Position numbers and translations under genes: made by a program. A DNA stretch of 64,000 nucleotides. Origin: a virus. Position 1 is the first letter of the stretch; every line of letters begins with the position of its first letter. Under the pieces are notes generated by a model. That model had not been told where the DNA came from. It made no database searches and saw only the letters and a list, made by a program, of their open reading frames with translations. Positions 1 through 64,000 of the stretch are shown here, piece by piece. The DNA lies in IMG/VR virus record IMGVR_UViG_3300026118_000005, positions 2,916 to 66,915 of that record; one strand, 5' to 3'.

Positions 1-1359
1 AGTCAAGTCTGCCTTCGGAATCCGCGTCTCGTCTATGGGAGTAGCCGACAACGGAGCCCCCGGCGGAGGCGCAACTGGCGGACCTTGCGAAGGTCCAGGA
101 GGCGGAGCGACAGGGGTAACGATCGGCCCTGGAGCCGTTGCGACCTGCTGACCCCCGGGAGGGCCTTGCGAGAGAGCGGGAGATGCAGTGCCTGATTGTG
201 GCAGCACTCGGCCTTTTGCGTCTCGAATCACGCCAGTAACAGGGTCCACGTTGTACTTTTCCATGAGACGCCACGGAGGCGCTTCCCCGTTGCGCGTGAA
301 GCTGCTGAGTTCGGACTTGATCTTCTCAATCATAGGCACCTTTAATGCCTCACTGGCGGCATGGATGTCTTCCGCCTTGTAGTTTTCAATCTTTGGCTTG
401 TCGAACCAAGGCTTGCTAGCAGGCGCAACCTTTGTCCGCTCAAGGTAATCAAGAATCTCCTGACTGGAGGGCGGAAGGTTCTCGATCTTATCATCCAAAT
501 CTCGTAGGTATTTCACGTCCGAGTCGTGCATTTTCGTCAAGCCGCCCTGACTCTTTTGGAACTTCCATTGCGCAATCGCTTCGTCATCAGGACGGCCATC
601 CCTCATCAAGGCATCGATTTCATGCGGTTTCGCGCCAGCCGTAGCCAATGCGACCCGCTGCTGTCTGGTGAGTATCTGCTTTGCGAGATCGCGCCTTTCC
701 TTCTCGGATTGCGAAGGCTTCTGCCCCATTTTTTCATCGTAAATATCCGCCTGCCACGGGTCTTTGTCTGCAAATGGGTTTTCGTAGCCGAACATCTCCC
801 CGTTGCGATCCCGGAAGGTGCGAAGGATGTTTTGCGACCTTGGTTGCGCTGCCCCTTCGGAATTCTCCAAGATGTACTGCCCAAGACCGCGCTTAAACTC
901 GGGGCCAAGGTCCGGGTACTTCTTGCGCAAGTCATCAACGCCGGTCAAAAACTGAGTCTCCTTTTCGCGAGATCGCTTGGCATCCGCACTCGCCTGCGCT
1001 TGATCCAGCAACGCCTGATGATGCGCTTGGAGGTCCGCTAGGCTTAGGCGATTGCGTTCCTCCTGCGTATTCTTCTGATCGAGGAGATTGTTGTAATCCA
1101 CCTCCTGTTGCAGTGGCTGCGTTTGCGCTTGGCCTTGAAGTCGGTCGTAATCCAATTGCTGTGCCAGTTGCCGCTTCGGAATGTCGTTGTATTCGAGTTC
1201 CGTGTTGGCCTGCACGCCAGGAGCCAGAAAGAGCGGTTGCCCTGTAGGTCCAAGGGAAATCAGCGGATTGCCTTGCACGGGTCCACGAGCTTTCCCGAAG
1301 AAAGAATCAGGTTTCCCATAAGCAGCGAGCGCCGCCAGATCAGCGAGAGGATTGGCCAT
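1..1359 (-). CDS. Probable internal virion/ejection protein, truncated by window start
   Basis: Manual translation from ATG at 1359 (MANPLADLAALAAYGKPDSFFG...) stays open to base 1 (453 codons); Q/A-rich helical part then Pro-rich tract; follows tail genes. Not in the ORF track because no stop falls inside the window. Confidence 0.7.
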   Translation of the reverse strand, partial: MANPLADLAALAAYGKPDSFFGKARGPVQGNPLISLGPTGQPLFLAPGVQANTELEYNDIPKRQLAQQLDYDRLQGQAQTQPLQQEVDYNNLLDQKNTQEERNRLSLADLQAHHQALLDQAQASADAKRSREKETQFLTGVDDLRKKYPDLGPEFKRGLGQYILENSEGAAQPRSQNILRTFRDRNGEMFGYENPFADKDPWQADIYDEKMGQKPSQSEKERRDLAKQILTRQQRVALATAGAKPHEIDALMRDGRPDDEAIAQWKFQKSQGGLTKMHDSDVKYLRDLDDKIENLPPSSQEILDYLERTKVAPASKPWFDKPKIENYKAEDIHAASEALKVPMIEKIKSELSSFTRNGEAPPWRLMEKYNVDPVTGVIRDAKGRVLPQSGTASPALSQGPPGGQQVATAPGPIVTPVAPPPGPSQGPPVAPPPGAPLSATPIDETRIPKADLT

Positions 1360-1362
1360 GAA

Positions 1363-2337
1363 TTACGTGTTGTAGGGGATTGCGCCTGCCTGCGGTCCGA
1401 ACGGTTGAATCGCGAATTCTTGCAGGTTTCCGCCGCGATAGGCGCGTGCTTCGTCGTTGAGCAGCTTCGTTCCCACGGTCCAAAGTCCAGCAGCGGATGC
1501 TGTGTCGAGACCGTTCTCGACGTTGAGCGCCTGCAAGCCGTACTTCAACGCCCCGAGATTACCGGGAATCACGAAGTCTGTCAGCGCGGTCACTGGGAAG
1601 TAACGAAGCTGTGCCAGTACGCGGATGGCTTGCGTCGTCTGCCCGCAGTCGTACCGCCGATAGGAAGGGCGCGTTTCCGTTGGTTGCCAGGATGCGAGTT
1701 GCGTTAGACTGGCGTCCGTCTCGCTGAGGGAGAAGACGTTCACGGGGCCGTTCGTCTGCGTCTTCTGCGCACCGGTCAGCGCCGAGTAGTGGTAGGCGCT
1801 CTGGATGAATGGCAGCGTCAAAACGAGGTCTTCGCCGGGGATGCCGTTAGGATCGGGCACAGGTTGACCTGTCTCTTGCTGGATGCCGTAGATGCGTACC
1901 ACCTTTCCGACATCGCTACCAGTCGGATAGAGGCGAATAGAACCGCCAGGGGGAGGAATGTCGTAGATGGTGCAGAAATCGCTTCCACGGTCATCGAGTT
2001 GCCCGAAGAACCCGAGTTGCGAGAGCGGAATGTTCGGGTTGAAGAAGCCCGGACCAGTCTGAACATATCGATGCCACTGCGAGAAAACGGGGATTCCAAC
2101 ACCATCCCAATTCGGGCCTAATACAGACAAAAGATGCGGCGGAAGGGTGATGTAGCCGAGCGATCCATCAAAGATGTACTCGTACATCGTGCCCTTCCAT
2201 TTCCCCTCGTTGATGAACCGTTCGCGGACTTGGTTCAGCGCGGAGATGAACGCGGGAAAGTTTGCGCCTCCCGGCGTTACGTACTTCCAGAATTCATAGG
2301 TCGTGTAAAGGTCGCCTACGGTGACTTGGGTGTTCAT
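1363..2337 (-). CDS. Putative tail tubular/adaptor virion protein
   Basis: 324 aa ORF in the late operon, coupled to neighbours; function inferred from size and position only. Confidence 0.5.
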   Translation of the reverse strand: MNTQVTVGDLYTTYEFWKYVTPGGANFPAFISALNQVRERFINEGKWKGTMYEYIFDGSLGYITLPPHLLSVLGPNWDGVGIPVFSQWHRYVQTGPGFFNPNIPLSQLGFFGQLDDRGSDFCTIYDIPPPGGSIRLYPTGSDVGKVVRIYGIQQETGQPVPDPNGIPGEDLVLTLPFIQSAYHYSALTGAQKTQTNGPVNVFSLSETDASLTQLASWQPTETRPSYRRYDCGQTTQAIRVLAQLRYFPVTALTDFVIPGNLGALKYGLQALNVENGLDTASAAGLWTVGTKLLNDEARAYRGGNLQEFAIQPFGPQAGAIPYNT

Positions 2338-3035
2338 GTTGCGTAGGTCTTCCCGAAGTCATTCAGCCATTGAGCGGCCATCGGAGTGAGTCTCGATGCA
2401 GGCTTGGCAACCGTCATGGGATTGACGAAGTTTCGCGCCGCCTGAATCTTGGCCCAGCCTTCGGAAAGCTCTTTCAGCTTCCCCATGTCTCCACGGGTTG
2501 CCGCGTCTCGAATCAACCTGTTGTAGGCTGACCCCATGGCATCGCCTCCCTGCTCAATGTCCTTTTGCGCCTGGAGCTGGTCCACTTGCCCGAGCGTGTT
2601 CCGACTCTGGTAAAGCCCCGATAACCCTCCCATATCGTAGGATGGAGAAAGGCTGCCCCCTTGTTGGGTGATGACATCATCAGCCGTTTGAGCTTGGCCG
2701 ATGCTTCCTCCAAGACGCCGATTGTAGCCAATCCTGGCTTGCGGTTGGATCGGAGGGAAGCCATGCCCTCTGCCATAGGCTCCAGACGTGTCAGGGACGA
2801 ACGTCTGAGGCGCTACCGGCTGGCCGTCTGGCCCCACGGTTCGGAAGGTCGCGCCCCCTCTGGCTGCCGCGTTCCGATTGCGCAGATCCTCGGGGTTAGG
2901 CGCAAGCGGCATCCCTCCCAAGATCGTAGCGCCATTGCGAGCACGTTCCGCAAGCTGCGCCTGCGTCTCCGCCTCTTGTCCAAGCCATTCCCGCCTCCCC
3001 GTCTGAGGATTCCAGATGAATTGCCGTTCTGCCAT
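2334..3035 (-). CDS. Hypothetical virion-associated protein
   Basis: 233 aa A/G/Q-rich ORF; promoter TTGCAG(3065-3070)-17-TAAATT(3042-3047) lies 6 nt before the ATG. Confidence 0.6.
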   Translation of the reverse strand: MAERQFIWNPQTGRREWLGQEAETQAQLAERARNGATILGGMPLAPNPEDLRNRNAAARGGATFRTVGPDGQPVAPQTFVPDTSGAYGRGHGFPPIQPQARIGYNRRLGGSIGQAQTADDVITQQGGSLSPSYDMGGLSGLYQSRNTLGQVDQLQAQKDIEQGGDAMGSAYNRLIRDAATRGDMGKLKELSEGWAKIQAARNFVNPMTVAKPASRLTPMAAQWLNDFGKTYAT

Positions 3036-3251
3036 GCACGGAATTTACAGCGTGCAAACAAAACCTGCAAGCCAAAGCACTGTTGCAAGCATTTTGGCCT
3101 CAAAGCGCCGCGCCCCTCTCGAGACGCGGCGCAGTATGAGACTCAACTACTGGACAACAATGAACGCTAAAACCAAGCCGGAAACAGCCGACATGATCCA
3201 CTGACTGAAGGCACGAGATTACGAAAAACCGTCCGGGGCGTCAAGAAAATG

Positions 3252-3280
3252 TTGACAGGCTATCAGGGGCGAAAGAGAAT
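3252..3280 (+). promoter_or_regulatory. Sigma70-type promoter for ncRNA cluster A
   Basis: TTGACA(3252-3257)-17 nt-GAGAAT(3275-3280); no credible ORF follows for about 800 nt. Confidence 0.6.
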
Positions 3281-3286
3281 GGCGGC

Positions 3287-3389
3287 GTCTGATTGATCCG
3301 CTTAAGAGGCAACTTGAGCAATCGAGGACCTTCGAAGCGAATCTTCGGACTGATCCCCGGCTTAGTGTTGCCTCACTAGCCGGGTTTTT
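3287..3389 (+). ncRNA. Structured leader/small RNA ending in a terminator-like hairpin
   Basis: Hairpins ending CCCGGCTTAGTG-TTGCCT-CACTAGCCGGG-TTTTT (3356-3389); GAGGCAAC (3306-3313) is complementary to GTTGCCTC (3367-3374). Confidence 0.5.
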
Positions 3390-3463
3390 CATGTCCAAGG
3401 AATCGCCCTTGAGCAGTTTGGTAGCGTCCCTGAGTCGGGCAACGCGGGCCGAAAGCGAATCGA

Positions 3464-3643
3464 GAGAGCAGAGTTGAGGAGCGGCGTGGAAGCTAGACAC
3501 GCAGCGTTTGGATAGGAGGATCGGGAGTGCGCGCTGTATAAACCGCCTCCGCGCGAGGGATAGGTCACTGTGTGGCGCAAGCCGTATCACATACCTAGTC
3601 TCCCTCAGCAGGGATAGCGTCCTGCCTCCTCAACCCTGCTCTC
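3464..3643 (+). ncRNA. tRNA-like structured RNA A1
   Basis: 18-bp closing stem 3464-3481/3626-3643 (1 mismatch); D-arm-like GCGTG-GAAGCTAGA-CACGC; T-arm-like GCAGG-GATAGCGT-CCTGC; about 100-nt structured insert with a GCAA tetraloop. Confidence 0.65.
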
Positions 3644-3648
3644 GTTTA

Positions 3649-3829
3649 GTCAGAATGCAGAAGCGGGGCGCGAGCACGTCGGATGTGCTTGTCCTGCGCA
3701 ACAGGACAGCCGTAGTTTCTACGGGTGGCAGTGGTACCTTAATGCCTTCCATGTAGCTCGACGGGAAAACCGGTAACATGCTGGTTGGTCTGAGTTCAAT
3801 TCTCAGGCGCTCCACTTCTGCATTCTGGC
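3649..3829 (+). ncRNA. tRNA(Ala)-mimic structured RNA A2
   Basis: 23-bp closing stem 3649-3671/3807-3829; inner acceptor GGGGCGC/GCGCTCC-A with G3.U70; canonical T-arm CTGAG-TTCAATT-CTCAG (3790-3806); D-like GCAC-GTCGGAT-GTGC. Confidence 0.7.
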
Positions 3830-4092
3830 GAACGGTGCCAAGGACTGCTTTTACGGTTCCATCCTTGGCGCAATTGTGGCTCGCGCCAATCCGCCATGCT
3901 TACTCCCCGCTCTCATGGGCATCCCGTCGGGGTTGCATGGTCCCGCAAGGGTGTATGACAATACTCAGTCCGCTTCCTATGTACGGCCTAGTTTCTCCAG
4001 CGATCTCCCTCACAAGGGGAATCGCTGTGCCCAAGCCTCGAACCGCAAGCCTATCCCGGCAGTATGTCCGTTGACTCTCACAAGCCAAAACT

Positions 4093-4431
4093 ATGAACGC
4101 TGATAACATAAAGATGGTGAAAATAGAAGTGACTGACGCAGATATTGCGCAGGGTAAGAAATGCTCTGGAGAGTGGTGCGCAGTTGCGTTGGCGGTGAAG
4201 CGATGCCTCGGTATTCCGAGTACGACCGTTGGAGGTTGGGAACTTTGGACGAGGCAACGCTGGGTGAGAACGCCGGAATCCGCCAGGGAGTTCATCAAGC
4301 GTTTTGACTCTGGGCGTGAAGTTGAGCCGTTCTCGTTCGAGGTTCCGATGAGGGTTGAAAGTTGGTACCAAAACAAAAATTCAACAAATGACTTGCCATG
4401 CGAAGCGGTTCGCATAGAATGCAGGCGTTAA
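4093..4431 (+). CDS. Hypothetical phage protein
   Basis: 112 aa ORF with A-rich upstream (AAAACT-ATG); IEVTDADIAQG..C.VALAVKR motif recalled from small phage proteins. Confidence 0.6.
   Translation: MNADNIKMVKIEVTDADIAQGKKCSGEWCAVALAVKRCLGIPSTTVGGWELWTRQRWVRTPESAREFIKRFDSGREVEPFSFEVPMRVESWYQNKNSTNDLPCEAVRIECRR
4393..4420 (+). promoter_or_regulatory. Sigma70-type promoter with palindromic spacer driving the pentamer-array/RAMP cassette
   Basis: TTGCCA(4393-4398)-16 nt-TAGAAT(4415-4420); spacer TGCGAA-GCGG-TTCGCA is an inverted repeat; predicted start near 4427 is the first array unit. Confidence 0.6.
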
Positions 4432-4586
4432 CTCTTCGTTACGCGGCTTATTTTAACTTTGCTCAGCGTGGATTCACTCGTCGTTCCTTTATTTAACTTG
4501 GCTTTCATTTACGCGACTTGCCTAACTTTGCTTTGGCGCATCGTTACGAGTCTTCACTTGATTAGTCTTCCGTTAACTCAACTCAC
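4427..4586 (+). repeat. Phased pentamer array 1, consensus C(T/G)(T/C)NN x32
   Basis: 32 consecutive in-phase 5-mers (gttaa ctctt cgtta cgcgg cttat tttaa ctttg ctcag cgtgg ...); position 2 is T/G in 32/32, position 3 is Y in 29/32, position 1 is C in 23/32; positions 4-5 vary. Confidence 0.85.
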
Positions 4587-4592
4587 TCAACT

Positions 4593-5159
4593 ATGAAAAC
4601 CGCAATCGCAACCCTGAAATCCGCATCCCCCTACAGTCCATCGCGTCAGCACTTCACGCCCAAGCTGGAGCGTGAACTCAACGACGCTTACGAACAGCGC
4701 ACATGGCGTGAGAAAGGTCACTATGACCCCGATGGACATTTGCTCATTCCTCCGATGATGTTCAAGAACGCCATCGCTGCCGCCGCTCAGTACATGGGCA
4801 TGCAAGTTCCCGGCAAAGGCAAGAGCACTTACACCAAACATTTCGAGGCTGGCGTGATCATTCCTGACGCCATCACGCTCACTCAGACCCGCGAGAATGT
4901 GGAGTCTATCACGCTTTCCCAGAATGCGGACGGCAAGCGAGGATCGGGAACGCGAGTGATGCGCATCTTTCCGATCGTGAACGAGTGGAAGGGGCAACTC
5001 AAGATCCTTGTACTGGATGACATCCTTACCGAAGACGTGGTGCGCGAGCATCTGATTCGCACTGGCCAGTTTATCGGCATTGGCCGCTGGCGTCCCCGTC
5101 AAGGCGGTATGAATGGCCGCTTCGAAGTGGAGAAATTCACTTGGAAAGACGGGCTTTGA
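4593..5159 (+). CDS. Stand-alone RAMP/Cas7-like RNA-binding protein
   Basis: 188 aa with RAMP-like motifs: N-terminal strand AIATLKSASPY, LLIPPMMFKNAIAAAA (compare IPgsslKGalR) and C-terminal Gly-rich loop GQFIGIGRWRPRQGGMNGRFEV. Confidence 0.75.
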   Translation: MKTAIATLKSASPYSPSRQHFTPKLERELNDAYEQRTWREKGHYDPDGHLLIPPMMFKNAIAAAAQYMGMQVPGKGKSTYTKHFEAGVIIPDAITLTQTRENVESITLSQNADGKRGSGTRVMRIFPIVNEWKGQLKILVLDDILTEDVVREHLIRTGQFIGIGRWRPRQGGMNGRFEVEKFTWKDGL

Positions 5160-5167
5160 TTTTCTGT

Positions 5168-5313
5168 CTTGGCTTGACTTGTGGTGACTTGCATTTGCTT
5201 GACTTAACTTATCTAGTTTTGTCTTAACTTGTCATTCCTTGCAAATGTCTCGGTTAACCTTGTGTCTTCTTACCGCCATTTTACATAGCTTGACTACCCT
5301 TGACTTAACTCTC
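5168..5313 (+). repeat. Phased pentamer array 2 (15 + 13 units)
   Basis: cttgg cttga cttgt ggtga cttgc atttg cttga cttaa cttat ctagt tttgt cttaa cttgt cattc cttgc [aaatgt] ctcgg ttaac cttgt gtctt cttac cgcca tttta catag cttga ctacc cttga cttaa ctctc; fills the whole intergenic gap. Confidence 0.85.
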
Positions 5314-5315
5314 CC

Positions 5316-5795
5316 ATGAAAACCATTCCGTCTCTCTCCGTGGACGCTCAGGCGCTCGCACGCGTGCTCGGAGAATCGCCCGTCGGCGAAGTCGTAACTT
5401 ATGACGCTCTCTCTAAGGCTATCGGGCGCGATGTGCGCTCGGCCCGTGGACTGCTTTACACTGCCGTTAGAACTGTGATGCGCGATTCCAACGCCGTCTT
5501 TGCTGCCGTTCGCGGCGTTGGCTTGAAGCGTCTGGAATCCACCGAGATCGTGAGCGTTGCCACACAGACCGTTCGGCACATCCGCAAGGCATCTGGTCGC
5601 GCCATGCAAAAGCTGGCTTGCACGGACCTTTCCAAGCTGAACGAATCCCAGAAGGTGAGCGTGTTCACTCACAATTCCCTGCTCGGAGCGTTACGCGTCA
5701 TGAGTTGCCAGCCGTCTATCAAGAAGCTGACGGAGGCGGTGAACTCGGCCAATGCCGAATTGCCAATTGCGAAGACTCTTGCGCTCTTCCAGTAA
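5316..5795 (+). CDS. Accessory protein of the RAMP cassette, possible N-terminal winged-HTH
   Basis: 159 aa; GEVVTYDALSKAIGRDVRSARGLLYTAVR resembles a wHTH; lies between arrays 2 and 3. Confidence 0.65.
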   Translation: MKTIPSLSVDAQALARVLGESPVGEVVTYDALSKAIGRDVRSARGLLYTAVRTVMRDSNAVFAAVRGVGLKRLESTEIVSVATQTVRHIRKASGRAMQKLACTDLSKLNESQKVSVFTHNSLLGALRVMSCQPSIKKLTEAVNSANAELPIAKTLALFQ

Positions 5796-5860
5796 CTATT
5801 TATGCCTCGCCGCTTCGTGCATTATCTTGTATTGATTTCGCTTTGCTTAACTTAACTTTA
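5796..5860 (+). repeat. Phased pentamer array 3 (13 units)
   Basis: ctatt tatgc ctcgc cgctt cgtgc attat cttgt attga tttcg ctttg cttaa cttaa cttta; starts right after the stop codon and ends at the next ATG. Confidence 0.8.
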
Positions 5861-5985
5861 TGTCCTCGGAAGCGGCAAAGAAACTCGGAGCGAAAGGCGG
5901 CAAAAAACGCTGGGAGAAAGTATCCAAGGAAGAGCGTACCAAGCAGATGCGAGAACTTGCGCAAAGGAGATGGAAGAAAGGCTAA
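5860..5985 (+). CDS. Small basic KGG-like protein (41 aa)
   Basis: Manual translation MSSEAAKKLGAKGGKKRWEKVSKEERTKQMRELAQRRWKKG; below the ORF-track cutoff. Confidence 0.6.
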   Translation: MSSEAAKKLGAKGGKKRWEKVSKEERTKQMRELAQRRWKKG

Positions 5986-6014
5986 GCCAATCCCGGCATT
6001 AGAGTTTAAGCTAT
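5985..6014 (+). repeat. 30-bp direct repeat, copy 1
   Basis: AGCCAATCCCGGCATTAGAGTTTAAGCTAT, identical at 6863-6892. Confidence 0.9.
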
Positions 6015-6234
6015 GAAATTGAAAGTATTCGCAATCAAGGCAACTGGAACCTACGGCGGCGGAATGGCCGTTGTGGCAGCAAGTGAGCAAGGGCAAGCGG
6101 AGGCCATTGCCAGCAACATCTTCGATCATGTTTGGAACACTCGGTACCACGTTCCCGATTCCGTGGAGGAACTGCCAGACGTCTTTGCAGACGGACTGCC
6201 AAGAGTTCTTTCGCATCACGAACTTGGAGAATAA
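6013..6234 (+). CDS. Hypothetical protein
   Basis: 73 aa ORF in a tightly packed + strand run. Confidence 0.6.
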   Translation: MKLKVFAIKATGTYGGGMAVVAASEQGQAEAIASNIFDHVWNTRYHVPDSVEELPDVFADGLPRVLSHHELGE

Positions 6235-6237
6235 ATT

Positions 6238-6558
6238 ATGAATCTAACTGACGAGCAAATTAAAACGGCGTTCACTGAAGCGAAGCTGGCCGCGCAAGCA
6301 CTGGCAGAGACGCCAGATAAAGGAGCGTCCAATTTCGACACCGTGACGCTCGCGCACGGCATGAAGAACCGAAAGCTTGCGAGTCTCGCCGGGAAGTGCG
6401 GACTCTATGCGCACACAAGTCGCTGGTGCGGATGTTCTCATGTGTTCATCAACTTCAGCACTGGCGGCGCGGATCGCAGGACGAAGATGAACGAGGCGGC
6501 AATGAATTCTCTGACGGAATCGGGGATTGCGGCCAGCATGTACTACCAGAGAGACTGA
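6238..6558 (+). CDS. Hypothetical protein
   Basis: 106 aa ORF starting 3 nt after the previous stop. Confidence 0.65.
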   Translation: MNLTDEQIKTAFTEAKLAAQALAETPDKGASNFDTVTLAHGMKNRKLASLAGKCGLYAHTSRWCGCSHVFINFSTGGADRRTKMNEAAMNSLTESGIAASMYYQRD

Positions 6559-6589
6559 GAATATGACTCGTAAAAACTAGATAGGATGC

Positions 6590-6823
6590 ATGGAGATTAT
6601 GACAAAACGATACTGCGACATTTGTGGACAGCCTGCGATTGATTTTCAGGCAAGCGAGCGTGTACCATTTGGAGAAATAGATGAATCATTCCCTGCTTTA
6701 GGACCTCATATCGTCGTGAGAGCATCCTTCAGCTTCGAAGGGAGAAAGGACAAATTTGGAGGTCCTCCCGACCTTTGCCAAACGTGCGGCAATGACCTGA
6801 TTCGAAAATTACTTAAGGCGTAG
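6590..6823 (+). CDS. Small Zn-finger-like protein
   Basis: 77 aa with CDIC...CQTC. Confidence 0.55.
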   Translation: MEIMTKRYCDICGQPAIDFQASERVPFGEIDESFPALGPHIVVRASFSFEGRKDKFGGPPDLCQTCGNDLIRKLLKA

Positions 6824-6862
6824 ATTGGAAGGCTTTGATTGCGTCTGTCGAAGTGAACCGCG

Positions 6863-6892
6863 AGCCAATCCCGGCATTAGAGTTTAAGCTAT
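6863..6892 (+). repeat. 30-bp direct repeat, copy 2
   Basis: Identical to 5985-6014. Confidence 0.9.
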
Positions 6893-6903
6893 CGAATAAC
6901 AAT

Positions 6904-7686
6904 ATGATTGAACCAATCCACATTCTGAGCCTGGGCGCGGGCGTCCAGTCGAGCACCGTTGCTCTTATGGCAGCAGAAGGGGAAATCACCCCGATGCCAG
7001 CGTTTGCAGTTTTCGCAGACACTGGTGACGAACCGCAGGCCGTTTACGAATGGCTCTCCAAGTTGGAAACAATGCTGCCGTTTCGAGTAAAGATTGCTCG
7101 CAATGCCATTCCAATAAACGGCAAACTAAGTGACAATCTTTTTCAGTGGGACCATTCGCAGATTCCTGCCTTCAAGATCAATCCGAAAACAGGCGCTCCA
7201 GGTTTAGGGAAGCGGCAATGCACGAAACACTGGAAGATTGTTCCGGTTCACCGAAAAATAAGGGAGGCGACAGATACCAAAAACAAAAGGTTGGAACCTG
7301 GATTCGTTGAGTTATGGCAGGGCATCAGCGTTGATGAGATATTCAGGGCGAAGGAATCTCGCGAACCGTGGATAAAGCATAGGTTCCCACTTCTCGAAAA
7401 GCGCATGCGCCGTGGTGATTGCGTTGCGTGGCTAAAACGACGAGGGCTTGAGGCACCCCGCAGCGCCTGCATCTATTGCCCGCTCAAGAAGCAATCCGAA
7501 TGGAGAAAGAGCATGGCAATTCCAGAAGAGCGGGCGCTCATTCTAAAGGTCGATGCGATGTTAAATGAGAGAGGCGAGTTCTTGCACCCGTCCTGCAAAC
7601 CAATCGGCGCGATTGACTTAACCGAGGAGGGGTATGCCGAACTAGACCTATTCAACAATGAGTGTGAAGGCATGTGCGGCGTTTAA
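6904..7686 (+). CDS. PAPS-reductase-like (PP-loop/HUP fold) Cys-rich phage protein
   Basis: ILSLGAGVQSS PP-loop, FADTG, RQCT..WK, RSACIYCP, C-terminal ECEGMCGV. Confidence 0.75.
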   Translation: MIEPIHILSLGAGVQSSTVALMAAEGEITPMPAFAVFADTGDEPQAVYEWLSKLETMLPFRVKIARNAIPINGKLSDNLFQWDHSQIPAFKINPKTGAPGLGKRQCTKHWKIVPVHRKIREATDTKNKRLEPGFVELWQGISVDEIFRAKESREPWIKHRFPLLEKRMRRGDCVAWLKRRGLEAPRSACIYCPLKKQSEWRKSMAIPEERALILKVDAMLNERGEFLHPSCKPIGAIDLTEEGYAELDLFNNECEGMCGV

Positions 7687-7764
7687 TTCACCACCCGAAA
7701 CTATAGACTGAGAATATGACCGCACACAATTCAGCAACGGCAAGACCGCTATGGGAGGACTAAT

Positions 7765-8001
7765 ATGCAAGGCCCCGACTTCATTGACATCCAACTACTG
7801 AGAACGCTCATGCCTGCGGAAACAATGCTTGAGAAAATCCCAAAGCGAAAGAGGGAGCGAATCAATCGGATCGTACAAGGCGATACGTTCGGATGTCCGT
7901 GGCAGTTATCCAAAGAAGGAGCGACTTTCCACGGCCATCGATTCTTTGGACCCCATAAATCCTACGGAGTCTTTGTTGATGTCCTATCCGAGTGGCAGTG
8001 A
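7765..8001 (+). CDS. Hypothetical protein
   Basis: 78 aa with GGAGG upstream; converges on the GT4 gene. Confidence 0.5.
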   Translation: MQGPDFIDIQLLRTLMPAETMLEKIPKRKRERINRIVQGDTFGCPWQLSKEGATFHGHRFFGPHKSYGVFVDVLSEWQ

Positions 8002-8002
8002 A

Positions 8003-9154
8003 TCACGGATAGCGCCGACGATTCGCAGGATCAAAGGACTTAGAATTCCAGCCTTCGCCCCAGAGGCCAAGCAACTGCTTGAACCAGTTCTCGAACTGAT
8101 AGCGGACGACATCGATGGAGAATCGAGCAAGAGCACGTTCGCGGATCTTCGAACGATCCATCGTGTGGACGTTCTGCGCAGCCCAGATGATTTCTCCGAC
8201 GGTTCGGCAGCGGAAGCCGTCAACGCCGTCTTCAACGGTCTCGGTGAACGCGCCAAAATCCGAAACGATCACGGGAGTTCCGAGAAGCATCGATTCCGCC
8301 GCAACGCCTTCAAAAGGCCCTATGTACTGCGTAAGTGCAAAGAGCGCACGAGCGTTCCCCATCAGTGCCACTTTCTCCTTGGGTCCGACAACGCCCACGT
8401 GGTGGACATGCTGACCCGCGCCTTTGATCTGTAGCCCTGCGTTCCCGTAGTAGATGTGATTCTCCCGCTTCCATATCCCTTGGCCTGCGATCTTGAGTTG
8501 CGATCCTATCTCCGCGCACACATCCGCCGCAATGGCTGGCCCTTTGTCGGGATTCATGCGACCCACGAAAGCGAAGTAATCGTTTGTCGGATTCTCGATT
8601 GCTGGGAAGTCTGCCGGATCGTAGTAGTTCGGAATGATGGCGTCGTAATGCCTGCCCTGGTCCCATTGATAACGCCCGTAAACGTGGTGCATCCACGCTG
8701 AGGATTCGAAGGCGCAATACTTGGCAACGATGCCTTTGTAACCGACGGCGAATTCGACACTCGTCAGGCGAGGGAAGGCTTTGATGATCGACTCTTGCGG
8801 CCATCCGCTGATGAGGCAGAGGAAATCCTTCTCGTCTTTCACCCGTGCCTGGATCGCCCGAATCATGCGCCGGTTTGACATGATCCAGTATGCCTCTTTC
8901 GGGTCCCATTTTAGGTCGTACAGGTCTTTCGAATAATCCTTGTCGCCCCAGATGTCGTCCCGCTCGGACTTCGTGATAATGTCCACATGCTCCGTGCAAT
9001 CGACCTCGGAGCCTTCCCCGCCGTAGTGGTAAACCTCGTGCCCCAGACTGAGCATCATCGTGCAAAACAGCCGCACCTTCTGCGTGTAGGCGCAGGCAGG
9101 ATGGTCTTCCTTGTGCGTGGAGGTATGCGGGAGGGCGCAGACGTGGAATCTCAT
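8003..9154 (-). CDS. Glycosyltransferase family 4 (GT-B)
   Basis: FVGRMNPDKG, GPFEGVAAESMLLGTPVIVSDFGAFTETVEDGVDGFRC. Confidence 0.9.
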   Translation of the reverse strand: MRFHVCALPHTSTHKEDHPACAYTQKVRLFCTMMLSLGHEVYHYGGEGSEVDCTEHVDIITKSERDDIWGDKDYSKDLYDLKWDPKEAYWIMSNRRMIRAIQARVKDEKDFLCLISGWPQESIIKAFPRLTSVEFAVGYKGIVAKYCAFESSAWMHHVYGRYQWDQGRHYDAIIPNYYDPADFPAIENPTNDYFAFVGRMNPDKGPAIAADVCAEIGSQLKIAGQGIWKRENHIYYGNAGLQIKGAGQHVHHVGVVGPKEKVALMGNARALFALTQYIGPFEGVAAESMLLGTPVIVSDFGAFTETVEDGVDGFRCRTVGEIIWAAQNVHTMDRSKIRERALARFSIDVVRYQFENWFKQLLGLWGEGWNSKSFDPANRRRYP

Positions 9155-9345
9155 GTCGCAGGTTCAGAATGGTTAAGCGGCCCCCATGGCATACGGCACC
9201 ATTCACATCTACCACTCACCTGGTCCTCTGGTTCCAAGTCGCTTTTGCAATAGTAACAGGTTTCCGGCATGGTAGTTCCTGGCGGGTACCTATAACTAGG
9301 CACTTCGTCATTGGATGATTCAACTGCGGCTTCGGTCGATTCCAT
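9151..9345 (-). CDS. Small Zn-ribbon protein
   Basis: CYYC...CEWC; promoter TTGACG-17-TAGAAT lies 5 nt before the ATG. Confidence 0.55.
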   Translation of the reverse strand: MESTEAAVESSNDEVPSYRYPPGTTMPETCYYCKSDLEPEDQVSGRCEWCRMPWGPLNHSEPAT

Positions 9346-9392
9346 CACCAATTCTATCCCCTGGCGTTTCTGCCGTCAAGAATCCGCTTGCA

Positions 9393-10773
<1,381 letters not shown>

Positions 10774-10774
<1 letters not shown>

Positions 10775-11169
10775 CAGCCAATCGGATTGTTGGAAACAAA
10801 GATGTTCGGGTTGTAGGGCACCGAGGCAATCAACTGCGTCTCTCCCGCATCCTTCCAGAACTTCCAAAAAGAGAGCATGAACTTAACCTGACGAAGATCC
10901 GCATGCATCACATCATCCGCGAATACGGCCACATTATCGGCGGGAGTCGCCTCAACCACCACGGGCGTTCCCTGGGGGTCATTGATGCTCGTGAGAATCG
11001 GCGTCGTGGTGATGCCAGACGGGACGGTCAACGGGAAATCCCGAAAGTACCCGTTCAGGATCGTGTTGGCATTCGCTTCGTCCGGCTCCGTGAAATGGTC
11101 CACGTCCTCCACTTTCGTGGCGGTCAATGTGATGCGGTCGTTGATGTAGAAGACGCCTGCGTCAGCCAT
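10774..11169 (-). CDS. Putative virion protein
   Basis: 131 aa coupled ORF in the late operon. Confidence 0.6.
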
Positions 11170-11172
11170 GGG

Positions 11173-11346
11173 TTAGCCTTTCTTCCACGATCTCATAGAC
11201 AAAGCTAATCTTGCCCTTTTCGCTTTGAGCTTGTCATCGCTGTGCGCTGCCGCTTCGAGGTCATCGCGGGGGATCTTCTCCCCTTGCGGGACGCCCATCG
11301 AGCGTTTCAAAGCGCCCTTCTTAAGGTGTAGGTGCAGAGGTTTCAT
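11173..11346 (-). CDS. Small basic phage protein
   Basis: MKPLHLHLKKGALKRSMGVPQGEKIP...AKRARLALSMRSWKKG; motif recalled from small phage virion-region proteins. Confidence 0.6.
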   Translation of the reverse strand: MKPLHLHLKKGALKRSMGVPQGEKIPRDDLEAAAHSDDKLKAKRARLALSMRSWKKG

Positions 11347-11833
11347 CGTGTGATTCGGCATCAGAGGTGCTGGGCTGAGTGACTGTCGCATGGCTTGGTA
11401 CGGGGAAGTATTTTGCTCCGTTGAGAATGCAGTAATCAACATACTGGACGCCAACGGAGGGATCAACGCCCAGAGCTTTGAATGCAGGTTTCGTCAGGTC
11501 CAGACCGTTCTCGGGGTGATCTTGAATGTTCGGCCCAAGGTCGATTAGGGGGGCGTAGATGGATTTGCCAGTTGTGCGGTTTAGCGCCTTGACCATGATC
11601 CAATAGGGCATCTTTGGGATTCCGCTGCCATGAGTCGCCGGGAACTGTGCGCCGATGTCCATCGGGAGCGCCGCGCCGAAGGTTTCGGGATGCGACTTTG
11701 TGGAGAAGCCGCTAGCAGTCTCTCCAGAATCTTGCGGATCATCCGCGCCACCGAACCAGGTCGTTTTAATCGAACGAAACCAAACGTCCTTGCCGTCGAT
11801 CTCATGAACAAATGGTGCTTCCTGTGTGCTCAT
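11321..11833 (-). CDS. RlpA-like double-psi beta-barrel lytic transglycosylase (candidate endolysin)
   Basis: TWFGG..GETASG, GAALP, VKALNRTTGKSIYAPLIDLGP, LDLTKPAFKALG; adjacent to membrane proteins. Confidence 0.75.
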   Translation of the reverse strand: MSTQEAPFVHEIDGKDVWFRSIKTTWFGGADDPQDSGETASGFSTKSHPETFGAALPMDIGAQFPATHGSGIPKMPYWIMVKALNRTTGKSIYAPLIDLGPNIQDHPENGLDLTKPAFKALGVDPSVGVQYVDYCILNGAKYFPVPSHATVTQPSTSDAESHDETSAPTP

Positions 11834-12306
11834 TCTTCTTTCCCCTGTAAAGCTCGGATATGGGCAAGCTTGATCTCGTCAGTCAACCTGCTCAGCATTT
11901 CCGTATTACGATTGATCGACTCGGCCTGCTTGTCGAGTGCTGCCGCGATCTTGGCGGAGGAATCCGCCTGCTTGCCGACGTTCTCGATGGAAATCTGAGT
12001 GAGCACCTTTTGGTCCTTGTAGATCTCGCGGACGCCGTACCCGGCAGCCACCAGACCAGCCACCATTACAAAGAAGCACATGAGCACGATCAAGACCGCC
12101 GGCTGCGATCCGTACTGGCCAATGGCCCACGCGAGCAACTTTGCCCACCCGCTGACATGTACATTGTCCGGGGTCGTCTCATTCGCTTTCTTGGTCATAC
12201 GCTGTTTCCATGTGTTCTCCTCTTCAGCGGGGACTTCGGCATAACGAACCGGAGCCATTGGTCGGCAGGCGGGATATGGGATTGGGTTCATGCCGTGGTA
12301 TCGCAT
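11830..12306 (-). CDS. Membrane protein with coiled coil (holin/spanin candidate)
   Basis: Hydrophobic AVLIVLMCFFVMVAGLVAAGYGV followed by heptads; directly upstream of the endolysin; start uncertain. Confidence 0.55.
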   Translation of the reverse strand: MRYHGMNPIPYPACRPMAPVRYAEVPAEEENTWKQRMTKKANETTPDNVHVSGWAKLLAWAIGQYGSQPAVLIVLMCFFVMVAGLVAAGYGVREIYKDQKVLTQISIENVGKQADSSAKIAAALDKQAESINRNTEMLSRLTDEIKLAHIRALQGKEE

Positions 12307-12636
12307 TCACTTGGTCTGCCGGTCCTGCAACGTGTGCTTGATCCAGCCAATGTCAGCCCGCATTTCATTGATGGACGGCACGAGAGATTCGACGGCTGAC
12401 ACTCGGCGTTCTGTGCTTTTGGAGAACTCGGATTCGTGGTAGATGCCCCTTTGGCTGGCAGCGGTCCCTTCATGGTCAATCCTTCGAACCTCTAGGCGCA
12501 AATCTCCCAAAAGATCCGCCATCCTCGCCTGACGCTCTCCCAGCGTGATCCAATTCCCGTACACTGCTCCCGCCAACGCCGCCAAAGAGGCAGCGTGGCC
12601 GACGTTGAAGTGCCAGAAATCGGAAGGGAGTTTCAT
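12307..12636 (-). CDS. Small membrane/coiled-coil protein (lysis cassette candidate)
   Basis: N-terminal hydrophobic helix, C-terminal EMRADIGWIK coiled coil. Confidence 0.55.
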   Translation of the reverse strand: MKLPSDFWHFNVGHAASLAALAGAVYGNWITLGERQARMADLLGDLRLEVRRIDHEGTAASQRGIYHESEFSKSTERRVSAVESLVPSINEMRADIGWIKHTLQDRQTK

Positions 12637-12809
12637 GCGGCTATGCTCCGTGCCTTGGCAAGGAGTGCGTCGATCTGGGTGACGATCTGTTGGACGCCAA
12701 TTTCGTAAGCGGATTTCATGGCGTTGTTTCGATTCTCAACTTCCGTGAGTTCATTACTCACTTGGTCCAGTTGAGCTTGGAGGGCTGCGATTTGTTCGGA
12801 GGGTGTCAT
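12633..12809 (-). CDS. Small coiled-coil protein (58 aa)
   Basis: Manual translation MTPSEQIAALQAQLDQVSNELTEVENRNN...; ATGA overlap with the next gene. Confidence 0.6.
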   Translation of the reverse strand: MTPSEQIAALQAQLDQVSNELTEVENRNNAMKSAYEIGVQQIVTQIDALLAKARSIAA

Positions 12810-12835
12810 GTGGTGGGTATGTTGGGTTACTGAAA

Positions 12836-13639
12836 TTATGGCATCAATGCTGCCTCAACGCCATCTCGGTCAGCGTTGGAAAGAGCTGCGCTGTAGGTAG
12901 CGATCTCGCGAATGTATCCGGCTCGACATGCCGTCACGAAACCGTTGAAACGCATGAGGAAGAATGCGCTCGGGGTGTTCCCGGACCCTTGCAAAGTGGT
13001 CAAATGGTGCACTGCGTCGAATACGCCAGCGCCATCCAATGTGGTCGCTACGCCATCCTTCCAGCAGTTGATCCAGTTGCCACCAATGATTATGTTGTCA
13101 AAAACAAAGCTATCGGCCAAATCTGGACGGCCATCGATGAGGTATTGCCCATTGTTCGCGCTCGCTCCCGTGGCATGGGAGATGAAGAATTCCACCATCG
13201 CTACGGCGACTGTCGCCTGAATCCAATCATCCGTGCCATCATAGAGCATTCCAGGAAATCCAGCGCTGACCAAAACGGCACCGGTGTCCACGATCATCGA
13301 TTCCTCGGCGGCTACATTCCCGTTGCTGAGATTGGAAGTGCCAGTCTGTCCGTAGACCGTGGCAATGAATCCATTCCCAGCGCCGCAGAAGGTCAGTAGC
13401 GATGCCTCATCCAACGATCCATTGGCCAAGTATCCGATGTCCAATTCCGTGTTGTCGCTGCTTCGACGAACTCGGATCAATGGCCCCGTGTAGCTGGAAA
13501 GCAACCTACGCGCAACGCTCCAAGCACCTGAGAGATTGGTCGTGTACGGGTCCAGCGGTCCAACGAAAGGCACAATTCCTGGCGATCCGGCAACGATGCC
13601 GAATCCTCCCAGATGTGCGCCTTTGCCAGATGAGATCAC
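12836..13639 (-). CDS. Arabinofuranosidase-B-like/ConA-lectin-fold virion protein
   Basis: GAWSVARRLLSSYTGPLIRVRRSSDNTELDIG...GFIATVYGQTG; LamG-like C-terminus GYIREIATYSAALS. Confidence 0.7.
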   Translation of the reverse strand: MISSGKGAHLGGFGIVAGSPGIVPFVGPLDPYTTNLSGAWSVARRLLSSYTGPLIRVRRSSDNTELDIGYLANGSLDEASLLTFCGAGNGFIATVYGQTGTSNLSNGNVAAEESMIVDTGAVLVSAGFPGMLYDGTDDWIQATVAVAMVEFFISHATGASANNGQYLIDGRPDLADSFVFDNIIIGGNWINCWKDGVATTLDGAGVFDAVHHLTTLQGSGNTPSAFFLMRFNGFVTACRAGYIREIATYSAALSNADRDGVEAALMP

Positions 13640-13642
13640 AAA

Positions 13643-14005
13643 TCAGAAATACCAGAAAGACAAGCTGCCAGCCTCCACCGTGTAAGGGATTGCTCCCAAA
13701 GTGCCACCTGCTGGCGCGTTGAAAGATACAGGAGCGCTCGCGAAGAGATCCGCTCCGGCAACCGTCCCTTCGAAGTCCGACGATGCCAGAAACGCCACGG
13801 ATAGCTTCCCAGCAGCAACGGTACCGTCCCCGGTAGCTGTGTCGCCTACAGGGGTTCTCTCCACTCCGCCACCGCCACCACCCGCAATCGTCTCTAGAAG
13901 GTCAAGAGCGGCGTTCTGCTCAAGCACCAACGTCTTGAGCAACGGGACTTCCGTCTGATCGTTCAGAGGGCCGTAGGGCGTCGAATATTCGCTACTAAGT
14001 GCCAT
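13643..14005 (-). CDS. Hypothetical virion protein
   Basis: 120 aa with poly-Gly linker and beta-rich C-terminus. Confidence 0.6.
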   Translation of the reverse strand: MALSSEYSTPYGPLNDQTEVPLLKTLVLEQNAALDLLETIAGGGGGGVERTPVGDTATGDGTVAAGKLSVAFLASSDFEGTVAGADLFASAPVSFNAPAGGTLGAIPYTVEAGSLSFWYF

Positions 14006-14009
14006 AGGG

Positions 14010-14447
14010 TTACCTCCGTCCCATCATTGCCGAAATGGCAGCATCCATCGACTTCGGGGGAGCACGACGCCGAGGCGGCATGTCTTCTTCCTCCCCGTCT
14101 TCGGGATATTCATCCTCGGGATTGGGCTCTTGCGCTTCGGTTTCAGGCGCAGGTTCCATGGCGTCATCTTGACGCTCGCCTTCGGAGTTGTCTTCCTCGG
14201 CTTCTTCCGCGTTGGATTCGGCCCCAGGGATCGGCATGCCGTCAATCTTGGTAGGGCAAATCTTGCCGTCCTTCATCCGATACGTGATGAGCGCTTCGTG
14301 TTCTCCATCGCCTTCAGGTGCTTCGAATCCATCGGGAGGTGTGATGTAGTTCTCATCACCATCCGGTTCGCCATGTCCAGCGCCAGGACCGGCAGCAATC
14401 ATCAATTCCAGCCCGCGCTTGGGCTTGTCCATCATCGGCATTGCCAT
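14010..14447 (-). CDS. Acidic low-complexity protein
   Basis: 145 aa E/D/P-rich ORF just downstream of the capsid gene. Confidence 0.6.
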   Translation of the reverse strand: MAMPMMDKPKRGLELMIAAGPGAGHGEPDGDENYITPPDGFEAPEGDGEHEALITYRMKDGKICPTKIDGMPIPGAESNAEEAEEDNSEGERQDDAMEPAPETEAQEPNPEDEYPEDGEEEDMPPRRRAPPKSMDAAISAMMGRR

Positions 14448-14466
14448 AGTATAAAAGAGTAAGGTT

Positions 14467-14507
14467 AAAAGAAGGGCGGCGACTCCATAGAATGAAGCAC
14501 GCCGCCC
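14467..14507 (-). terminator. Intrinsic terminator after the capsid gene
   Basis: GGGCGGCG...CGCCGCCC stem followed by TTCTTTT on the minus strand. Confidence 0.65.
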
Positions 14508-14526
14508 AGACTGTTTGCCTACTGAC

Positions 14527-15711
14527 TTAGTAGCCGACGCAGGGATTGAGAGCGGAGGAGGGGCAGCGTTGCACGCGGATCACCGCGCCGTACTGCGTGA
14601 TGGCAGGTTCCCAAGCGGCCATCATCGGAGCATACCAGCGGCCAATGTTGGAAAGCGGGTTCTCCGTCTCGGAAGGAATGTTCTTCCAGAGGATTTGGCC
14701 GTTCCAGTTGACCGGGTTGAACCGAGTATCCGCACCGGCGGAGCCCATCGGGCGAGGCATGAGGCGCTTCACCACGAGCGGGTTCCACAGGTACACGTCC
14801 TCGTAAGGAGCGCTCACGTAGCTGGGGTTCAGCTTGGCGTAGGGCTTGCCGTTGGAAGCCGTGGCGCTGATGTAGTAGGGCTGTTGCACCCACTGGCCAC
14901 CTTCGAACGTCCAGCGCGGCATGCGGTTGTCGATGACGTACAGGAAGCCACCGTAAGCGTAGTCGCTGCCCCAGGCTTTCAGAAGCTCGGCGTCCTTGTC
15001 TTCGCCCATCTGGGCAAAGCGGAAGTCTTGCCGAACATCAGCGTCAGCCTTGATGACATCGCGCTTGCGTTCCATGGAACACACGAGCGTGAATTGCGGA
15101 GCGCCGTCCACCATGCCGACAGCTCCTTGGCCTACGCCAGCGCCGTCTTGGATGAACTGCATGTAGACGTTATCCAGCAATCCCTGCGTGAGCCGGGAAG
15201 TCGGAAGCGCCGTGCCGAAGTTGGAGGAATTGACGTAATCGGTCTGTTGCGCGTTGGCGACGATCTTGTGACCGGCGTTCAGGAAATACTGCGCCTTGTC
15301 CTGATCTTCCCAGGCGTCCACGATCAATTGCACGAGGCCCATCTGGGCATTCGCGACCTGCTGTTTGAACAGGTAACCGCGCCGAGCGTCCTCGAAGCAG
15401 ATGGGATCGGAGCGCACCAGCCGTTGATAGGCTTGGTAGGCGAGCTGATTGGAGGGAAAGCTGATCGTGTCCTGATTGGGCACGCAGATATTCGTTTGGC
15501 CAGAATCCGCTTGAACCGCCGACCAATTGTAGGTCCGGGGGTCATAGGGACGTTGGCTGACGAGGGTCACGTAGTTGTAACCGACGCCTTCTTGGAGTTC
15601 GCCTTTGCGCATGAGAGCCGACACACGGCCTTTGTTGCGCTGGACCAGGTACACCTGATCCATCAATCGGGAAGCGTCCTGGGCGAACCAGGAGTCGAGA
15701 GCAGTAGCCAT
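14527..15711 (-). CDS. Major capsid protein
   Basis: 394 aa, downstream of portal and scaffold, own promoter and terminator, strongly biased codons. Confidence 0.75.
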   Translation of the reverse strand: MATALDSWFAQDASRLMDQVYLVQRNKGRVSALMRKGELQEGVGYNYVTLVSQRPYDPRTYNWSAVQADSGQTNICVPNQDTISFPSNQLAYQAYQRLVRSDPICFEDARRGYLFKQQVANAQMGLVQLIVDAWEDQDKAQYFLNAGHKIVANAQQTDYVNSSNFGTALPTSRLTQGLLDNVYMQFIQDGAGVGQGAVGMVDGAPQFTLVCSMERKRDVIKADADVRQDFRFAQMGEDKDAELLKAWGSDYAYGGFLYVIDNRMPRWTFEGGQWVQQPYYISATASNGKPYAKLNPSYVSAPYEDVYLWNPLVVKRLMPRPMGSAGADTRFNPVNWNGQILWKNIPSETENPLSNIGRWYAPMMAAWEPAITQYGAVIRVQRCPSSALNPCVGY

Positions 15712-15939
15712 AACGGCAGAGAAAGAAAGTGGGTGAAAAGAGGAGTAGCAGACCGCACAAGCGCGGATGCCAGATGACGAATAGCCGGGATGCGTGTCCC
15801 TGTTCGCCGTGGGGCCAATCGGCTAAAAGCCCCGTACTCCTCTGTAGCGCACACTCTCCAGCGTCAGAGGCCGCTAGGGAAGGCTCTTGGTTTGCATCTG
15901 CTCACTGATGCCCGCAGAGCGATGCGGTTAAGCAGGTGC

Positions 15940-15968
15940 ATTTTGAAAGCACTATCGCAAATAGTCAA
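15940..15968 (-). promoter_or_regulatory. Promoter for the capsid gene with a ~220-nt leader
   Basis: TTGACT(15963-15968)-17-CAAAAT(15940-15945). Confidence 0.55.
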
Positions 15969-16039
15969 TTGAAATTGTGGGAATTTGAAAGTGCTTGCGG
16001 TTACTTGCAAAATCCGAGAATCTTTGGTAGATATGTCGC

Positions 16040-16312
16040 ATGGTCATATGCATTCCTGGCGCATTTGGATACGCTGTGATTGGGCGCAAGCGAGTTCCTA
16101 ACATTCTTCGATCTTCAATAGAGTTCTCTTCCGAAGAAAATGCAAGGGAGGCGTTTTTATCCCAATCTGTTGAGTTTTACGATTCCGAAAAACAAAAGCG
16201 GACACCCAATAACTTTAAGGAGCATGAGCTAGTTGTGATCGAGTGGTCTCCTGGTCAGTATGTTACCATTAGCGCCCCACCCCCAGCAAGTGAGCATTGC
16301 ATCGTTCCATGA
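16040..16312 (+). CDS. Hypothetical protein (opposite-strand insertion)
   Basis: 90 aa, lower GC; promoter TTGCAA-17-TAGATA lies 6 nt upstream. Confidence 0.55.
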   Translation: MVICIPGAFGYAVIGRKRVPNILRSSIEFSSEENAREAFLSQSVEFYDSEKQKRTPNNFKEHELVVIEWSPGQYVTISAPPPASEHCIVP

Positions 16313-16605
16313 CCGTTCGCCTAGCCTTTGAAAGGGAAGCGCCTCCCGATTTTGATCCAACTACCGAGCCAGTTTACTCGTTCGCTAAGAGCCTTGGATT
16401 CGTGGACGCCATCGCCGAAATGATGGCCCGTTCGGACTTTCGAAAACGATACGTGATAAATCCGGGATACGAGCCCTTTTGGCAGAAGTTAGCCAAGGCA
16501 AAAGCTTATCGACCGGAGCACTTGGCGGCTTTTGTTAAGTCCGAAAACAAACGATGGATGCGCAAACATCCCGCTACTACTGTCCCCGCATGTGCGCCGC
16601 CATAG
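16309..16605 (+). CDS. Hypothetical protein
   Basis: ATGA overlap with the previous ORF. Confidence 0.5.
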   Translation: MTVRLAFEREAPPDFDPTTEPVYSFAKSLGFVDAIAEMMARSDFRKRYVINPGYEPFWQKLAKAKAYRPEHLAAFVKSENKRWMRKHPATTVPACAPP

Positions 16606-17776
16606 CCTGCTCGAGGGAGCCGTGATCGCTTCCATTCCCGTTCGTTGGCTTGGGCGTCGAAGCGTGTAGACCTGGACGAGTCCCTAACGCGGCTTTCTCC
16701 TTCTTCTCGATCTCGGCTAGTTTCGCCTCAGCGGCACGCATGCGATTCGTGATAATCGGCACGAGTTCGTAAGCCATGGCATGAAGCGCCAGTTCCTCGG
16801 GAGTCTCCGCAACAGCCGACCCTTGCACCGTTTTGAGTTCTTCCGATCCGTCCTTTAGCACGTCGGCGAATACGGGATGCAGGCGCTTGAACATGTTCTC
16901 GCGAGCGTCCGCAATCTCCTTGTCCCACTTCTGGGATTCCTGCTGCTCGGCTAGCATCCGATCTGATTCCAGCTTGGCCTTCCCTGTTTCCGCTTCGTTG
17001 AGAATGCGGTCGCGCTCGGCGGCGATCTCCTTCAATTCCCCGACATGGCGGAGAACGTCCGTAATATCCGACGGTCGAACCTGCTCCTCAGAAGTGTTGA
17101 GATAATCCTCGATGGCAATGGCGCGTTGCCTGTTGGTCTTGAATTCGCCGTCGGCGATTTGCAGCAGCTTCGAGAAATCAAGTTTCAGGTCTGTGCAGAT
17201 GTCGGCGAGCCCGGTGAAATTCGCATCCATCGGCTTGGCGATCTTCTCGTCAAACTCGGGAGAGTTCGCCACATCCCACACGCTTCGGAACTTCTTGAGT
17301 TCCTGGTATTCCTTCTCGTGATCGGGGCCGTATTTCTTCTCAAAGTCGGCAAGCTTTTGATCGCGTTCGGCAATATCCTTTTCGAATTGGGCAAGCTTTG
17401 GCTCCATTGCCTCCCGCCACTTCCGAAGTTCGTTCCGTTCTTTCTTGGTGCTCGTCCATGCCCTCTGATCGGTGGGGGCGCTCTCGTCATCGTCCTGAAC
17501 GGTCTTCGTTTCCGCCTTCTTCTCGACCGTATCGCGAACCTCCAACTTAGGCTTCAACTCTTCCAGCCGGTCGATGCCCTTTTTCGTGGACTTCTCTTGA
17601 GGTTTCGGCTTCTCCGTTGGCGTGTCTTGAACCGTGGACAAATCCTGTCCGGGCTCAGTCGTCGCCTTGAATTTCTCCATCGCGGCATCAAGGCTCGGCG
17701 GGAGAGATGCTACGGCAGAAGAAAGGTCTCCAGGCGTTACGGGCGCTGCGGGTGCTTGGGCTACGGCTCCACTCAT
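16577..17776 (-). CDS. Capsid scaffolding protein (putative)
   Basis: 399 aa charged coiled coil between portal and capsid genes. Confidence 0.65.
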   Translation of the reverse strand: MSGAVAQAPAAPVTPGDLSSAVASLPPSLDAAMEKFKATTEPGQDLSTVQDTPTEKPKPQEKSTKKGIDRLEELKPKLEVRDTVEKKAETKTVQDDDESAPTDQRAWTSTKKERNELRKWREAMEPKLAQFEKDIAERDQKLADFEKKYGPDHEKEYQELKKFRSVWDVANSPEFDEKIAKPMDANFTGLADICTDLKLDFSKLLQIADGEFKTNRQRAIAIEDYLNTSEEQVRPSDITDVLRHVGELKEIAAERDRILNEAETGKAKLESDRMLAEQQESQKWDKEIADARENMFKRLHPVFADVLKDGSEELKTVQGSAVAETPEELALHAMAYELVPIITNRMRAAEAKLAEIEKKEKAALGTRPGLHASTPKPTNGNGSDHGSLEQAMAAHMRGQ

Positions 17777-18171
17777 ATTGGCGATTTGACGGTTTGTTCT
17801 TGGGCTTGACGGCGCAGTTCACGCTCGGCTTTTTCAACGGTTTGCTCAGCTTCCCATTGCTCGCGGGTTTTGGTCAGTTGAGGGTCTAGACCGTGGGAGT
17901 ATTCATCGGCTTGCGTGAACATTCCTTCGCCGAAAACGGGTTGCGTAAGTTCTTCCAAGAGATCCACGAAGCGATTGATGCCGATGCACTCATGCAGTGC
18001 GCAGCTATTGTTGTCGCTCTGGTGGATGCCCGGCTGAAACGTCGGAGCCTTGCGCGGCTGGCCATGCTCCCGCTGAATAGCCGCAATGGCTTCCTTCGCG
18101 ATGGGATGCGACAGCAAGTCCTGCAACACGCTTCGGCGCTCGTCGGATTGGCGGAATTCTATGGAGGTCAT
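17773..18171 (-). CDS. Hypothetical protein
   Basis: Coupled ORF between portal and scaffold. Confidence 0.6.
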   Translation of the reverse strand: MTSIEFRQSDERRSVLQDLLSHPIAKEAIAAIQREHGQPRKAPTFQPGIHQSDNNSCALHECIGINRFVDLLEELTQPVFGEGMFTQADEYSHGLDPQLTKTREQWEAEQTVEKAERELRRQAQEQTVKSPI

Positions 18172-18713
18172 GTGCATTCGTCCCAATTGGCAATGATTTG
18201 GTCAGCCACGTTACAGGCTAGAGATCCATCGGAGATCATCTCGGCGATGGCCCGGTCCATCGGGTTAGATTTGTCCGGTTCGTCGTATGAGAATCCCAAC
18301 TTCCGAACAGTGCCATCGACACATTCGCATGCAGCCATTCCTACCCACCCATAAAACCGAAGGGTCTTTGTATAGTCATCAATCCAGAATGGGAACACCA
18401 CCACTAATCTGGCAGGATAGGTTTCTCCGCTTGCGGGACTAACTCCTGACGGCACAAAACCAACAAAGCACGGGGACACATCTTCCTCATGATCAAAGCG
18501 AAAGTCTTCGGCAATCCACCCCTGAGAAGTCTCTGTAAACTTTGGCGGCACTCCCAATATGTCCGTCACGCACCATTTCATCATCTCCACTTCCGAATGA
18601 CGCCATTTGCCCATTTGCAGGCGAAGACATTGCGGTCTCTTAAACCATCCGGCAATCGCATGGAACGGCGCGAACAGAGACGCCAGCAGCGTCGAAAAAG
18701 TCCTTCGATTCAT
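18168..18713 (-). CDS. Hypothetical protein with twin-arginine-like N-terminus
   Basis: MNRRTFSTLLASLFAPFHAIAG; overlaps the portal stop. Confidence 0.55.
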   Translation of the reverse strand: MNRRTFSTLLASLFAPFHAIAGWFKRPQCLRLQMGKWRHSEVEMMKWCVTDILGVPPKFTETSQGWIAEDFRFDHEEDVSPCFVGFVPSGVSPASGETYPARLVVVFPFWIDDYTKTLRFYGWVGMAACECVDGTVRKLGFSYDEPDKSNPMDRAIAEMISDGSLACNVADQIIANWDECT

Positions 18714-21058
18714 TGCAAACCTCCACGGTTGGCCAGAGCGGCCTTTTGGACTTCAAGCGCAGCCTTGGCCTTTCGGGTGGCCAAGTCGAGCTGCCCCTTT
18801 TGCAACTCCAGGGACCATTTCTGTTGATCGTGGCGCAATTCCTCTTGAGCGCGAATGTCTTCGGCAAGCACGCTCTGCGGAACTGGACCACCGCCACCAC
18901 CTTGCGGGCTACCTCCTGGCACGATAGCCCCTCCCGAAGTCATCTCGTCATCGCCACCCTGCTGACGCGCCATCTTGTCGAGATGCTTTCGACCGTTCAC
19001 GATATACTCGCCGATCTGCTGGAGAATCTGCTTAGCCATCTTCGTATCTGGACTTTGGGGGTCCATGTACTGCATGTGATTCGGCAATTCCGTCGGCTGG
19101 CCAAGGCTTTCGGGATCGCCGCCGCAGTGCTGCCAAAGCGGTTCCATCTTCGGAATGATGGACTCCAGAGGTTCTTGGCCGCTCGTAAGCGCTTGGCCCA
19201 TGCGGTTGAGTTCCTGAATGTGGGAGTTGAGATGGACCGCGTGATTCTGGTTCGGCAGTGCAGGGATTCCCCCGTTCGAAAGCGGAATGAGTTTGTCTTC
19301 CAAGTCTGCGATTTGCAGGTCAATCGGAGGACGTTGCCCAGGTTTCGGAGGCACGAGTTGCGCGGCGATCTGCGGCCCTCCCAGCGTCTCAAATCGCATG
19401 CGGAGAAGCTTGTATTGCCCCTCAGGGTCAAGCTGGTAATAGTTCTCCATCATGGCGTCAATCATCGTCATCCGATCCGCCGTGGAGCCTCTGCCTAGCC
19501 CCGTGTTGATCTCGATGGCGTCGAAGTCCACGTTGGCCAGCACGGTCGAGGGATCTTTGATGCCTAGTTCCGCCAGCCGAGCGCGCAGCTTCCAGACTTC
19601 TGCGCCGCCGGGTTCGTCCGCGCGATAGTCGGCACGGCATATGCGCTTCACGATCTGCTTGAACTGCTTCTTCCACGGCGGGAAAAAGAGACGCATGCCG
19701 CTCGTCGTTCCCTGCGAGGAAATCGAGAGTCGCATCTGTTGCTCGTACTTGGTTCGCGGCGTCTTGTCGTTCGGGTTGACCAACGCCTGTTGAGAAAACG
19801 ATGAAGACGCCCCAGTGAAGAACTGCATGAGCAACTGGAAGCCAGGAATCATCGAGTTCTGGAAATCCGGCAACTTCACGTCCGCGAATTCCGTGCCCGA
19901 GTCGAGGAACGCCACCGATCCTTGGTGTCGATACGGGATGGATTGAACCGCATCCTCGGAATTGACGCCCGTGGATTTCAGCACCGGCGTGCTGCTGATA
20001 ATCATCCGGTCCATCATCGCGCACATCCAACGATTGATGGCGGACACGCTGTTGAAAACGCGGTTAGCATGTCCGCGAATGGAAGCCATTTCACCATTCG
20101 GACCCACGCCATACGGGAAGATCACAAGCACCGAAGAAGCATCCTCGTATTTCCCCACGGACTTGTAAAGAAAGTCCCCCTCGCCGTCGTAGAGGCAGAT
20201 GTAACGGGACATCTTTCCGTTGAGTTCACGCACCCAGAAATGAATCGTCTCGATGATGAGTTCGTTCGCGCCCGAGTAGGAATAGGCGAGGTCGTTATTC
20301 TTGAACAGCGTCTCCCATTGCTCCCAGTTGTACGTTTCGATCTGCTTCGGGATCGTGTGCGTCATGATGGCTTGACGAACCATCTTCGTATTCCAGCCAT
20401 TCTCCTCCGCAACATCCGGGTTTTGGATGTGCTGATAAAGCTCGGACGGGCGCATGTCCACCTTGCAGCCGCAACAGTCGATCCGGCCAGAGTTCGGCTG
20501 AACGCGCCGGGGGAACTTGAAATGCTGGAGACTGAACACCTGCCATTGCCAGTCCCGGTCATCGTTGAAAAACACGATGGAGACACCATCGCGGACAAAA
20601 TACATCGTGTTTAGTTGCCACAGGAAATCGAACAACTCCCAGTTCTTGATGGCTCGGGTGATCTCCTCCGCCAGGATAGGCTCAATCCAGTCCCGCTCGT
20701 TCTGGTCCAGGAAGGATTTCTTGAGCGGAATTGTGCCCAGATTAGTGATCGTCTCCAGCAAATCGTTGTAAGGCGCTTCGGCTGAACTCTCCGATTGCCA
20801 CGCAAGCCCCCAATTCACGTTCGTTCTCCCCAGCGTGCCCATCGCCTTATCATTGGCGGGCGAGAATGGGGGGTCTCCGTTCACCTGCGCCTCGGTGCGT
20901 GCCCGGTTGTAGCTGCTGGAGTTGTCAGCCCACCAGAACGTCTGGTAGGCGGAAACTACCTGCGCCACGGTCTGGAAACGACCCATGGAAGGCATCAATT
21001 CCCCGTCCATCGTCGGGGGCATCGGGATGCCGGAGAGATTGCCAGGAAGACCGTTCAT
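18710..21058 (-). CDS. Portal protein
   Basis: 782 aa upstream of scaffold and capsid; P22/T7-like portal size with helical Q-rich C-terminus; RTKYE segment in the typical clip position. Confidence 0.75.
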   Translation of the reverse strand: MNGLPGNLSGIPMPPTMDGELMPSMGRFQTVAQVVSAYQTFWWADNSSSYNRARTEAQVNGDPPFSPANDKAMGTLGRTNVNWGLAWQSESSAEAPYNDLLETITNLGTIPLKKSFLDQNERDWIEPILAEEITRAIKNWELFDFLWQLNTMYFVRDGVSIVFFNDDRDWQWQVFSLQHFKFPRRVQPNSGRIDCCGCKVDMRPSELYQHIQNPDVAEENGWNTKMVRQAIMTHTIPKQIETYNWEQWETLFKNNDLAYSYSGANELIIETIHFWVRELNGKMSRYICLYDGEGDFLYKSVGKYEDASSVLVIFPYGVGPNGEMASIRGHANRVFNSVSAINRWMCAMMDRMIISSTPVLKSTGVNSEDAVQSIPYRHQGSVAFLDSGTEFADVKLPDFQNSMIPGFQLLMQFFTGASSSFSQQALVNPNDKTPRTKYEQQMRLSISSQGTTSGMRLFFPPWKKQFKQIVKRICRADYRADEPGGAEVWKLRARLAELGIKDPSTVLANVDFDAIEINTGLGRGSTADRMTMIDAMMENYYQLDPEGQYKLLRMRFETLGGPQIAAQLVPPKPGQRPPIDLQIADLEDKLIPLSNGGIPALPNQNHAVHLNSHIQELNRMGQALTSGQEPLESIIPKMEPLWQHCGGDPESLGQPTELPNHMQYMDPQSPDTKMAKQILQQIGEYIVNGRKHLDKMARQQGGDDEMTSGGAIVPGGSPQGGGGGPVPQSVLAEDIRAQEELRHDQQKWSLELQKGQLDLATRKAKAALEVQKAALANRGGLQ

Positions 21059-21064
21059 GGAGCG

Positions 21065-22291
21065 TTAGGCGGGAACGAGTGGACGAGTCACCCACTGGCG
21101 CGGGCTTTTGAGGGTGAATCCGAGCAGGAGCAATTCAGCTTTCACCTTGTCGCGAGGTTCGCCGAGTTGCGCCGCTAGGCTCGTGAGGTCGTAAGCGGGC
21201 GTCTCCTCATCCTGCGGTGCGTTGTCGTAAAGTTCGGTGATTCGCTCCCCGAGCGTCATTGGAGGTGGCGCGGGCGGCGCTTGCTTCGTTTCCGATTGCG
21301 GAGCGCGAGCCATGGCGACCAACGCAGCTTCCAACGAACCGTATTTGGAGACCAATAGCGCCGCGACTTCGGGAGGCAGTTGCACGTTCTGCCCTACGAC
21401 CGTCGGCACATCGGTTGATCGCGCGGGAGCCTGCATGGTCGTTGAAGGCGGTTGTGGAGGCGGTGGAGGGGCTGCAACGGGTTCCTCGGGAGTGTAGCGA
21501 CTCTCGCCGAGAATAAGCGCTCCTAGACTGCCGTCCTTGCAGCCGTGTACGCACGCCGCCTTCGGATCGACAGGCCCCGAATGGTCTCTCCTGGCGAATT
21601 GCGTAGGAGCTGCGTCACAGATGATTTCTCCGTTGGATTCCCGGTAATTACAGGTATTCCATCGGTCCTGAATCAGGGGAGTATGCGCCACCCCGAGGTT
21701 GCCCATCGCCCAGCGGAGGTAAACGTCGAAGGGGTCCTGCACGGGCATTCCGATGTTCACGAGGTCTTGCATAAGCGCGGGGAAGTCCTCGCCGATCACC
21801 GTCCACCCTTCGCAATACAGGCCACAACCCATCATCATTTTATCCACCCCATGGGGGCTTTTGGCTGGTTGCCCTGTGGCCGGTATGTAGAATGGCGTTT
21901 CGACCAAGTTTCCGCAAAATCTCGCCCCTCTAGCGTTGAACGCCGCCTCGATGAAATCCGGCCAGTGCGAAGTTCGGGGGAGACAGTCTGGCTCCATCCA
22001 AAACCGCGTGCCGGGCACCCGCTCTTGGTCCAGCCGCATCATGGTTGTAGCGAACATGAAGTTTGGCCCCACCGGCCAGCCCATGGGGCCCTCCGTGTGG
22101 AGATCCATCACGCTCACGTTCGGGCACTCTCGCAGCATTCGAATCCGCGCTTCGTTCAGTTCGGCCTGGACATTCGGCGAGCCGACGAACAACAGATGAT
22201 GCTCCGTGAGTCCTCCGAAATGCTCCATCAGGGCGCAAGCCTCGTCAATTCGGGCGATGTCCCGATGCGTGAAAGGGCGGATAATCAGCAT
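21065..22291 (-). CDS. Glycosyltransferase-like N-domain plus Pro-rich tail
   Basis: GWPVGPNFMF, FWMEPDCLP (DxD-like), VHGCKDGSL. Confidence 0.5.
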   Translation of the reverse strand: MLIIRPFTHRDIARIDEACALMEHFGGLTEHHLLFVGSPNVQAELNEARIRMLRECPNVSVMDLHTEGPMGWPVGPNFMFATTMMRLDQERVPGTRFWMEPDCLPRTSHWPDFIEAAFNARGARFCGNLVETPFYIPATGQPAKSPHGVDKMMMGCGLYCEGWTVIGEDFPALMQDLVNIGMPVQDPFDVYLRWAMGNLGVAHTPLIQDRWNTCNYRESNGEIICDAAPTQFARRDHSGPVDPKAACVHGCKDGSLGALILGESRYTPEEPVAAPPPPPQPPSTTMQAPARSTDVPTVVGQNVQLPPEVAALLVSKYGSLEAALVAMARAPQSETKQAPPAPPPMTLGERITELYDNAPQDEETPAYDLTSLAAQLGEPRDKVKAELLLLGFTLKSPRQWVTRPLVPA

Positions 22292-22297
22292 ATTGGT

Positions 22298-22609
22298 TTA
22301 ATCTTGATTGCAGTTATAGGAATTGTCAACGGGGCTTTGCGGTGGGCAGCTCATGGAGTGCCAAACAATTTCCCCAACGTAGTCCACGGGGTCGAAGGAG
22401 GTTTGCGCAGAGTGCCACCGCGGATCGCCCTGGGGGATTACCACAACCCTGCGTCCCGTGACGGGCTTTGTGGGAAGCCGTAGCGATCCATAAAGATCCT
22501 TCACTGCCTGCTTGAATGCCTGCCACGCACAGAAGATTTCCTCTTTCTTGCGCTCTCGCATTTCCTGCCGAGTTAGGGAGTATTCTTCGGTGATGTATCG
22601 TTTACTCAT
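22298..22609 (-). CDS. Hypothetical protein
   Basis: 103 aa coupled ORF. Confidence 0.5.
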   Translation of the reverse strand: MSKRYITEEYSLTRQEMRERKKEEIFCAWQAFKQAVKDLYGSLRLPTKPVTGRRVVVIPQGDPRWHSAQTSFDPVDYVGEIVWHSMSCPPQSPVDNSYNCNQD

Positions 22610-22830
22610 GGTAAAACCTTTCTAGCAGAGAGGAATTCATCCGCCAGTTTCTTGCCGTCCAACGTCTCGCTCGTGACGACCATCGTCCAGCGCCCACCCT
22701 TGTTCTCTTGGAAGCAAAGCGAACGTGCACGCCCCGGCGGCAGATTCAAGACGAGCACGTGATCCAACTCAATGACCTTTTGAGATCCATCATCGAACTG
22801 AATGGAGAGTTGGCCTTTTTGCATCTTCAC
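22606..22830 (-). CDS. Hypothetical protein
   Basis: 74 aa coupled ORF. Confidence 0.5.
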   Translation of the reverse strand: MKMQKGQLSIQFDDGSQKVIELDHVLVLNLPPGRARSLCFQENKGGRWTMVVTSETLDGKKLADEFLSARKVLP

Positions 22831-23870
22831 GCCCCAGCCTCCTTGAGCGCCTTCTTAAACATCTCCGCGTCCTTCTCTTGCGCGGAACCGATGAAGAACT
22901 GTGGGTTGAACTTGGCGTTGTAGTTCAGGATCTTTCGACGTGCTTCGTCCTCGCCGAGTCCGTGTTTGCGCATCACCTCGGGCAGCAGGCTCCAAAAAAT
23001 CGGCGTGTTCTGACACTCGGGATAGTACCACCCCGGAGCGTCTTTGCCGGGAGGTCGCGGGGGCACAGAGGCCACGTTGAAATGCGGATCAACCTCTTGG
23101 TCAGCGCCGTCGATCTGAATCCCTTGAATGGCAAATCCAGCGTTGAGGACGTACCTCACTTTCTCGTCAGGCGGCGCAACGATAACGTCCGGTTGCCACG
23201 GACAAATCTCGATCACGCGATGATGCCCGAGCCCCGCAGCGATGGCCGCAACGCACGATTGATTGCCGATGAATAGATCGGACCCCGCGACGAGTGACGC
23301 CGCTTCCAGTAGGTCTTTCGTGTGCACGTATTCGCAATTACCGAATCGCGAACAGAACATTTTGTGTTCGCGATCGGAGCCCACGAACAGGATGCGCGAA
23401 CCGTACCTCTCCACGATCTGATGCCAGGGGAATGACGGGTTGTTATAGCGGTCCGTTCGCTGAACCACGATCTTGCCCTTTGCTCTTTCATCCGCTGGGA
23501 TGTTGAACAACCAAGGCGCTCGAAAGTCCACGCTGATCTTTGGAAGACTCTTTTGCCCTTCGTAGTGCAAAAGGTGCGACTTCGCGAGGCTTTGCGTCAT
23601 CGTGTGGTATGAGCGGAACTCGCCAGCGGCCCAGTGCACAGCTTCGCCTGAGTGAGGCTTAACCGATTCGACGTAAGGCTGCGATTCCAGCAGGGGCGCG
23701 AGGGTGTGAAGACGTTCGAGGATGCGTTTGCAGATGGAATTCCTGTCGGCAAAGAGCATTTGCACGGGACCAGTAACCTTTGATAAGGCTAGAACTACAG
23801 GTAGCGAGAGACATACGTCTCCCATATCCCCATAGAACAAAACGCGGCATGTCTTCTTTTGTTCTACCAT
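22827..23870 (-). CDS. Glycosyltransferase family 9-like (heptosyltransferase fold)
   Basis: GDMGDVCLSLP; DLLEAASLVAGSDLFIGNQS..AAIAAGLG. Confidence 0.75.
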   Translation of the reverse strand: MVEQKKTCRVLFYGDMGDVCLSLPVVLALSKVTGPVQMLFADRNSICKRILERLHTLAPLLESQPYVESVKPHSGEAVHWAAGEFRSYHTMTQSLAKSHLLHYEGQKSLPKISVDFRAPWLFNIPADERAKGKIVVQRTDRYNNPSFPWHQIVERYGSRILFVGSDREHKMFCSRFGNCEYVHTKDLLEAASLVAGSDLFIGNQSCVAAIAAGLGHHRVIEICPWQPDVIVAPPDEKVRYVLNAGFAIQGIQIDGADQEVDPHFNVASVPPRPPGKDAPGWYYPECQNTPIFWSLLPEVMRKHGLGEDEARRKILNYNAKFNPQFFIGSAQEKDAEMFKKALKEAGA

Positions 23871-24691
23871 GGCTCAATCTCGATCACAGGGTCAGGCGCG
23901 GTCAGTAACCGCGCTATGTAGCTCGGAGTAGCATGCCCGCGAGCCGATAGCCAGCGTTGTACGGAGTCTGGCATGTATCCGTAGTAAGGTTCCAATAGGT
24001 GGGTGAATTCGCACTCGGTTTCGTGGAGTTTCTTGCCCGTTTCTTCCCCAGCGGACAACCGCGGATCTCCGCGTCCGAACCACCAGTGAAGTACTACGTT
24101 AGCCTTTCGATAAAAGGCATCAGTCTTGCGCAGAAAGCCAAGATGGAAAATCTTGAGTCGGTCATCGTAGGTCCCCTCGTCCAGCAATGGCACTTCTCCA
24201 GGATGATGAGGTTCGTCCGAGCACATGACGTAGTTCGCTGGCCCCATGCGAGCCACCCTGCGAGCGCAGCAATGGCCATCGGGAATGATGGAACGAGGAT
24301 CGCGCCAGAAATTCAGCCGGTGAAAGAACCGGCACTCTCCCTTTGAAGCTGCCTCCCGCACCGCTGCATGACACTCTGGCGAGTCCGAAAGCACTTCATC
24401 GGCGTCGAGGGTGATCTGCATGTCGGTTGAAAGCTGTTCCCGTGCGAAGTTCAGCCACTCGACAAACCCGCGATGACTCACGCCTTTCTCGTTCTTCCAC
24501 GGAAAGTTGGCGTAGCGAATCTTCGACTCTCTCTCCATCCATAGTTCGATTGCCTCCTTGGTCCCATCGGTCGAATCCGAGTCCGCGATAACTACTTCCT
24601 CGCAGACGGGGATAAGAGACGCCACAGCTTCCCGCCAGGAGTAATCAAGCGAGTCGCCATTCCTAACTACAACATATCCTCCGAGTGTCAT
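23864..24691 (-). CDS. Glycosyltransferase family 2
   Basis: EVVIADSDSTDGT, ITLDADE, IFHLGF. Confidence 0.85.
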   Translation of the reverse strand: MTLGGYVVVRNGDSLDYSWREAVASLIPVCEEVVIADSDSTDGTKEAIELWMERESKIRYANFPWKNEKGVSHRGFVEWLNFAREQLSTDMQITLDADEVLSDSPECHAAVREAASKGECRFFHRLNFWRDPRSIIPDGHCCARRVARMGPANYVMCSDEPHHPGEVPLLDEGTYDDRLKIFHLGFLRKTDAFYRKANVVLHWWFGRGDPRLSAGEETGKKLHETECEFTHLLEPYYGYMPDSVQRWLSARGHATPSYIARLLTAPDPVIEIEPW

Positions 24692-25455
24692 TTCTGCTTC
24701 TCCAGCCAAAAGCGTTGGGTTTCTGTGATGTCATTTTCGAACCACATTTCTGACGGGTCAACTGGCGGAAGCTTGGATTCGGGGTTCGTCGCGCAAATGA
24801 AGACTTGCGGCCAGTAGACGCCATCGCAAAGAACGTGATGATTCCAGAAGACGGACGGCCACGGGCACCGCGCCAAAAGTTCGCCAAGGCGAAAGACCTG
24901 TTGGAGGATGGGCTCCGATGGCTTGCAGGTATTTCCGATATAAATGATGTCCGTGGCAATGAGCACGCGATCCGTGGCAGCGCCGAACAGGGAATCAATG
25001 CACTCGAAGGGGCTTAGAATGTATTCCAGCACATTCAAGCACTGAGCGATGGTAAACTTCCGATCTTGCGCCGGGACAATGCCGCCTTTGGCATCGAAGC
25101 CGCCAACTATGACCTTGTAGTCAGCGTTCCACAGGGATTTCAAAAGCTCATACCTGGGAGCGTCGGTTTCCTCTCCCAAATGCGGGTAAGTGTCCCCGTT
25201 GACCACAATCTCACCGTTGCCATGAAAGTTCAATCCATGCGCTTTCCCTCCGCGTTGCTCAAATCGCAGGCAATAGTTTCCTTCGGCGGAACCGATGTCT
25301 AAAAGGGAAAGGCCCGTGGCATCCTTCGGAACGCACCGATGCCAGCAAGCGTCATTCCATATCTGATTAGACTTCCACGCTCCGTCATTGTGATACAATG
25401 GCGATCCGTCGGGATGGTAAGCGGTTCCGTAGAAGTTCTTTGGCAAGTTGCTCAT
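24688..25455 (-). CDS. Class I SAM-dependent methyltransferase
   Basis: SLLDIGSAEG motif I; CLNVLEY. Confidence 0.7.
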   Translation of the reverse strand: MSNLPKNFYGTAYHPDGSPLYHNDGAWKSNQIWNDACWHRCVPKDATGLSLLDIGSAEGNYCLRFEQRGGKAHGLNFHGNGEIVVNGDTYPHLGEETDAPRYELLKSLWNADYKVIVGGFDAKGGIVPAQDRKFTIAQCLNVLEYILSPFECIDSLFGAATDRVLIATDIIYIGNTCKPSEPILQQVFRLGELLARCPWPSVFWNHHVLCDGVYWPQVFICATNPESKLPPVDPSEMWFENDITETQRFWLEKQK

Positions 25456-26012
25456 AGCGGCATCTGATAGCACCAAATTGACTCAACTGGGTTGTGAACA
25501 TTTCCTTCGAACGCTTTCTGAATTGCATGGAATACACCATCGTTCCAATTCGGACGATAGTCATGGCCTGTACACAAGGTCCCCGGCTTCATCAGTTTCA
25601 TACCCTCCGTGATGTCGAGCGCGACCTCGGACTCAGTGTGTCCAGCGTCAACGAGTAGACCGTCGAACTGGATGTCGCATCCACGCTTGAAGAACTCTTC
25701 CGTGCTCATTCGGTTCCAATGCACGCGATCTTTGAAAGTTTCGATGGCGGCAAGAAAAGTCTCGTGCGTTCCTTCGTCCTGCCAAAGGTCCACGACTTCG
25801 ATGCGCAACTCTGGGTTCGCCAGCAGCATTATTTTTGTCGATGCGGCGTTGTACGCTCCGAGTTCGAGGATATGCGTTCGGCCAAGACTCCACTCGGCCC
25901 AAAACGCAAGCTCAGACTCCAGATCCCACTTATTCAGATGCGCAACGGCATCCAACTCCTTACGCCACTTGGCCACGATCTCTTCCTTGTTCGGGTTTAG
26001 TAGGTCAATCAT
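25452..26012 (-). CDS. Methyltransferase (Methyltransf_24-like)
   Basis: ILELGAYNAAST, LLVDAGH, LMKPGTLCTGHDY. Confidence 0.8.
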   Translation of the reverse strand: MIDLLNPNKEEIVAKWRKELDAVAHLNKWDLESELAFWAEWSLGRTHILELGAYNAASTKIMLLANPELRIEVVDLWQDEGTHETFLAAIETFKDRVHWNRMSTEEFFKRGCDIQFDGLLVDAGHTESEVALDITEGMKLMKPGTLCTGHDYRPNWNDGVFHAIQKAFEGNVHNPVESIWCYQMPL

Positions 26013-26451
26013 GCGGCAGGGACTGAATGCGTTTAATTAGTTGTGTCGTGCTCTCATGCTCCACCTTCGGAACGAGAACGATCTCGAATCCGGCGGCGAG
26101 TGCGGCTTCCTTCTCTCGCGGGTCCAGGGTTCCCATCGTGTAGTCGGCTCCTTTGGCCCAGATGAGATCAATACATCCCTTGGCCCGCTGAAAGTGAGGC
26201 ATCCCGAAAATGGAAGACATGTCACCCTCAAACGCGACTACGTTCTGAACGCAACGGAGCGCCTTCACCATCCCCATGCGTTCCTTGATTGGAATTAACG
26301 GACGTTGATCGCCCTTTAACCGGCGCACGGACTCGTCGGAATTCACGTAGACCCATAGAGTCTCCCCAAGAGCCTTACACGCTTCAAGAAAGCTGACGTG
26401 GTGCCAACTCAGGATGTCAAAACAGCCATTGGTCAAAATGAAGGATTTCAT
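26005..26451 (-). CDS. Sugar-1-phosphate nucleotidyltransferase (HldC/RfaE domain II-like)
   Basis: TNGCFDIL, VNSDESVRRLKGDQRP, WAKGADY, STTQLIKRI; the HxGH motif reads SWHH. Confidence 0.85.
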   Translation of the reverse strand: MKSFILTNGCFDILSWHHVSFLEACKALGETLWVYVNSDESVRRLKGDQRPLIPIKERMGMVKALRCVQNVVAFEGDMSSIFGMPHFQRAKGCIDLIWAKGADYTMGTLDPREKEAALAAGFEIVLVPKVEHESTTQLIKRIQSLPHD

Positions 26452-26723
26452 ACCCAGGTAAAGACTTTCGCCGCTCCATTCGGCAGGATCATGGTTTGCT
26501 CTTGGAATGAGTGGAGACCGTGGCGAATACCTACGCTGTTGATTCCATTGACCCATTCGCCCTCCGTTAGACGGTTTGACATGTCGGGTATCGGGAAACC
26601 TTCTTCGCGGAGTCGTCTCACGCAACGATCAGTCAGTCGGTTAATGTTGCTGCCATCTCGCTCGAATTCATCGAACCCAATGATGCAGCAACCTTGTCGG
26701 TGGATGAATTCGTCAGCGGTCAT
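26448..26723 (-). CDS. Hypothetical protein
   Basis: Coupled ORF inside the glycosylation cluster. Confidence 0.5.
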   Translation of the reverse strand: MTADEFIHRQGCCIIGFDEFERDGSNINRLTDRCVRRLREEGFPIPDMSNRLTEGEWVNGINSVGIRHGLHSFQEQTMILPNGAAKVFTWV

Positions 26724-27757
26724 GTGTCCTTCGCCCATGCAGGCGCGTTGACGGTGATTTCAAGATGGGGATGATCCTGATACGGCAAGATGGTGGATGC
26801 TTTCGCTTCGTCAATCATCTCCATGATAGTCTGCCGGATGTCGCCCCTCGGGATGTCGCTGAAATGCTCTCGCTGCAACCCGTGGTGACAGACGCAGGAT
26901 TTCGCCTCATGCCGTTGCTCAAGGTAGCGATGCGGCATCCGACTCCCCGTAAGTTCGCATACGAGATCCGCCATTGCGTTGATCGTCATCGCTTCGTTGT
27001 CGCCGACGTTGAAGATTCTGCCCCAGGAGGTAGGGCGGTCGATGGCAGCGCCGATCACTCCGGCGACGTGTGCCACGGGAGAGAACTGGCGCACCTGCTG
27101 CCCGTCTCCGTAAATCGGGATGCTCTTTCCTTCCAAGGCGTGACGAATGGCGATGGACACGAAGTTGCGAGTTCGGTCTGCCATGTTCTGCCGTTCGCCT
27201 ATCACGTTGTGGGGTCTGAATATGATCCATGGCAGGCTGAAAACGTCACCAGCGGTTTCAACGTCTATCTCGGATAAGTTTTTCGCCGCGCCATAAGGGT
27301 CTATGGGATCATGAATGCCGTGCTCCCGGAAATTGAAATATTCAACGGGCCCCTTGGCAGTGTGAATGTCTCCAAATGGACCTCTTGCATTCCCATAAAC
27401 CGCCGCCGAAGACACGAACGCGAGAACCTTCACGCCGTGATTCACGCAGGCATTCACCACGTTGGCCGTTCCGATTACGTTGTTCTCGTAGACATGGCGT
27501 CGGCACCAGTGGGAAAGTCCCTCGGAAGCGTAGGCGGCAGCGTGAACGACTGCTTCAATCCCCTCCCTTTCGAAGGCGCGGTTGACTTGATCGAAGCGTC
27601 GCACATCGCCATGCAGAAACTTCGCACCCTCGGGTATATTCTCGATTCGACCGCCGTCGAGGTTGTCTAGGACAATTGCCGAATGGCCAGCGGTGATAAG
27701 ATGTTTCGCTACGTGACTCCCAATGAAGCCCGCGCCTCCGGTACAAAGTACGTTCAT
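26720..27757 (-). CDS. NAD-dependent nucleotide-sugar epimerase/dehydratase (extended SDR)
   Basis: TGGAGFIGSH, SSAAVYG, YGAAK, RPHNVIG, YGDGQQVR. Confidence 0.9.
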   Translation of the reverse strand: MNVLCTGGAGFIGSHVAKHLITAGHSAIVLDNLDGGRIENIPEGAKFLHGDVRRFDQVNRAFEREGIEAVVHAAAYASEGLSHWCRRHVYENNVIGTANVVNACVNHGVKVLAFVSSAAVYGNARGPFGDIHTAKGPVEYFNFREHGIHDPIDPYGAAKNLSEIDVETAGDVFSLPWIIFRPHNVIGERQNMADRTRNFVSIAIRHALEGKSIPIYGDGQQVRQFSPVAHVAGVIGAAIDRPTSWGRIFNVGDNEAMTINAMADLVCELTGSRMPHRYLEQRHEAKSCVCHHGLQREHFSDIPRGDIRQTIMEMIDEAKASTILPYQDHPHLEITVNAPAWAKDT

Positions 27758-27996
27758 TCAGGTTCTCCAAGGTTGACGGTCGCGTTCGGGAAGCGCTTTC
27801 CAATGAGGGCTTCATCCGAAAATCGGTGTAGCTTGTTGGTGCAAAGGTCGAAAGTCATTATGTAGCCGGGAAAATCATTCTCTGGGTCTGCCACAACTAC
27901 ATGAAGATGCCCAACGTGCTCAAAAACCGTGCCGGGATCTTGGTCCGCCAATCTCAAAGAGTAGAATATTCCCGACGGTTCTGGTTCGATTTTCAT
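27754..27996 (-). CDS. Hypothetical protein
   Basis: 80 aa coupled ORF. Confidence 0.5.
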   Translation of the reverse strand: MKIEPEPSGIFYSLRLADQDPGTVFEHVGHLHVVVADPENDFPGYIMTFDLCTNKLHRFSDEALIGKRFPNATVNLGEPE

Positions 27997-29468
27997 AATC
28001 CCAACTTCTTAACTCCTTCCATCACGTTTTCCACGCTGATACTCGCCATGGCATCATCCCCACCGGGGAGAAATGTCAATCCTCCCTGTCGATGTCTTGC
28101 CCCAGATGATGCGATACTTTCCGATGATTCAACCGCTACGTGTGGCGATCCGTTCGTCATGATGTAGCGAGCGCGAGTGATGCCGAAGATACCAACGGTG
28201 GGAGTTCCAACGGATAAAGCGAGATGCATCGGGAACGAGTCGATTCCGATGAAGAGAGACGCACGGGCGATCTGCGCTGCTGCACCGCTAAACTTGCCCC
28301 ATTTCTCCATCATCTCAACACGCCAGCCAGTGACACGAAGTTGCGTCTTGAGCGCTTCGAAATGCGGCCACTTCTTCCCCGGCCAGTTGCAGGGTCCATC
28401 GTGAAGGACGACGAGTCTTTCCTCACGTGGGACAGGAGACGAAAGCGCGAATTCGGTTCGGTGCTCCACGTCGCCCAGTCCCGGCAGATGCTTTCTCACT
28501 TCTTCCGCGTAGGCGTCAACGATGTGCATCCCTGGGCGATGCTCGTATGCCATATCGAGGTTGATGCGCATCTCCTTGTCCATCTTCGGAATGCTCTCAG
28601 CGCCCCCGCGAATGTACGGGTTGCCTTCCAGCAGAGACGGCACCTGCGTTTCAATGTAGATTGGCGAAAGGGGATTACTCTCGGCCAGCGCGCGGACAAT
28701 TGGGGTCACGAGCAGAACGTCCCCGAGGGCGTACCATCGGCGGATGACGATTGGGAAGTCGAAGGTTCGCCGGGAGAGGTAGTAGGACCAGCGTTTGCGA
28801 TTAACCTCGTGATTCTTCGCCTGCGCTTCCTGGCAGAGGCGTTTCGTCTCGGGATCTCCGTTGACCGTGACGCTCCGGGCGTGCTCCAAGTGCATTGGAA
28901 CCGTGCGAATTCGGTAGCCCTTCTCGCGGAGATAAAGAGAGGCTGAACTGTCTTCTGAATACACGAATGATAGTCCATCGCACCAAAGAGTTGAGCGATG
29001 CTTTCTCAGTGCGTCGATACGGAACATGGAGCAGGAGCCCTCGATATACTCCGGCTCGCCGGTTCCGCCGGTTCCATGAAAATCATGGTCCAAGTAGGCG
29101 CACGTCCCTTCCGGCCCCGTGATCGCAATTCCCTTGTCCGCATCCATCGGAGCCGCAAGCGTGTCCAGAAACCCCTCTGGCACGGTGATGTCGTCGTTCG
29201 CGATCAGGCAGTATTGGCACCCCATCTGCGAGGCAAGAACGAACTGTCGATGATGCGGAATCTGGAACCCGAGGTTTGATCCGTTCTCATGCACCGTCAC
29301 GTTCGAATGCTTCGCCGCGACTTCTCGAAACTGTCGCGCCGTCTCCTGGCAACCGTTCGCCGTAACGAAGTAATGAGCATCGGAACTCCGCGCCAGCATC
29401 GTTTCCAAGCACTCCCGCGAGGCCGCAGGGCGCTTCATGCCTATCATGCTGACGGCGAACTTAGGCAT
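27993..29468 (-). CDS. GT2-GT9 fusion glycosyltransferase
   Basis: N-half NLGF, IANDDI, YIEGSC, YSED; C-half ALGDVLLVTP, LFIGIDSFPMHLALSVGTPTVGIFG. Confidence 0.85.
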   Translation of the reverse strand: MPKFAVSMIGMKRPAASRECLETMLARSSDAHYFVTANGCQETARQFREVAAKHSNVTVHENGSNLGFQIPHHRQFVLASQMGCQYCLIANDDITVPEGFLDTLAAPMDADKGIAITGPEGTCAYLDHDFHGTGGTGEPEYIEGSCSMFRIDALRKHRSTLWCDGLSFVYSEDSSASLYLREKGYRIRTVPMHLEHARSVTVNGDPETKRLCQEAQAKNHEVNRKRWSYYLSRRTFDFPIVIRRWYALGDVLLVTPIVRALAESNPLSPIYIETQVPSLLEGNPYIRGGAESIPKMDKEMRINLDMAYEHRPGMHIVDAYAEEVRKHLPGLGDVEHRTEFALSSPVPREERLVVLHDGPCNWPGKKWPHFEALKTQLRVTGWRVEMMEKWGKFSGAAAQIARASLFIGIDSFPMHLALSVGTPTVGIFGITRARYIMTNGSPHVAVESSESIASSGARHRQGGLTFLPGGDDAMASISVENVMEGVKKLGL

Positions 29469-30372
29469 CAGTGAAAGCTTTCTTCATGAGTTCTTCCTTG
29501 TACCATTCGGGGACGCCTCTCACGAACGAACGGCGCAAATGAGGCCACGCCCAAGCGAAAAGCTTCTCTTTGATTTCGTCCGTGCATTCTTTGGCGATGT
29601 CCTCGGAAACCTCCTTCATCAATTCCCCGATATCGCGTGGCGAGTCTTGAAGAATGCCGCGTTCACGAAGATGGATCACGGCTTTTTGCCATCTCGCCTG
29701 GGTTCCATACGCGCCAGCGATCACTTGCAGAATGTCATTGCTGCTCTTGGCCCGGTGCTCAAGTTCCCACGCCTTGGCGTTCACCTCCTTAAAGGACTCA
29801 GAGACGAATTTCCCAAGCAGGACTTTCTTGTCCGCTCCAAAAAGGTTGTAGTCCTCAGGTTTGATGACGACGCCATCGATCTTTTGACCCCCAAGAATCG
29901 ATTCAGCTTCTAGGAGGCGGCGAAAATGCGTCACGTCTTCAACAACTCCATGAAATAGCACTGGGACTGTCTCCATTCCAAGGCGAGCAAATTCCTTAGC
30001 CTTGTCTTCGGGGGAAAGGTATTTCTCCATGCAATCAATGTCAAACCCGATGATGTGATTGTCCGGGACGCGGGAATAAAGAAGCGCGTTGTGGCACGGT
30101 TTGGAAAGGTATTCCCCGCGATAGGTCCACCCAGGGCGAAGCTTGTCTTTCACGGATTCCACCACGCGCACCGCCGCCATGAACATTCCCTCTGGCGCAA
30201 CCGTGTTGATTTGCGCCCCCTTGCTGCGGCATTCGACATCGCCTGTTTCTGGGTGCAGACAGAAGGAGAATTGAGACCCGTCAACCTTCTCTTCCACGAT
30301 CACGGGACCCTTGAGAAGGTCAGCAATCGCAGCGTGGCCAATGTGGTAAATGGATGGATAGGATCTAACCAT
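29461..30372 (-). CDS. ATP-dependent RNA ligase (Rnl2-like)
   Basis: Motif I EEKVDGSQ, III RGEY, IIIa GFDI, IV DGVVIK, V GKFVSESFKE. Confidence 0.8.
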   Translation of the reverse strand: MVRSYPSIYHIGHAAIADLLKGPVIVEEKVDGSQFSFCLHPETGDVECRSKGAQINTVAPEGMFMAAVRVVESVKDKLRPGWTYRGEYLSKPCHNALLYSRVPDNHIIGFDIDCMEKYLSPEDKAKEFARLGMETVPVLFHGVVEDVTHFRRLLEAESILGGQKIDGVVIKPEDYNLFGADKKVLLGKFVSESFKEVNAKAWELEHRAKSSNDILQVIAGAYGTQARWQKAVIHLRERGILQDSPRDIGELMKEVSEDIAKECTDEIKEKLFAWAWPHLRRSFVRGVPEWYKEELMKKAFTDA

Positions 30373-30491
30373 GCTGAGCTAACGAGTTTTCGATGAATCG
30401 GCGAAGGTCGGCACGCTCGTTCCATGGCGTCATATGCCATTGGCGCTTCCCTTCGTTGAGGATGGCGCGAGTCACTGGCGCATTGGGCGGC

Positions 30492-30686
30492 TTAGCCCGT
30501 AGCGTCCACTTTCGAATCAGTTTTGCAGTCCGTTGGTTCATTCGTTGTCTCCTCAATTACTTGGTCCACCACTCGACCGGGGGAACTGGTGGCCGTTCCC
30601 TTCTTCACTCGGCGCAGGATCTCCGCCTTCGTGCTCTCTTTGACGCGCACGAAGATGTAAGTCCGGTTCTCCTTTTTTCGGGGCAT
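30492..30686 (-). CDS. Ribbon-helix-helix-like DNA-binding protein
   Basis: TYIFVRV strand followed by two helices (ESTKAEILRR; PGRVVDQVIE). Confidence 0.45.
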   Translation of the reverse strand: MPRKKENRTYIFVRVKESTKAEILRRVKKGTATSSPGRVVDQVIEETTNEPTDCKTDSKVDATG

Positions 30687-30689
30687 TGG

Positions 30690-31067
30690 TCATTCTGCCG
30701 CCGGTTTGGGGAACTTGCCGATGATCTGGTCCGAGTCCAAAATGAGGAAGCGCTCCTTGCCGCAACGGAGAGGCACGCCCGCACCATGGAGGAAGAAGAC
30801 GCGATCACCCTCGGCGAATGGCATCTCATGCTTGAACCCTGTGTCTGTGACTCGCCCAGGACCTACGGATACGACCACGGCATGCTGCGATTGGTCTTGG
30901 ACGGTATCTGGAACCACCAGTTTGGTATCGAATTCCGAGATACGCTTGACCACCAGAAAGCCGCGTAGGGGCTCGAAGAGTTGCTGTACAGCGATATCTT
31001 TCGGGGCGGAATCCCGAGGCATTGGAATTGCGCCAAAGTCCATAGAAGGAGTAGGAATACGACTCAT
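30690..31067 (-). CDS. groES: Co-chaperonin GroES
   Basis: FEPLRGFLVVKR, AVVVSVGPGR, EGDRVFF, ILDSDQIIG. Confidence 0.85.
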   Translation of the reverse strand: MSRIPTPSMDFGAIPMPRDSAPKDIAVQQLFEPLRGFLVVKRISEFDTKLVVPDTVQDQSQHAVVVSVGPGRVTDTGFKHEMPFAEGDRVFFLHGAGVPLRCGKERFLILDSDQIIGKFPKPAAE

Positions 31068-31322
31068 GGGTTGAAACGAATGACGATCACAAGGGCAATC
31101 GCCACGATGAAGAAGACGATGCAGGATTCTTCGGTTGAGGTGAGGGATGTCATGGCGTCAATCGCAACTTGTCTCCAAGAATGAACATATCCCAGGCGGT
31201 GAGATGTTTGCCGGTCTGGCGATTGTAAGCTTCCGCCTCCAATGCTGAAATACCCCAAGCGATCAGTCCCAGTATTGTAAGTAGGATGACGGCGAAGAGC
31301 GCGAAGAAAGTTAGATCGCCTT

Positions 31323-32162
31323 TCATTTGCCAGAGACTATTTCGATACTTCCGTTGTCCTCGAATTGCCGGGGGTTGAAAATGTAGTCGTATGGTATCCA
31401 GCTATACCCTTTGTCAGCCCAAGTCGTTCCCCAACTATTGCGGATGCGAGCCCAGCCCTTCCGCTTGGCAATCACGAGGTTGTCGTCGTAGCCACAGATT
31501 AGGATCTCGTGACCACCGACGGAGCGCCCCGAAGGCATTGGCACGTACCATTCTCCCGTGGAGCGATCTTTGATCGGGTTGAAGATCGACTGGTAAACAT
31601 ATCCTCCGGTGAGGACTGGGATTTTCAGGATTGAGATGCACCGCTTCACCGATTGACCGTTGTCATCGTTCGGCACATCGTAGGCTTTCACTGCCTTCCA
31701 CTGTCCGCGGGAGTCATTGGCGCACTTCGGGGCGGCATAGGCCAGCTTGGACGGGTTGTACGGCCAGCAGGTGTCTCTCGCTACCCCCTGATTCACGAGC
31801 ACCCATAGAATGGACGAAGTGTAGCTGCCGGCATCGTTCGGGAAGTTGCCGTCGTGCCTCAACTCGTTCTGGTAGAGGTCCAGCCGGGAAGGCGTCACGA
31901 ATTCACCGTGTTGCACCTTCCACTTGAAATCGAAGGCGGCACATCCGGCGTTGGCCGTGCAGCTCCCGATTGAGCCCTGGTCATAAACTGGCGGCATCAG
32001 GCTTTCCAGGCTCGCCTTCGACGGCACGGGAACAGCCATGCGCGGAAGCTGTCTCAACCCCTTCGAATGTGTCGGAGAACTTTTCCACCCCAAAGCGTAG
32101 GGCTGAGCGGCAAACGTGACCAGCGGCCACGCGAGTAAGAGGAGTGGGAGGATGTGTTTCAT
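31323..32162 (-). CDS. Papain-family (C1A) cysteine protease with signal peptide
   Basis: DQGSIGSCTANA (Cys), GGHEILICGYDD (His), RNSWG (Asn); N-terminus MKHILPLLLLAWPLVTFA. Confidence 0.9.
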   Translation of the reverse strand: MKHILPLLLLAWPLVTFAAQPYALGWKSSPTHSKGLRQLPRMAVPVPSKASLESLMPPVYDQGSIGSCTANAGCAAFDFKWKVQHGEFVTPSRLDLYQNELRHDGNFPNDAGSYTSSILWVLVNQGVARDTCWPYNPSKLAYAAPKCANDSRGQWKAVKAYDVPNDDNGQSVKRCISILKIPVLTGGYVYQSIFNPIKDRSTGEWYVPMPSGRSVGGHEILICGYDDNLVIAKRKGWARIRNSWGTTWADKGYSWIPYDYIFNPRQFEDNGSIEIVSGK

Positions 32163-32165
32163 GGG

Positions 32166-32606
32166 TCAAATTGCCGTGGGTTCAACGCGGTGCGTTGCTG
32201 GGTGCACGGCCGCGCTGGCGAGCCAAGCTTTCACAACCGCGCCCTTGGATGTGTCGGCCTCCATTTCCTCCCATGTCGGAAGCTTCGCGCCAGATACTGC
32301 CGACACGCCTCCGGTCGATCCGCAGTAGGCTTCGTACAGGCTCTTGGCTATGTCGCGGGGCGTGAGCTTAGAAACGGGGTAGGGATTTGGCGTCCCAATG
32401 TGTTTCAGAACCTCCCCTTGCCAGTGAATCGCCGCTTGCAGGTGACGAATGGAAAGGACGTGCGCAGCGATCGCTTCGCCGCGGTCTTCGGCGTCCGGCA
32501 TTGATCCGTTGGCCGTGATCGCTACGCGGTGCGCCTTCATGAGTTGAAGGGTTTCGTCCATTCCTTTACGGAATGCCTTCGCTGCCTGAATGTCTTGTTC
32601 TTTCAT
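32166..32606 (-). CDS. Hypothetical protein
   Basis: Likely start MKEQDIQAAK at 32606; the longer ORF-track version overlaps the terminase gene. Confidence 0.55.
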   Translation of the reverse strand: MKEQDIQAAKAFRKGMDETLQLMKAHRVAITANGSMPDAEDRGEAIAAHVLSIRHLQAAIHWQGEVLKHIGTPNPYPVSKLTPRDIAKSLYEAYCGSTGGVSAVSGAKLPTWEEMEADTSKGAVVKAWLASAAVHPATHRVEPTAI

Positions 32607-32658
32607 CCGCCGCGATTCTGCTTGCACATTCGCCGAATGTCCACCGAAAAAGTGTAGA

Positions 32659-34716
32659 TTAATTGGGAATGTAGTCGTCGCCCCACCCGTCGCCACCGCC
32701 CCAGGAGATCGTTTCCATCGGTGGAGGGAGTTTGCGTGCCTTTTTGAGTGCTTCGGGCGATGTGAGGCCCCAAGCTTGCTCCACCATTTGGGTGATCGGA
32801 TCTTGCGTCGGACCTTTCGGGAGTTCGGGGCGCTTGAGCTTGAGCGAGCACCGGAACTGGAAGCGGACGCGAGCCAGGAACACGACGCCGAGGGAGGCAT
32901 CGGCCAAGTCCGGGGAGAATCCCAGCCGACCCTTCATCTTCTTCTTCTCTTCGACCTTGATGAGCTTCCGCGCCCCGAGATTCCACGTCCTAGCGCACAT
33001 CTCGGCGGAAAGCTCGTCGTCCACGCCCTTCAACTGGCCAGCCTGCATGTAGGCTTTCGCGGCATACCAGATCTCGGAAACCACGTCCTCGTATTCGTCC
33101 TTGGCCAAGCGCCCGAAACCGCCATCAACTTCACTCGGAACTCCCTTGAACTGGACGCGCAGAAAGCCGTTGTCCCAAACGGTGGCTAAGATCGAAGCGA
33201 ACGCGTGCCCTCCCGAGCAGTCGATAGCCAGTCGGAACGTGGAATTGACGCCGTTCTCCAGGCAAAACTTCTTGAGCCCGTCCGCACGCTGGAAATTGGG
33301 GTCGCGCTCCTTGTTGGTCGTGTCCTCTTTGATGCACTCTTTCGGCCCGAGTAAAAGGACATTCTTGCCTTCCAAAGTTTCTCCCAGTTGACCGATCCGC
33401 GCCATGAACCTGTCGCCGCCGGTCGTGAATGAGGGGTCGGCAAAGCATAGGGCGACCGGAGGAGCCTTCCACCGAACGGTTGTCTGGAACGCCAACGCCT
33501 GGATGATCTCAATGGGATGGTAAATCGCCTCCTTCGCGCCCGCCGGGGTGAACCAGCCACGATTCATCCGGTAGAATCCTGCGGACTTCTCACCGCCGTA
33601 CCTGATGGCGTCTTCCTGCATGGACTTCTCAGTGATGAGGTAATCGTACATCACGCGGCCTGCGAGCACGTTCGGACTCTTTGCCCCATCGAGGCGCAGG
33701 CAGTAGCCGTTGGGGAGCGTCGTGCGCCAGCCCTCCAGTTCTTCGTGTAGGAACTCCCATCCTGCCGCCGGTTTCACGAATTGCCCGAATGCGTCGAAGT
33801 AGCTGGACGGGTTGGCGAGTCCGATCTGCTGGAAGTGCGGGTTCTTGTTCAGGTTGGACGCCGCCTTGTTCACAGAATCAGCGAGATCCGTCATTTCGTC
33901 CAGAATTAGGAGGACATACTCATTGTGGAAGCCGAAAATCTTCGAGTCCACCGCAGCGCCTTTCTGCCGGTCCGCCGCCAGGAGCGTGATGCCAGCTCGC
34001 TCGTCTCTCACGCCTTTCTCGTCCTCGTAGGCGATGCATCCGTCGGACGCCAAGAGCTTGCCCGGCATCTCCATTCCATAGCGCTCCAGCGAATTCTTGA
34101 TCGCATTGAAGTACTGCTTGGTATAGCCCCAGATTCGCTTCTCCGCGTCCTTCTGCGTCGTACTGGCGACGATCACCATCGTATTGTGAGGAGAGCACAG
34201 CCACGAGATGCACGCCCATAGCCCGTAGCACGCTGACTTACCGGAAGCGGCACAGCCCGCCACGCCGAGGTACTTGTGTTTGCACGCCTTGGCGATCATC
34301 TTCTCGGCCCAAGGATGCCGGTCAAACTTCGAGCCACTGTATTCGTTGTTGATCAGCATCTTGACCAGCGTCCAGAAGTGCCGTTCCTTGTCTGCGGCCT
34401 TCGAAATGGAGAACATCTTGAGTTCGTAAATGATTTGCTCCGGCGCTGTCGCCTGCCGCGCCGGATCTTCCACCGGGTTCGTGATGTGACACGAGACGCG
34501 TTGGCCATAGCGAATCACGAAGTCCAGTTTCTTCGCCTTCGCCGCTTCGGCCATCAGCTTATGGTCGTTCTGCGAAATGTAGGTCCCGTTCCAGGGAATC
34601 CAGCCATTCTTGATGAAATCCTCGTGGCACCATTTCAGCTTGCCGTCAGGGAAAGCGCTCCCGTCTTTGCGGGTGATGTACTTGACAGGATCTTCCTCTT
34701 CCAGAACGGCAGACAT
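32659..34716 (-). CDS. terL: Terminase large subunit
   Basis: Walker A GCAASGKS, Walker B LILDE, motif III LANP, nuclease acidic residues FADPS..GGDR and SPDLADA. Confidence 0.9.
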   Translation of the reverse strand: MSAVLEEEDPVKYITRKDGSAFPDGKLKWCHEDFIKNGWIPWNGTYISQNDHKLMAEAAKAKKLDFVIRYGQRVSCHITNPVEDPARQATAPEQIIYELKMFSISKAADKERHFWTLVKMLINNEYSGSKFDRHPWAEKMIAKACKHKYLGVAGCAASGKSACYGLWACISWLCSPHNTMVIVASTTQKDAEKRIWGYTKQYFNAIKNSLERYGMEMPGKLLASDGCIAYEDEKGVRDERAGITLLAADRQKGAAVDSKIFGFHNEYVLLILDEMTDLADSVNKAASNLNKNPHFQQIGLANPSSYFDAFGQFVKPAAGWEFLHEELEGWRTTLPNGYCLRLDGAKSPNVLAGRVMYDYLITEKSMQEDAIRYGGEKSAGFYRMNRGWFTPAGAKEAIYHPIEIIQALAFQTTVRWKAPPVALCFADPSFTTGGDRFMARIGQLGETLEGKNVLLLGPKECIKEDTTNKERDPNFQRADGLKKFCLENGVNSTFRLAIDCSGGHAFASILATVWDNGFLRVQFKGVPSEVDGGFGRLAKDEYEDVVSEIWYAAKAYMQAGQLKGVDDELSAEMCARTWNLGARKLIKVEEKKKMKGRLGFSPDLADASLGVVFLARVRFQFRCSLKLKRPELPKGPTQDPITQMVEQAWGLTSPEALKKARKLPPPMETISWGGGDGWGDDYIPN

Positions 34717-34807
34717 GCGGGAAAGAGCATACGTTGCGCGTCAAGCAGGAGCAATTCCGATTGAAAGTGCTTGCACTTATCGGGAGGCGTGGGACTTTTG
34801 CCGAAGT

Positions 34808-35662
34808 ATGGACTACATAGCCGAAGAGTTTACGAAGGCCACAATTGCAGAGATCGTCAAGATGGGGACGAAGCTGCAAGAGATGGCCACTCGCAATGGT
34901 GAGTTGGAGTGCAAACGCTTGGAAGATAGCAAATTACGGGACCAACTGATTGCCGATGTGAAGCGCCTGCAAGCGATGGGCAACTCCAAATCCCCCTGGG
35001 TCGCCCGCTCGGAGCGCATGCCTACGGAGGCGGATTGTGACGAACACGGAGAGATATTTGTAACTTCCCCTGACGCTGGCGCCTGCGCATTGCGCCTTAA
35101 GCCAGCCCTTGCGGACTTGACGTGGACCCACTGGATGCCCACCCCGCCGCTTCCAAAAGCCGTTCAGCCGGTCAAGTATCCCGCGTGGACAAGAGCGCAT
35201 GATCCGCGCGGTAGAGCCGAATCCCGTCCTGGCATGCGATTTCTCGTACCTGAGGAAGTGGATGGGAGACACAAGGGGATTGCCCTTCAATGGATGGGGA
35301 GCAAATGGAGCGCCGATTGTGAGGCGAACAGCCCGAATCAAACCTACGAAGTCCCCGCCTCCACCCCGTTCCCGCATCGGTGGGAGCGAGAGAAGAAACA
35401 GGCTGAGGCTGATCCGTCGATCAAGTGGCAAACCAAATCGCTCAACAATGGGGAATGGGGTGATTGCAAACCGGCCTGGATTGAGGAATGCGAATACCGC
35501 GTCAAGCCCGAGATCAAGCCAAAGTGGCGGCTGCTGGAGGTCGGCGAAGAAATACGGCAAGGGGATCAACTCTGGCGAACGGTTGATTGGCACGATTCAA
35601 CAGAGATTGGCGACACGATAGACATCAACCACCTTCCCCACCGCCGACTTATCACACCATGA
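34808..35662 (+). CDS. Mosaic hypothetical protein (DUF551-like segment)
   Basis: WVARSERMP...THWMPTPPLP plus several W-rich modules; divergent from terL. Confidence 0.6.
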   Translation: MDYIAEEFTKATIAEIVKMGTKLQEMATRNGELECKRLEDSKLRDQLIADVKRLQAMGNSKSPWVARSERMPTEADCDEHGEIFVTSPDAGACALRLKPALADLTWTHWMPTPPLPKAVQPVKYPAWTRAHDPRGRAESRPGMRFLVPEEVDGRHKGIALQWMGSKWSADCEANSPNQTYEVPASTPFPHRWEREKKQAEADPSIKWQTKSLNNGEWGDCKPAWIEECEYRVKPEIKPKWRLLEVGEEIRQGDQLWRTVDWHDSTEIGDTIDINHLPHRRLITP

Positions 35663-35928
35663 ACGACACACGCCCCCTCGGACTCGGCGACATGCCGGAT
35701 GACGAGTTTATGAAACTGGCGGACGTTCGGAGTCCACAAGGAAAGGATTTTCAACAGGTAATCGACCGCTTGAAAGACCAACTCGCGGAAGCGCAATCGC
35801 AGATCGGAAGACTGGGCGATCAGAATCGCAGACTAATCGAAACTCAGGTGGCCGATGCCCAAGAGATTGCCCGATTGCGCGAGGCATTGGAAACGGCGCA
35901 ATCGCAACAGGAAAGGGGAATGGCATGA
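35659..35928 (+). CDS. Coiled-coil hypothetical protein
   Basis: ATGA overlap; heptad pattern. Confidence 0.55.
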   Translation: MNDTRPLGLGDMPDDEFMKLADVRSPQGKDFQQVIDRLKDQLAEAQSQIGRLGDQNRRLIETQVADAQEIARLREALETAQSQQERGMA

Positions 35929-36545
35929 TCGCCGAAACTCTAACTAACTGGGACGGCGCTGTGAAATGCATTGAAGCTTTAGCGCCTGTCTTAATCTGTG
36001 TGGCAATCCTCTACTTTGGGAGCAGACAATGAAAGAGGAAGACGAACCTACTGAATGCAACTGCTGGCGTGGTCAGTTTGGATGCGCCGCAATGATCCTT
36101 GCGCTCGGAATTGCCATCGCGCTTATCCTCTACGCCGCCAAATGACTGACGACACCATCCCCGACGAAGCCGACCTCTCGTCCTTGCGCGAAGTGATCGA
36201 CCAGCCGCATGAACGTCTGCGTGTTCCGTTGACCGTCTCCCGCATGGAACAGCGCCAATACGAACTCCGCGCGGAGCAAGCCAAGCCTTTGGGGCGGTCC
36301 AAAGGGGAACTCTTACATTCGATCCAAGAAACGCGACTACTCCAAACTTATCCAAGGACCAGAAGTATGAAAATAGTCAAAGGTTCTAATCTTAGATGGA
36401 TTGTTCTAGATAAAAATGTCACCGTGCCAAATTACGCCATTCAGGGGGCTGATGGCCGTTGGCGAATTCTGGAGATTCTTTTAGAAGTGATTGACCATGA
36501 TGCAGAGCGTTCGGAAACGCACTGGGAACCAGTGAAGGAGTCTAA

Positions 36546-36830
36546 ATGAAGCTGTTCGAATTATCCATCAATCCGGAATGGACCGAATCAATTCGAAGAC
36601 TAGCGGTGCATTACTCTTCAATAAAGGAGGATGCCATCAAGGAGCGTCTATTTAACATTCTGGGTCGTCAACCGACACTCGAAGACGCCAAGGATTGCCA
36701 GATGATATTTTTCAGCGGAACTACAGCAGACTGTGAACTTCACTGGAAAGGATTCAGAATCCTAAAGATGGCCCTATCGGAATTTGGCGCGCCATTGTGT
36801 TTCGAGCCCTGCTTTGAACAACTTGTATGA
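36546..36830 (+). CDS. Hypothetical protein
   Basis: 94 aa coupled ORF. Confidence 0.5.
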   Translation: MKLFELSINPEWTESIRRLAVHYSSIKEDAIKERLFNILGRQPTLEDAKDCQMIFFSGTTADCELHWKGFRILKMALSEFGAPLCFEPCFEQLV

Positions 36831-36972
36831 CCATCCTGAATGACATGCCCAACGAAGAAGAAGACTCTCTCTCCTGCGGTTGCGGATGCGTCCTGCTTGC
36901 TCTCGGTGCGTGCGCCGTTCTGCTCGTGCTCGTGATGCTTATCCTGATGATTGTACTAACCGTGAAATACGC

Positions 36973-37269
36973 ATGAGAAAAATCTACATTGTCTCTACAT
37001 GGAAGGGAGAAATGCGCGAGGTCCACGGGGTGTATTCAAGCCGCGCGAAAGCCCAGAAGGCAGCAACCGTCGTTGGCAAAGACGCCGACATTGACGATTG
37101 GGATCTAAATGAGATGCCGGACAAGTCGCCAACGAGTTACATGAGAAAATCGGCACGCAAAATGTTGAGGGCCGTCCGCGCCATTTCCCGAAACGGTGGC
37201 CGAGTTTCCGCTTTGATACTGAAAGACAAGATGCCGGAGAACCTGGGCGTAAATTGGACAACCGTATGA
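36973..37269 (+). CDS. Hypothetical protein
   Basis: MRKIYIVS...VHGVYSSRAKAQKA, motif recalled from small phage proteins. Confidence 0.55.
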   Translation: MRKIYIVSTWKGEMREVHGVYSSRAKAQKAATVVGKDADIDDWDLNEMPDKSPTSYMRKSARKMLRAVRAISRNGGRVSALILKDKMPENLGVNWTTV

Positions 37270-37520
37270 GCAAACCGGACTACGACGACCCAACAGACGA
37301 GGATGTCCCGACGACCGCCGGGGATGCGATGCTAAACGCTATGGCTTTTGTCGGCACTCCCGAGAAGGCCATCATCGAAGGCGATTCTACGATCTTCGTA
37401 CACAAAGCCAACGCCGCCGAACAACTGGAAGCCCGCATGGCTGAACTCGGGTGGGAAATCAGGAGAACTCGGCCTTGGAAGAAAGACGAAGGCGACATCG
37501 AACTGGAGGAGCATCCATGA
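37266..37520 (+). CDS. Hypothetical protein
   Basis: Coupled ORF. Confidence 0.5.
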   Translation: MSKPDYDDPTDEDVPTTAGDAMLNAMAFVGTPEKAIIEGDSTIFVHKANAAEQLEARMAELGWEIRRTRPWKKDEGDIELEEHP

Positions 37521-38059
37521 ACATTACCTGGGCACAGAATCCACTGGCGACCACCATCGAACTCGACGAGCGCGAGAAGCGTGAATTCTGGCTCATGCTC
37601 AAGATCGAGGAATTAAAGGACCGGCTCATTGCAGTTCATGTCTACTTGCAGGAAGGGCAGTTCTTCGATTTGAACAAGGCCAGAAAAGCAGTTGAGCAAG
37701 TGGACTCCGACGAATCTCTAGACGCGCGCGTGAACCAGCTTCACTCCTGGCACCTCGAAGCCCTTGCGGGAAGCCATGGAGGCGATTGCACCTGTGATCC
37801 GTGCTCGTGTCCCAAGTGCATAGCCGAGAATATTCTAGGAATCGACACCATCGCAGGGCTTAAGAAGCACGAAGCCAACAAGATCGAAAGCGCATTCCGT
37901 CGGGGTAAAACCCTATCCAAAACCATCGAGGAGCTGGCCAATTATGCGCCTGAATCCTGCTGGCCTGGAGCCGAAGCGCACTTCGAACGCTGGCGGCAGG
38001 AAGCCAAGAACGCTCACGATTGGCTGGTGAAGTACAGGGATGAGCACTTTCCGATATGA
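37517..38059 (+). CDS. Cys-cluster hypothetical protein
   Basis: HGGDCTCDPCSCPKC motif. Confidence 0.6.
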   Translation: MNITWAQNPLATTIELDEREKREFWLMLKIEELKDRLIAVHVYLQEGQFFDLNKARKAVEQVDSDESLDARVNQLHSWHLEALAGSHGGDCTCDPCSCPKCIAENILGIDTIAGLKKHEANKIESAFRRGKTLSKTIEELANYAPESCWPGAEAHFERWRQEAKNAHDWLVKYRDEHFPI

Positions 38060-38280
38060 ACATCAAAGTCACATTCGAAGGCGGTCCCGATGATGGACGG
38101 CAAGCGGTTCTATGGGGAAAATGGCGTGAGGATCGGCGCGTTCACGGGCATTCCAAATGGGACGTGGCCACCCAGACATGGAGAGCGCCGGTCTACAAGC
38201 TAGTGCGATTGCTGGAGGGGTATGTTCTCGTTTTCACGGGAGATTTTGAGGAACTAAGCGTTGAGCGTCCAGGCGTATGA
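38056..38280 (+). CDS. Hypothetical protein
   Basis: FEGGPDDG motif; coupled. Confidence 0.5.
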   Translation: MNIKVTFEGGPDDGRQAVLWGKWREDRRVHGHSKWDVATQTWRAPVYKLVRLLEGYVLVFTGDFEELSVERPGV

Positions 38281-38510
38281 AGACTTCCGATATATCGGAC
38301 AAGGCCGTCTGTGAAGCGGTGGCGCAATACCAAGCATCTCGCAAACCTGCGCCATTCCCCTACGAAACCCTGGCAAAGCAGTTCAACTGCCCAGAAAAGG
38401 TTGCCTATCGCGCCCTTGAGCGTGCCGAGCGACATGGCTTGATCGAATATGGCGTATCCCTGCGCACCGGCTGGCTCACCGAAAAGGGAGAAGCCCTGCT
38501 CTCAAGCTAG
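38277..38510 (+). CDS. Small winged-HTH-like protein
   Basis: KVAYRALERAERHGLIEYGVSLRTGWLTEKG. Confidence 0.6.
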   Translation: MKTSDISDKAVCEAVAQYQASRKPAPFPYETLAKQFNCPEKVAYRALERAERHGLIEYGVSLRTGWLTEKGEALLSS

Positions 38511-38779
38511 CACCCCGTCCCACACGTTACCCTCCCAAAACGCATTCTCCCGGTCCTTCGATGGCTCGTAAATCGCATACCCGCACTCGCTGCCTTCCGC
38601 TTTCGGGGGTCGTGCAATCCCCATCCGAATCGTCACTTTACCCAGGTCCTCGATCACTCGCCGATTGAACGGGCCGCCCTGGAGCGTGATGACCGTCGGA
38701 GGATCGTAGGGACCAAACATTCGACCAGCCTACCACCCACCCCCTAAACCAGCAACCCCGGCGTGAGGTTTGATGGATT

Positions 38780-38860
38780 ATCTGACCACGATCCATGTAG
38801 AATCTGACTGTGCCGACCAGTAAATGTATAGAATCGGACACGAATTGTGTGAAATCGGAC
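38780..38860 (+). repeat. Helically phased ATC(T/G)GAC heptamers
   Basis: Copies at 38780, 38802, 38833 and 38854 (spacing 22, 31, 21). Confidence 0.55.
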
Positions 38861-40661
38861 TAGCACAAAAGCAAAGTCGAATTTGTCCTGTTGCCACGCA
38901 TTGGATCGATGATGTAAAAGCGTCTTCGTGCCCAAGCGACCACCGCCCGTCTGGACTTCTTCCAAAGAGGTTCCCACTGACGTTGCCGATCTGATCCGCC
39001 AGGGATGGCGAGCCGGTCAGGAAGCCGCTCGAAACGGCACAAAGAATGTCGAGTCGTGGACCGACGAATGCTCACGCAAGGCAAAAGCAGCCTTCGATGA
39101 GGTCGTTCCTGCCGCGATTCGCCGCCACGCCATGCGAATGAGCGGGCGATACACTCGCAAGAAGCTCATCTGGTTCATCACTAATTCCCCGTAGCCCATC
39201 TCCGGGCTCACCCTGGGCAGCCCTCACGGCAGACAAGCCGACCCAAATCTAGCTGGGAAGCTCTCGTGACTCTGATACTTGCCGTGTCGTAATGACAGCC
39301 CCGCGCAAAAGGTCAGTCGGGAATCGATAAGGTGAGACAAGCGCCTCAAGAAGCGCCTCACGTCGGCCCGAGCGAGATTTCGGTGAGAAAACGCGCCCTG
39401 GGGTCCAATCCCCTTTCACGGCCCTTCGCTTCCCCATCCGGCAATCCGGGTCCTACGAGAAAGACCACGGCACCCGTCAGGAAGATAGGCACAGGCGGGC
39501 ACCGCTCACGGAGCTTTGGAGAAGGATGAAATCCGTCCCTCAAGAGTTCGCTTCACCGACGACCACGCAGCATCGCGCAGTCGCCCCGTCATCAGCACAG
39601 CCAGGTGGCATCAGACGCGTTCGCACGCCCTGATTCAGGTTTCTCCAAGCGAGAGACAGGACACCTCCCCACGGGTAGTTATGGACTGATCCGATAACTG
39701 CTTGCACTATCAAATATCCAACAGAAGAAAAAATTTGTGCGCATCGTATCACCCATCCAATCGATAAACGAAACTCCAGATAGGGAAAAATTTGTAGGGA
39801 TCGCCTACGCTACAGCGTCTCGAGATTAGAGGCCGGGAGGGGACCCGTGGCGGTGTTGGCTTGCCATGGTTGAGGGCTGGGCGTAGACTTGGGAATGATG
39901 ACTGACGACGAGATTCGGGAGCTGGTGCGCGTGGTGTTGCAGGCGTCCACGGTTGAGATGCATCGAGGGTGCTTTCGGGAATCGACTGAGATGGTCCGAG
40001 CGGTTGAGGCCGTTCGCGGGTGGCAGGCGCGGAAGGAGGCGGCGAGTCGAGACACCTGGTTATCGGACGTTGAGCGACTCCAGGCCGCGATGGATGAGGC
40101 GACAGCCAAGCGGCTGGAGATCCGGCAAGAGTGCGAGAGGAAGTGGAATCCATGGCGAACTCCATGCTCCTCGGAGGCTGGTGAGCCAGAACGTCCCAAG
40201 ACCGACCTGATGGACGAGCAGGAGCGAGCGGCGATGGTTAGAGCCAGTTTGGCGCAGGACCAGTTTGCCGTGGCTGGCGCGACTTGGGCCAAGCATCGGG
40301 ACGAGATCGTGCTCAAGGCGTGGACGAGTGACTCTCAAACTTGAGAACGTCCTGTGACGCTGGCGGATGTCACGCTCGGCGTCACACTGGCTGGATTGTG
40401 GCGCATCGGACATCCTTTGTGCGAAATCGGACATTGATTGAACATTTTGCCTCGGAGTGCTTCCTGATACTGACCTCCCCCTGAGGTACGAGGTATGCTC
40501 GCGGTGCGGAGCCTGGGTGAGCAAGTAGGCGTTGGGTGCGGCGCTCAACTCCACGACCTCCGCAAGAACGAGCCCTGTACACGCTTCGAGGCTTGTCCGC
40601 ACTTCTGACCCTCGTCGTGCATTCAAACGCCTCCTAGCCCACCCAGAACGCCAGCAAACGG

Positions 40662-41252
40662 CTACTCATCAGCCGAGGACAACGCGTCGAAGTCGAATTC
40701 GGACACTGGCGCGGACTCAATCACCCGGCCTGTAACAGCTCGCTCGCTCGGTGTAACAGCCTGGGAATCGCCTTTGAGGCTGATGAAGTGCACCGACGCA
40801 GTAGCTTTCGCCTCCTTCGTGTCCAGGCCGGCCACCTTGTAGCCTACGTTGACGGCTGCCTGCATGTCGCGCCAGTTCCGAATGTCCGGCAAACCCTCCT
40901 CTGTAACAGTTACAAGCTTCTCCCTCACCTTTTCAGCAAGAAGCACCGGTATTTCCTCACGAAACCTGCCAATTTGGTCGGTGGAAGCCTGGATTCCGGC
41001 GTGTCTGGAGTCCTTTGTTACAACTGTTACACGGCCTTGTTTTATGGCCTTTGCAGCGGCTTCAGCTTTTACAGTGCGAGGGACGGCCCAGCCTTCTCTG
41101 TGGGATCGGACGCGGAAGGATGTGGAGAGGCGTTTAACCTCTTCGGGGTCATCTGGGTTACTGGCGTAGCGTTTGGCGAGTTCGGTCCAGCCTACGCCTT
41201 GGATAGCAGCTTGCTCGACTGCGGCCCAATCAATGTCCAATGCGGCTGGCAT
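40662..41252 (-). CDS. Terminase small subunit-like HTH protein
   Basis: IDWAAVEQAAIQGVGWTELAKRY N-terminal HTH..REGW, helical middle and acidic tail; next to the skew switch. Confidence 0.55.
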   Translation of the reverse strand: MPAALDIDWAAVEQAAIQGVGWTELAKRYASNPDDPEEVKRLSTSFRVRSHREGWAVPRTVKAEAAAKAIKQGRVTVVTKDSRHAGIQASTDQIGRFREEIPVLLAEKVREKLVTVTEEGLPDIRNWRDMQAAVNVGYKVAGLDTKEAKATASVHFISLKGDSQAVTPSERAVTGRVIESAPVSEFDFDALSSADE

Positions 41253-41543
41253 TTAGGAAGCGGCGGCAGGGATGACGCGCGACCAAGGGGAGACGCAGTT
41301 GGCTATAGCGCCGAGACCTAGGCTGGCGATCTTGATTCCCTCTGGGGTGCCGGTTTTGTCGTTAGCGTGGTAGTTGCGGAGGGCTGTAACGGCTTCTTCG
41401 AGCGAGGGTGCGAGGATAACGAGGCGTTGGTCGTAGATGTAGCCGAGAGGTTTGTTGTGGCGCGTGATCTCTGGGCATTTGAGGTCGTAGGAGAGTTGCC
41501 ACGCTTCGATAGGGCGGAAAGTGGGATCGGTGAGTGTGCTCAT
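41253..41543 (-). CDS. Hypothetical protein
   Basis: 96 aa abutting the next gene. Confidence 0.5.
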   Translation of the reverse strand: MSTLTDPTFRPIEAWQLSYDLKCPEITRHNKPLGYIYDQRLVILAPSLEEAVTALRNYHANDKTGTPEGIKIASLGLGAIANCVSPWSRVIPAAAS

Positions 41544-42208
41544 GGGGTTACAGCCTGCTTGATTGAATTGAGCGATGTCAGCGGCGGTTCATGCGTTGGA
41601 TGGCGTGGCGTGCGTTGCAATCCACTCCTTGCTGAGCCATTCGGGGAATGTTTCTCCGTCCGGTTGGTGAAGCAAGTAGGGCCGATCAGGCGAGGCTTGG
41701 GAAGCCTGGGACATGATGTGGAACATTTTGACGGTTCCATCGGGGCTGCGCACTGGGGTGAGGGACCAGACTGGGCGTTCTTCGGTGGGTTGATTTGAGT
41801 TCATGAGTTTGTGCGTGGTATGGTGAGAGTTGCGGAGCCTTTTCGATGGCTACCCAATCGATGTCGAGAGCGCAGGGCATTAGGCGAAAGTGTTGAGTTG
41901 GCGAAGGATGGGTGCGCCGTCTTTGCTGATTAGCAGGACTTTACTTTCGACTGCATTGAATGCGTGTCTAAGTTCGGCGGTGGAGGGGAGTGGTCGGAGC
42001 TTACGCTTGGTATCGGCGATGACCTTGCGGGATCGAGCGAGACCAACGAGGGAGGGTTTAACTTTGCGCAAATATCGGTCAGCGCGGATGGCATTTCCGT
42101 TCTTAATGGCCTCGCAATAGCTTTCGATGGCGCAAAGTAGGGAGCTTTTTAACTCTCGTTCGGCCTTGGCTGCGCAGGCCAGGATTTGGGTGTGCTGTTG
42201 GCGAGCGG

Positions 42209-42358
42209 TCATTTGCAGGGGTAGGGAGGCAGCACGCGGTAACGCATCCGATACCAGCGGCCATGGGCGCGCCACTCGGAAGGCTTTTGGGATGCTTTGG
42301 CGAGCGGGGCGACAGCGAGAGCCAGGAGGGCTGTGAGGAAGGATCGGCGGTGTTTCAT
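42209..42358 (-). CDS. Twin-arginine-like mini-protein (49 aa)
   Basis: MKHRRSFLTALLALAVAPLAKA; ATGA-coupled. Confidence 0.55.
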   Translation of the reverse strand: MKHRRSFLTALLALAVAPLAKASQKPSEWRAHGRWYRMRYRVLPPYPCK

Positions 42359-42732
42359 GCTTTCACGAGTCTTTCTCTGACGGAAGGGTGGAGGAAGCGA
42401 GGGTTGTAGATCGTGCGTGGAGTGATCCACTTGAAAGGCTGCGAGGCGTCCTGTTTCAGGTAATCCACTTGAATGCTGAGCACGGTCCATCGTGAGGCTG
42501 GGAAATGGCCTTCGTTGCCATCGCGGTAATGCATCGTCAAATGGTCCTCAGGGTCGATGTAGATGCGTTCGATGTCGGTGGCGAACATAATCCAGTTGGC
42601 TTCATTCCACAGGAACACCTGATGGCATTGGGGAACGTCTATCTGGCGAATCTGAGGGGCTGCACTCGGCGGAACTGCCAGCGCAGTGACAGGCGCGGCT
42701 ATCGTGGCTTGGAGGATGTGGCGGCGGTTCAT
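42355..42732 (-). CDS. Twin-arginine-like protein
   Basis: MNRRHILQATIAAPVTALA; coupled. Confidence 0.55.
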   Translation of the reverse strand: MNRRHILQATIAAPVTALAVPPSAAPQIRQIDVPQCHQVFLWNEANWIMFATDIERIYIDPEDHLTMHYRDGNEGHFPASRWTVLSIQVDYLKQDASQPFKWITPRTIYNPRFLHPSVRERLVKA

Positions 42733-42935
42733 GCGTTCGCTCTTTCGTATCCGTGGAATGTCGAAGGCTGTGCACCATCAGCGATAAGCTGGCGGTAAAT
42801 GTCGTCTAGCAGTGCCTGCGTTAGACGTGATGCTGGCATGACTGGTGCGGCAACCGGCGCAATCCTGACCTGCAAGTCTAGGCAGAGTCCCGCGATGAAG
42901 CAACCGAGGGAGGAGATGAGGGAGCGGCGGGTCAT
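42729..42935 (-). CDS. Twin-arginine-like mini-protein carrying a capsid-like segment (68 aa)
   Basis: MTRRSLISSLGCFIAGL...PASRLTQALLDDIYRQLIADGA, 15/22 identical to the capsid protein segment. Confidence 0.65.
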   Translation of the reverse strand: MTRRSLISSLGCFIAGLCLDLQVRIAPVAAPVMPASRLTQALLDDIYRQLIADGAQPSTFHGYERANA

Positions 42936-43179
42936 TACGTCCTCCCGAGATAGCGATGATTGCCTTTGCCGTCGCGAATGAGTTGAGCCTTGCGCATGTA
43001 TCCCTGAGCGGTCGAACTCTCCCACCGTTGCAGGTGCAGTCTTTCTCCATCCAGTCGCTTGCGGTCTTGGTATACGCGAAGACGCGCGATACGCTGGCGT
43101 TCGGTTTTTGGCACTAGTCGTAACGACCGTGGATTATCCCGAGGGGACAACATGCCCAAAGAAAAGATCGACCCCCAGC

Positions 43180-43455
43180 TCACTTCGTTACCTCCTGCGC
43201 GACTTTGCTGAGCTTTGCCCTGCGCTTGGGGCTGTAGGCACTCACGTGGGTTCTGGCGGCGTCTGCGGCCTTCTCCAGGGCTTCCGATTGATCGACCGGC
43301 AGTTTCTTGGGCCTGCCAAGCTTCCCGCTGGCCTGAGCCTTCTTCCAGTTCTCGCGTGCTGCGGCTGACTTAGCCTCTGACTTGATGCCAGCGATACGGC
43401 GGCAGTGGTCCGCGAGTGTGACGGGAGGCAATGGAGCCTCGGGAAGTGCTTTCAT
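43180..43455 (-). CDS. Small basic DNA-binding-like protein
   Basis: KSAAARENWKK...GRPKK (AT-hook-like); promoter TTGACT-16-CACACT lies 7 nt upstream. Confidence 0.6.
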   Translation of the reverse strand: MKALPEAPLPPVTLADHCRRIAGIKSEAKSAAARENWKKAQASGKLGRPKKLPVDQSEALEKAADAARTHVSAYSPKRRAKLSKVAQEVTK

Positions 43456-43486
43456 GTGTACGAGTGTGGCGGTATTCTTGCGGGAG

Positions 43487-43789
43487 TCAAGCCATTACTC
43501 TGGCGATGGCTTGGATGGAAGCATTGGCCGCCTTGTTCCGCGATTCCTTGGCGCTGGCTTCGCTGTTGGGATGGAAGAACGCTTCTGGCTTGAGTCCATC
43601 CTTTTTCAGGTGACCCAGCTTTCCGGCTTTCACTCCATCCATCAGGGCGCGACGAGTCTCCATCTGCATCTTGGCCTCGACGAGGCGCACTCCCATCATG
43701 CGCACAACTTCGACGTTTGCCTGTGCGGCGCTCATTCCGTTGTCCATGAGTCCGCGAGCCGTTTCGATTGCAGTTTGTTGTCCAGTCAT
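43487..43789 (-). CDS. Hypothetical protein
   Basis: 100 aa; first gene of the leftward unit from the divergent promoter region. Confidence 0.6.
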   Translation of the reverse strand: MTGQQTAIETARGLMDNGMSAAQANVEVVRMMGVRLVEAKMQMETRRALMDGVKAGKLGHLKKDGLKPEAFFHPNSEASAKESRNKAANASIQAIARVMA

Positions 43790-43903
43790 GGCGCATGAAT
43801 ACTAGCTTGATGGTATTACGCAACAAGAAAGTGCATCTTCCCCTCAAATCGTGGGAGAAGACGCCAAGCTGAAAAATGGTTGATCTTTTTTCGCTTCACA
43901 CGC

Positions 43904-43932
43904 TTGACACATAACGAACACGCTGGTATTAT
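43904..43932 (+). promoter_or_regulatory. Near-consensus sigma70 promoter
   Basis: TTGACA-17-TATTAT; ATG of 43939 follows 6 nt later. Confidence 0.8.
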
Positions 43933-43938
43933 CGGGAC

Positions 43939-44145
43939 ATGAAAGCAATGCAATCACTCAACCCGTTTCCAAAAAACAGTGTGGCCGCGAAAGCGTATGC
44001 CCGCTTCAACCATGTATCCGCCGCCGTGGAATTCGTTCGCATCGTTGATGAAAACGGCATTCCTAGGCATCATCTCAGTTCCGCTGAACAGGCCGAAGTG
44101 AACGCCGCTGAACGGTACATCAAGGATCAAAATCCATTTGGCTAA
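43939..44145 (+). CDS. Hypothetical early protein
   Basis: 68 aa directly behind a strong promoter. Confidence 0.6.
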   Translation: MKAMQSLNPFPKNSVAAKAYARFNHVSAAVEFVRIVDENGIPRHHLSSAEQAEVNAAERYIKDQNPFG

Positions 44146-44200
44146 CCCCCTCCGAAGGGGCGCGGCTTCCCAACGCGCGAACTCTAACTGACTCACGAAT

Positions 44201-44452
44201 ATGACTCCTATCATCATCCTGGCAGAAAACGAAGAAGGCACCAGTGAACCTGTCGCTATTTGCACCCGCGAAGAATCGGAACAACTCATCCGCGAGGATT
44301 ACGACCGCCGCCTGAAGCTTGTGGACGCCGAAGAGTCTCCCCTTTGTCCATTTCAGTATACGCTTTGGGAACAAGGTCGCTTCGGATACGAACTCGTTCA
44401 GACCACCCTAGCGGAGAATGTCTATGACATCCTTAACCAAAACTCCAACTAA
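44201..44452 (+). CDS. Hypothetical early protein
   Basis: 83 aa acidic ORF. Confidence 0.55.
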   Translation: MTPIIILAENEEGTSEPVAICTREESEQLIREDYDRRLKLVDAEESPLCPFQYTLWEQGRFGYELVQTTLAENVYDILNQNSN

Positions 44453-44460
44453 CTGACTCT

Positions 44461-44733
44461 ATGCAACTAGAACAACAATGGCGTCACCGCTCAGACGCGG
44501 ATGACTTGGCTGACGGCGAAGATGTGCTAGGACTACTCAAGGACGGTACGCGCATTCTGGTTTGCGTGACTCGGGGTCACTGGTGCTACTCGGCTGGAGG
44601 GATGAAGTGCACTGTGCTTTCAATGTGGCATCCCTTGCCGCGAAATCCTGATGGCTGGGAACCTCTCAACCATCCAGAATGCTCCATATGCCGGCGGAGA
44701 CACGGGAGCGAGATTGTTCACGCGTGCGAGTGA
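44461..44733 (+). CDS. Hypothetical early protein
   Basis: 90 aa; followed by hairpin GGGCGTG-GGGCAACT-CACGCCC-TTTTT. Confidence 0.5.
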   Translation: MQLEQQWRHRSDADDLADGEDVLGLLKDGTRILVCVTRGHWCYSAGGMKCTVLSMWHPLPRNPDGWEPLNHPECSICRRRHGSEIVHACE

Positions 44734-44982
44734 ACCTTTAGGCAATTCCTGACAGTTGGGGGCGTGGGGCAACTCACGCCCTTTTTCATGTGATCCTCTC
44801 AAGCGCCTCCAGTCGCTCTTGATATTCGGCCTTGCGAGCCTCCAGGTTGATGATGCGTTGACGGAGTGCAGCTTTCGCGCTTTCGATGTCTCTTTTGGTC
44901 GGCTTCATCGCGGCTAACTCCTTTACGGTTAGAGTACATCCGCAGCGCAGGCGAGAACGTGCGCAGGCTTTTTCGAGTTGAG

Positions 44983-45360
44983 TCATGGGATCAATTTACC
45001 ATTCAATGGAGCGAAAGGCACATCGTCCTCTGCTAGTTCGGAGCCTGAAACATCGCTCGGCGTCGGATACCTCGCCGGCTCTTTGCGCGGAGCGGAGCGA
45101 GGGGGTGCGGATTGGCGGGTCGGCGGGGCGGTCGAGCCCTTTCGCTCAAGTGGCTTCCCGTTTCCGATGTAGATACCCTTCGTTCCCGCTTCCCGTTCTT
45201 CGCGGGGCGGAGAGAGCTTCAAGGCATGGGTATTGCCGTACTCGTCAACGGAATCGTTCTCGAAAAGAACGCAGTCGATGTACTTGCCTTTCTTGCCTTG
45301 GAAGATCCACTCCCGAGGTATTTTGCTTACGTCGATTTTGATGGCAAGGTGTGTGCTCAT
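44983..45360 (-). CDS. Single-stranded DNA-binding protein (phage type)
   Basis: KIDVSKI..GKKGKY, DEYGN, YIGNGK, disordered linker and acidic EDDVPF tail. Confidence 0.7.
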   Translation of the reverse strand: MSTHLAIKIDVSKIPREWIFQGKKGKYIDCVLFENDSVDEYGNTHALKLSPPREEREAGTKGIYIGNGKPLERKGSTAPPTRQSAPPRSAPRKEPARYPTPSDVSGSELAEDDVPFAPLNGKLIP

Positions 45361-45595
45361 TGCGTGTTTATTAAATGATTCCTCTCTTCTTCGCCCATTC
45401 GATCATAGACGGCAGGATGGTGTCAGCCGTTGGTTTGGCAGGTTCTTCGACGGTCTCTTTGGCATCTGGGTCAATCGTTACCAAGACTTGCTTGAATACC
45501 AAAAGACCGCCGCCGTTTGCCTTAAGTTTCTCTTCTCGTGTCATGCTTCGTCCTTTCTCTTAGCCCATCGTTTCTTCGCCAGTTCGCTCTTGCTG

Positions 45596-45949
45596 CTAGC
45601 GTTCGTCAATACGTTCTTTCCAGCTTTTATGCACCACCACGCCTCTCTTCTCCATTATGGCCACATATCGGTCGCGGTATTCTTGAACCTCAGAGGCGTG
45701 CTCATGGAGATTCCCAAACACGAAGCAATGGCACTTCTCTGCCGCCATGATGTCCGCTCGAAGTTGAACACAGTCCAAACACGTCTTGTTACAGTCCGCG
45801 CGCCCATCCCAAATACCATCATATCGCTCGTAGAATTCTCCTGGCTCAATCCAGCCACGGCACTCGCAACATTTGTGCCTCTTTCTAGCCTTCGGTCTAG
45901 TTTCGTGGAATACGCTTGGGCTTTCCGCATAATCACAGTCGCAACTCAT
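45596..45949 (-). CDS. Cys-rich Zn-binding phage protein
   Basis: KARKRHKCCECRGWIEPGEFY...KTCLDC. Confidence 0.65.
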   Translation of the reverse strand: MSCDCDYAESPSVFHETRPKARKRHKCCECRGWIEPGEFYERYDGIWDGRADCNKTCLDCVQLRADIMAAEKCHCFVFGNLHEHASEVQEYRDRYVAIMEKRGVVVHKSWKERIDER

Positions 45950-46204
45950 AGTCCTGATCCTTTCTGTAGTTTCACTCTCTGGCTCCTCGGTGGTTGGTTT
46001 GCATGGCTAGTTCTGGCGCACGTTGAGCCTGTAGCCATTCGTGCATCTGACGCGAGTATCGTTCTCGCCATCCTGGGAACTGGCGGTCGCGCTCGTCGTT
46101 GTGCTGGGCGATCAATTCTTGAATCTCGCTCATGCTCTTTCCTTCGCCGAGCGCTTTCGCAATCGCATCGGTCGTTCGCTCGCGGTTCGGGTAGGTTGGG
46201 TGAG

Positions 46205-47602
46205 TCATGAATCGTGGTCCTTTCTGGCTTTAGTCTTGGATTTATCTTGCGTTGGTTGCGGATCTTCTTCCTGGTCATCGCTTGGCCATGGATCGAAACG
46301 GCATGCCTGCTTGCGGAATAGATGATTCTTTGCCTCGGTCGGTCCGTTGCGCTGCTTCGCTAGATCGAACCGAACACTCCAAAGGCCAGCGTCATTAGGT
46401 TGCCTCGCGGGCTTGGATAGCAGCAACGCCACGTCTGCGTCTTGCTCTATCCCTCCGCACCACTCGAAATCGGAGAGGCGAGGATGCCGGTTGTTCTTCT
46501 CGCAATCGCGGTTGAGTTGCGCGCAAATCAGCCAAGGAATTTCCAACTCCTTCACGCCGTCCACGCACGCCTTCGAGTTCTCGCGGTGGAGTTCGCTCCC
46601 GTTGCTATTCTTTCGCGCGTTAGGAGGTTCAGCCATGCGTTGCAGGAAGTCCACGCATATCAGCGCCACGCCGTGATCGCGCTTCCACCTGCGGGCTTTG
46701 GCGCGAAGCGTGGAATGGTTCATGCCTGAACGGTCGTCGCAGTAGATCTCCGCCTTTTTGAGCTTCTTGGCCCCATCATTCAGCGCCCGTTGCTCTTCCT
46801 TGTTGATCGTGCCGCCAAAAAGCCGGTTGAGGGGAATGCTGGTCGCGAGTGAGAGTAGGCGCTTGTTGATCGCCTCGCGGGACATTTCCAGTGAGAAGAA
46901 TCCAACGGGAATGCCTCGCTTGATTGCGACTTCCTCAATGATTTGCAGAATGAACGTGGTTTTGCCAACAGACGGGCGAGCGCCGATGTACCACGCCTCG
47001 GGGCGTAAACCGTGCACCATGTTGTCTAGCCATCCGAATCCCGTGGGAATGCCGGACATCTCCGAACCCGTCTCCATGCGCTCCATGATCTCTCGAAGCG
47101 TGCCGTCGATGTAGTGCCGCATCAGGTCCGGTTTCGTGCGATCCTTGGGGCGGATAGCCAGCATGCGGGATTCAATGGCGTCCAATAGCTTCAGCGGCTC
47201 GGCAGAGTGCTCGACATCGTAGGCGTTTTGAATGTTCTCGGTGGACGCGCTGATGATCCCGCGCAGCAACGCCTTGTCCTCCATGATGGCGACGAAATAG
47301 GGGTAGTGCGCCTGGGTGGGAGGGAACTGGCTCAACTCCGCGACGGCATGCGGTCCGCCAGCCTTGTCGATGGTCTGCCGGTCCAGCAGGTATTGCATCA
47401 GGGCTACGGCGTCCACTGGCTTAGCCGCGCTTCGCAGAGCAACAATGGCCTCGAATACGTGCCGATGGGCGGGATGGTAAAACGCTGGGCCTAGCCCTCG
47501 TTCCATCGCATCGTCGATCAGTTCTGCGCGCCACAGGAGACACGCTAGGACGGTCTTCTCCGCCTCCTCGCTGAATGGCTGGGATCGTTGCAGATCGCTC
47601 AT
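46205..47602 (-). CDS. dnaB: Replicative DNA helicase DnaB-like
   Basis: EAEKTVL, FYHPAHRHVF, GARPSVGKT, FSLEMS, VDFLQ, AQLNR, IEQDAD, AKQRNGP. Confidence 0.95.
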   Translation of the reverse strand: MSDLQRSQPFSEEAEKTVLACLLWRAELIDDAMERGLGPAFYHPAHRHVFEAIVALRSAAKPVDAVALMQYLLDRQTIDKAGGPHAVAELSQFPPTQAHYPYFVAIMEDKALLRGIISASTENIQNAYDVEHSAEPLKLLDAIESRMLAIRPKDRTKPDLMRHYIDGTLREIMERMETGSEMSGIPTGFGWLDNMVHGLRPEAWYIGARPSVGKTTFILQIIEEVAIKRGIPVGFFSLEMSREAINKRLLSLATSIPLNRLFGGTINKEEQRALNDGAKKLKKAEIYCDDRSGMNHSTLRAKARRWKRDHGVALICVDFLQRMAEPPNARKNSNGSELHRENSKACVDGVKELEIPWLICAQLNRDCEKNNRHPRLSDFEWCGGIEQDADVALLLSKPARQPNDAGLWSVRFDLAKQRNGPTEAKNHLFRKQACRFDPWPSDDQEEDPQPTQDKSKTKARKDHDS

Positions 47603-48600
47603 CTCTGCGCCTCCATGTTTGCTCGGGCGATGATTGACCGGGCGGTTTCCTTGTCGGTGCTCCAGAGAAAGTTCCAGCACCAATCGTCATCGCTCGCCTT
47701 CTCGGGGCGCGGGCACCTGTAGGGCGCGTCCCGGTCGGCTTCGTAGTGGCGTTTCCAGTCCTTCGGAGGGGGTGGGGATGATGCTGGCTTAGGGGGGACT
47801 GGCTGCGGAACTTCCGAAGCTCTACCGTTCCCATCTTTGGCCTTCCATCGGTCCGCGAACACCTCAGGTTGATGCCACAGTTGTTTCTGGAAGAAGGTCA
47901 TTGCGGGAGGCACGAAGCGGTTGGAGTGCCCGTTCGGAGCGGCTTTAATGAACACGGCACATTCTTGAACCTTTTGAAACATATCCTCAGGATCTTCCCC
48001 TTGGTCCAAAATCCCATGGATCAAGGCGAGCACCTCCATGGGGGAATCTTTCCGAGGATAGGCGTCCTTGATTCGAGTCGGCCAATCGGCGTCTCTCTCT
48101 CTCTCTTGAGATGCCTTTGCTTCTGCATCTCCCTCTTCCTCTGCATGTGTGACTTTTTTGAACCGCTTTGAACGCTTTTGAACAGATTGAACACGTTGAA
48201 CATTGGCTTTCTCTGCCCGTTCTCTCCTTCGGTAGTCCCGAAAATAGGCGCGTCTGGACTCCTCATCCAGAAGGCTCCGATAGTGCGAATAGTTGATGAT
48301 GCGCCACCCCCATTGCCGACTCGCCTCCAAGGGTTCCAGTCTTCGACCTTCATTTCCAGGGGATCGGGACGCTGGATCAGGGGCTAGCAATTCCGTTATG
48401 GCGGATTGCACAATCTCAAGCGGGACGTTGGTCCGGCGAGAGATGGCTTGATGGGTCATATCCACCGCCCCTTCCGAGTCTGCCAATACCAACAGATCCA
48501 TAAAAACGTGGCGCGTCGTGTAGTTCTCAGCAATGCTGGAATCGAAAATCTGCTCAAAGATTTTGGCAAACATACCTTGGAATATTAGCGCTCTAGCCAT
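47599..48600 (-). CDS. Phage replication initiator
   Basis: N-terminal wHTH-like region, internal iteron-coded VQRVQSVQKRSKRFK, C-terminal YPRK domain; upstream of DnaB. Confidence 0.7.
   Translation of the reverse strand: MARALIFQGMFAKIFEQIFDSSIAENYTTRHVFMDLLVLADSEGAVDMTHQAISRRTNVPLEIVQSAITELLAPDPASRSPGNEGRRLEPLEASRQWGWRIINYSHYRSLLDEESRRAYFRDYRRRERAEKANVQRVQSVQKRSKRFKKVTHAEEEGDAEAKASQERERDADWPTRIKDAYPRKDSPMEVLALIHGILDQGEDPEDMFQKVQECAVFIKAAPNGHSNRFVPPAMTFFQKQLWHQPEVFADRWKAKDGNGRASEVPQPVPPKPASSPPPPKDWKRHYEADRDAPYRCPRPEKASDDDWCWNFLWSTDKETARSIIARANMEAQR
48158..48201. repeat. Iterons (TTGAAC x5), candidate origin
   Basis: Copies at 48158, 48168, 48178, 48187 and 48196; further copies at 48605 (inverted), 48618 and 48629. 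Confidence 0.7.
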
Positions 48601-48689
48601 GATTGTTCAACACGTTTTTGAACATACTTTGAACACCTGTCTTGGACATTGCCCGAATCCCGAATCCGTCAAGCCCCTAGGCGGGGGAT

Positions 48690-49028
48690 TTATCTGGACG
48701 GTTGGAACCTTTTGACGGTTTCCTCTGCGTCTTTCCGTCGGCGCTCGAAATCGACGTTCCACATATCTCGCTCAACGCGGAGGTCACGGATCTTGAGGAA
48801 GGCCATTATGCGGGGATCTTTCTTCCCAATCAGGATGTCCCCGCACTCCTTGCAATAGCATCCATCACCGGTTCCTTCGAAATAAACCGCGTGATTCAGC
48901 GTTATCGTTTTCTCCTTCGAGCAGTGGTAGCAATACTCCTTTCCGCAATGGTCGCAGGTATGCGGGTACGTTATTTGTTCCGAGCAGCAGTCACAAAACG
49001 TGACCTCTTGAGGTATGGTTTTCTTCAT
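48690..49028 (-). CDS. Cys-rich hypothetical protein
   Basis: Multiple CxxC pairs. Confidence 0.55.
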   Translation of the reverse strand: MKKTIPQEVTFCDCCSEQITYPHTCDHCGKEYCYHCSKEKTITLNHAVYFEGTGDGCYCKECGDILIGKKDPRIMAFLKIRDLRVERDMWNVDFERRRKDAEETVKRFQPSR

Positions 49029-49396
49029 GGTGTTTGCGTCTTTCTATACGGCAGGTCGTCCAGCTCTTTCGGGAGACGTCCGGCGGTGATTTGCTCCTGG
49101 GTCCACATCATGCAAATGATGTTCCAGCAGAGGGCCGCATGGGGGTCCGGATCTTCGATTGAGCCCTCTCCGATCTGGAGCAGGTGCCGCATGATGCTGT
49201 CGTAATAGCTGGTCATCGGGATGCCCTTGCGCCAGTTGCCTAAGCCGTAGTGTTTAGCACCGCTCTGGAAGTGGACGCCCAGCCTGCGGAGTGCGCACGG
49301 CGGGATCTCGGACATGAGCCCTTTGCCGGTCTTGCCGTCTCTGACTGCGCCAGTTTCGAACTCGGTCCGTGATCCGGTGTCGGGGAGGGTGGTCAT
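49025..49396 (-). CDS. dATP/dGTP diphosphohydrolase-like (DUF5664) protein
   Basis: FETGAVRD..GKG, GAKHYG..NWRKGIP...DSIMRHL, HAALCWN. Confidence 0.75.
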   Translation of the reverse strand: MTTLPDTGSRTEFETGAVRDGKTGKGLMSEIPPCALRRLGVHFQSGAKHYGLGNWRKGIPMTSYYDSIMRHLLQIGEGSIEDPDPHAALCWNIICMMWTQEQITAGRLPKELDDLPYRKTQTP

Positions 49397-49644
49397 GGAC
49401 GTTTCCTCCTTGCTAGATTCAGACGGTAGTTTGTTTCCATCGCCATCCAAAATTCCGCTGGAATTTTTAGTGCTCGTTCAAGTCCGATAGCTGTTTCTGC
49501 CGTGATTTGAGCTTTTGCATGAATGATTTCGTTGATTGTCTTGATCGGTCGATTCATCATTCGCGCGAGCTTGGTTTGAGTCAGACTCTTGGCTTCTATA
49601 AGTTCTGCCAGTGTATCGCCCGGCGGAGTGGCATAGCGGCTCAT
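49393..49644 (-). CDS. higA: HigA-family antitoxin/Xre HTH, no adjacent toxin
   Basis: PPGDTLAE..LTQTKLA..INEII..ITAETAIGLERAL..AEFWM..TNYRL. Confidence 0.85.
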   Translation of the reverse strand: MSRYATPPGDTLAELIEAKSLTQTKLARMMNRPIKTINEIIHAKAQITAETAIGLERALKIPAEFWMAMETNYRLNLARRKRP

Positions 49645-50399
49645 ACTATCTCAAGCAACTCCCTCCCGTGGCTGACTTCGATCTTGCGGAGGGTCGCAAG
49701 GTTGCACTGGTGCCCGTCGGCTGCAAGGTCAACCGATTCACGCTCGGGGCCGGTCAGCCATTGGAGGCGTTGCATGCGTCTCGCCAATGCGATCTGATCG
49801 GAGTTCGGCCACGCGGTAGACGGGGCGGGGATGGTTTCGGGTTCTAGGGTCATGGTAGGTTCAGTGAACGATTCCTGTTACTTGCTTTCCATGCTTTGCT
49901 AGGACATCCTTGATATTATCTACGACGTGTTGAGCACGTTCGACAGGGGTGTCAAATTGAGTCCCGGCTTCGAACACAACCGGAGTCAGCTTTCGGTAAC
50001 GAGCCTTTGCAGTTTCCAGATCGGTTGGAGCAAGCTCAACCTTCACCATTTCGGTTTTGCAACCAGGACGCCGCATCGAAACTAAGACGGTTATGATGCA
50101 GTTTTGTTTTTGGGAATTCTTCATACTTCGATGTATCTCATGGGTTTGTTGAGGGATTCGGGGATCATAGCGGCAGCTTGGGATCTGCTTCGTCCGGTAT
50201 GCATAGCGATTCGAGGGGAACGCCGTCTGCAACGCAAATTGGTGGAATCTCCTGCTGAGTGTCCTTCTGCACTTCCGAAGTGTCAGTAGGCTTACTTATC
50301 GGCAACTCAAGTTGAGTCACGTCATCCTCAGGCTGCATCACGCCCACTCCTCCTTGTAGCAGCTCACCTGTTCGTAGTTCTTGCCGTCGATTTGCGTTG

Positions 50400-50933
50400 T
50401 CATGGTTTAATGCGTTTGAAGGTTACAACCGTCACTTCGGGATTGCTGACCCATGGGTACATTTTGCCGTTTAGTGAGTCCCAGAGTTTCTGATAGGCAC
50501 TGATTGGATTCCTCGCATGAAGTTTCACGTTCGTACAGTCCGCACTCCACCACGCGCCCGGCTCATCCTCTTGAAGTGGCAACTCTGTGATGCCTTCCGC
50601 CTTCGCATCACTTTCGCTGATGGTCTGCAAGCATTCTCGCCGAACAGCGATAACTTCAAGCGTGATACGGCTGGCCCAGCGAGGCATGAAGATAGAAGGT
50701 CTCCAAAGGTGGCCTGGAAACTTGCAGCATCGCCCCTCGTCCGTGGCTCGATAGCAAACCGGACCTTGTTTCTTATCCGCCAGCCATTCGAAACACTGCC
50801 AAGTTTCCTTCACCCAAAGGCGCATACCTACATCAAAGTTGCCGCTAAGCCTGCGGGTCTGCGTCTTGCGCCCTTCCAGCGTCGCAATCACCATCGGCGC
50901 GCACATGAGAAGCGGCCGTTCTTTCGGTTTCAT
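50400..50933 (-). CDS. ASCH/PUA-like phage protein
   Basis: MVIATLEGRKTQTRR, LWVKETW, WRPSIFMPRWASRITLEV, WVSNPEV. Confidence 0.75.
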   Translation of the reverse strand: MKPKERPLLMCAPMVIATLEGRKTQTRRLSGNFDVGMRLWVKETWQCFEWLADKKQGPVCYRATDEGRCCKFPGHLWRPSIFMPRWASRITLEVIAVRRECLQTISESDAKAEGITELPLQEDEPGAWWSADCTNVKLHARNPISAYQKLWDSLNGKMYPWVSNPEVTVVTFKRIKP

Positions 50934-50956
50934 CGTTTGAAGTCTAGGTTCAGCGT

Positions 50957-51895
50957 TCACGCCATTACCATCCATGGTTCTGGTCCGATATATCGCCATC
51001 CGTCGATCACTTCGCCGGTCATGTCGGATTCATCATCGTATCCTGGCCAGATGCCCGTTTGGAGGCATTGGCAATACTTCGCTAAGGCGTTCCGGTAGAA
51101 TGCCTCTCCAAGCGTCAGAAACTCCTCTGGTAGCGCTCTACGGCCAACAGAGTATGGAGGGAAGGATTCTTGCACGACGTGCTTGAACGTGTCGCGCTTC
51201 TCCCCGCTTGCCACGTTGTAGGCGTCCATATAGACGGCCCCTTGGCTATGCAACCCATAGGTAAAAACGTGCCTGGACCATTTGTGGGTTGCCAGAGAGT
51301 TCGTCGTCTTGAGGTCCGCGATTTCTCGAGAATCACGCGGCACAAGGTCAAGCAGGCATTTGAACGGGATCACGATCCCCGTCTCTTTATCTTGCCAGTC
51401 CACGCACACTTGCACCTGTCGGTCGCTTGATTCGAGTAGCGCGTTGATCCTCCGATCTTGCGTGAGTTTCTTCGCGGCCTTCCACGCGTTCGACATCATC
51501 TCAGGAGTCACGACTTCCAGACCTTGCGCCCGCTTCTCGTCTCGCCACGCTCGGCATGTTTTGCTCTGCCACGTCCATTCCTTTTCTTCCGGTGGATCGG
51601 CCTTCTTTTTACCCTTTGAAAGGTAGGTCTCGGGAGTAACCGCATAGATGGTTTCCACGAGATTGGGCGTCGTTACAATGCAATCAACCAGGGAGCCCCA
51701 ATCCATTTCGTCGGAAGATTCTTGTGGCGCTCCCTCAATCCATTTCTGAGGGCACGCCGCGAACTTGCGAAGCTCGCTATGACTCATCGTACGGCGCATA
51801 TCCCCTCTCGGAAACTGCTCACCCATCGCGTGGTAGTCGCGAGGATTGATGCCCAATGTAATGCCCTGTTGTGTCTTGGATGGTTGAAAGCTCAT
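50957..51895 (-). CDS. PD-(D/E)XK exonuclease (RecE/ExoVIII-like)
   Basis: YH...SHSEL, KCLLDL, IADLKTT, YGLHSQGAVY, WPGY. Confidence 0.8.
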   Translation of the reverse strand: MSFQPSKTQQGITLGINPRDYHAMGEQFPRGDMRRTMSHSELRKFAACPQKWIEGAPQESSDEMDWGSLVDCIVTTPNLVETIYAVTPETYLSKGKKKADPPEEKEWTWQSKTCRAWRDEKRAQGLEVVTPEMMSNAWKAAKKLTQDRRINALLESSDRQVQVCVDWQDKETGIVIPFKCLLDLVPRDSREIADLKTTNSLATHKWSRHVFTYGLHSQGAVYMDAYNVASGEKRDTFKHVVQESFPPYSVGRRALPEEFLTLGEAFYRNALAKYCQCLQTGIWPGYDDESDMTGEVIDGWRYIGPEPWMVMA

Positions 51896-52863
51896 ACGAT
51901 GTCGAGTTTGGTTTTGGTTTTCTCCAGAACTTCGGCCATTCGCTTGTCAGAAAGGCCGGAAAGTTCTTCGGTATCGGCCATGACATCATTCTCAATCGCC
52001 CATACAGAAAACTCATAAGGAGACTGCCCCTCACGCTTCATGATGTCCCAGAGTTGCGCTTTGGGCGACTTAGCAGCCTTTGGCGCTTCCTTTGGTTCGA
52101 GCTTCGGACTACCGCCAGGATTGGCGCACCACTGTGCGATGGCTTGGCCGTGCTTGATGCCGATTTGCTCGCCTTCACGGGGTAGGCAGTGAAGCAAGTC
52201 TGGGTGCGTCCATTTCGTAGGGCGAAAGCAGCCGATCCTGTTTTCCGAATCATCTTCCAGATTGAGAGTTTCCCCGGCAATCAGCATTTCGTAAATCAGC
52301 CCCGAATCTTGGATTGGCGACGAATGCTCAGGCTGAATAATGGTTGTCTTGCCTCGGTCATCCTTGCCCATTTGAACCTTGTCCTTGCCGCGAAAGCAAA
52401 GGATGATCGGGATAGGCGAACGAAGAAGCTTGGCGACGAATCGGTTGTGTGCAGGCTTGCACTTTGCCGCCGCCGCAAGCGCGAGCTTATCGGCTTTCTT
52501 CCAATCGTCCCCGCAGCGTTCGTCAATCCATGCCTGTTTGATCTCCAGATAAGAGAACCACTCATGGGATGCCGAATCAATGAGGAGACCATCGAACTTC
52601 GCCTCGAATGCCAAATCCATTGCCTCGCAGTATTTTTCCGGCGTGAACGGCGCTTCCATGTCCAGGACTTCGAAGTCTCCAGCCTCTCGACCTACGTTGA
52701 TGGAAAGCCTCCTTCCCTCCGTGTCGATTGCTCCCATTCGCCCTTTCGGACCAATAAGGCCGCGCATCAACAAGAGCGCTGAATAGCTCTTTCCGGTGAA
52801 GCTTTTACCGAAGAGCCCCACCAAGGGGACAATTCCAGTTCGTTTTGCAGGAGCGAATGTCAT
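51892..52863 (-). CDS. AAA_24/Sak4-like ATPase
   Basis: GKSFTGKS Walker A, IDTEG, LIDSASHEW; next to the exonuclease. Confidence 0.8.
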   Translation of the reverse strand: MTFAPAKRTGIVPLVGLFGKSFTGKSYSALLLMRGLIGPKGRMGAIDTEGRRLSINVGREAGDFEVLDMEAPFTPEKYCEAMDLAFEAKFDGLLIDSASHEWFSYLEIKQAWIDERCGDDWKKADKLALAAAAKCKPAHNRFVAKLLRSPIPIILCFRGKDKVQMGKDDRGKTTIIQPEHSSPIQDSGLIYEMLIAGETLNLEDDSENRIGCFRPTKWTHPDLLHCLPREGEQIGIKHGQAIAQWCANPGGSPKLEPKEAPKAAKSPKAQLWDIMKREGQSPYEFSVWAIENDVMADTEELSGLSDKRMAEVLEKTKTKLDIV

Positions 52864-52931
52864 GATGTTTTGACTCGGTGATATTTCTGAATGCCGCAGT
52901 CTCGGCAGGTGCGAACGAGTTGCGTCTGTTC

Positions 52932-53252
52932 TTAATTCCTCCAAACGCCTCCCTGAATGGAAACGGGTTCGATGACTTGATGCTTCGAAAGTTTCCCGAC
53001 GATGAATCCGGCTTTGAATTGACGAATACTTGCTTCGCTGGCCAGATCGCCTAGTCTTTCGCGTTCGATGCGCAGATGCTCTTTGAGGGACCAATGATGC
53101 CAGAGAAACATCAATGCCGCGCCGACAAGCATGCCAGCGGATAGGATCATTCCCGTCTCCAAATGGGCGAGAAGGTTGCCGCCCATGATGCCGACTCCGA
53201 AAGCGAGTCCGGCGATGTATAGCCACGTTAGTATTTGTCGGGTTAGTTTCAT
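52932..53252 (-). CDS. Membrane protein
   Basis: Two hydrophobic helices. Confidence 0.55.
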   Translation of the reverse strand: MKLTRQILTWLYIAGLAFGVGIMGGNLLAHLETGMILSAGMLVGAALMFLWHHWSLKEHLRIERERLGDLASEASIRQFKAGFIVGKLSKHQVIEPVSIQGGVWRN

Positions 53253-53740
53253 AGTCCTTTTCTTCTTCCGTATTCAGCGATTAGAGCCGCATCAACTAGT
53301 CCCTCGTGCGGCTTGGAACTGCGCGAGGTTGCAAGCCATGTTTCACTCGGCCAAAGTCGAGTAGCTACTGCGAGGGCGAATTTCTTCGTCTCTCCCTTTG
53401 GGCACGATCCAAGCATTTCCTTTTGCCATGTTTGAGGGGCAATGCGGAAGTGACGAAGCTCCCGCGTCTCAAGTAAGGAACGAACGGACCCGTAGCTATC
53501 CCACATGGAGCAAAGCGCGTTGACTCCAGGGGAATGTTTACCGGGAGTCTCTAGTAACACGGTGAAATCAGATGGCCGCCAACACGATAGCCATTGCCAT
53601 ATGTGCCACGATCCAACCTCGTTACCCTTACCTTTGCCTTGGAGCGGCATCCGCATGGTTGCAATCGGGGCCACGCCTGGGTGATCCGAAAGCGCTACCA
53701 AGCCGCCGGTGAGTCCATTATCGATCCCGATGTAAATCAT
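53249..53740 (-). CDS. RuvC-like Holliday junction resolvase
   Basis: YIGIDNG..GG, VLLE, PQTWQK, DAALIA. Confidence 0.8.
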   Translation of the reverse strand: MIYIGIDNGLTGGLVALSDHPGVAPIATMRMPLQGKGKGNEVGSWHIWQWLSCWRPSDFTVLLETPGKHSPGVNALCSMWDSYGSVRSLLETRELRHFRIAPQTWQKEMLGSCPKGETKKFALAVATRLWPSETWLATSRSSKPHEGLVDAALIAEYGRRKGL

Positions 53741-54390
53741 AACTTGACGCGGATTGCGACTACTCCAGTAAGACAATAGCAGTACGCCATAGGGAAAGCC
53801 GAGTGAACTTCGGACAGTTTGGCTCCGACGAATAGAAGGAACGGAGTCCTGCCGTCATCCTCCGAATTCGGAAAGCGTTCCATCACTTCCTCCTCACTCG
53901 GATCAAACTCCGGCCCGTTGTCGATTCCCATTTGAGGGTGGCCGATTCTGGCGTCAATTTGGCGGTCGATGGTATTCATGGTTTTTGTGCTTTCACCCAT
54001 TCAATGGCCTCGTCGCATTTCTTGTCGTGAGATTCGTAATCAGCGATTACTTGGGCACGAGTCTTGCCGCTATTCCCATGTTCTTCCTGCATCTGCTGCG
54101 GGGTGAAATGCCTGAATGCCGATTTTGCTCGGTAAGTATCATCACCCCTCATTTGATCCAACGCTTGGATGGCTGTTTTTTGATGTTCGTTCATTGCAGT
54201 ATGATTGCTTTGGTTGTTTCGTTGCACGTGCATTTAGACGAGTGGCCCATCTCTTGGTGGATCACATTTCTGCACTCGCGGCAGACTTCAACGAACCGAA
54301 CGGCATCCGCCACGTGATCGCGTATCTGGTTCGGAGTGCATAGGATCGTGTCCATCGTCACGCCTGGTTGAGAGAGTAGTTCGCGGATGG

Positions 54391-54909
54391 TCATGGGTTG
54401 CAAATTTTAGCAATGTATTCTCTGGCCTTAGATATGTCCCAAGCATGAATTAGGCGATGCTCCTTCGTTACATCTTCCGACGAGAAAAGCTCATCCGCTG
54501 TTTTCGTTCCCCTTGTGTCCGTCCAATCAATGGATATAACCCGCTTGCGCCACCCGATTTTGATCCTGCCTACCGGCGTTGTGACTATAAACCACGGTAG
54601 ATGTTTGCAACAGTAACGGTCACAATATCCATTCGGAATCGCCTCAATATAAATAGGACCATTAAAGAGTCCGATGATGTCATCACGCTGCCTTCTGGCG
54701 AATTCTTGAGCATCGGGGTCTTTGGCAATGCGGGCCACGTTTATTGCTGATTCGATAAGGTTGATGGCCTTATCGGCTGCGCTCCAAATTTCATCCTGTT
54801 CTAGGTCGGGCATATTAGAACCCGCAACGGTAATGCGAATTCCAAGAGATCCATGCCCACCAACGGATTCTCGACTTGCCAGTCGAACGTAAGATTCTTC
54901 GCGGATCAT
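54391..54909 (-). CDS. Hypothetical phage protein
   Basis: 172 aa; PWFIVTT..GRIKIGWRKRVISIDW. Confidence 0.6.
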   Translation of the reverse strand: MIREESYVRLASRESVGGHGSLGIRITVAGSNMPDLEQDEIWSAADKAINLIESAINVARIAKDPDAQEFARRQRDDIIGLFNGPIYIEAIPNGYCDRYCCKHLPWFIVTTPVGRIKIGWRKRVISIDWTDTRGTKTADELFSSEDVTKEHRLIHAWDISKAREYIAKICNP

Positions 54910-55175
54910 TCTGATTTCGAGATAAGTTTTGATGCAGCTTCGGTGATAACGTGCGCTTCGTCGTCCCAGTCTTTCAAAGGAACCTCTAACGCTCGCTCAT
55001 CGCTCAATTCCGTAGAGTCGAATCCGACAAGATCTGCGTTGCCTGGATTGTGCAATTCGGTTCTCCAGGATGCGACATGCTCAAGCGCGTCTTCATCCGA
55101 CACAGCCAGAACCACTGTCGCATAAGTGATCGTGTTGGTGATCTCGTACAGTTTGAGTTGGGGTGAGTCGCTCAT
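54906..55175 (-). CDS. Hypothetical protein
   Basis: 89 aa coupled ORF. Confidence 0.5.
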   Translation of the reverse strand: MSDSPQLKLYEITNTITYATVVLAVSDEDALEHVASWRTELHNPGNADLVGFDSTELSDERALEVPLKDWDDEAHVITEAASKLISKSE

Positions 55176-55250
55176 TCGAAGGAGAATAGAAATTCACATT
55201 CCATTGTCGATCCCTATGTATAGCATATTCGTGAATGGGTAGCCCGAAGG

Positions 55251-55499
55251 TTATTTGACGGCAGTGTAATAGTAAAACTTGCCCTTGCGCTCGCGGGTGA
55301 CGAAGCCCATTTGCATGAGGTCCGTCAGTCGATTGCACAGTGCAGCCATTTTGACATGCGGCAATGCCGCCAAGAAATCCGCACTGCTTTTCCCCGGAAG
55401 GCGCTTCACGACGCTCAAGGTTTCCATGTACTCGTCCGACAGGGGAGTTTCCCCCGAGCCGTGGCATGTACGACATGTGATGTTTGGTCGTTTACTCAT
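55251..55499 (-). CDS. Zn-ribbon/winged-HTH regulator, first gene of the replication operon
   Basis: CRTCHGSG plus NRLTDLMQMGFVTRERKGKFYYY; promoter TTGCAT-17-CAGAAT upstream. Confidence 0.65.
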   Translation of the reverse strand: MSKRPNITCRTCHGSGETPLSDEYMETLSVVKRLPGKSSADFLAALPHVKMAALCNRLTDLMQMGFVTRERKGKFYYYTAVK

Positions 55500-55555
55500 T
55501 TAGGTGGATTCTGACGCCAATCGCTCACTCATGCAAGTGATTTTCTGAAATTTGT

Positions 55556-55583
55556 TTGACACCCTCCCGCTCGGATGTAGGAT
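55556..55583 (+). promoter_or_regulatory. Promoter for ncRNA cluster B
   Basis: TTGACA(55556-55561)-16-TAGGAT(55578-55583), divergent from the replication operon. Confidence 0.65.
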
Positions 55584-55595
55584 CGGGCATTCAAT

Positions 55596-55664
55596 GGAGG
55601 CGATGTGAATTCGAGGACGCTCGAATGGCATCCGCAAGCTGGGAGAAATCCTGGGCCTCCGCCA
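55596..55664 (+). ncRNA. Mini tRNA-like RNA B1 with encoded CCA
   Basis: GGAGGC/GCCTCC stem followed by G-CCA; one long hairpin and a GAAA-capped T-like arm; no D-arm. Confidence 0.5.
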
Positions 55665-55685
55665 AAGCTCTTTGACATCGCGAAC

Positions 55686-55864
55686 GAAAACAAGGTCCAG
55701 CGGCACCCCGGACAGTGAGCGGGGAGCGAGAGTGCTGTGATGAGGCTCCTTTGTGGTGCAAATCCACGACGTGGTAAAACACGGACCACTCGACAGTAGA
55801 GCGAATTAACGCGAGAGAGGACCCAACGCAGGGCGCGAATCCCTGCCCGCTGGACCTTGTTTTC
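55686..55864 (+). ncRNA. tRNA-like structured RNA B2
   Basis: Perfect 18-bp closing stem 55686-55703/55847-55864 stacked on T-arm GCAGGG-CGCGAAT-CCCTGC. Confidence 0.7.
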
Positions 55865-55865
55865 A

Positions 55866-56042
55866 GAATCATCGAACGGGCGGAATGCCATTCAAGCAGT
55901 GCAGATTCCCACGGATACCTGCGCACCGATGGCCTACCAATTTTATTGGGCGACTCCACAATATCACCCTGGACTTCGGTCCATTGAAAATAAGAGTTCG
56001 GTTTGCAGCTTTGCGACCTGCCGTCCGTCCGTTCGATGATTC
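55866..56042 (+). ncRNA. Structured RNA B3
   Basis: 19-bp closing stem 55866-55884/56024-56042 (one G.U); internal C(UUCG)G hairpin. Confidence 0.65.
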
Positions 56043-56185
56043 ACCACTTTGCGTTAGCCTGCACAAAGCGTAGGCCGTTGAGCCTGCCGCCTAACGCATT
56101 TTCCTTCCGCCCGCAAGAGTCCCTTCGGTCAACTTGGCTCATCTCACGAGGAGCCTCGGGGACTCCGGGCGGGAGGGATTCAAAA

Positions 56186-56314
56186 CACGCGAGTAGACGA
56201 AGTACAGTCAACAGTTAGCTGGTGCCGACAATACAAGAGACGGTGACCCCGCTTCTTATTTAGAGCTATAGCGCAGTAGCCGTCGGCGTGGAGGTGCAAA
56301 CCCTCCCTCGCGTG
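56186..56314 (+). ncRNA. tRNA-like structured RNA B6
   Basis: Acceptor CACGCGAG/CTCGCGTG; TA-GAC..GTC D-arm; T-arm GGAGG-TGCAAAC-CCTCC; branched insert closed by GCCGAC/GTCGGC. Confidence 0.65.
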
Positions 56315-56362
56315 CCTTTTCTGCTTGCACTTTCCTCCAAAATCCATCACCCTCGAAAACCA

Positions 56363-56590
56363 ATGAGCAAAATCACACTCGATCTACTTGGCGCTTTGGC
56401 ACTGGCGCTGCTTTACGGGGCGTTCCTGGCGCTGACAGGGTGCGCGAATACCTTCGGAACGGACTCAACGCCGGTTCATGCGGCGGTCCAAGAAGGGGTA
56501 TACGTCCCCGCTGGCGCATCGTTCGCCGTTGGATCGGGAGGAAGACAGGCAACGCGCTCGGCTCAATCTCAAGCCTTCTGGGGACGATGA
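56363..56590 (+). CDS. Small lipoprotein
   Basis: Hydrophobic leader with lipobox LTGC. Confidence 0.5.
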   Translation: MSKITLDLLGALALALLYGAFLALTGCANTFGTDSTPVHAAVQEGVYVPAGASFAVGSGGRQATRSAQSQAFWGR

Positions 56591-56985
56591 AAGTCCGATT
56601 CCTTTACCTGCTGCCGCTTCTGACGGCTTCTTGCGCCTATCAGGAACACCTAGCGGTTAGTTCAACTGGCAACTACGAGCGAGACCGAAATTTCACCGTT
56701 GGCGGTACTGGACACATCGCAGGCGCGGACGGTTCCAGCATGACGCATGACCACAGAGAGAGCTTCAAAGATGCGGTGCAAGGCGCTGTGCTTTTGGGAG
56801 GATCGATCGCCACAGCCAGTGTGAACAAGGCCAAGGAGATCACGTCGCAGCAAGCCACCAAGCAAGCCCAGCAGACGGCCAGGAATGCGAGCAACAACGC
56901 GACGAAGGTTCAGCTTGGCGGACAGGTGCCGGTCAAAAGCGGACCCGATGAAACAGTGACATTCCCGCCGATTCCGAAGCAATGA
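56587..56985 (+). CDS. Lipoprotein
   Basis: MKVRFLYLLPLLTASC lipobox; ATGA-coupled. Confidence 0.6.
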   Translation: MKVRFLYLLPLLTASCAYQEHLAVSSTGNYERDRNFTVGGTGHIAGADGSSMTHDHRESFKDAVQGAVLLGGSIATASVNKAKEITSQQATKQAQQTARNASNNATKVQLGGQVPVKSGPDETVTFPPIPKQ

Positions 56986-57151
56986 ACTGCCGCCGTTGCC
57001 ACGTCCCGATGCGCCCAGGGATCGGCATCGCTCCGGCCTTCTCGTCTCGCAACGGGCGCACGTTCAGCTATGCAGCTTGGCACAAGGTCGCGCCTCTGGT
57101 GGGCGTCCTGAAATGCCCGAAATGCGGACATTCCGTGAGTTTCCAAAAGCC

Positions 57152-57466
57152 ATGAACCTGCAAGAATCGGTTAAGCTCATCATGGAAAGTCTGCCTGCGC
57201 ACAAGGCAAGCCTGGACATCCATCACAACAATCACCTGTCCTGTTATCTCACCGTCCAAGAAGCAATTGATGACGAATGGGAAGAGTTCAAGGAAGACGT
57301 CTGGGTGAGCGAGGAGGAAAAGCAAAGGGCCATTGAAACGAACGAATGCTGGTCCCTTCAGTGGTATCCTGACACGCCATGCGGATTCAATCTCAAGAGC
57401 GCATCTACTCTTTTGGCGCTCCTTCAAGCGGTGGCACCCACTGAGCCTTCCCCAAAATCCGATTGA
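57152..57466 (+). CDS. Hypothetical protein
   Basis: HKASLDIHHNNH...WSLQWYPDTPCGF. Confidence 0.6.
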   Translation: MNLQESVKLIMESLPAHKASLDIHHNNHLSCYLTVQEAIDDEWEEFKEDVWVSEEEKQRAIETNECWSLQWYPDTPCGFNLKSASTLLALLQAVAPTEPSPKSD

Positions 57467-57968
57467 TCGCGTTGTGCAGCGCCACGGTTGACGAGTAGAG
57501 CGCCGTCCTGCTGGAATAGTCCATCGTTACCGTTCTCAGCGCCTCTGCCAAATGCTCTTTGCAGGCACAGCCAAACGACGGAACCTTTTTGCGCCACTCC
57601 ATGAACCATCTCTCGGCGGAAGCCATCTGCGTAGGCGTAGGTTCATCGAAGTAGTTCTGGGCGTACTCGTGAAGCTCCTTCCACAAGGCACGCCCGATCT
57701 TCACCAACTCGGGCAATGGCCCCTCGGCTTCGTCGTGGCACGGAATCTCGGGATGCTGGCGGCAAACCCCATCCCAGACGCGCTCTTGCCAGCCGTGCGC
57801 TAGATCGTGGGAAGCACCCTCTGCGTTGGCTGCTGAACGAGCCTGGAAGACTGCGCGGATGAGAGAGTTTGGATGCGTCTCGGCAAACGGGTGATTCAAC
57901 AATTCGTCGTGAAACTGCCAGCCTTTGGGGCCTGGAACGTAGATGAAATTATCAGGAACTAGGGGCAT
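57405..57968 (-). CDS. Erv1/Alr-like FAD sulfhydryl oxidase domain protein
   Basis: GRALWKELH, GCACKEH, SRTALY..VALHNAINRILGK match the Erv signature G..W..LH / CxxC..H / HN.VN..LGK. Confidence 0.7.
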   Translation of the reverse strand: MPLVPDNFIYVPGPKGWQFHDELLNHPFAETHPNSLIRAVFQARSAANAEGASHDLAHGWQERVWDGVCRQHPEIPCHDEAEGPLPELVKIGRALWKELHEYAQNYFDEPTPTQMASAERWFMEWRKKVPSFGCACKEHLAEALRTVTMDYSSRTALYSSTVALHNAINRILGKAQWVPPLEGAPKE

Positions 57969-60900
57969 CAGTGAAGGCGCATGGCTTGTTTGGCTTGTTT
58001 CGTGGCATCGGCGGCAACTTTAGAAAGAAGGTGCTCCGCCTCTTCGCTCGGCAAGGTCTGCAAGTCGCGCATGGAACGGCGCAGGGATTGTTTAATAAAC
58101 TGTCCGCGCCTTATTACGTAGTCCTTCCAAAGCGAATCACTGATGATCCCGTTTTTCGACTCTAGAGCACGGCGGCTAGGAGGATCTGGAGCCATTCCAC
58201 GCTTGGTCAAAACGCTGTAAAGCATAGCGTCTTTGCTGTCTGGATCAACGGCAACGTAAAGCGGTAGACCAGCGAACCAAGCGCGATCAGATGCTTTCGT
58301 GAGCAAATCTTGAGGTTCTTGGCCGATAGGATCGCCTAGACCATTCAAGGCTCGATCTCCAGAAAACGGGGCGACGGCAGGAAGCTGCGCCATCACCGCA
58401 GAGCGCAAACTGGATTGATCTTGGGGGCCCGAAATTGCTCTGCCGAGACTCTTGAGGAGTCCCGAGAAAGGCACCAGAGGTGCAGAGGAGTAAGTCACAT
58501 TCGACGCTAAGTTTTGCTCTGTCATAGGAGCAGCCGCCGCAGCGGAATTACGAAGGCCGAAAAACTGCGCCTGCTGTTTGAGGCTTTGCAATGCGGTCTG
58601 CATGTATGCGCCAGCCCACTCAGCGTCCTTTTCGCTATGCAACTTGCCATTTAACTTCATGTCGTTCAAAGTTCCGAGCAGAAGCGCTGGAATTTTCCAA
58701 CTTTCAAAACCTCCCCGCGCCCAAGGTAGCGCAGCGATAACTTTGCCATCCGATCCACGGTATTCGATAGCGCCAATGTGATGCCCTTGTTTTGCCCACG
58801 CGTCACGCTCACCTTTGCCTTGCGGCCCTGCACCTGTGATATCGAATCCAGCGCCATCCTTGTCCTTTGAAGCCAGCAACGCGCCTAGGATGGTCAACCC
58901 GATGGTTCCAGCAACGCCCTCGATCATGCGTTGGCGAACGCTGTAATCGGTGCCTAGGGATTCCGTGTAGAGCTTGCGAGGCTCGAGGCGCTTGGCGTCC
59001 ATGGAATGCGCCAGGATGCGCGCTAGGCCCACGGGAGTGAAGGCAAAAGAGCGGTTGAGCAGATTGGCCGGCACGGCTACGAACCCCGTCAACATCCGGC
59101 CCAACAATGGCCAGTCTTTGCGCGAGGCTTGAGCCGCACCTTTCACGGTCTCGGCCAGGAAGTTCGGGAGATCGAACCAGTGACCCTTCTCGCCCTTCCA
59201 GTTTCCAAGCTCGTAATCGGCTTCAAGAGTCGTGTGTTTTAGCAACTTCTCGCCTGCGCCGGGAACGTACTCTTCCAGCGTGTCGCGAATAAATTGGTTG
59301 CTAGCGTCGTGAGCGATCAACCGCGCTTCGTCAGGTTTGTATTCGCCTACCTTCTCTGCGTAAACCTTCTGGCCTATCATGTCGGCCTCGTGCATGAGGG
59401 TTGCAGCCTCCTTCACGCTCATGCCAGCCTTGGAAACAAGTTCCCGCATGGCCACTTCATGCGTCAAGAATCGCTGAATCACCGTGTTATGCGCTTGGTC
59501 CATCGCGGACAAGATGCGTCGCACCATGTCGGTCGAGGACCATGTTGCCGTCATCGCGGCCTTGGCCTTGGCGAGAGGCTTAGCGTTCGGATCACGCAAC
59601 GTCTCCATCGCATCGGAGAACGACTTGTGAAGGTTCCCAATGTTGGATAGTTCTCGAACCTGTTTGGAAGCAAAGGCGTCATTGCGTGCCGACACTTTGA
59701 ATTCATCGACAAACCGTTTGTAAGCCTCAAAGAAGTTCGAAACGGTGTGCTTCATCAGCCCAGCGGCTTGACCCATCGTGAGCTTTCCGGTCGCCACATC
59801 GGCCAAGAGTCCAGCGTTCGCCACGCCAAGCCGGGAGATCATGCCGAACACGGGAGCCGTGGCATTTTGCCCAAACGTCGAAGTGCTGGAAAGTGCGCTG
59901 TTCGTCCACGACTTCACCAAGATCTCACGCATGGACTTGGGAATCTGTGCGTGCTCAAGGATGCGCTCCATTTTGGAGATCGCCAGCAGCCTTTCGTGCG
60001 GAGAAGGCGACTGCATCTTTTCGTCCAGCGCAGCAAGTTCCCGCCACTTCTCAGGGGACAGCTTGCGGAATCCAGACGCTTCGGCCAACGCTTCGAGAAC
60101 GCCCGTCGGCTCTGCGCCCGCGACCTGTGCAGGGTCTAGGTAGGAACGAATCGCCTTCTCGACACTGGCGAGCGTGGCCTTGTTGAGATCCAGACCTTCG
60201 GCAGCTTTGCGGAACGCCTTCACGTTTGCTTCCGTCCAGTGCCTTTCCAGCCGGGAGCCGATCCAGTCCACGTAAGCCTTCGCCTGCGAGTCGGTGAGCC
60301 CCCATTCCTTGGCCGCATCTATAGCCACTTGGCGGCGCATCGCAGGGTCCTGCTGCTGGGATTTCGCGAGCCGGAATTGTGCGGCGATAATGCCCTTGTC
60401 GAGGCTTGACCGTTCGACTTGGCGGAAGATTCGATCCGTTTGGGTTGCGGAGAGGGTCTGGCTTTTGCGATAGAGGCGATCCAGCAGCGTCCGGGCATCT
60501 GCCGGGGGCACTTTCAACGCTTCGAACTGCGGAAGATACGTCTTCACGAATGTATCGCGATCCATGCCAGGATTGATGTCCTTCACCGCCTCATTTGCCA
60601 GCTTGCGAATCTCGTTCTCTTTCTTCTCCGTGTTCAGCCACTCGGTTTGCGACTTGTCGATGGAGTCGATAATGTCCTTCGTGACTGCCGTCGCTTTTGC
60701 GGTCTTGTATTCGTCGCTGTTGATTCGCTTCTCGCGGGCTTCATCCCGTGCAAGCTTGCGTGCTGCGTTCGCTTTGTGCGTCTCGTGCGCCTCATCGAAA
60801 ACTCGCGATGCCAGCTTGTCGGAGACGCCCAGCTTGCGCATCTTCTCGGTAAACGCGTCCAATGGCTCTGGCTTCTTCGCCTGGGCCTCGTACGCCTCTT

Positions 60901-63900
60901 GAATGGCGCTCTTGGTGCGTTGCTGCGCTCCCTTCTCCCGACGCGCCTTGAGCCGGTCTACGAGCCTTTGAGCTTCTTCGTCTCCGCGCGTGGCGTCCTT
61001 GATGTCCTTGACGTTGACGCGGGCCTTGTTGCCAGTCGCGTCCTCCAAAGCGTCCAACTTACGAAGGGAATCTCTCAACTCAGCCTGAACCTTCTTGATC
61101 TCCGTGCGGATCTCTTCGACGGACATATCCCCGCCTTCGGTCGCTGCATAGCGCTTCTTGCCTTTTGGCTCCTTTGGGAGCTTGGCCTGCAATTCCTCCA
61201 GGCGTGCCACTTGCCCCTTCAAATCCTTCGTTAATGCACTTTGCTGGGAGGCGATCTCCGGCTCAACGCCTTTCTTCCATCCTTGAGCGACGGTGTGTTC
61301 TTCCTGCTGTTTCGCCAACTCCTCGGCTGGCGCTTCAAGGATCGCGCTTGCGGCCCTTTGGCCCGATGGCGTCTCTGCCTCCTGGGCGATTCGCTCTTCG
61401 ACTTCCCGGCGCACGTCTCGGGAGTTCTGCGATGCTTCGAGATTGGCAGCCTTTTCCTTTCCCTTGGCGGTTTTCGCTGCGGCCTCGGCTTTAGAGGCCT
61501 GGATTTGACGGTAAGTGTCCTCGAATCCCTCCTGATTCATGACCCACTTGCGAGCCTGGAGGATTCGGCCAGCGGCCCCGAGAGATGCGAATGTGCCAAC
61601 GCGCACATGATTTGCCATGTCGTGAGTCAAACGAACTAGCGAGAAATCCCCGGTCTTGTGGAAGTTCCGAACGGCGTATTGCATCAGCGCCGATTGCAGC
61701 ATCACGCCCCCGGCTTCGTAAGTGGGGAATGCATCGCCTGCATCCAGTTGAGTACGCGCTAGCATGTTCACGAACTCGTGACCGTAGGATTGGTTGCCAA
61801 TCATTTTGTTGACAACCTTGCGAATTTCCTTGGTGTTTTCTGGGGTAACTGGCGGCAATCGACCATCTCCGGCCGTATCCGAACCCGTGACATCAGCAAG
61901 GAAATCGGTCACGTGGTTATAAAGTTTACTCGCGGACTGACGTGCCTTCGCCGTCTCCGAAGGACCGCCGAAAACCTGCTCAACTTCGCGCGGGTTGTCC
62001 TCGAAGAACTTCTCCGCGTTTGTCTGCCATTCATCATAGGTTGTTCCCCCGGTCCCCGAAATCCCAGGGCGGTGCTTCTCGCCTTCGTGTCCCGCCTCGG
62101 GATCGCGCGTGGTTCCCTTGAGGGGCGCACGGGATGTCTGGGCGTAACGGCGCAGCTCGGGATAATCATGCCCGCGCCGCCGCTCGATCATGTCGTCAAT
62201 CCGCTCGTCCAAAGCCTCGGGGGTCTCGAAGGGATTCTTGAGCAATTCCCGCATGTGATCCTTCACCCCATCGCGAATTTCTGGACGTAGGCCCCTCTGC
62301 CATTCCCCAGGCTCGGTCAAAGATCTCCAGTCCAAGGGTCCGGCTGGCTTGGAGGGAAAGGGGGATGTGCGGACGTCCCGATCCCATGCCAACATATCTG
62401 CAAAGATACTGGCGTAAAGATCCTTCCGCTCTTGGGACACTTCCCGAAGAGAAGAGAAATCCGCTTCTCCTGGGAGGACCATAGCACTGCCTACCGCCAA
62501 AGCCTGCAACCGAGAACGCCACTTCCGGAGACGAGAAAGCTCATGCACCTGCTCGGGAGGAAGTTCCCCCGCCTGCTCTGCTTGCTCCAGTTGCGCCAGT
62601 CGCATGGACTTGGCTTCATCTTCGTCATGGAGGCGTTGGATCTCGCGGGCTTCGCGATCCTTCGCGATCCGCATTCCCTGCAACTGGCCGCTCGTTTCCT
62701 CCTCGATCTTGCGAATGGAATCCTCGATCTTGCCGAACGCTTCCTTGAGTGAGTTGCCGTAGTCGCCTTTCGCTGCCTTGCGTGCAAATTCCTTTAGCTG
62801 GTTCGTCTCTTCGCCAGACAACTTCCATTCGGACATCGTGCCGTTGGCGTGGAGGTTCGCAGCTTCGTAGAGAAGGGCGTTGAAAACCTTGCGAGCTTCA
62901 ACATCGGATGGCTTGCTAGTTGAGCGGCGCAACGCCAGTGTGATCTTTCGAAGAATCTCCCCGCGATCTTTAGCCGAAAGCTCCTCGCCATGGAGAGCAT
63001 GGAGAGCGGCTTTGATTGCTGCTTTCGCGGCTGGATCATTTTGGCGGTACGAGCTGGAAATGGCTGTGTAAGCCGCTGTCTTAGCCGCTTCGTCAATGGC
63101 GTTGGATGCTGCCAATTGCCCACGCATCCTTGCAATGAATGCGTCCTGATCTACAGGAGACATCTCTTCAAATGCCTCGTGGAGATTTGGCGACACGGAA
63201 AGGGTTAGCTTGCCGTCGGTGTCTCGGTCGATGGTGTAGAGTCGGTCACCGTCGGAGAGTTCTTTGACTTCCGCTCCTGCACCTTTTCCCATGCCTTCCA
63301 CAAGGCGTTTGAAGCTCCTGCGGGCGTTAACTTCATCCGGTGCCAGAATTTCTGCACCGCTTCGCTTTCTTGATTCGGCTTGTCGCTCATTGAATTCCCT
63401 TTCGTTGGTTCGGATTGCTTCGCGGACACGTCCCCAGAACCGCATGAGTTCCGTGTCTGTCGGGTCAGTTTTGCCCGTGATTTTCTGCCAAAGTTTTTTC
63501 AGCCACGCTACGAACTTGCCGCCCAAGGAATCGGGAGGAAGTTTCGATCCTTCCTTGATTTGTGCCGCAACCCATTCCTCTTCCGCAAGTGCTCGTTGTG
63601 CATCGTTCGTTCGCCAGTCCTTGAGGCTGTACAAATCGGCGATGGCGTCGAGTTCGAACTCCGGTATTTGCTTCACCAATCCCTCGTATTCCTTCCAAAG
63701 CTCAGGATGCGCTGCCTTGATTAGGTCTTTGCCCTTGTGGAATAACTCATGGGACATCCACTGATAAGCCGCTTCCTTAGCCGATTGACCGGGGAGGCGT
63801 TTCATGTTCGCGGCAATCGTGTGAATGATGCCGTGCTCCGTGTAAACGGCTGCTCGACTGTCACCCATCGAATCCGCAAGACGGTCGAAATAATCATGCA

Positions 63901-64000
63901 CACGTTGTTCCCCCGAGTGCATACGCCCGTAATTCCGCATCGCTTCCGCATCCTTGTGGACAACCACGGTTCCGGGCGTGAGGCCATATTCACGCTCAAT
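57968..64000 (-). CDS. Giant internal virion/ejection (polyvalent-type) protein, 5' end beyond window
   Basis: Frame stays open to base 64000 (at least 2010 codons); helical, A/K/E-rich; HELFH HExxH motif near the window end. Confidence 0.8.
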   Translation of the reverse strand: MEREYGLTPGTVVVHKDAEAMRNYGRMHSGEQRVHDYFDRLADSMGDSRAAVYTEHGIIHTIAANMKRLPGQSAKEAAYQWMSHELFHKGKDLIKAAHPELWKEYEGLVKQIPEFELDAIADLYSLKDWRTNDAQRALAEEEWVAAQIKEGSKLPPDSLGGKFVAWLKKLWQKITGKTDPTDTELMRFWGRVREAIRTNEREFNERQAESRKRSGAEILAPDEVNARRSFKRLVEGMGKGAGAEVKELSDGDRLYTIDRDTDGKLTLSVSPNLHEAFEEMSPVDQDAFIARMRGQLAASNAIDEAAKTAAYTAISSSYRQNDPAAKAAIKAALHALHGEELSAKDRGEILRKITLALRRSTSKPSDVEARKVFNALLYEAANLHANGTMSEWKLSGEETNQLKEFARKAAKGDYGNSLKEAFGKIEDSIRKIEEETSGQLQGMRIAKDREAREIQRLHDEDEAKSMRLAQLEQAEQAGELPPEQVHELSRLRKWRSRLQALAVGSAMVLPGEADFSSLREVSQERKDLYASIFADMLAWDRDVRTSPFPSKPAGPLDWRSLTEPGEWQRGLRPEIRDGVKDHMRELLKNPFETPEALDERIDDMIERRRGHDYPELRRYAQTSRAPLKGTTRDPEAGHEGEKHRPGISGTGGTTYDEWQTNAEKFFEDNPREVEQVFGGPSETAKARQSASKLYNHVTDFLADVTGSDTAGDGRLPPVTPENTKEIRKVVNKMIGNQSYGHEFVNMLARTQLDAGDAFPTYEAGGVMLQSALMQYAVRNFHKTGDFSLVRLTHDMANHVRVGTFASLGAAGRILQARKWVMNQEGFEDTYRQIQASKAEAAAKTAKGKEKAANLEASQNSRDVRREVEERIAQEAETPSGQRAASAILEAPAEELAKQQEEHTVAQGWKKGVEPEIASQQSALTKDLKGQVARLEELQAKLPKEPKGKKRYAATEGGDMSVEEIRTEIKKVQAELRDSLRKLDALEDATGNKARVNVKDIKDATRGDEEAQRLVDRLKARREKGAQQRTKSAIQEAYEAQAKKPEPLDAFTEKMRKLGVSDKLASRVFDEAHETHKANAARKLARDEAREKRINSDEYKTAKATAVTKDIIDSIDKSQTEWLNTEKKENEIRKLANEAVKDINPGMDRDTFVKTYLPQFEALKVPPADARTLLDRLYRKSQTLSATQTDRIFRQVERSSLDKGIIAAQFRLAKSQQQDPAMRRQVAIDAAKEWGLTDSQAKAYVDWIGSRLERHWTEANVKAFRKAAEGLDLNKATLASVEKAIRSYLDPAQVAGAEPTGVLEALAEASGFRKLSPEKWRELAALDEKMQSPSPHERLLAISKMERILEHAQIPKSMREILVKSWTNSALSSTSTFGQNATAPVFGMISRLGVANAGLLADVATGKLTMGQAAGLMKHTVSNFFEAYKRFVDEFKVSARNDAFASKQVRELSNIGNLHKSFSDAMETLRDPNAKPLAKAKAAMTATWSSTDMVRRILSAMDQAHNTVIQRFLTHEVAMRELVSKAGMSVKEAATLMHEADMIGQKVYAEKVGEYKPDEARLIAHDASNQFIRDTLEEYVPGAGEKLLKHTTLEADYELGNWKGEKGHWFDLPNFLAETVKGAAQASRKDWPLLGRMLTGFVAVPANLLNRSFAFTPVGLARILAHSMDAKRLEPRKLYTESLGTDYSVRQRMIEGVAGTIGLTILGALLASKDKDGAGFDITGAGPQGKGERDAWAKQGHHIGAIEYRGSDGKVIAALPWARGGFESWKIPALLLGTLNDMKLNGKLHSEKDAEWAGAYMQTALQSLKQQAQFFGLRNSAAAAAPMTEQNLASNVTYSSAPLVPFSGLLKSLGRAISGPQDQSSLRSAVMAQLPAVAPFSGDRALNGLGDPIGQEPQDLLTKASDRAWFAGLPLYVAVDPDSKDAMLYSVLTKRGMAPDPPSRRALESKNGIISDSLWKDYVIRRGQFIKQSLRRSMRDLQTLPSEEAEHLLSKVAADATKQAKQAMRLH

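Follow-up and report, generated by a model that had tools for sequence, protein, structure and literature searches.

The locus at positions 4393-5985 of the window (the whole 64,000-nt stretch of viral DNA under analysis) is, taken as a whole, best explained as a phage-borne VIPR (Viral Interference Programmable Repeat) system; we regard this reading as highly probable, with the guide mechanism being taken from the homologous systems. VIPR was described in two bioRxiv preprints of April 2026 (10.64898/2026.04.26.720920 and 10.64898/2026.04.26.720927). The assignment follows from the joint presence of a Vipr homologue, arrays with a 5-nt period and a conserved winged-helix-like partner gene. 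The locus is a real new example of VIPR and not a new kind of system; judged by family membership alone, it is an ordinary one.

The locus lies on a single 66.9-kb phage-like contig from a rhizosphere metagenome, which carries genes for a terminase, a DnaB-like helicase and an exonuclease. None of the 49 ORFs of the window matched a Cas family (the PADLOC Cas models were among those run) and a repeat search revealed no CRISPR-like repeats in the window, as had been stated in the original prediction; a viral or proviral context without a CRISPR array or other cas genes, which is one of the defining features of VIPR, was therefore found here. Comparison of the locus with 50,697 phage records (blastn) gave no match. 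All of the elements listed in the original prediction were located at or close to the positions given there, and its likening of the locus to 'VIPR' proved correct, since the protein is homologous to the SUSP1 Vipr and the system is in print.

The vipr gene (4593-5159, + strand) encodes a 188-aa protein (ORF188), identified by sequence profile, hhalign and AF2/Foldseek analyses as a minimal single-RRM RAMP (Cas7-like) protein. It matched the PDB entry 36pp_D ('SUSP1 Vipr protein') with E = 1.3e-3 as a single sequence and E = 3.2e-9 with the family profile, and an hhalign comparison with SUSP1 Vipr gave 97.0% (E = 8.5e-11, 130 columns). A match to phrog_4652 (E = 3.8e-14) was also found; no Pfam family was assigned to ORF188, and none of the PADLOC Cas models matched it. 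The AF2 model was of high confidence (pLDDT 91.2), and the Foldseek search that had been proposed for it gave 145 matches at E<=1e-3, the top ones being exclusively Cas7, Csm3 or Cmr4 proteins (best matches: 8z4j_J, E = 2.2e-8, TM 0.55; 6xn3_F, TM 0.61), which bears out the initial RAMP/Cas7-like call. The predicted parts of ORF188 include a thumb hairpin (about residues 104-129) and a G-loop (162-176); the Gly-rich loop noticed at the outset corresponds, in the alignment, to the SUSP1 Vipr G-loop. The ORF is intact and retains every one of the 26 columns that are invariant in the family. Thus, ORF188 is a homologue of the published Vipr, with a RAMP fold, i.e. the minimal single-RRM RAMP homologous to SUSP1 Vipr by which VIPR is defined. 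Three sequencing runs, all of DNA and none of RNA, were found to contain related material, and one of them is probably the source of the window. In a second run, contigs covering vipr were observed, with differences mostly spaced at multiples of 3 (23/245 and 13/340), although this material was fragmentary.

The gene is embedded in three pentamer arrays on the + strand. Array 1 (4430-4589), a putative vrRNA array, consists of 31 NN+CKY units in three registers, i.e. sub-arrays at 4430-4519 (18 units), 4524-4533 (2 units) and 4535-4589 (11 units), separated by two register slips at about 4520-4534, and it ends 3 nt 5' of the vipr ATG; 23 of its 31 units are exact CKY. Array 2 (5166-5311) fills the gap between vipr and the following gene (ORF159) and is composed of two sub-arrays, 5166-5240 (15 units, 10 of them exact CKY) and 5247-5311 (13 units, 8 exact), offset by a +1 register slip near 5241-5246. 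Array 3 (5804-5858) contains 11 pentamer units, the last two being AACTT AACTT, and ends 1 nt 5' of the next ATG; exact CKY was present in 8/11 and xKY in 11/11 units. The count of 15+13 units originally given for array 2 was reproduced by the register analysis; arrays 1 and 3 are also present as predicted, but with 31 units instead of 32 and with 11 clean units instead of 13, respectively. Because of the register slips in arrays 1 and 2, the 5-nt phase, which the arrays had been said to keep, is maintained only within the sub-arrays.

A candidate sigma-70-like promoter, TTGCCA-16 nt-TAGAAT (4393-4420, + strand), is located 9 nt upstream of array 1. It matches 10/12 consensus positions and is the sole match in 3900-6700, but the number of matches (1) is not above that obtained with shuffled sequences (1.9 +/- 1.3), and therefore only its position is suggestive. 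No terminator-like site was seen on the + strand in this region.

The arrays are too degenerate for Tandem Repeats Finder, which is blind to them, and column-entropy statistics were used instead. In a periodicity test with 1000 mononucleotide shuffles for each stretch, the period-5 z-scores were 18.4 (4425-4592), 9.7 (5160-5315) and 4.6 (5796-5859), and in each case 0/1000 shuffles reached the observed value. When periods from 2 to 11 were compared, only 5 and its harmonic 10 were significant in the arrays; the same test applied to the two ORFs revealed period 3 only. When the window was scanned from end to end, MI5 values of at least 0.50 were confined to these three stretches, with eleven other single scan windows at 0.40-0.48.

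As many as 49 of the 70 units had exactly the form NN-C-[T/G]-[T/C], versus 6.7 expected from base composition, while the other four registers yielded 0, 5, 1 and 2 exact CKY units of 64. The triplets found were CTT (31 units), CTC (8), CGT, CGC, TTT and ATT (5 each) and others (11); TTAACTY units recur in the arrays. Position 4 of the unit is T or G in 67/70 cases and position 5 is T or C in 64/70. The two NN positions have an information content of 0.18 and 0.08 bits, compared with 0.89, 1.06 and 0.89 bits at the three positions of the triplet, and of the 16 dinucleotides that are possible at NN, 15 are represented. The VIPR pattern of 5-nt repeats on the vipr strand, with a constant triplet and a hypervariable NN, is therefore present. 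A comparison with the closest relative (locus L083) showed 400/573 identical nucleotides in the gene, but only 89/171 and 66/156 in the aligned arrays; the NN positions are of low information and the arrays diverge more than the gene, which shows the dinucleotides to be free, whereas conservation equal to that of the triplets would have spoken against guides. The remaining 21/70 units are not CKY (mostly ATT or TTT), and some erosion is therefore possible. The RNA of array 1 displayed no significant self-structure in comparison with shuffles (z = -0.76). No Rfam match was obtained at E<=1 for 4000-6300, and hence there are no hammerhead-type spacers; conserved non-periodic segments between or after the sub-arrays were also not found. 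Fragmentary contigs from other DNA runs touch on these regions: one of the second run, over 5739-5900, has 2 differences, and a 55-nt contig of the third run contains GACTT units.

Examination of the flanks of homologous genes, which had been suggested as a check, revealed, in 61/80 IMG/VR relatives, a triplet that clearly recurs at a distance of up to 300 nt from the gene, on the gene strand and usually the same upstream and downstream. With the cut-off used for triplet labelling (at least 6 recurrences), 19/81 IMG/VR loci and 10/47 new loci were left unlabelled. The commonest gene-strand triplet among the 61 labelled relatives was GGC (25 loci), i.e. canonical GGY, and most of the others were S-N-Y in the same register as the C-K-Y of the window (NN + S-N-Y). 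As positive controls, the same script recovered the SUSP1 GGT arrays on the vipr strand (one upstream and three downstream, as published) and the GGC arrays of Pseudomonas phage LESphi2. The closest relative (73% identical protein) carries CKY units on both flanks, with period-5 z-scores of 5.1 and 7.2, and CTC or CGC units were observed in L187, L199 and L075; C-K-Y arrays are thus seen in four other loci, which come from different sources.

Since the locus is homologous to the published systems of SUSP1 and P. fulva, the following course of events may be proposed by analogy. The arrays would be transcribed along with the genes from the + strand, and Vipr protomers would polymerise on the array RNA, one per pentamer, with the fixed triplet held by the thumb and the G-loop, so that the NN pair is left exposed. 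The concatenated NN pairs could then read double-stranded DNA, with one base skipped per unit (xNN), and binding would be expected to silence transcription of a rival element, be it a phage, a satellite or a prophage. The mechanism put forward in the original prediction, i.e. one protomer per triplet, displayed dinucleotides and a discontinuous guide, corresponds to that published for VIPR, and by this analogy would apply here. Targets were searched for on the contig itself, allowing a skip of 0-3, and the best scores were at or below the shuffled maxima. In the 133 related VIPR loci (538 kb) the scores were likewise at shuffle level, so there is no sign that the arrays target the vipr genes of relatives. 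Four gapped exact 8-unit seeds yielded 51, 4, 31 and 3 matches in IMG/VR, whose extensions were at chance level (at best 10/20, 5/20, 6/14 and 2/6).

The lack of targets in these searches, the 21 units deviating from CKY and the register slips would all be expected of a decaying or inactive VIPR relic, in which eroding GGY-type guides had drifted to pyrimidines. We consider this improbable, however, because the vipr ORF is intact with every invariant column kept and the periodicity is very strong, and because the restriction of positions 4 and 5 to T/G and T/C, respectively, indicates selection for a defined triplet, not drift. Moreover, the C-K-Y handle recurs in the four loci from different sources mentioned above, and imperfect units are present in canonical SUSP1 arrays as well.

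The gene directly following array 2 (ORF159; 5316-5795, + strand) is a vap-like accessory gene encoding 159 aa. Its AF2 model (pLDDT 94.3) is composed of an N-terminal winged-helix-like domain (residues 9-72, topology H-b-H-H-b-b) and a helical C-terminal domain; its structural neighbours are without exception DNA-binding proteins of the winged-helix type, with a best Foldseek E-value of only 0.033. Homologues of ORF159 occur on the same strand and adjacent to vipr in 69/80 related loci. An hhalign comparison with the vipr-neighbour gene of LESphi2 gave 70% (E = 4.1e-5), but that with SUSP1 vap1 only 31%, and BLASTP detected no similarity to vap1. According to the predicted structure, ORF159 is a conserved winged-helix-like partner, which we do not equate with any named vap (vap1-6). 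The 41-aa basic ORF behind array 3 (5860-5985, + strand), for which no Pfam family scored above the cut-off, had been listed as an element of the system; no homologues were found in the 80 related loci at E<=1e-3, which for so short a query is weak evidence, and to judge from these comparisons the ORF is probably not part of the conserved module.

The resemblance of ORF159 to a DNA-binding protein, and the position of the arrays exactly in the 5' regions of three ORFs, might suggest that the arrays act as DNA, i.e. as iteron-like sites or as bent DNA (the period being half a helical turn), serving ORF159 or regulation of the operon instead of providing guides. This is very unlikely, since the protein that they flank has a homologue whose binding to pentamer RNA was demonstrated by cryo-EM and RNA sequencing (10.64898/2026.04.26.720920, 10.64898/2026.04.26.720927), the strand of the triplet is fixed with respect to vipr in every labelled locus, a free NN is unexpected in an iteron bound by protein, and the arrays of some relatives reach 800-1000 nt. 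Placement of the guides on the opposite strand, where the window arrays read AAG+NN and could be taken as (A/G)(A/C)G+NN units of the NNNNG form named among the alternative vrRNAs in passages of 10.64898/2026.04.26.720920, is very unlikely, as GGC is commonest on the gene strand of the labelled relatives with most other triplets in register as S-N-Y, the GGT units of SUSP1 lie on the vipr strand, the best-conserved base is T at positions 4 and 5 and not a minus-strand G, and the sole promoter-like site faces the + strand.

With the locus read as a VIPR system with + strand guides, we compared the fixed triplet (handle) with the residues of the protein. Before the trees were constructed, we removed identical proteins, the N-masked L210 and two loci whose labels, AAA or CAA, reflected A-rich noise and not arrays. 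Among 84 close relatives with non-identical proteins, no fewer than 25 switches of the 'constant' triplet are seen; the handles within this clade comprise GGC, CGC, GAC, CAC, GTC, GTT, CTC and CTT, in proteins that are about 50% identical. At base 1, G-first handles accompany V-P at positions 110-111 in 44 of the 84 proteins and C-first handles accompany its absence in 34, leaving 6 exceptions. At base 2 in the same set, Arg165 is present in 49/50 proteins with G-second handles, but in only 8/26 with A-second ones. These rules, derived on the IMG/VR loci, were then applied to 35 new loci, of which 29 obeyed the base-1 rule; Arg165 was found in 15/16 versus 2/11. The window protein, with Q110, N111, R124 and Arg165, fits the pattern. 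In a phylogeny-aware test of independent pairs the association was not significant (p = 1 and 0.25); this test was underpowered, well-supported branches providing no more than 1 and 4 pairs. Gln16 was suggested by the training set as a reader of base 3, but both new loci with T in the third position keep Gln16 and this candidate was dropped.

Positions 111, 124 and 165 are situated in the thumb and the G-loop, which in SUSP1 Vipr contact GGY (10.64898/2026.04.26.720927). Since the handle varies with residues 110-111, 124 and 165, we infer that handle specificity resides in the protein itself. Our tentative suggestion, which we hold with somewhat less than even confidence and which is drawn from sequence comparisons, is that the triplet of this clade is a fast-evolving, lineage-specific handle that a few positions appear to set. 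Base 1 would depend on whether 110-111 is V-P or not and on whether 124 is Lys or Arg, and base 2 on Arg165.

If this is true, the all-pyrimidine CUU handle of the window would represent one extreme of the range of the clade, many mutually orthogonal Vipr-handle pairs would exist in nature, and handle specificity could be re-coded with few substitutions. Such orthogonal pairs may be selected by the 'solo' vrRNAs of rivals hijacking a phage's Vipr, as satellites do in the case of SUSP1 (10.64898/2026.10.15.759431). Orthogonality of the pairs would allow several guide sets in one cell without cross-loading, and would suggest a way for a phage to escape the hijacking of its Vipr by solo guides. 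In the published mechanism of these RNA-guided DNA binders the protein reads the syn-guanines of GGY; if a CUU handle without an obligatory G is functional, the scaffold would thereby be shown to accept widely differing triplets, and the natural series from GGC to CTT offers matched pairs of protein and handle from which the recognition code could be deduced.

Among the known systems, the locus most closely parallels type II VIPR (SUSP1 and a Pseudomonas fulva prophage; 10.64898/2026.04.26.720920), with which it shares the phage-borne setting, a gene for a minimal RAMP protein (about 190 aa), a small accessory gene directly 3' of vipr, sense-strand pentamer arrays with a constant triplet and a free NN on both sides, and the absence of cas genes and of a CRISPR array. 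It differs in its triplet, C-K-Y and mostly CUU, instead of GGY. In the alignment, residues D177, W178, R179 and R138 of SUSP1 Vipr correspond to R165, W166, R167 and F126 of ORF188; D177 and R138, which contact the guanines in SUSP1, are not conserved, and the chemistry of recognition must therefore differ, so the pyrimidine grip of ORF188 cannot be read off the published SUSP1 structure. Every vrRNA of SUSP1 comes with a leader plus a tail or pseudoknot (about 40 nt), whereas the window arrays are tail-less, with slips of 1-6 nt only; the 3' tail with pseudoknot and vap1 that characterise type II (the SUSP1 clade) were thus not found, ORF159 being unlike vap1 in BLASTP and showing no more than distant similarity to the gene beside vipr in LESphi2. 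The triplets of the window are also not canonical GGY. However, the literature on VIPR allows 'a related consensus', and non-canonical triplets have been published, so this deviation does not exclude membership.

With regard to class 1 CRISPR systems, the Cas7 backbone proteins (Csm3, Cmr4, type VII Cas7) are the best structural matches of ORF188, share the RRM fold with thumb and G-loop, and form polymers along the guide RNA at a constant period. That period is 6 nt with contiguous spacers, as opposed to the 5-nt period and dinucleotide code of the window; apart from the RAMP fold, the locus has no CRISPR array, no other cas genes and no 6-nt period, and ORF188 has no sequence-level match to the Cas7 families of Pfam or PADLOC.

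Passages of 10.64898/2026.04.26.720920 describe 'staggered' tail-less arrays with the alternative repeats NNNGG, YNNNG and NNNNG. These resemble the window arrays in their long, continuous guide-after-guide organisation and partly degenerate constant positions, although the alternatives named there all keep at least one G, unlike the handle of the window, which has no obligatory G. A paper of October 2026 (10.64898/2026.10.21.760802) lists VIPR-like clusters with non-canonical repeats such as GAC/NN, CAC/NN, WGT/NN and TGH/NN (21 clusters with 6,318 sequences). These share with the window a non-GGY fixed triplet, the 5-nt period and an adjoining protein of Vipr fold, and GAC and CAC loci of this kind are also present among the relatives of the window. 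CTT, CTY, CKY and CGC have 0 occurrences in its text (the full list being in Fig. S10A), and its passages do not tie handle identity to Vipr residues or the protein tree. The initial view of CKY as a distinct variant therefore stands insofar as neither CTT nor CKY is named in that text, but non-GGY triplets as such were already published. What is new here is the labile triplet within the clade, its tracking of the residues at the thumb base and of Arg165, and the occurrence of C-K-Y in four further loci.

The module lies on the plus strand at 4393-5985, where a promoter-like site is followed by a 160-nt non-coding tract, a 188-aa ORF (ORF188, the vipr gene product; 4593-5159), a 156-nt gap, a 159-aa ORF (ORF159; 5316-5795), a 64-nt gap and a basic 41-aa ORF (ORF41). 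Analysis of column-wise mutual information against 1000 shuffles per tract revealed an exact 5-nt period common to all three non-coding tracts, i.e. 4425-4592 (z 18.4), 5160-5315 (z 9.7) and 5796-5859 (z 4.6), the observed value being reached in each case by 0/1000 shuffles. When periods 2 to 11 were tested, only the harmonic 10 was prominent beyond 5, and ORF188 and ORF159 displayed the coding period 3 only. A sliding scan of the full 64 kb found period-5 mutual information of at least 0.50 only in the three array tracts, and values of 0.40-0.48 in eleven isolated windows. Tandem Repeats Finder did not detect the arrays.

Once in register, the arrays total 70 plus-strand units, distributed in sub-arrays of 18 (4430-4519), 2 (4524-4533) and 11 (4535-4589) units in array 1, 15 (5166-5240) and 13 (5247-5311) in array 2, and 11 (5804-5858) in array 3. 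The original prediction was correct in its count for array 2, overcounted array 1 by one unit and array 3 by two, and described an unbroken phase, which three small register slips confine to the individual sub-arrays. The exact pattern NN-C-[T/G]-[T/C] was present in 49 of the 70 units (6.7 expected from base composition), as against 0, 5, 1 and 2 of 64 in the remaining four registers. The triplets were CTT (31), CTC (8), CGT, CGC, TTT and ATT (5 each) and others (11); their three positions carry 0.89, 1.06 and 0.89 bits of information versus 0.18 and 0.08 bits for the NN positions, which use 15 of the 16 possible dinucleotides. The arrays and the locus are real features of this DNA.

Every array of the window closes with one or two AACTY units just before an ATG (4575-4592, 5297-5315, 5849-5859), the ends of arrays 1, 2 and 3 being AACTC AACTC, GACTT AACTC and AACTT AACTT, respectively. 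The array of a related Microcoleus locus (L199:1003-1200) likewise ends AACTC AACTT, and the 7-mer TTAACTY is repeated within arrays 1 and 2. These motifs may represent a terminal or boundary signal replacing the absent 3' tail. Each of vipr, ORF159 and ORF41 has its start codon directly next to an array (4578-4601, 5302-5324, 5850-5865), and no recognisable Shine-Dalgarno sequence was found at these junctions or at that of the closest relative (L083:140-165). The sequence ATGAAAAC (MKT) begins vipr and ORF159 as well as both of their L083 homologues. A Vipr filament could form on its own 5' leaders, and guide loading would then be tied to translation of these genes. Over 5739-5900, which takes in the last part of ORF159, array 3 and the first part of ORF41, a contig assembled from a different soil run (X2) shows only 2 differences in 162 nt, and X2 contigs across vipr have 13/340 and 23/245; this may reflect unusual conservation of array 3 or an origin of the X2 contigs in more than one relative.

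No Pfam family matches ORF188, which falls into PHROG 4652 (E 3.8e-14), a group of no assigned function. Its family is very large: 1,940 of 1,997 candidates of similar length matched at E≤1e-3, and an exhaustive search gave 1,208 cluster representatives at the same threshold. Searched as a single sequence against PDB sequences, the protein matched just one chain of relevance, 36pp_D ('SUSP1 Vipr protein'), at E 1.3e-3 over the thumb-to-G-loop region; this match improved to E 3.2e-9 with a profile of 33 family sequences, and hhalign of the family profile against the gene product in the record of phage SUSP1 gave a probability of 97.0% (E 8.5e-11, 130 columns). AlphaFold2 yields a confident model (pLDDT 91.2, pTM 0.84). 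As originally anticipated for a RAMP/Cas7-like protein, its top Foldseek matches were exclusively Cas7-type RAMP subunits (type VII Cas7, Csm3, Cmr4; best E 2.2e-8, TM 0.5-0.6, 145 matches at E≤1e-3) in a PDB library dated to 2026-04-08, which contains no Vipr entry. With Vipr homology and 5-nt arrays, the locus is a VIPR (Viral Interference Programmable Repeat) system, and the earlier interpretation was essentially right.

In 69 of 80 related loci, an ORF159 homologue adjoins the vipr-like gene on the same strand; the family is viral-only in the protein atlas. In the confident model of ORF159 (pLDDT 94.3), long helices come after an initial helix-strand-helix-helix-strand-strand unit (residues 9-72). 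Foldseek against the PDB gave no significant match (best E 0.033), and the sub-significant matches are all winged-helix DNA binders (MarR-like, OmpR/PhoB-type, GntR, BirA), with OmpR/PhoB-type domains at 3.2-3.9 Å over ~75 residues; sequence hints of an MGMT-type winged helix were below threshold. BLASTP revealed no similarity to SUSP1 vap1, and hhalign gave a probability of 31% (E 5.3e-4) against vap1 and of 70% (E 4.1e-5) against the gene adjoining vipr in Pseudomonas phage LESphi2. We call ORF159 a putative vap-like protein. ORF41 and three neighbouring small ORFs have no homologues in the 80 related loci. Within ORF41, a 24-nt imperfect direct repeat (5872-5920; two copies, 80% matches) gives a repeated K/R-rich ...RW.K motif.

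The related loci are the best 80 of the 216 encoding stretches that a family-pattern scan of IMG/VR gave from 254 pattern matches. Period-5 arrays adjoin the vipr-like gene in nearly all of them. A stricter call, which asked for six or more recurrences of one triplet at 5-nt spacing no further than 300 nt from the gene, labelled 61 of the 80 relatives as well as the window. Given always on the gene's strand, and after two A-rich labels (AAA, CAA) were dropped as noise, the triplets, the window included, were GGC (25), CGC (17), GAC (9), CAC (5), GTC (2), GTT (1) and CTT (1, the window). In labelled relatives the triplet is usually identical up- and downstream of one gene and missing from the coding region. 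As positive controls, the same script recovered the SUSP1 GGT arrays (one upstream and three downstream, matching the publication) and GGC arrays in LESphi2. Because the canonical GGC shares this strand and register, the C-K-Y (C-[T/G]-[T/C]) units of the window represent the same type of sense-strand handle.

C-K-Y handles form a small type that recurs in other loci. In the closest relative, the metagenome contig L083 (protein 73% identical), the gene is flanked on either side by AACTC TTCTT GTCGT TCCTC ... ATCTC ATCTC units, with period-5 z values of 5.1 and 7.2; a Lichenihabitans MAG has CTC and CGC units, the Microcoleus MAG ten NNCTC units in succession, and one further locus (L075) CTC units. 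Between the window and L083, DNA identity is 400/573 in the gene and only 89/171 and 66/156 in the arrays; the NN and array content in general therefore turn over much faster than the gene. The 36 loci in MAGs belong to Alpha- and Gammaproteobacteria, Cyanobacteria, Planctomycetota, Acidobacteriota, Chloroflexota, Nitrospirota, Bacteroidota and Saccharibacteria.

Handles change often in the clade of the window, apparently in step with a few residues of the thumb and G-loop. Trees were built for 84 non-identical proteins with labelled triplets and for 51 proteins; the former requires at least 25 triplet changes (at least 6, 18 and 4 at bases 1, 2 and 3). Base 1 was G with V-P at 110-111 in 44 of the 84 proteins and C without V-P in 34, leaving 6 exceptions, and Lys124 versus Arg124 parallels this split. 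Arg165, the last residue of GIGR in the G-loop, was kept in 49/50 proteins with G as base 2 and in 8/26 with A. When these rules, derived on IMG/VR loci, were applied to 35 independent loci, the base-1 rule was correct in 29 (one miss being an N-masked locus), and Arg165 was kept in 15/16 G-second versus 2/11 GAC loci. Gln16 as a determinant of base 3 failed out of sample. The switch between C-first and G-first handles is directly visible in three sister pairs: L015 (CGC, FLN)/L007 (GAC, FVP), L054 (CGC, FLP)/L014 (GGC, HVP) and L026 (CGC, FVN)/L068 (GGC, FVP), with SH-aLRT of 84, 93 and 90, respectively. A phylogeny-aware independent-pairs test, for which well-supported branches provided just 1 and 4 pairs, was not significant (p 1 and 0.25).

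The associated positions fall in the two elements with which SUSP1 Vipr holds GGY, the thumb hairpin and the G-loop. According to 10.64898/2026.04.26.720927, one protomer of that protein binds each repeat, H17 and D177 read G1, R138 and W178 read G2, and E71, M72, C173, T175 and R179 form the Y3 pocket. Alignment places D177, W178 and R179 at R165, W166 and R167 of the window protein, and thumb R138 at F126. Its Q110-N111, R124 and R165 are consistent with a handle that has C first and U or G second. The residue patterns are suggestive of handle reading by the thumb and G-loop, a proposal new here; no link between handle identity and Vipr residues was found in the available passages of the VIPR preprints (720920, 720927, 760802, 759431). 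This apparent co-variation is the part worth testing.

No target above shuffles was found on the phage's own contig at skip 0-3, in line with published reports that self-targeting is absent. In IMG/VR, four 8-unit xNN seeds gave 51, 4, 31 and 3 exact matches, with extensions at chance level, and a search of 133 related loci found no targets.

The source is a single 66,915-bp contig from a rhizosphere metagenome, encoding a terminase large subunit, a DnaB-like helicase, an exonuclease VIII-like protein, an RNA ligase and sugar-modifying genes. A PADLOC search of 49 ORFs bore out the noted lack of cas genes, with no Cas or other defence family apart from an SspD/PAPS-reductase-like protein (283 aa; 6835-7686, plus strand; phrog_424 E 3.4e-35, SspD E 2e-13). 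Its gene sits 850 nt downstream of the module and may serve DNA modification or auxiliary metabolism. There was no Rfam match in 4000-6300, and array-1 RNA is not structured beyond shuffles (z -0.76). The only promoter-like site of the region lies immediately ahead of array 1 and no plus-strand terminator was found there, which is compatible with a single transcript containing arrays and genes. Elsewhere, the largest gene of the contig (1,999 aa; 57968-63967, minus strand) has no PHROG or PADLOC family, and 9-nt tandem repeats at 9565-9754 (CCCGTAGCG x3.3, CCCGTTGCC x2.3, GCCCCTGTC x4.2), within overlapping ORFs 9315-10037 and 9393-9938, would encode a tripeptide repeat.

In 10.64898/2026.04.26.720920, VIPR is a phage-borne minimal RAMP (Vipr) with an accessory vap gene and guide RNAs (vrRNAs) of 9-16 GGY/NN pentamers, whose NN pairs read double-stranded DNA with one base skipped per unit; binding represses competing mobile elements. 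Seven types are described, with the alternative repeats NNNGG, YNNNG and NNNNG, and with staggered or ribozyme-spaced arrays in some. 'Solo' vrRNAs of satellites and rival phages hijack another phage's Vipr (10.64898/2026.10.15.759431). Some of our relatives contain continuous period-5 tracts of 600-1000 nt, or 120-200 units (L026:1706-2505, L035:191-990, L037:3551-4560, L057:3056-3845, L079:3841-4440), whereas the preprints quote far shorter vrRNAs of 9-16 (up to 30) repeats each. Non-canonical fixed triplets, e.g. GAC, CAC, WGT and TGH, have been reported in 21 clusters (10.64898/2026.10.21.760802); CTT, CTY, CKY and CGC do not occur in the available text of that source. Since VIPR and even non-GGY handles are already in print, the locus is not a new kind of system; it is a new VIPR member whose arrays are tail-less and whose all-pyrimidine handle (CUU/CKY) is rare.

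Follow-up and report, generated by a model that had tools for sequence, protein, structure and literature searches.

We analysed a stretch of 64,000 nucleotides (the window) from the genome of an uncultured 67-kb phage from soil (66,915 bp in full). On its minus strand lies a small gene, the mini-gene, whose 68-aa product has the N-terminus MTRRSLISSLGCFIAGL. The mini-protein consists of a leader with two adjacent arginines (RR), a stretch that resembles part of the major capsid protein, and a short tail (Table 1).

Table 1. Coordinates of the mini-gene, its parts, its neighbours and the capsid-related genes in the window
Feature	Positions	Strand	Description	Basis
Mini-gene	42729-42935	-	68 aa: RR leader, capsid-derived helix (by homology), short tail	ORF list
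Leader of mini-protein	42867-42935	-	Residues 1-23; M-T-R-R-S-L-I, then ~15 uncharged residues	Tat-type by motif alone
Capsid-derived patch (by homology)	42771-42836	-	Residues 34-55	15/22 identical to capsid 170-191
Shine-Dalgarno site	42940-42946	-	GGGAGGA, 4 nt 5' of mini-gene ATG
Six-gene chain	41880-43455	-	Six small genes with start/stop overlaps	ORF coordinates and coding scores
Next gene	42355-42732	-	125 aa, N-terminus MNRRHIL; second RR-leader protein
49-aa gene	42209-42358	-	N-terminus MKHRRSFL, clear A-K-A site; third RR-leader protein
Sigma-70-like promoter (predicted)	43904-43932	+	Strong: 11/12 matches, with TG	Consensus match only
Major capsid protein	14527-15711	-	394 aa, HK97 fold	AlphaFold2 model and Foldseek
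Capsid residues 170-191	15139-15204	-	Stretch apparently copied in mini-gene; contains helix 176-188
Second capsid-patch gene	36973-37269	+	98 aa, no leader	Last 44 residues (37135-37266) resemble N-arm, profile 8-51
Possible third capsid-patch gene	22298-22609	-	103 aa, no leader	Residues at ~22322-22411 resemble profile 324-353
181-aa RR-leader gene	18168-18713	-	Directly after portal-like gene

The mini-gene looks like a genuine gene. It has a strong Shine-Dalgarno site, its ATG overlaps the TAA of the gene upstream (TAATG), an ATGA overlap lies at its stop, and its frame ranks first of six by codon log-odds score. It is the third member of a chain of six small genes (43180-43455, 42935-43183, 42729-42935, 42355-42732, 42209-42358, and 41880-42212), each of which has ATGA or TAATG overlaps and a frame-1 coding score. 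In another soil sample, a 132-nt contig spans codons 1-36 of the mini-gene, with two synonymous changes and one replacement; because this is a single contig of low depth over the leader half, it supports the gene weakly. It came from a set of four further DNA runs, all of whose contigs were short and of low depth, and most of the stretch was uncovered.

Searches of Pfam and PHROGs returned no match for the mini-protein, its operon neighbours, or the 394-aa capsid protein. When 20 proteins of the window were compared to five related genomes, just four had a match of any kind, and no gene of the six-gene operon was conserved; within the operon, the mini-gene's product alone matched anything, and what it matched was a capsid gene. 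Judging from its match to the consensus, the predicted promoter points away from the operon and may mark a divergent, early-looking control region. The mini-gene is probably expressed early. There is also a short duplication near the operon: 11 of 15 N-terminal residues encoded at 41836-41880 match those at 41208-41252.

The leader and the Tat pathway

An earlier note on this DNA described the mini-protein as a capsid segment fused behind a twin-arginine leader, and at the level of the motif this description holds. The N-terminus satisfies (S/T)-R-R-x-hydrophobic-hydrophobic with an uncharged h-region (a motif-level test), and its Kyte-Doolittle hydropathy, averaged over 15 residues at a time, lies at 1.2-1.9 across residues 4-30. 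Like Tat signal peptides (PF10518, TIGR01409), the mini-protein has an N-terminal basic pair, within T-R-R-x-hydrophobic-hydrophobic, and then a moderately hydrophobic stretch. The leaders of several relatives read N-R-R-S-[LI]-F-K, which is near the Tat consensus. By motif, then, the N-terminus is of the twin-arginine type and the mini-protein is predicted to be exported.

Curated models gave no match above threshold for these leaders. The mini-protein had no match to PF10518 in Pfam (E <= 10) and so falls short of the curated Tat threshold. Among ten leader proteins tested, three reached 12-15 bits against PF10518, all below the cut-off of 22.7, and no NCBIfam Tat model matched any of the ten, the mini-protein included. 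The next two genes of the operon also encode RR leaders; their products scored 12.1 bits (125 aa) and 15.3 bits (49 aa), both sub-threshold, and the capsid profile described below matched neither of them. In the ESM Atlas, every feature score was below 0.9, and two Tat-related clusters at 0.82 are leads only. The candidate A-x-A cleavage sites in the mini-protein are poor (V-A-A, then P), so the leader may be an uncleaved anchor. The passenger differs as well, as it is a capsid-derived piece of ~40 aa and no cofactor enzyme.

A short match to the major capsid protein

Fold search identifies the 394-aa protein as a major capsid protein with the HK97 fold. Its AlphaFold2 model (pLDDT 81.4, pTM 0.81) gave the Pan3, N4, GP4, and HK97 capsids as top Foldseek matches (E down to 1.2e-9), and in BFVD it matches "N4-gp56 family major capsid protein". 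The capsid protein has the fold and matches the family profile over its full length, while the similarity of the mini-protein is confined to positions 167-195 of the 390 in the profile.

The earlier note reported 15 identities in 22 residues between the mini-protein and the capsid, and a codon-by-codon recount reproduced both the coordinates and the letters exactly. Outside the patch, in the same ungapped register, just 3 of 46 positions agree, so the homologous block is sharply bounded. The matching capsid stretch includes helix 176-188, which in the model is the next helix to follow the long one at 115-145 (pLDDT 88-90 for these blocks); from the order of the elements, we infer that it corresponds to the A domain's first helix in the HK97 fold. 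Residues 34-55 of the mini-protein share homology with a single conserved helix region in the capsid protein of this phage, which is N4 gp56-like by fold. With ~6% of the capsid sequence, the mini-protein is unable to form the HK97 fold and so is no ordinary paralogue of the capsid protein.

Could two amphipathic helices resemble each other by chance? The match spans just 22 residues. Furthermore, when the BLAST match alone is corrected for an all-against-all comparison of the 965 six-frame ORFs in the window (all those of at least 40 aa), its p value is ~0.04, and that comparison gave nine pairs at E <= 0.01, which is near the chance expectation. Yet the capsid gene, which makes up ~0.5% of the database, is in three of the five top pairs. 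The earlier note had proposed BLASTP and HMM significance as a check, and both came out in its favour. BLASTP of the pair gave 32.7 bits (E = 2e-7), compared to 27.7 bits for the best of 500 shuffles. In a comparison to all 965 ORFs, the capsid match had E = 4.6e-5 and the next match had E = 0.86. A profile built from 52 capsid relatives, with this phage's own capsid left out, still matched the mini-gene's ORF at profile positions 168-195 (E = 2.8e-4 for 965 ORFs), and when the full genome (66,915 bp) was searched in six frames with HMMER, the capsid gene was the only second match (E = 8.5e-6). The capsid profile had no matches among 25,834 reversed ORFs, and secondary matches to it recur in 8 of 27 records, as described below. 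It is the profile match and the recurrence in related phages, rather than BLAST alone, that make the case for homology strong, and we consider chance likeness highly improbable.

The patch also appears to be old. Its DNA differs from that of the capsid gene at 24 of 66 bases, third codon positions accounting for 14 of the differences, with pS = 0.83 (saturated) and pN = 0.20. In 20,000 simulations of 24 random changes in the capsid segment, a mean of 8 of the 22 residues remained identical (maximum 14), and no simulation reached 15. The patch retains four of the five residues in this stretch that are near-invariant in the family (L179, Y183, D189, and G190; G192 is not kept). These comparisons support the view that the patch is a true, old, protein-level copy of the capsid segment. 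The earlier note had gone further and argued from the synonymous differences to selection on the protein. The pattern itself stands, as synonymous sites are saturated and 15 of 22 residues are kept, but it is insufficient alone for selection on the mini-gene, because copying from another phage's diverged capsid would look the same. The best match to the patch among the capsids of 23 clade genomes is this phage's own (score 80 vs. 61), which is also the best among 53 family proteins; both samples are sparse.

We considered two other origins for the repeated segment and rejected both. The template/variable repeat pair of a DGR would be nearly identical in DNA and differ chiefly at template adenines, but here only 42 of 66 bases are identical, and the changes include every kind and fall predominantly on third codon positions. 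Silent cassettes for gene conversion of the capsid gene would leave the leaders unexplained, and the DNA identity is only 64%.

Capsid patches in this phage and its relatives

The mini-protein is nearly an orphan, with two family members among 1.84 billion representatives. A word-indexed protein search found only the mini-protein itself, among 3 candidates, and an exhaustive search found the mini-protein and one other protein, P0055; a profile of the two retrieved the same two among 4 candidates. No relative turned up when P0055 was searched against viral contigs, or the alignment of the two against metagenome contigs. Similarly, there was no orthologue of the mini-protein in 26 related records, 3 of which had weak matches, all within capsid genes.

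P0055, which was called on an independent contig of 2,630 bp, begins with the identical MTRRSLISSL. Its leader is 73% identical to that of the mini-protein over 30 aa, and the ...NA tail is also common to both. The middle part of P0055 matches positions 113-137 of the capsid profile (the long helix), with E = 1.4e-5 in a single directed test. P0055 thus appears to keep the leader yet carry another capsid helix.

The earlier note also suggested that related phages might have mini-genes for capsid fragments. They do, although the fragments differ and the genes are not orthologous. In a local search, 11 small ORFs in 23 clade genomes bear short capsid patches (107-190 aa from stop to stop, E <= 0.01 per genome); the mini-gene's ORF qualifies as one of this kind (E = 2.7e-4 per genome, and 1.1e-4 among whole records). 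Across 27 whole records, the capsid profile gave 11 secondary partial matches, in 8 records. On viral contigs, a single capsid query found no matches, while an alignment query found 40 loci. At least five small-gene families that are unrelated to one another carry patches, and some patches are in permuted order. Beyond capsid residues 170-191, the patches correspond to capsid regions 3-57, 97-137, 254-316, and 337-363. By our rule, 38 of 18,690 ORFs overall have a leader-like N-terminus, versus 6 of the 11 patch ORFs, and the mini-gene's ORF passes this rule; a further patch ORF, G010a, is missed by it despite an RR leader that is evident by eye, and 4 of the 11 have no leader. Conversely, 7 of the 38 leader-like ORFs match the capsid profile. 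The combination of a leader and a capsid patch therefore recurs across the clade, mostly with RR or KR leaders. We rejected the idea that capsid similarity extends beyond stop codons (there is one TGA in each of two matches), as the translations past the stops were unconvincing.

As a control for specificity, we used profiles of 14 other conserved sense-strand families. Those of terminase and of families f4, f5, f6, f9, and f11 had no secondary match in the clade genomes. The remaining families gave one-off matches (for f1, a contig-end piece of the portal-like gene; for f3, the window's diverged member; and one for f13), marginal ones (f8 in a 971-aa ORF and f12 in a 112-aa ORF), or ordinary domain sharing at higher scores or in large ORFs. 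No non-capsid family had a set of short patches comparable to the capsid's, so in these controls the phenomenon is capsid-specific.

This phage has a second capsid-patch gene (36973-37269), which matches the profile lacking its own capsid with E = 4.9e-8 and, in the search of whole records, the capsid profile with E = 4.1e-10. BLASTP to its own capsid gives 36% identity over 44 aa (E = 3.4e-5), and its coding frame ranks first of six. For the possible third gene (22298-22609), the match is marginal (profile E = 0.0056, BLASTP E = 5.7e-4). The 181-aa RR-leader protein is, by synteny, the positional counterpart of a 181-aa protein in a related genome (G001) with a leader and three capsid patches, and capsid similarity is undetectable in it, as it is in the 125-aa and 49-aa proteins, which makes three RR-leader proteins of this phage besides the mini-protein that show none. 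We also asked whether patches in general follow the capsid of their own phage. This is true of the mini-gene and of the possible third gene and fails elsewhere: the phage's own capsid ranks 6th of 23 for the second gene, and in four relatives (G012-G015) it ranks 14th to 23rd of 23, which implies that "mimic of the own capsid" is not a general description.

Several relatives carry their patch genes in fixed slots of the head-gene module, which could indicate a role in assembly instead of a decoy. The slots are after the portal-like gene (G001) and between families f6 and f2 (G009 and G012-G013), and the possible third gene of the window occupies the f6-f2 slot too. The capsid-like piece might dock on capsid subunits, where it would replace or complement a helix or strand and so steer, tether, or poison procapsid assembly, either of the same phage or of co-infecting relatives. 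The patches derive from N-arm, long-helix, and P-domain elements, which form subunit contacts in HK97-fold shells, and the patches of G012-G015 are closer to the capsids of another subclade than to their own. However, a leader with a positive-inside N-terminus should put its passenger outside the cytoplasm, away from capsid assembly, and the mini-gene lies outside the head module, in an early-looking operon. We consider an assembly role for the mini-protein decidedly unlikely.

The capsid piece might instead be evolutionary scrap. The mini-gene would then encode a small membrane or secreted protein, be expressed early and evolve fast, and would have acquired its capsid piece by illegitimate recombination; the leader would work and the patch would have no capsid-related role. 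This would fit with the near-orphan status of the mini-protein, the lack of conservation of the entire operon in five relatives, the other short duplication close by, and the absence of the patch from the phage's other RR-leader proteins. Against it, short patches in the controls came almost solely from the capsid (the exceptions among the 14 other families, f8 and f12, are marginal), patches recur in several unrelated families, and the patch of the mini-protein keeps family-invariant residues as well as 15 of 22 positions while synonymous sites are saturated, which none of the neutral simulations achieved. We place this explanation on the unlikely side.

Possible roles of the mini-protein

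The reading that we prefer, and to which we would give about an even chance, is that the mini-gene is a real and probably early gene that joins an RR leader, a capsid helix, and a tail, as one case of the recurrent capsid-specific design, and that its product is likely a mimic. The mini-protein would be a pre-protein with a leader, a 22-28-aa old copy of the capsid helix, and a short tail. The leader would direct the helix to the Tat route or the inner membrane, where the helix would mimic that surface of the capsid and, as a competitive decoy, vie with the real capsid protein for a partner able to recognise this surface. A complex prediction for the capsid and mini-protein residues 27-68 scored 0.00; it was run without controls and weighs neither way on binding.

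What might the partner be? A short capsid peptide can suffice for recognition by the host, as with the Gol region of T4 gp23 and Lit. Other host defences are triggered by capsid proteins: CapRel by the major capsid protein (PMC9712102), and Avs7/Dsr1 (bioRxiv 10.64898/2026.01.04.697583). Type I Thoeris also belongs to the capsid-sensing systems. These systems provide a possible class of partners, with the difference that their known triggers activate the sensors and a mimic would block them. The consulted parts of these two papers do not mention phage-encoded capsid fragments or export leaders. A host capsid-sensing factor that is captured at or before export is a possible partner, if a doubtful one. 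It is unlikely that the partner is instead a component encountered in the envelope, such as the proteins of superinfecting sibling phages.

The earlier note had proposed a membrane-tethered decoy for a capsid sensor, or a dominant-negative inhibitor of capsid assembly in related phages. As the positive-inside N-terminus would place the capsid-like part outside the cytoplasm, a simple cytoplasmic decoy for CapRel-like sensors and a cytoplasmic poison of assembly both fit poorly, unless the mini-protein binds before or at its engagement with Tat.

Small secreted or membrane proteins that act in superinfection exclusion or lysis control are familiar from other phages (Imm, Sp, and RI of T4, Llp of T5, and gp15 of HK97). 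Like the mini-protein, they are small, with an N-terminal signal or anchor and an early or moron-like position. These proteins act in the envelope, whereas envelope action of the mini-protein is a prediction, and to our knowledge none of them is built out of part of the capsid protein of its phage. In a full-text literature search, we found no description of a gene class of export-tagged capsid pieces. If the patches act as mimics, then phages have repeatedly copied segments of their own head protein into small proteins with an export tag. This would bear on how phages respond to capsid sensing, for which many host systems are now known, or on the control of superinfection or assembly, and it would indicate which capsid surfaces are important. 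The mini-gene also illustrates a route by which orphan phage genes arise from parts of core genes.

A more specific form of capsid mimicry, which we consider quite unlikely, is that the mini-protein uses Tat to evict capsid sensors. The Tat system transports folded proteins and complexes, so an RR leader could drag a bound sensor with it. Hitchhiker co-export of Tat substrates has been described (PMC4273604). Before leaving the cytoplasm, the patch would bind a host immune protein that recognises conserved surfaces of the capsid. The leader would then take this sensor along as far as the translocon, or have it pass through as a hitchhiker, so that the sensor would be gone before or while the real capsid protein builds up. 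Differing patches, both between phages and between the genes of one phage, would cover different sensors, and the common leader with a swapped helix in the mini-protein and P0055 would be a cassette system for patches.

A capsid-derived patch in a small gene

The 394-aa protein that an earlier note had called the major capsid protein matched nothing in Pfam or PHROG. We collected 52 relatives of it (38-52% identity; 53 proteins with itself, from 1,671 candidates) and built an AlphaFold2 model on the alignment of these sequences (pLDDT 81.4, pTM 0.81). Foldseek placed this model among the HK97-fold major capsid proteins of Pan3, N4, GP4, and HK97 (296 matches at E ≤ 0.001), so the capsid label was correct. 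Also, the top match in BFVD was "N4-gp56 family major capsid protein".

The first description of the 68-aa ORF (the mini-gene), of its N-terminus, and of the two segments of 66 nt that relate it to the capsid gene is exact. The ORF looks like a real small gene. Its ATG has GGGAGGA upstream and overlaps the TAA of the preceding gene, and its stop overlaps the ATG of the gene that follows. Such overlaps link six small genes, from 43455 to 41880, into a chain. By a codon log-odds score with 17 long window genes as its training set, the gene's own frame ranked best of six for each of these six genes. Furthermore, P0055, the sole relative of the mini-protein, comes from gene calling on an independent contig and has the same first ten residues. 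A strong sigma-70-like promoter (43904-43932) is directed away from the operon, and therefore the region is divergent and early-looking. The operon is not conserved: only 4 of 20 window proteins (36-48.6 kb) matched anything in five related genomes, and what the mini-gene matched there was a capsid gene. (Nearby, there is a short duplication: minus-strand ORFs at 41836-41880 and 41208-41252 have 11 of 15 N-terminal residues in common, MP.ALDIDW...)

The alignment to the capsid, whose significance the earlier note had left to be checked, is significant by both BLASTP and profile search. Identical residues number 15/22 inside the block versus 3/46 outside it in the same register. BLASTP of the pair gave 32.7 bits (E = 2e-7), versus at most 27.7 bits for 500 shuffled sequences. 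When all the six-frame ORFs of the window (965) were searched, E was 4.6e-5 for the capsid and 0.86 for the runner-up; across the whole genome in six frames, the only matches were the mini-protein itself and the capsid gene (E = 8.5e-6). A profile of the 52 relatives, without the window's own capsid, also matched the mini-protein (positions 168-195, E = 2.8e-4), and the patch retains 4 of the 5 near-invariant family residues of that stretch. That the likeness arose by chance is very improbable.

Of the 53 family proteins, the closest to the patch is the phage's own capsid (15/22; the rest, 5-13). The DNA segments differ at 24 of 66 bases (14 at third positions), with pS of 0.83 and pN of 0.20, and no DNA-level repeat is present between them. 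None of 20,000 neutral simulations retained 15 residues. The patch is an old capsid-derived stretch that has been kept at the protein level. These simulations speak against its being a functionless scrap of gene birth, and the poor conservation of the operon speaks for it; we consider this possibility unlikely, with a small, appreciable probability.

Capsid patches in related phages

Within the window, BLASTP of each of the 965 ORFs against all the others gave just 9 pairs at E ≤ 0.01, which is about the chance number, and the capsid gene is present in 3 of the top five pairs. The patch of the 98-aa gene (see table) is about as similar to other capsids of the clade as to the phage's own (rank 6 of 23).

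A search for related viral loci gave 40. The capsid profile was run against 27 whole records, each of which contains a capsid gene. The capsid-fragment mini-genes that the earlier note had suggested looking for are present: the profile made 11 secondary, partial matches, spread over 8 of the 27 records, and when read out these are small ORFs carrying 20-55-aa capsid patches. The 181-aa protein of G001 looks like a heavily deleted copy of the capsid. The proteins of G012-G015 (and weakly G021) have two patches in permuted order, 286-316 ahead of 254-282; the patches of this leader family are closer to the capsids of another subclade, with the own capsid ranking 14-23 of 23.

Capsid gene, capsid-patch ORFs, and one leader gene (G numbers are related phage records)
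Record	Coordinates	Strand	Length (aa)	Leader	Capsid part
Window	14527-15711	-	394		own capsid
Window	42729-42935	-	68	MTRRSLI...	residues 34-55 match capsid 170-191
Window	36973-37269	+	98	none	last 44 residues match N-arm, profile positions 8-51, E 4.9e-8 (profile without own capsid)
Window	22298-22609	-	103		marginal, 324-353, E 0.0056 (profile without own capsid)
Window	18168-18713	-	181	MNRRTF...	none detectable
G001	24456-25001 (L070:1460-2002)	-	181	MKKRSF...	three collinear patches: 3-26, 97-132, 338-360
G010			97	MNTNRRGLFK...	N-arm patch with internal deletion
G012	34245-34637		111-131	MNRRS[LI]FK...	two patches
G013	34571-34939		111-131	MNRRS[LI]FK...	two patches
G014	33763-34125		111-131	MNRRS[LI]FK...	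two patches
G015	7047-7409		111-131	MNRRS[LI]FK...	two patches
G021	40714-41166		111-131	MNRRS[LI]FK...	weak
G009, G010				none	C-terminal patch, 337-363

As a comparison, we took 22 related records whole, defined 16 families of conserved ORFs, and ran each profile against all 25,834 six-frame ORFs at full sensitivity. Patch matches in small ORFs numbered 9 and 11 for the two capsid profiles, neither of which matched any reversed ORF. The profiles for terminase, f4, f5, f6, f9, and f11 gave no patch matches among the 25,834 ORFs. The sole match of the portal-like f1 was a contig-end piece of itself, that of f3 was its diverged member in the window itself, and for f13 there was one match. The matches of f2, f12, and f14 reflect domain sharing, nearly all with ORFs of 219-593 aa; f8 and f12 each had one marginal match (971-aa and 112-aa ORFs, respectively). 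Family f7 is a true domain of about 60 aa (53-75 bits). (The f7 domain is found in a 270-aa protein and also in 1-2 standalone small ORFs per genome, such as G006 1089-1472 and G011 45731-46180; 18 of its 20 secondary matches are at 53-75 bits.) Under a simple rule, 38 ORFs count as leader-like among the 18,690 that are 40 aa or longer, versus 6 of 11 patch ORFs (Fisher p = 2e-14, which is inflated by the orthologues in G012-G015, with G014 = G015; by independent gene families, 3-4 of 6). The design is recurrent in this clade, capsid-specific, and leader-linked.

P0055 (70 aa, on one 2,630-bp ENA contig) is 73% identical to the mini-protein over the first 30 residues and has the same ...NA tail; its middle differs. 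In a directed test, this middle matched capsid profile positions 113-137, the long helix (E = 1.4e-5 for one target). The next five BLAST matches of P0055 were all to capsid proteins, at the homologous position in each; none was significant individually. These matches are suggestive of one chassis with different capsid helices; alternatively, the middle of P0055 could be the helix of the mini-protein in diverged form.

The leader and possible functions

The mini-protein begins with M-T-R-R-S-L-I and continues with about 15 uncharged residues, in agreement with the Tat motif. The Pfam Tat model does not match it (of 10 leader proteins, 3 score 12-15 bits, below the cut-off of 22.7) and NCBIfam matches none of the 10, the mini-protein included, so we call the leader Tat-type by motif only. 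Similar N-termini are found in the next two genes (MNRRHIL... and MKHRRSFL...) and in the window's 181-aa gene, and capsid similarity is undetectable in these three proteins.

In G001, the leader-plus-patch gene is directly after the portal-like gene and ahead of f4 and the capsid gene; the window's 181-aa leader gene occupies the same place. The patch genes of G009 and G012-G013 and the window's 103-aa gene are between f6 and f2. The mini-gene is located away from these slots, in its unconserved early-looking operon, and we think it quite improbable that its product is an assembly factor.

In the reading that we favour, the leader would send the patch to the membrane or the Tat route, and the patch would mimic a capsid surface, competing for a binder of that surface. 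Because the leader is positive-inside, a simple cytoplasmic role is argued against. Capsid-recognising host proteins are now numerous and include CapRel (PMC9712102) and Avs7 and Dsr1 (bioRxiv 10.64898/2026.01.04.697583); the portions of these texts available to us do not mention capsid-fragment genes. Repeated use of RR leaders may be relevant, as Tat is the pathway that folded proteins and complexes take (PMC4273604). On this ground the mini-protein might provide export-coupled removal of a capsid sensor, which we consider doubtful. The earlier note's observation of a 15/22 capsid patch held up. Its interpretation, a membrane-tethered decoy or a dominant-negative assembly inhibitor, is supported in part, as regards the capsid-derived segment behind a Tat-type N-terminus and the capsid-fragment mini-genes of related phages. 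The feature is real, and full-text searches of the literature, mostly at the level of abstracts, returned no description of its class, a leader joined to a capsid patch.

Other features of the genome and the capsid protein

The virus record (66,915 bp, with direct terminal repeats) is rated 100% complete; the window starts at its base 2916 and reaches its end at 66915. Among the genes of the window are those for a large terminase (phrog_2), a DnaB-type helicase, an RNA ligase, and several glycosyltransferases. At the right end (57968-64000, minus strand), a frame stays open for at least 2,010 aa and continues beyond the window. This frame, the N4-like capsid fold, the size of about 67 kb, and the terminal repeats together recall N4-like phages with their giant virion protein.

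Antisense to the entire capsid gene is a 420-aa open frame (14515-15777, plus strand) that is likewise uninterrupted in relatives and most likely results from the codon usage of the capsid gene. In the clustering of conserved ORFs, this frame gave rise to a false family, f15. The capsid family (alignment A2) has four invariant cysteines (C76, C105, C383, and C391), and the C105 motif is retained in several patch proteins (CFEDARR in G001). A link to disulfide-bonded capsids would be conceivable: the conserved 187-aa gene at 57405-57968 is labelled a putative Erv1-like sulfhydryl oxidase in a further note on this DNA.
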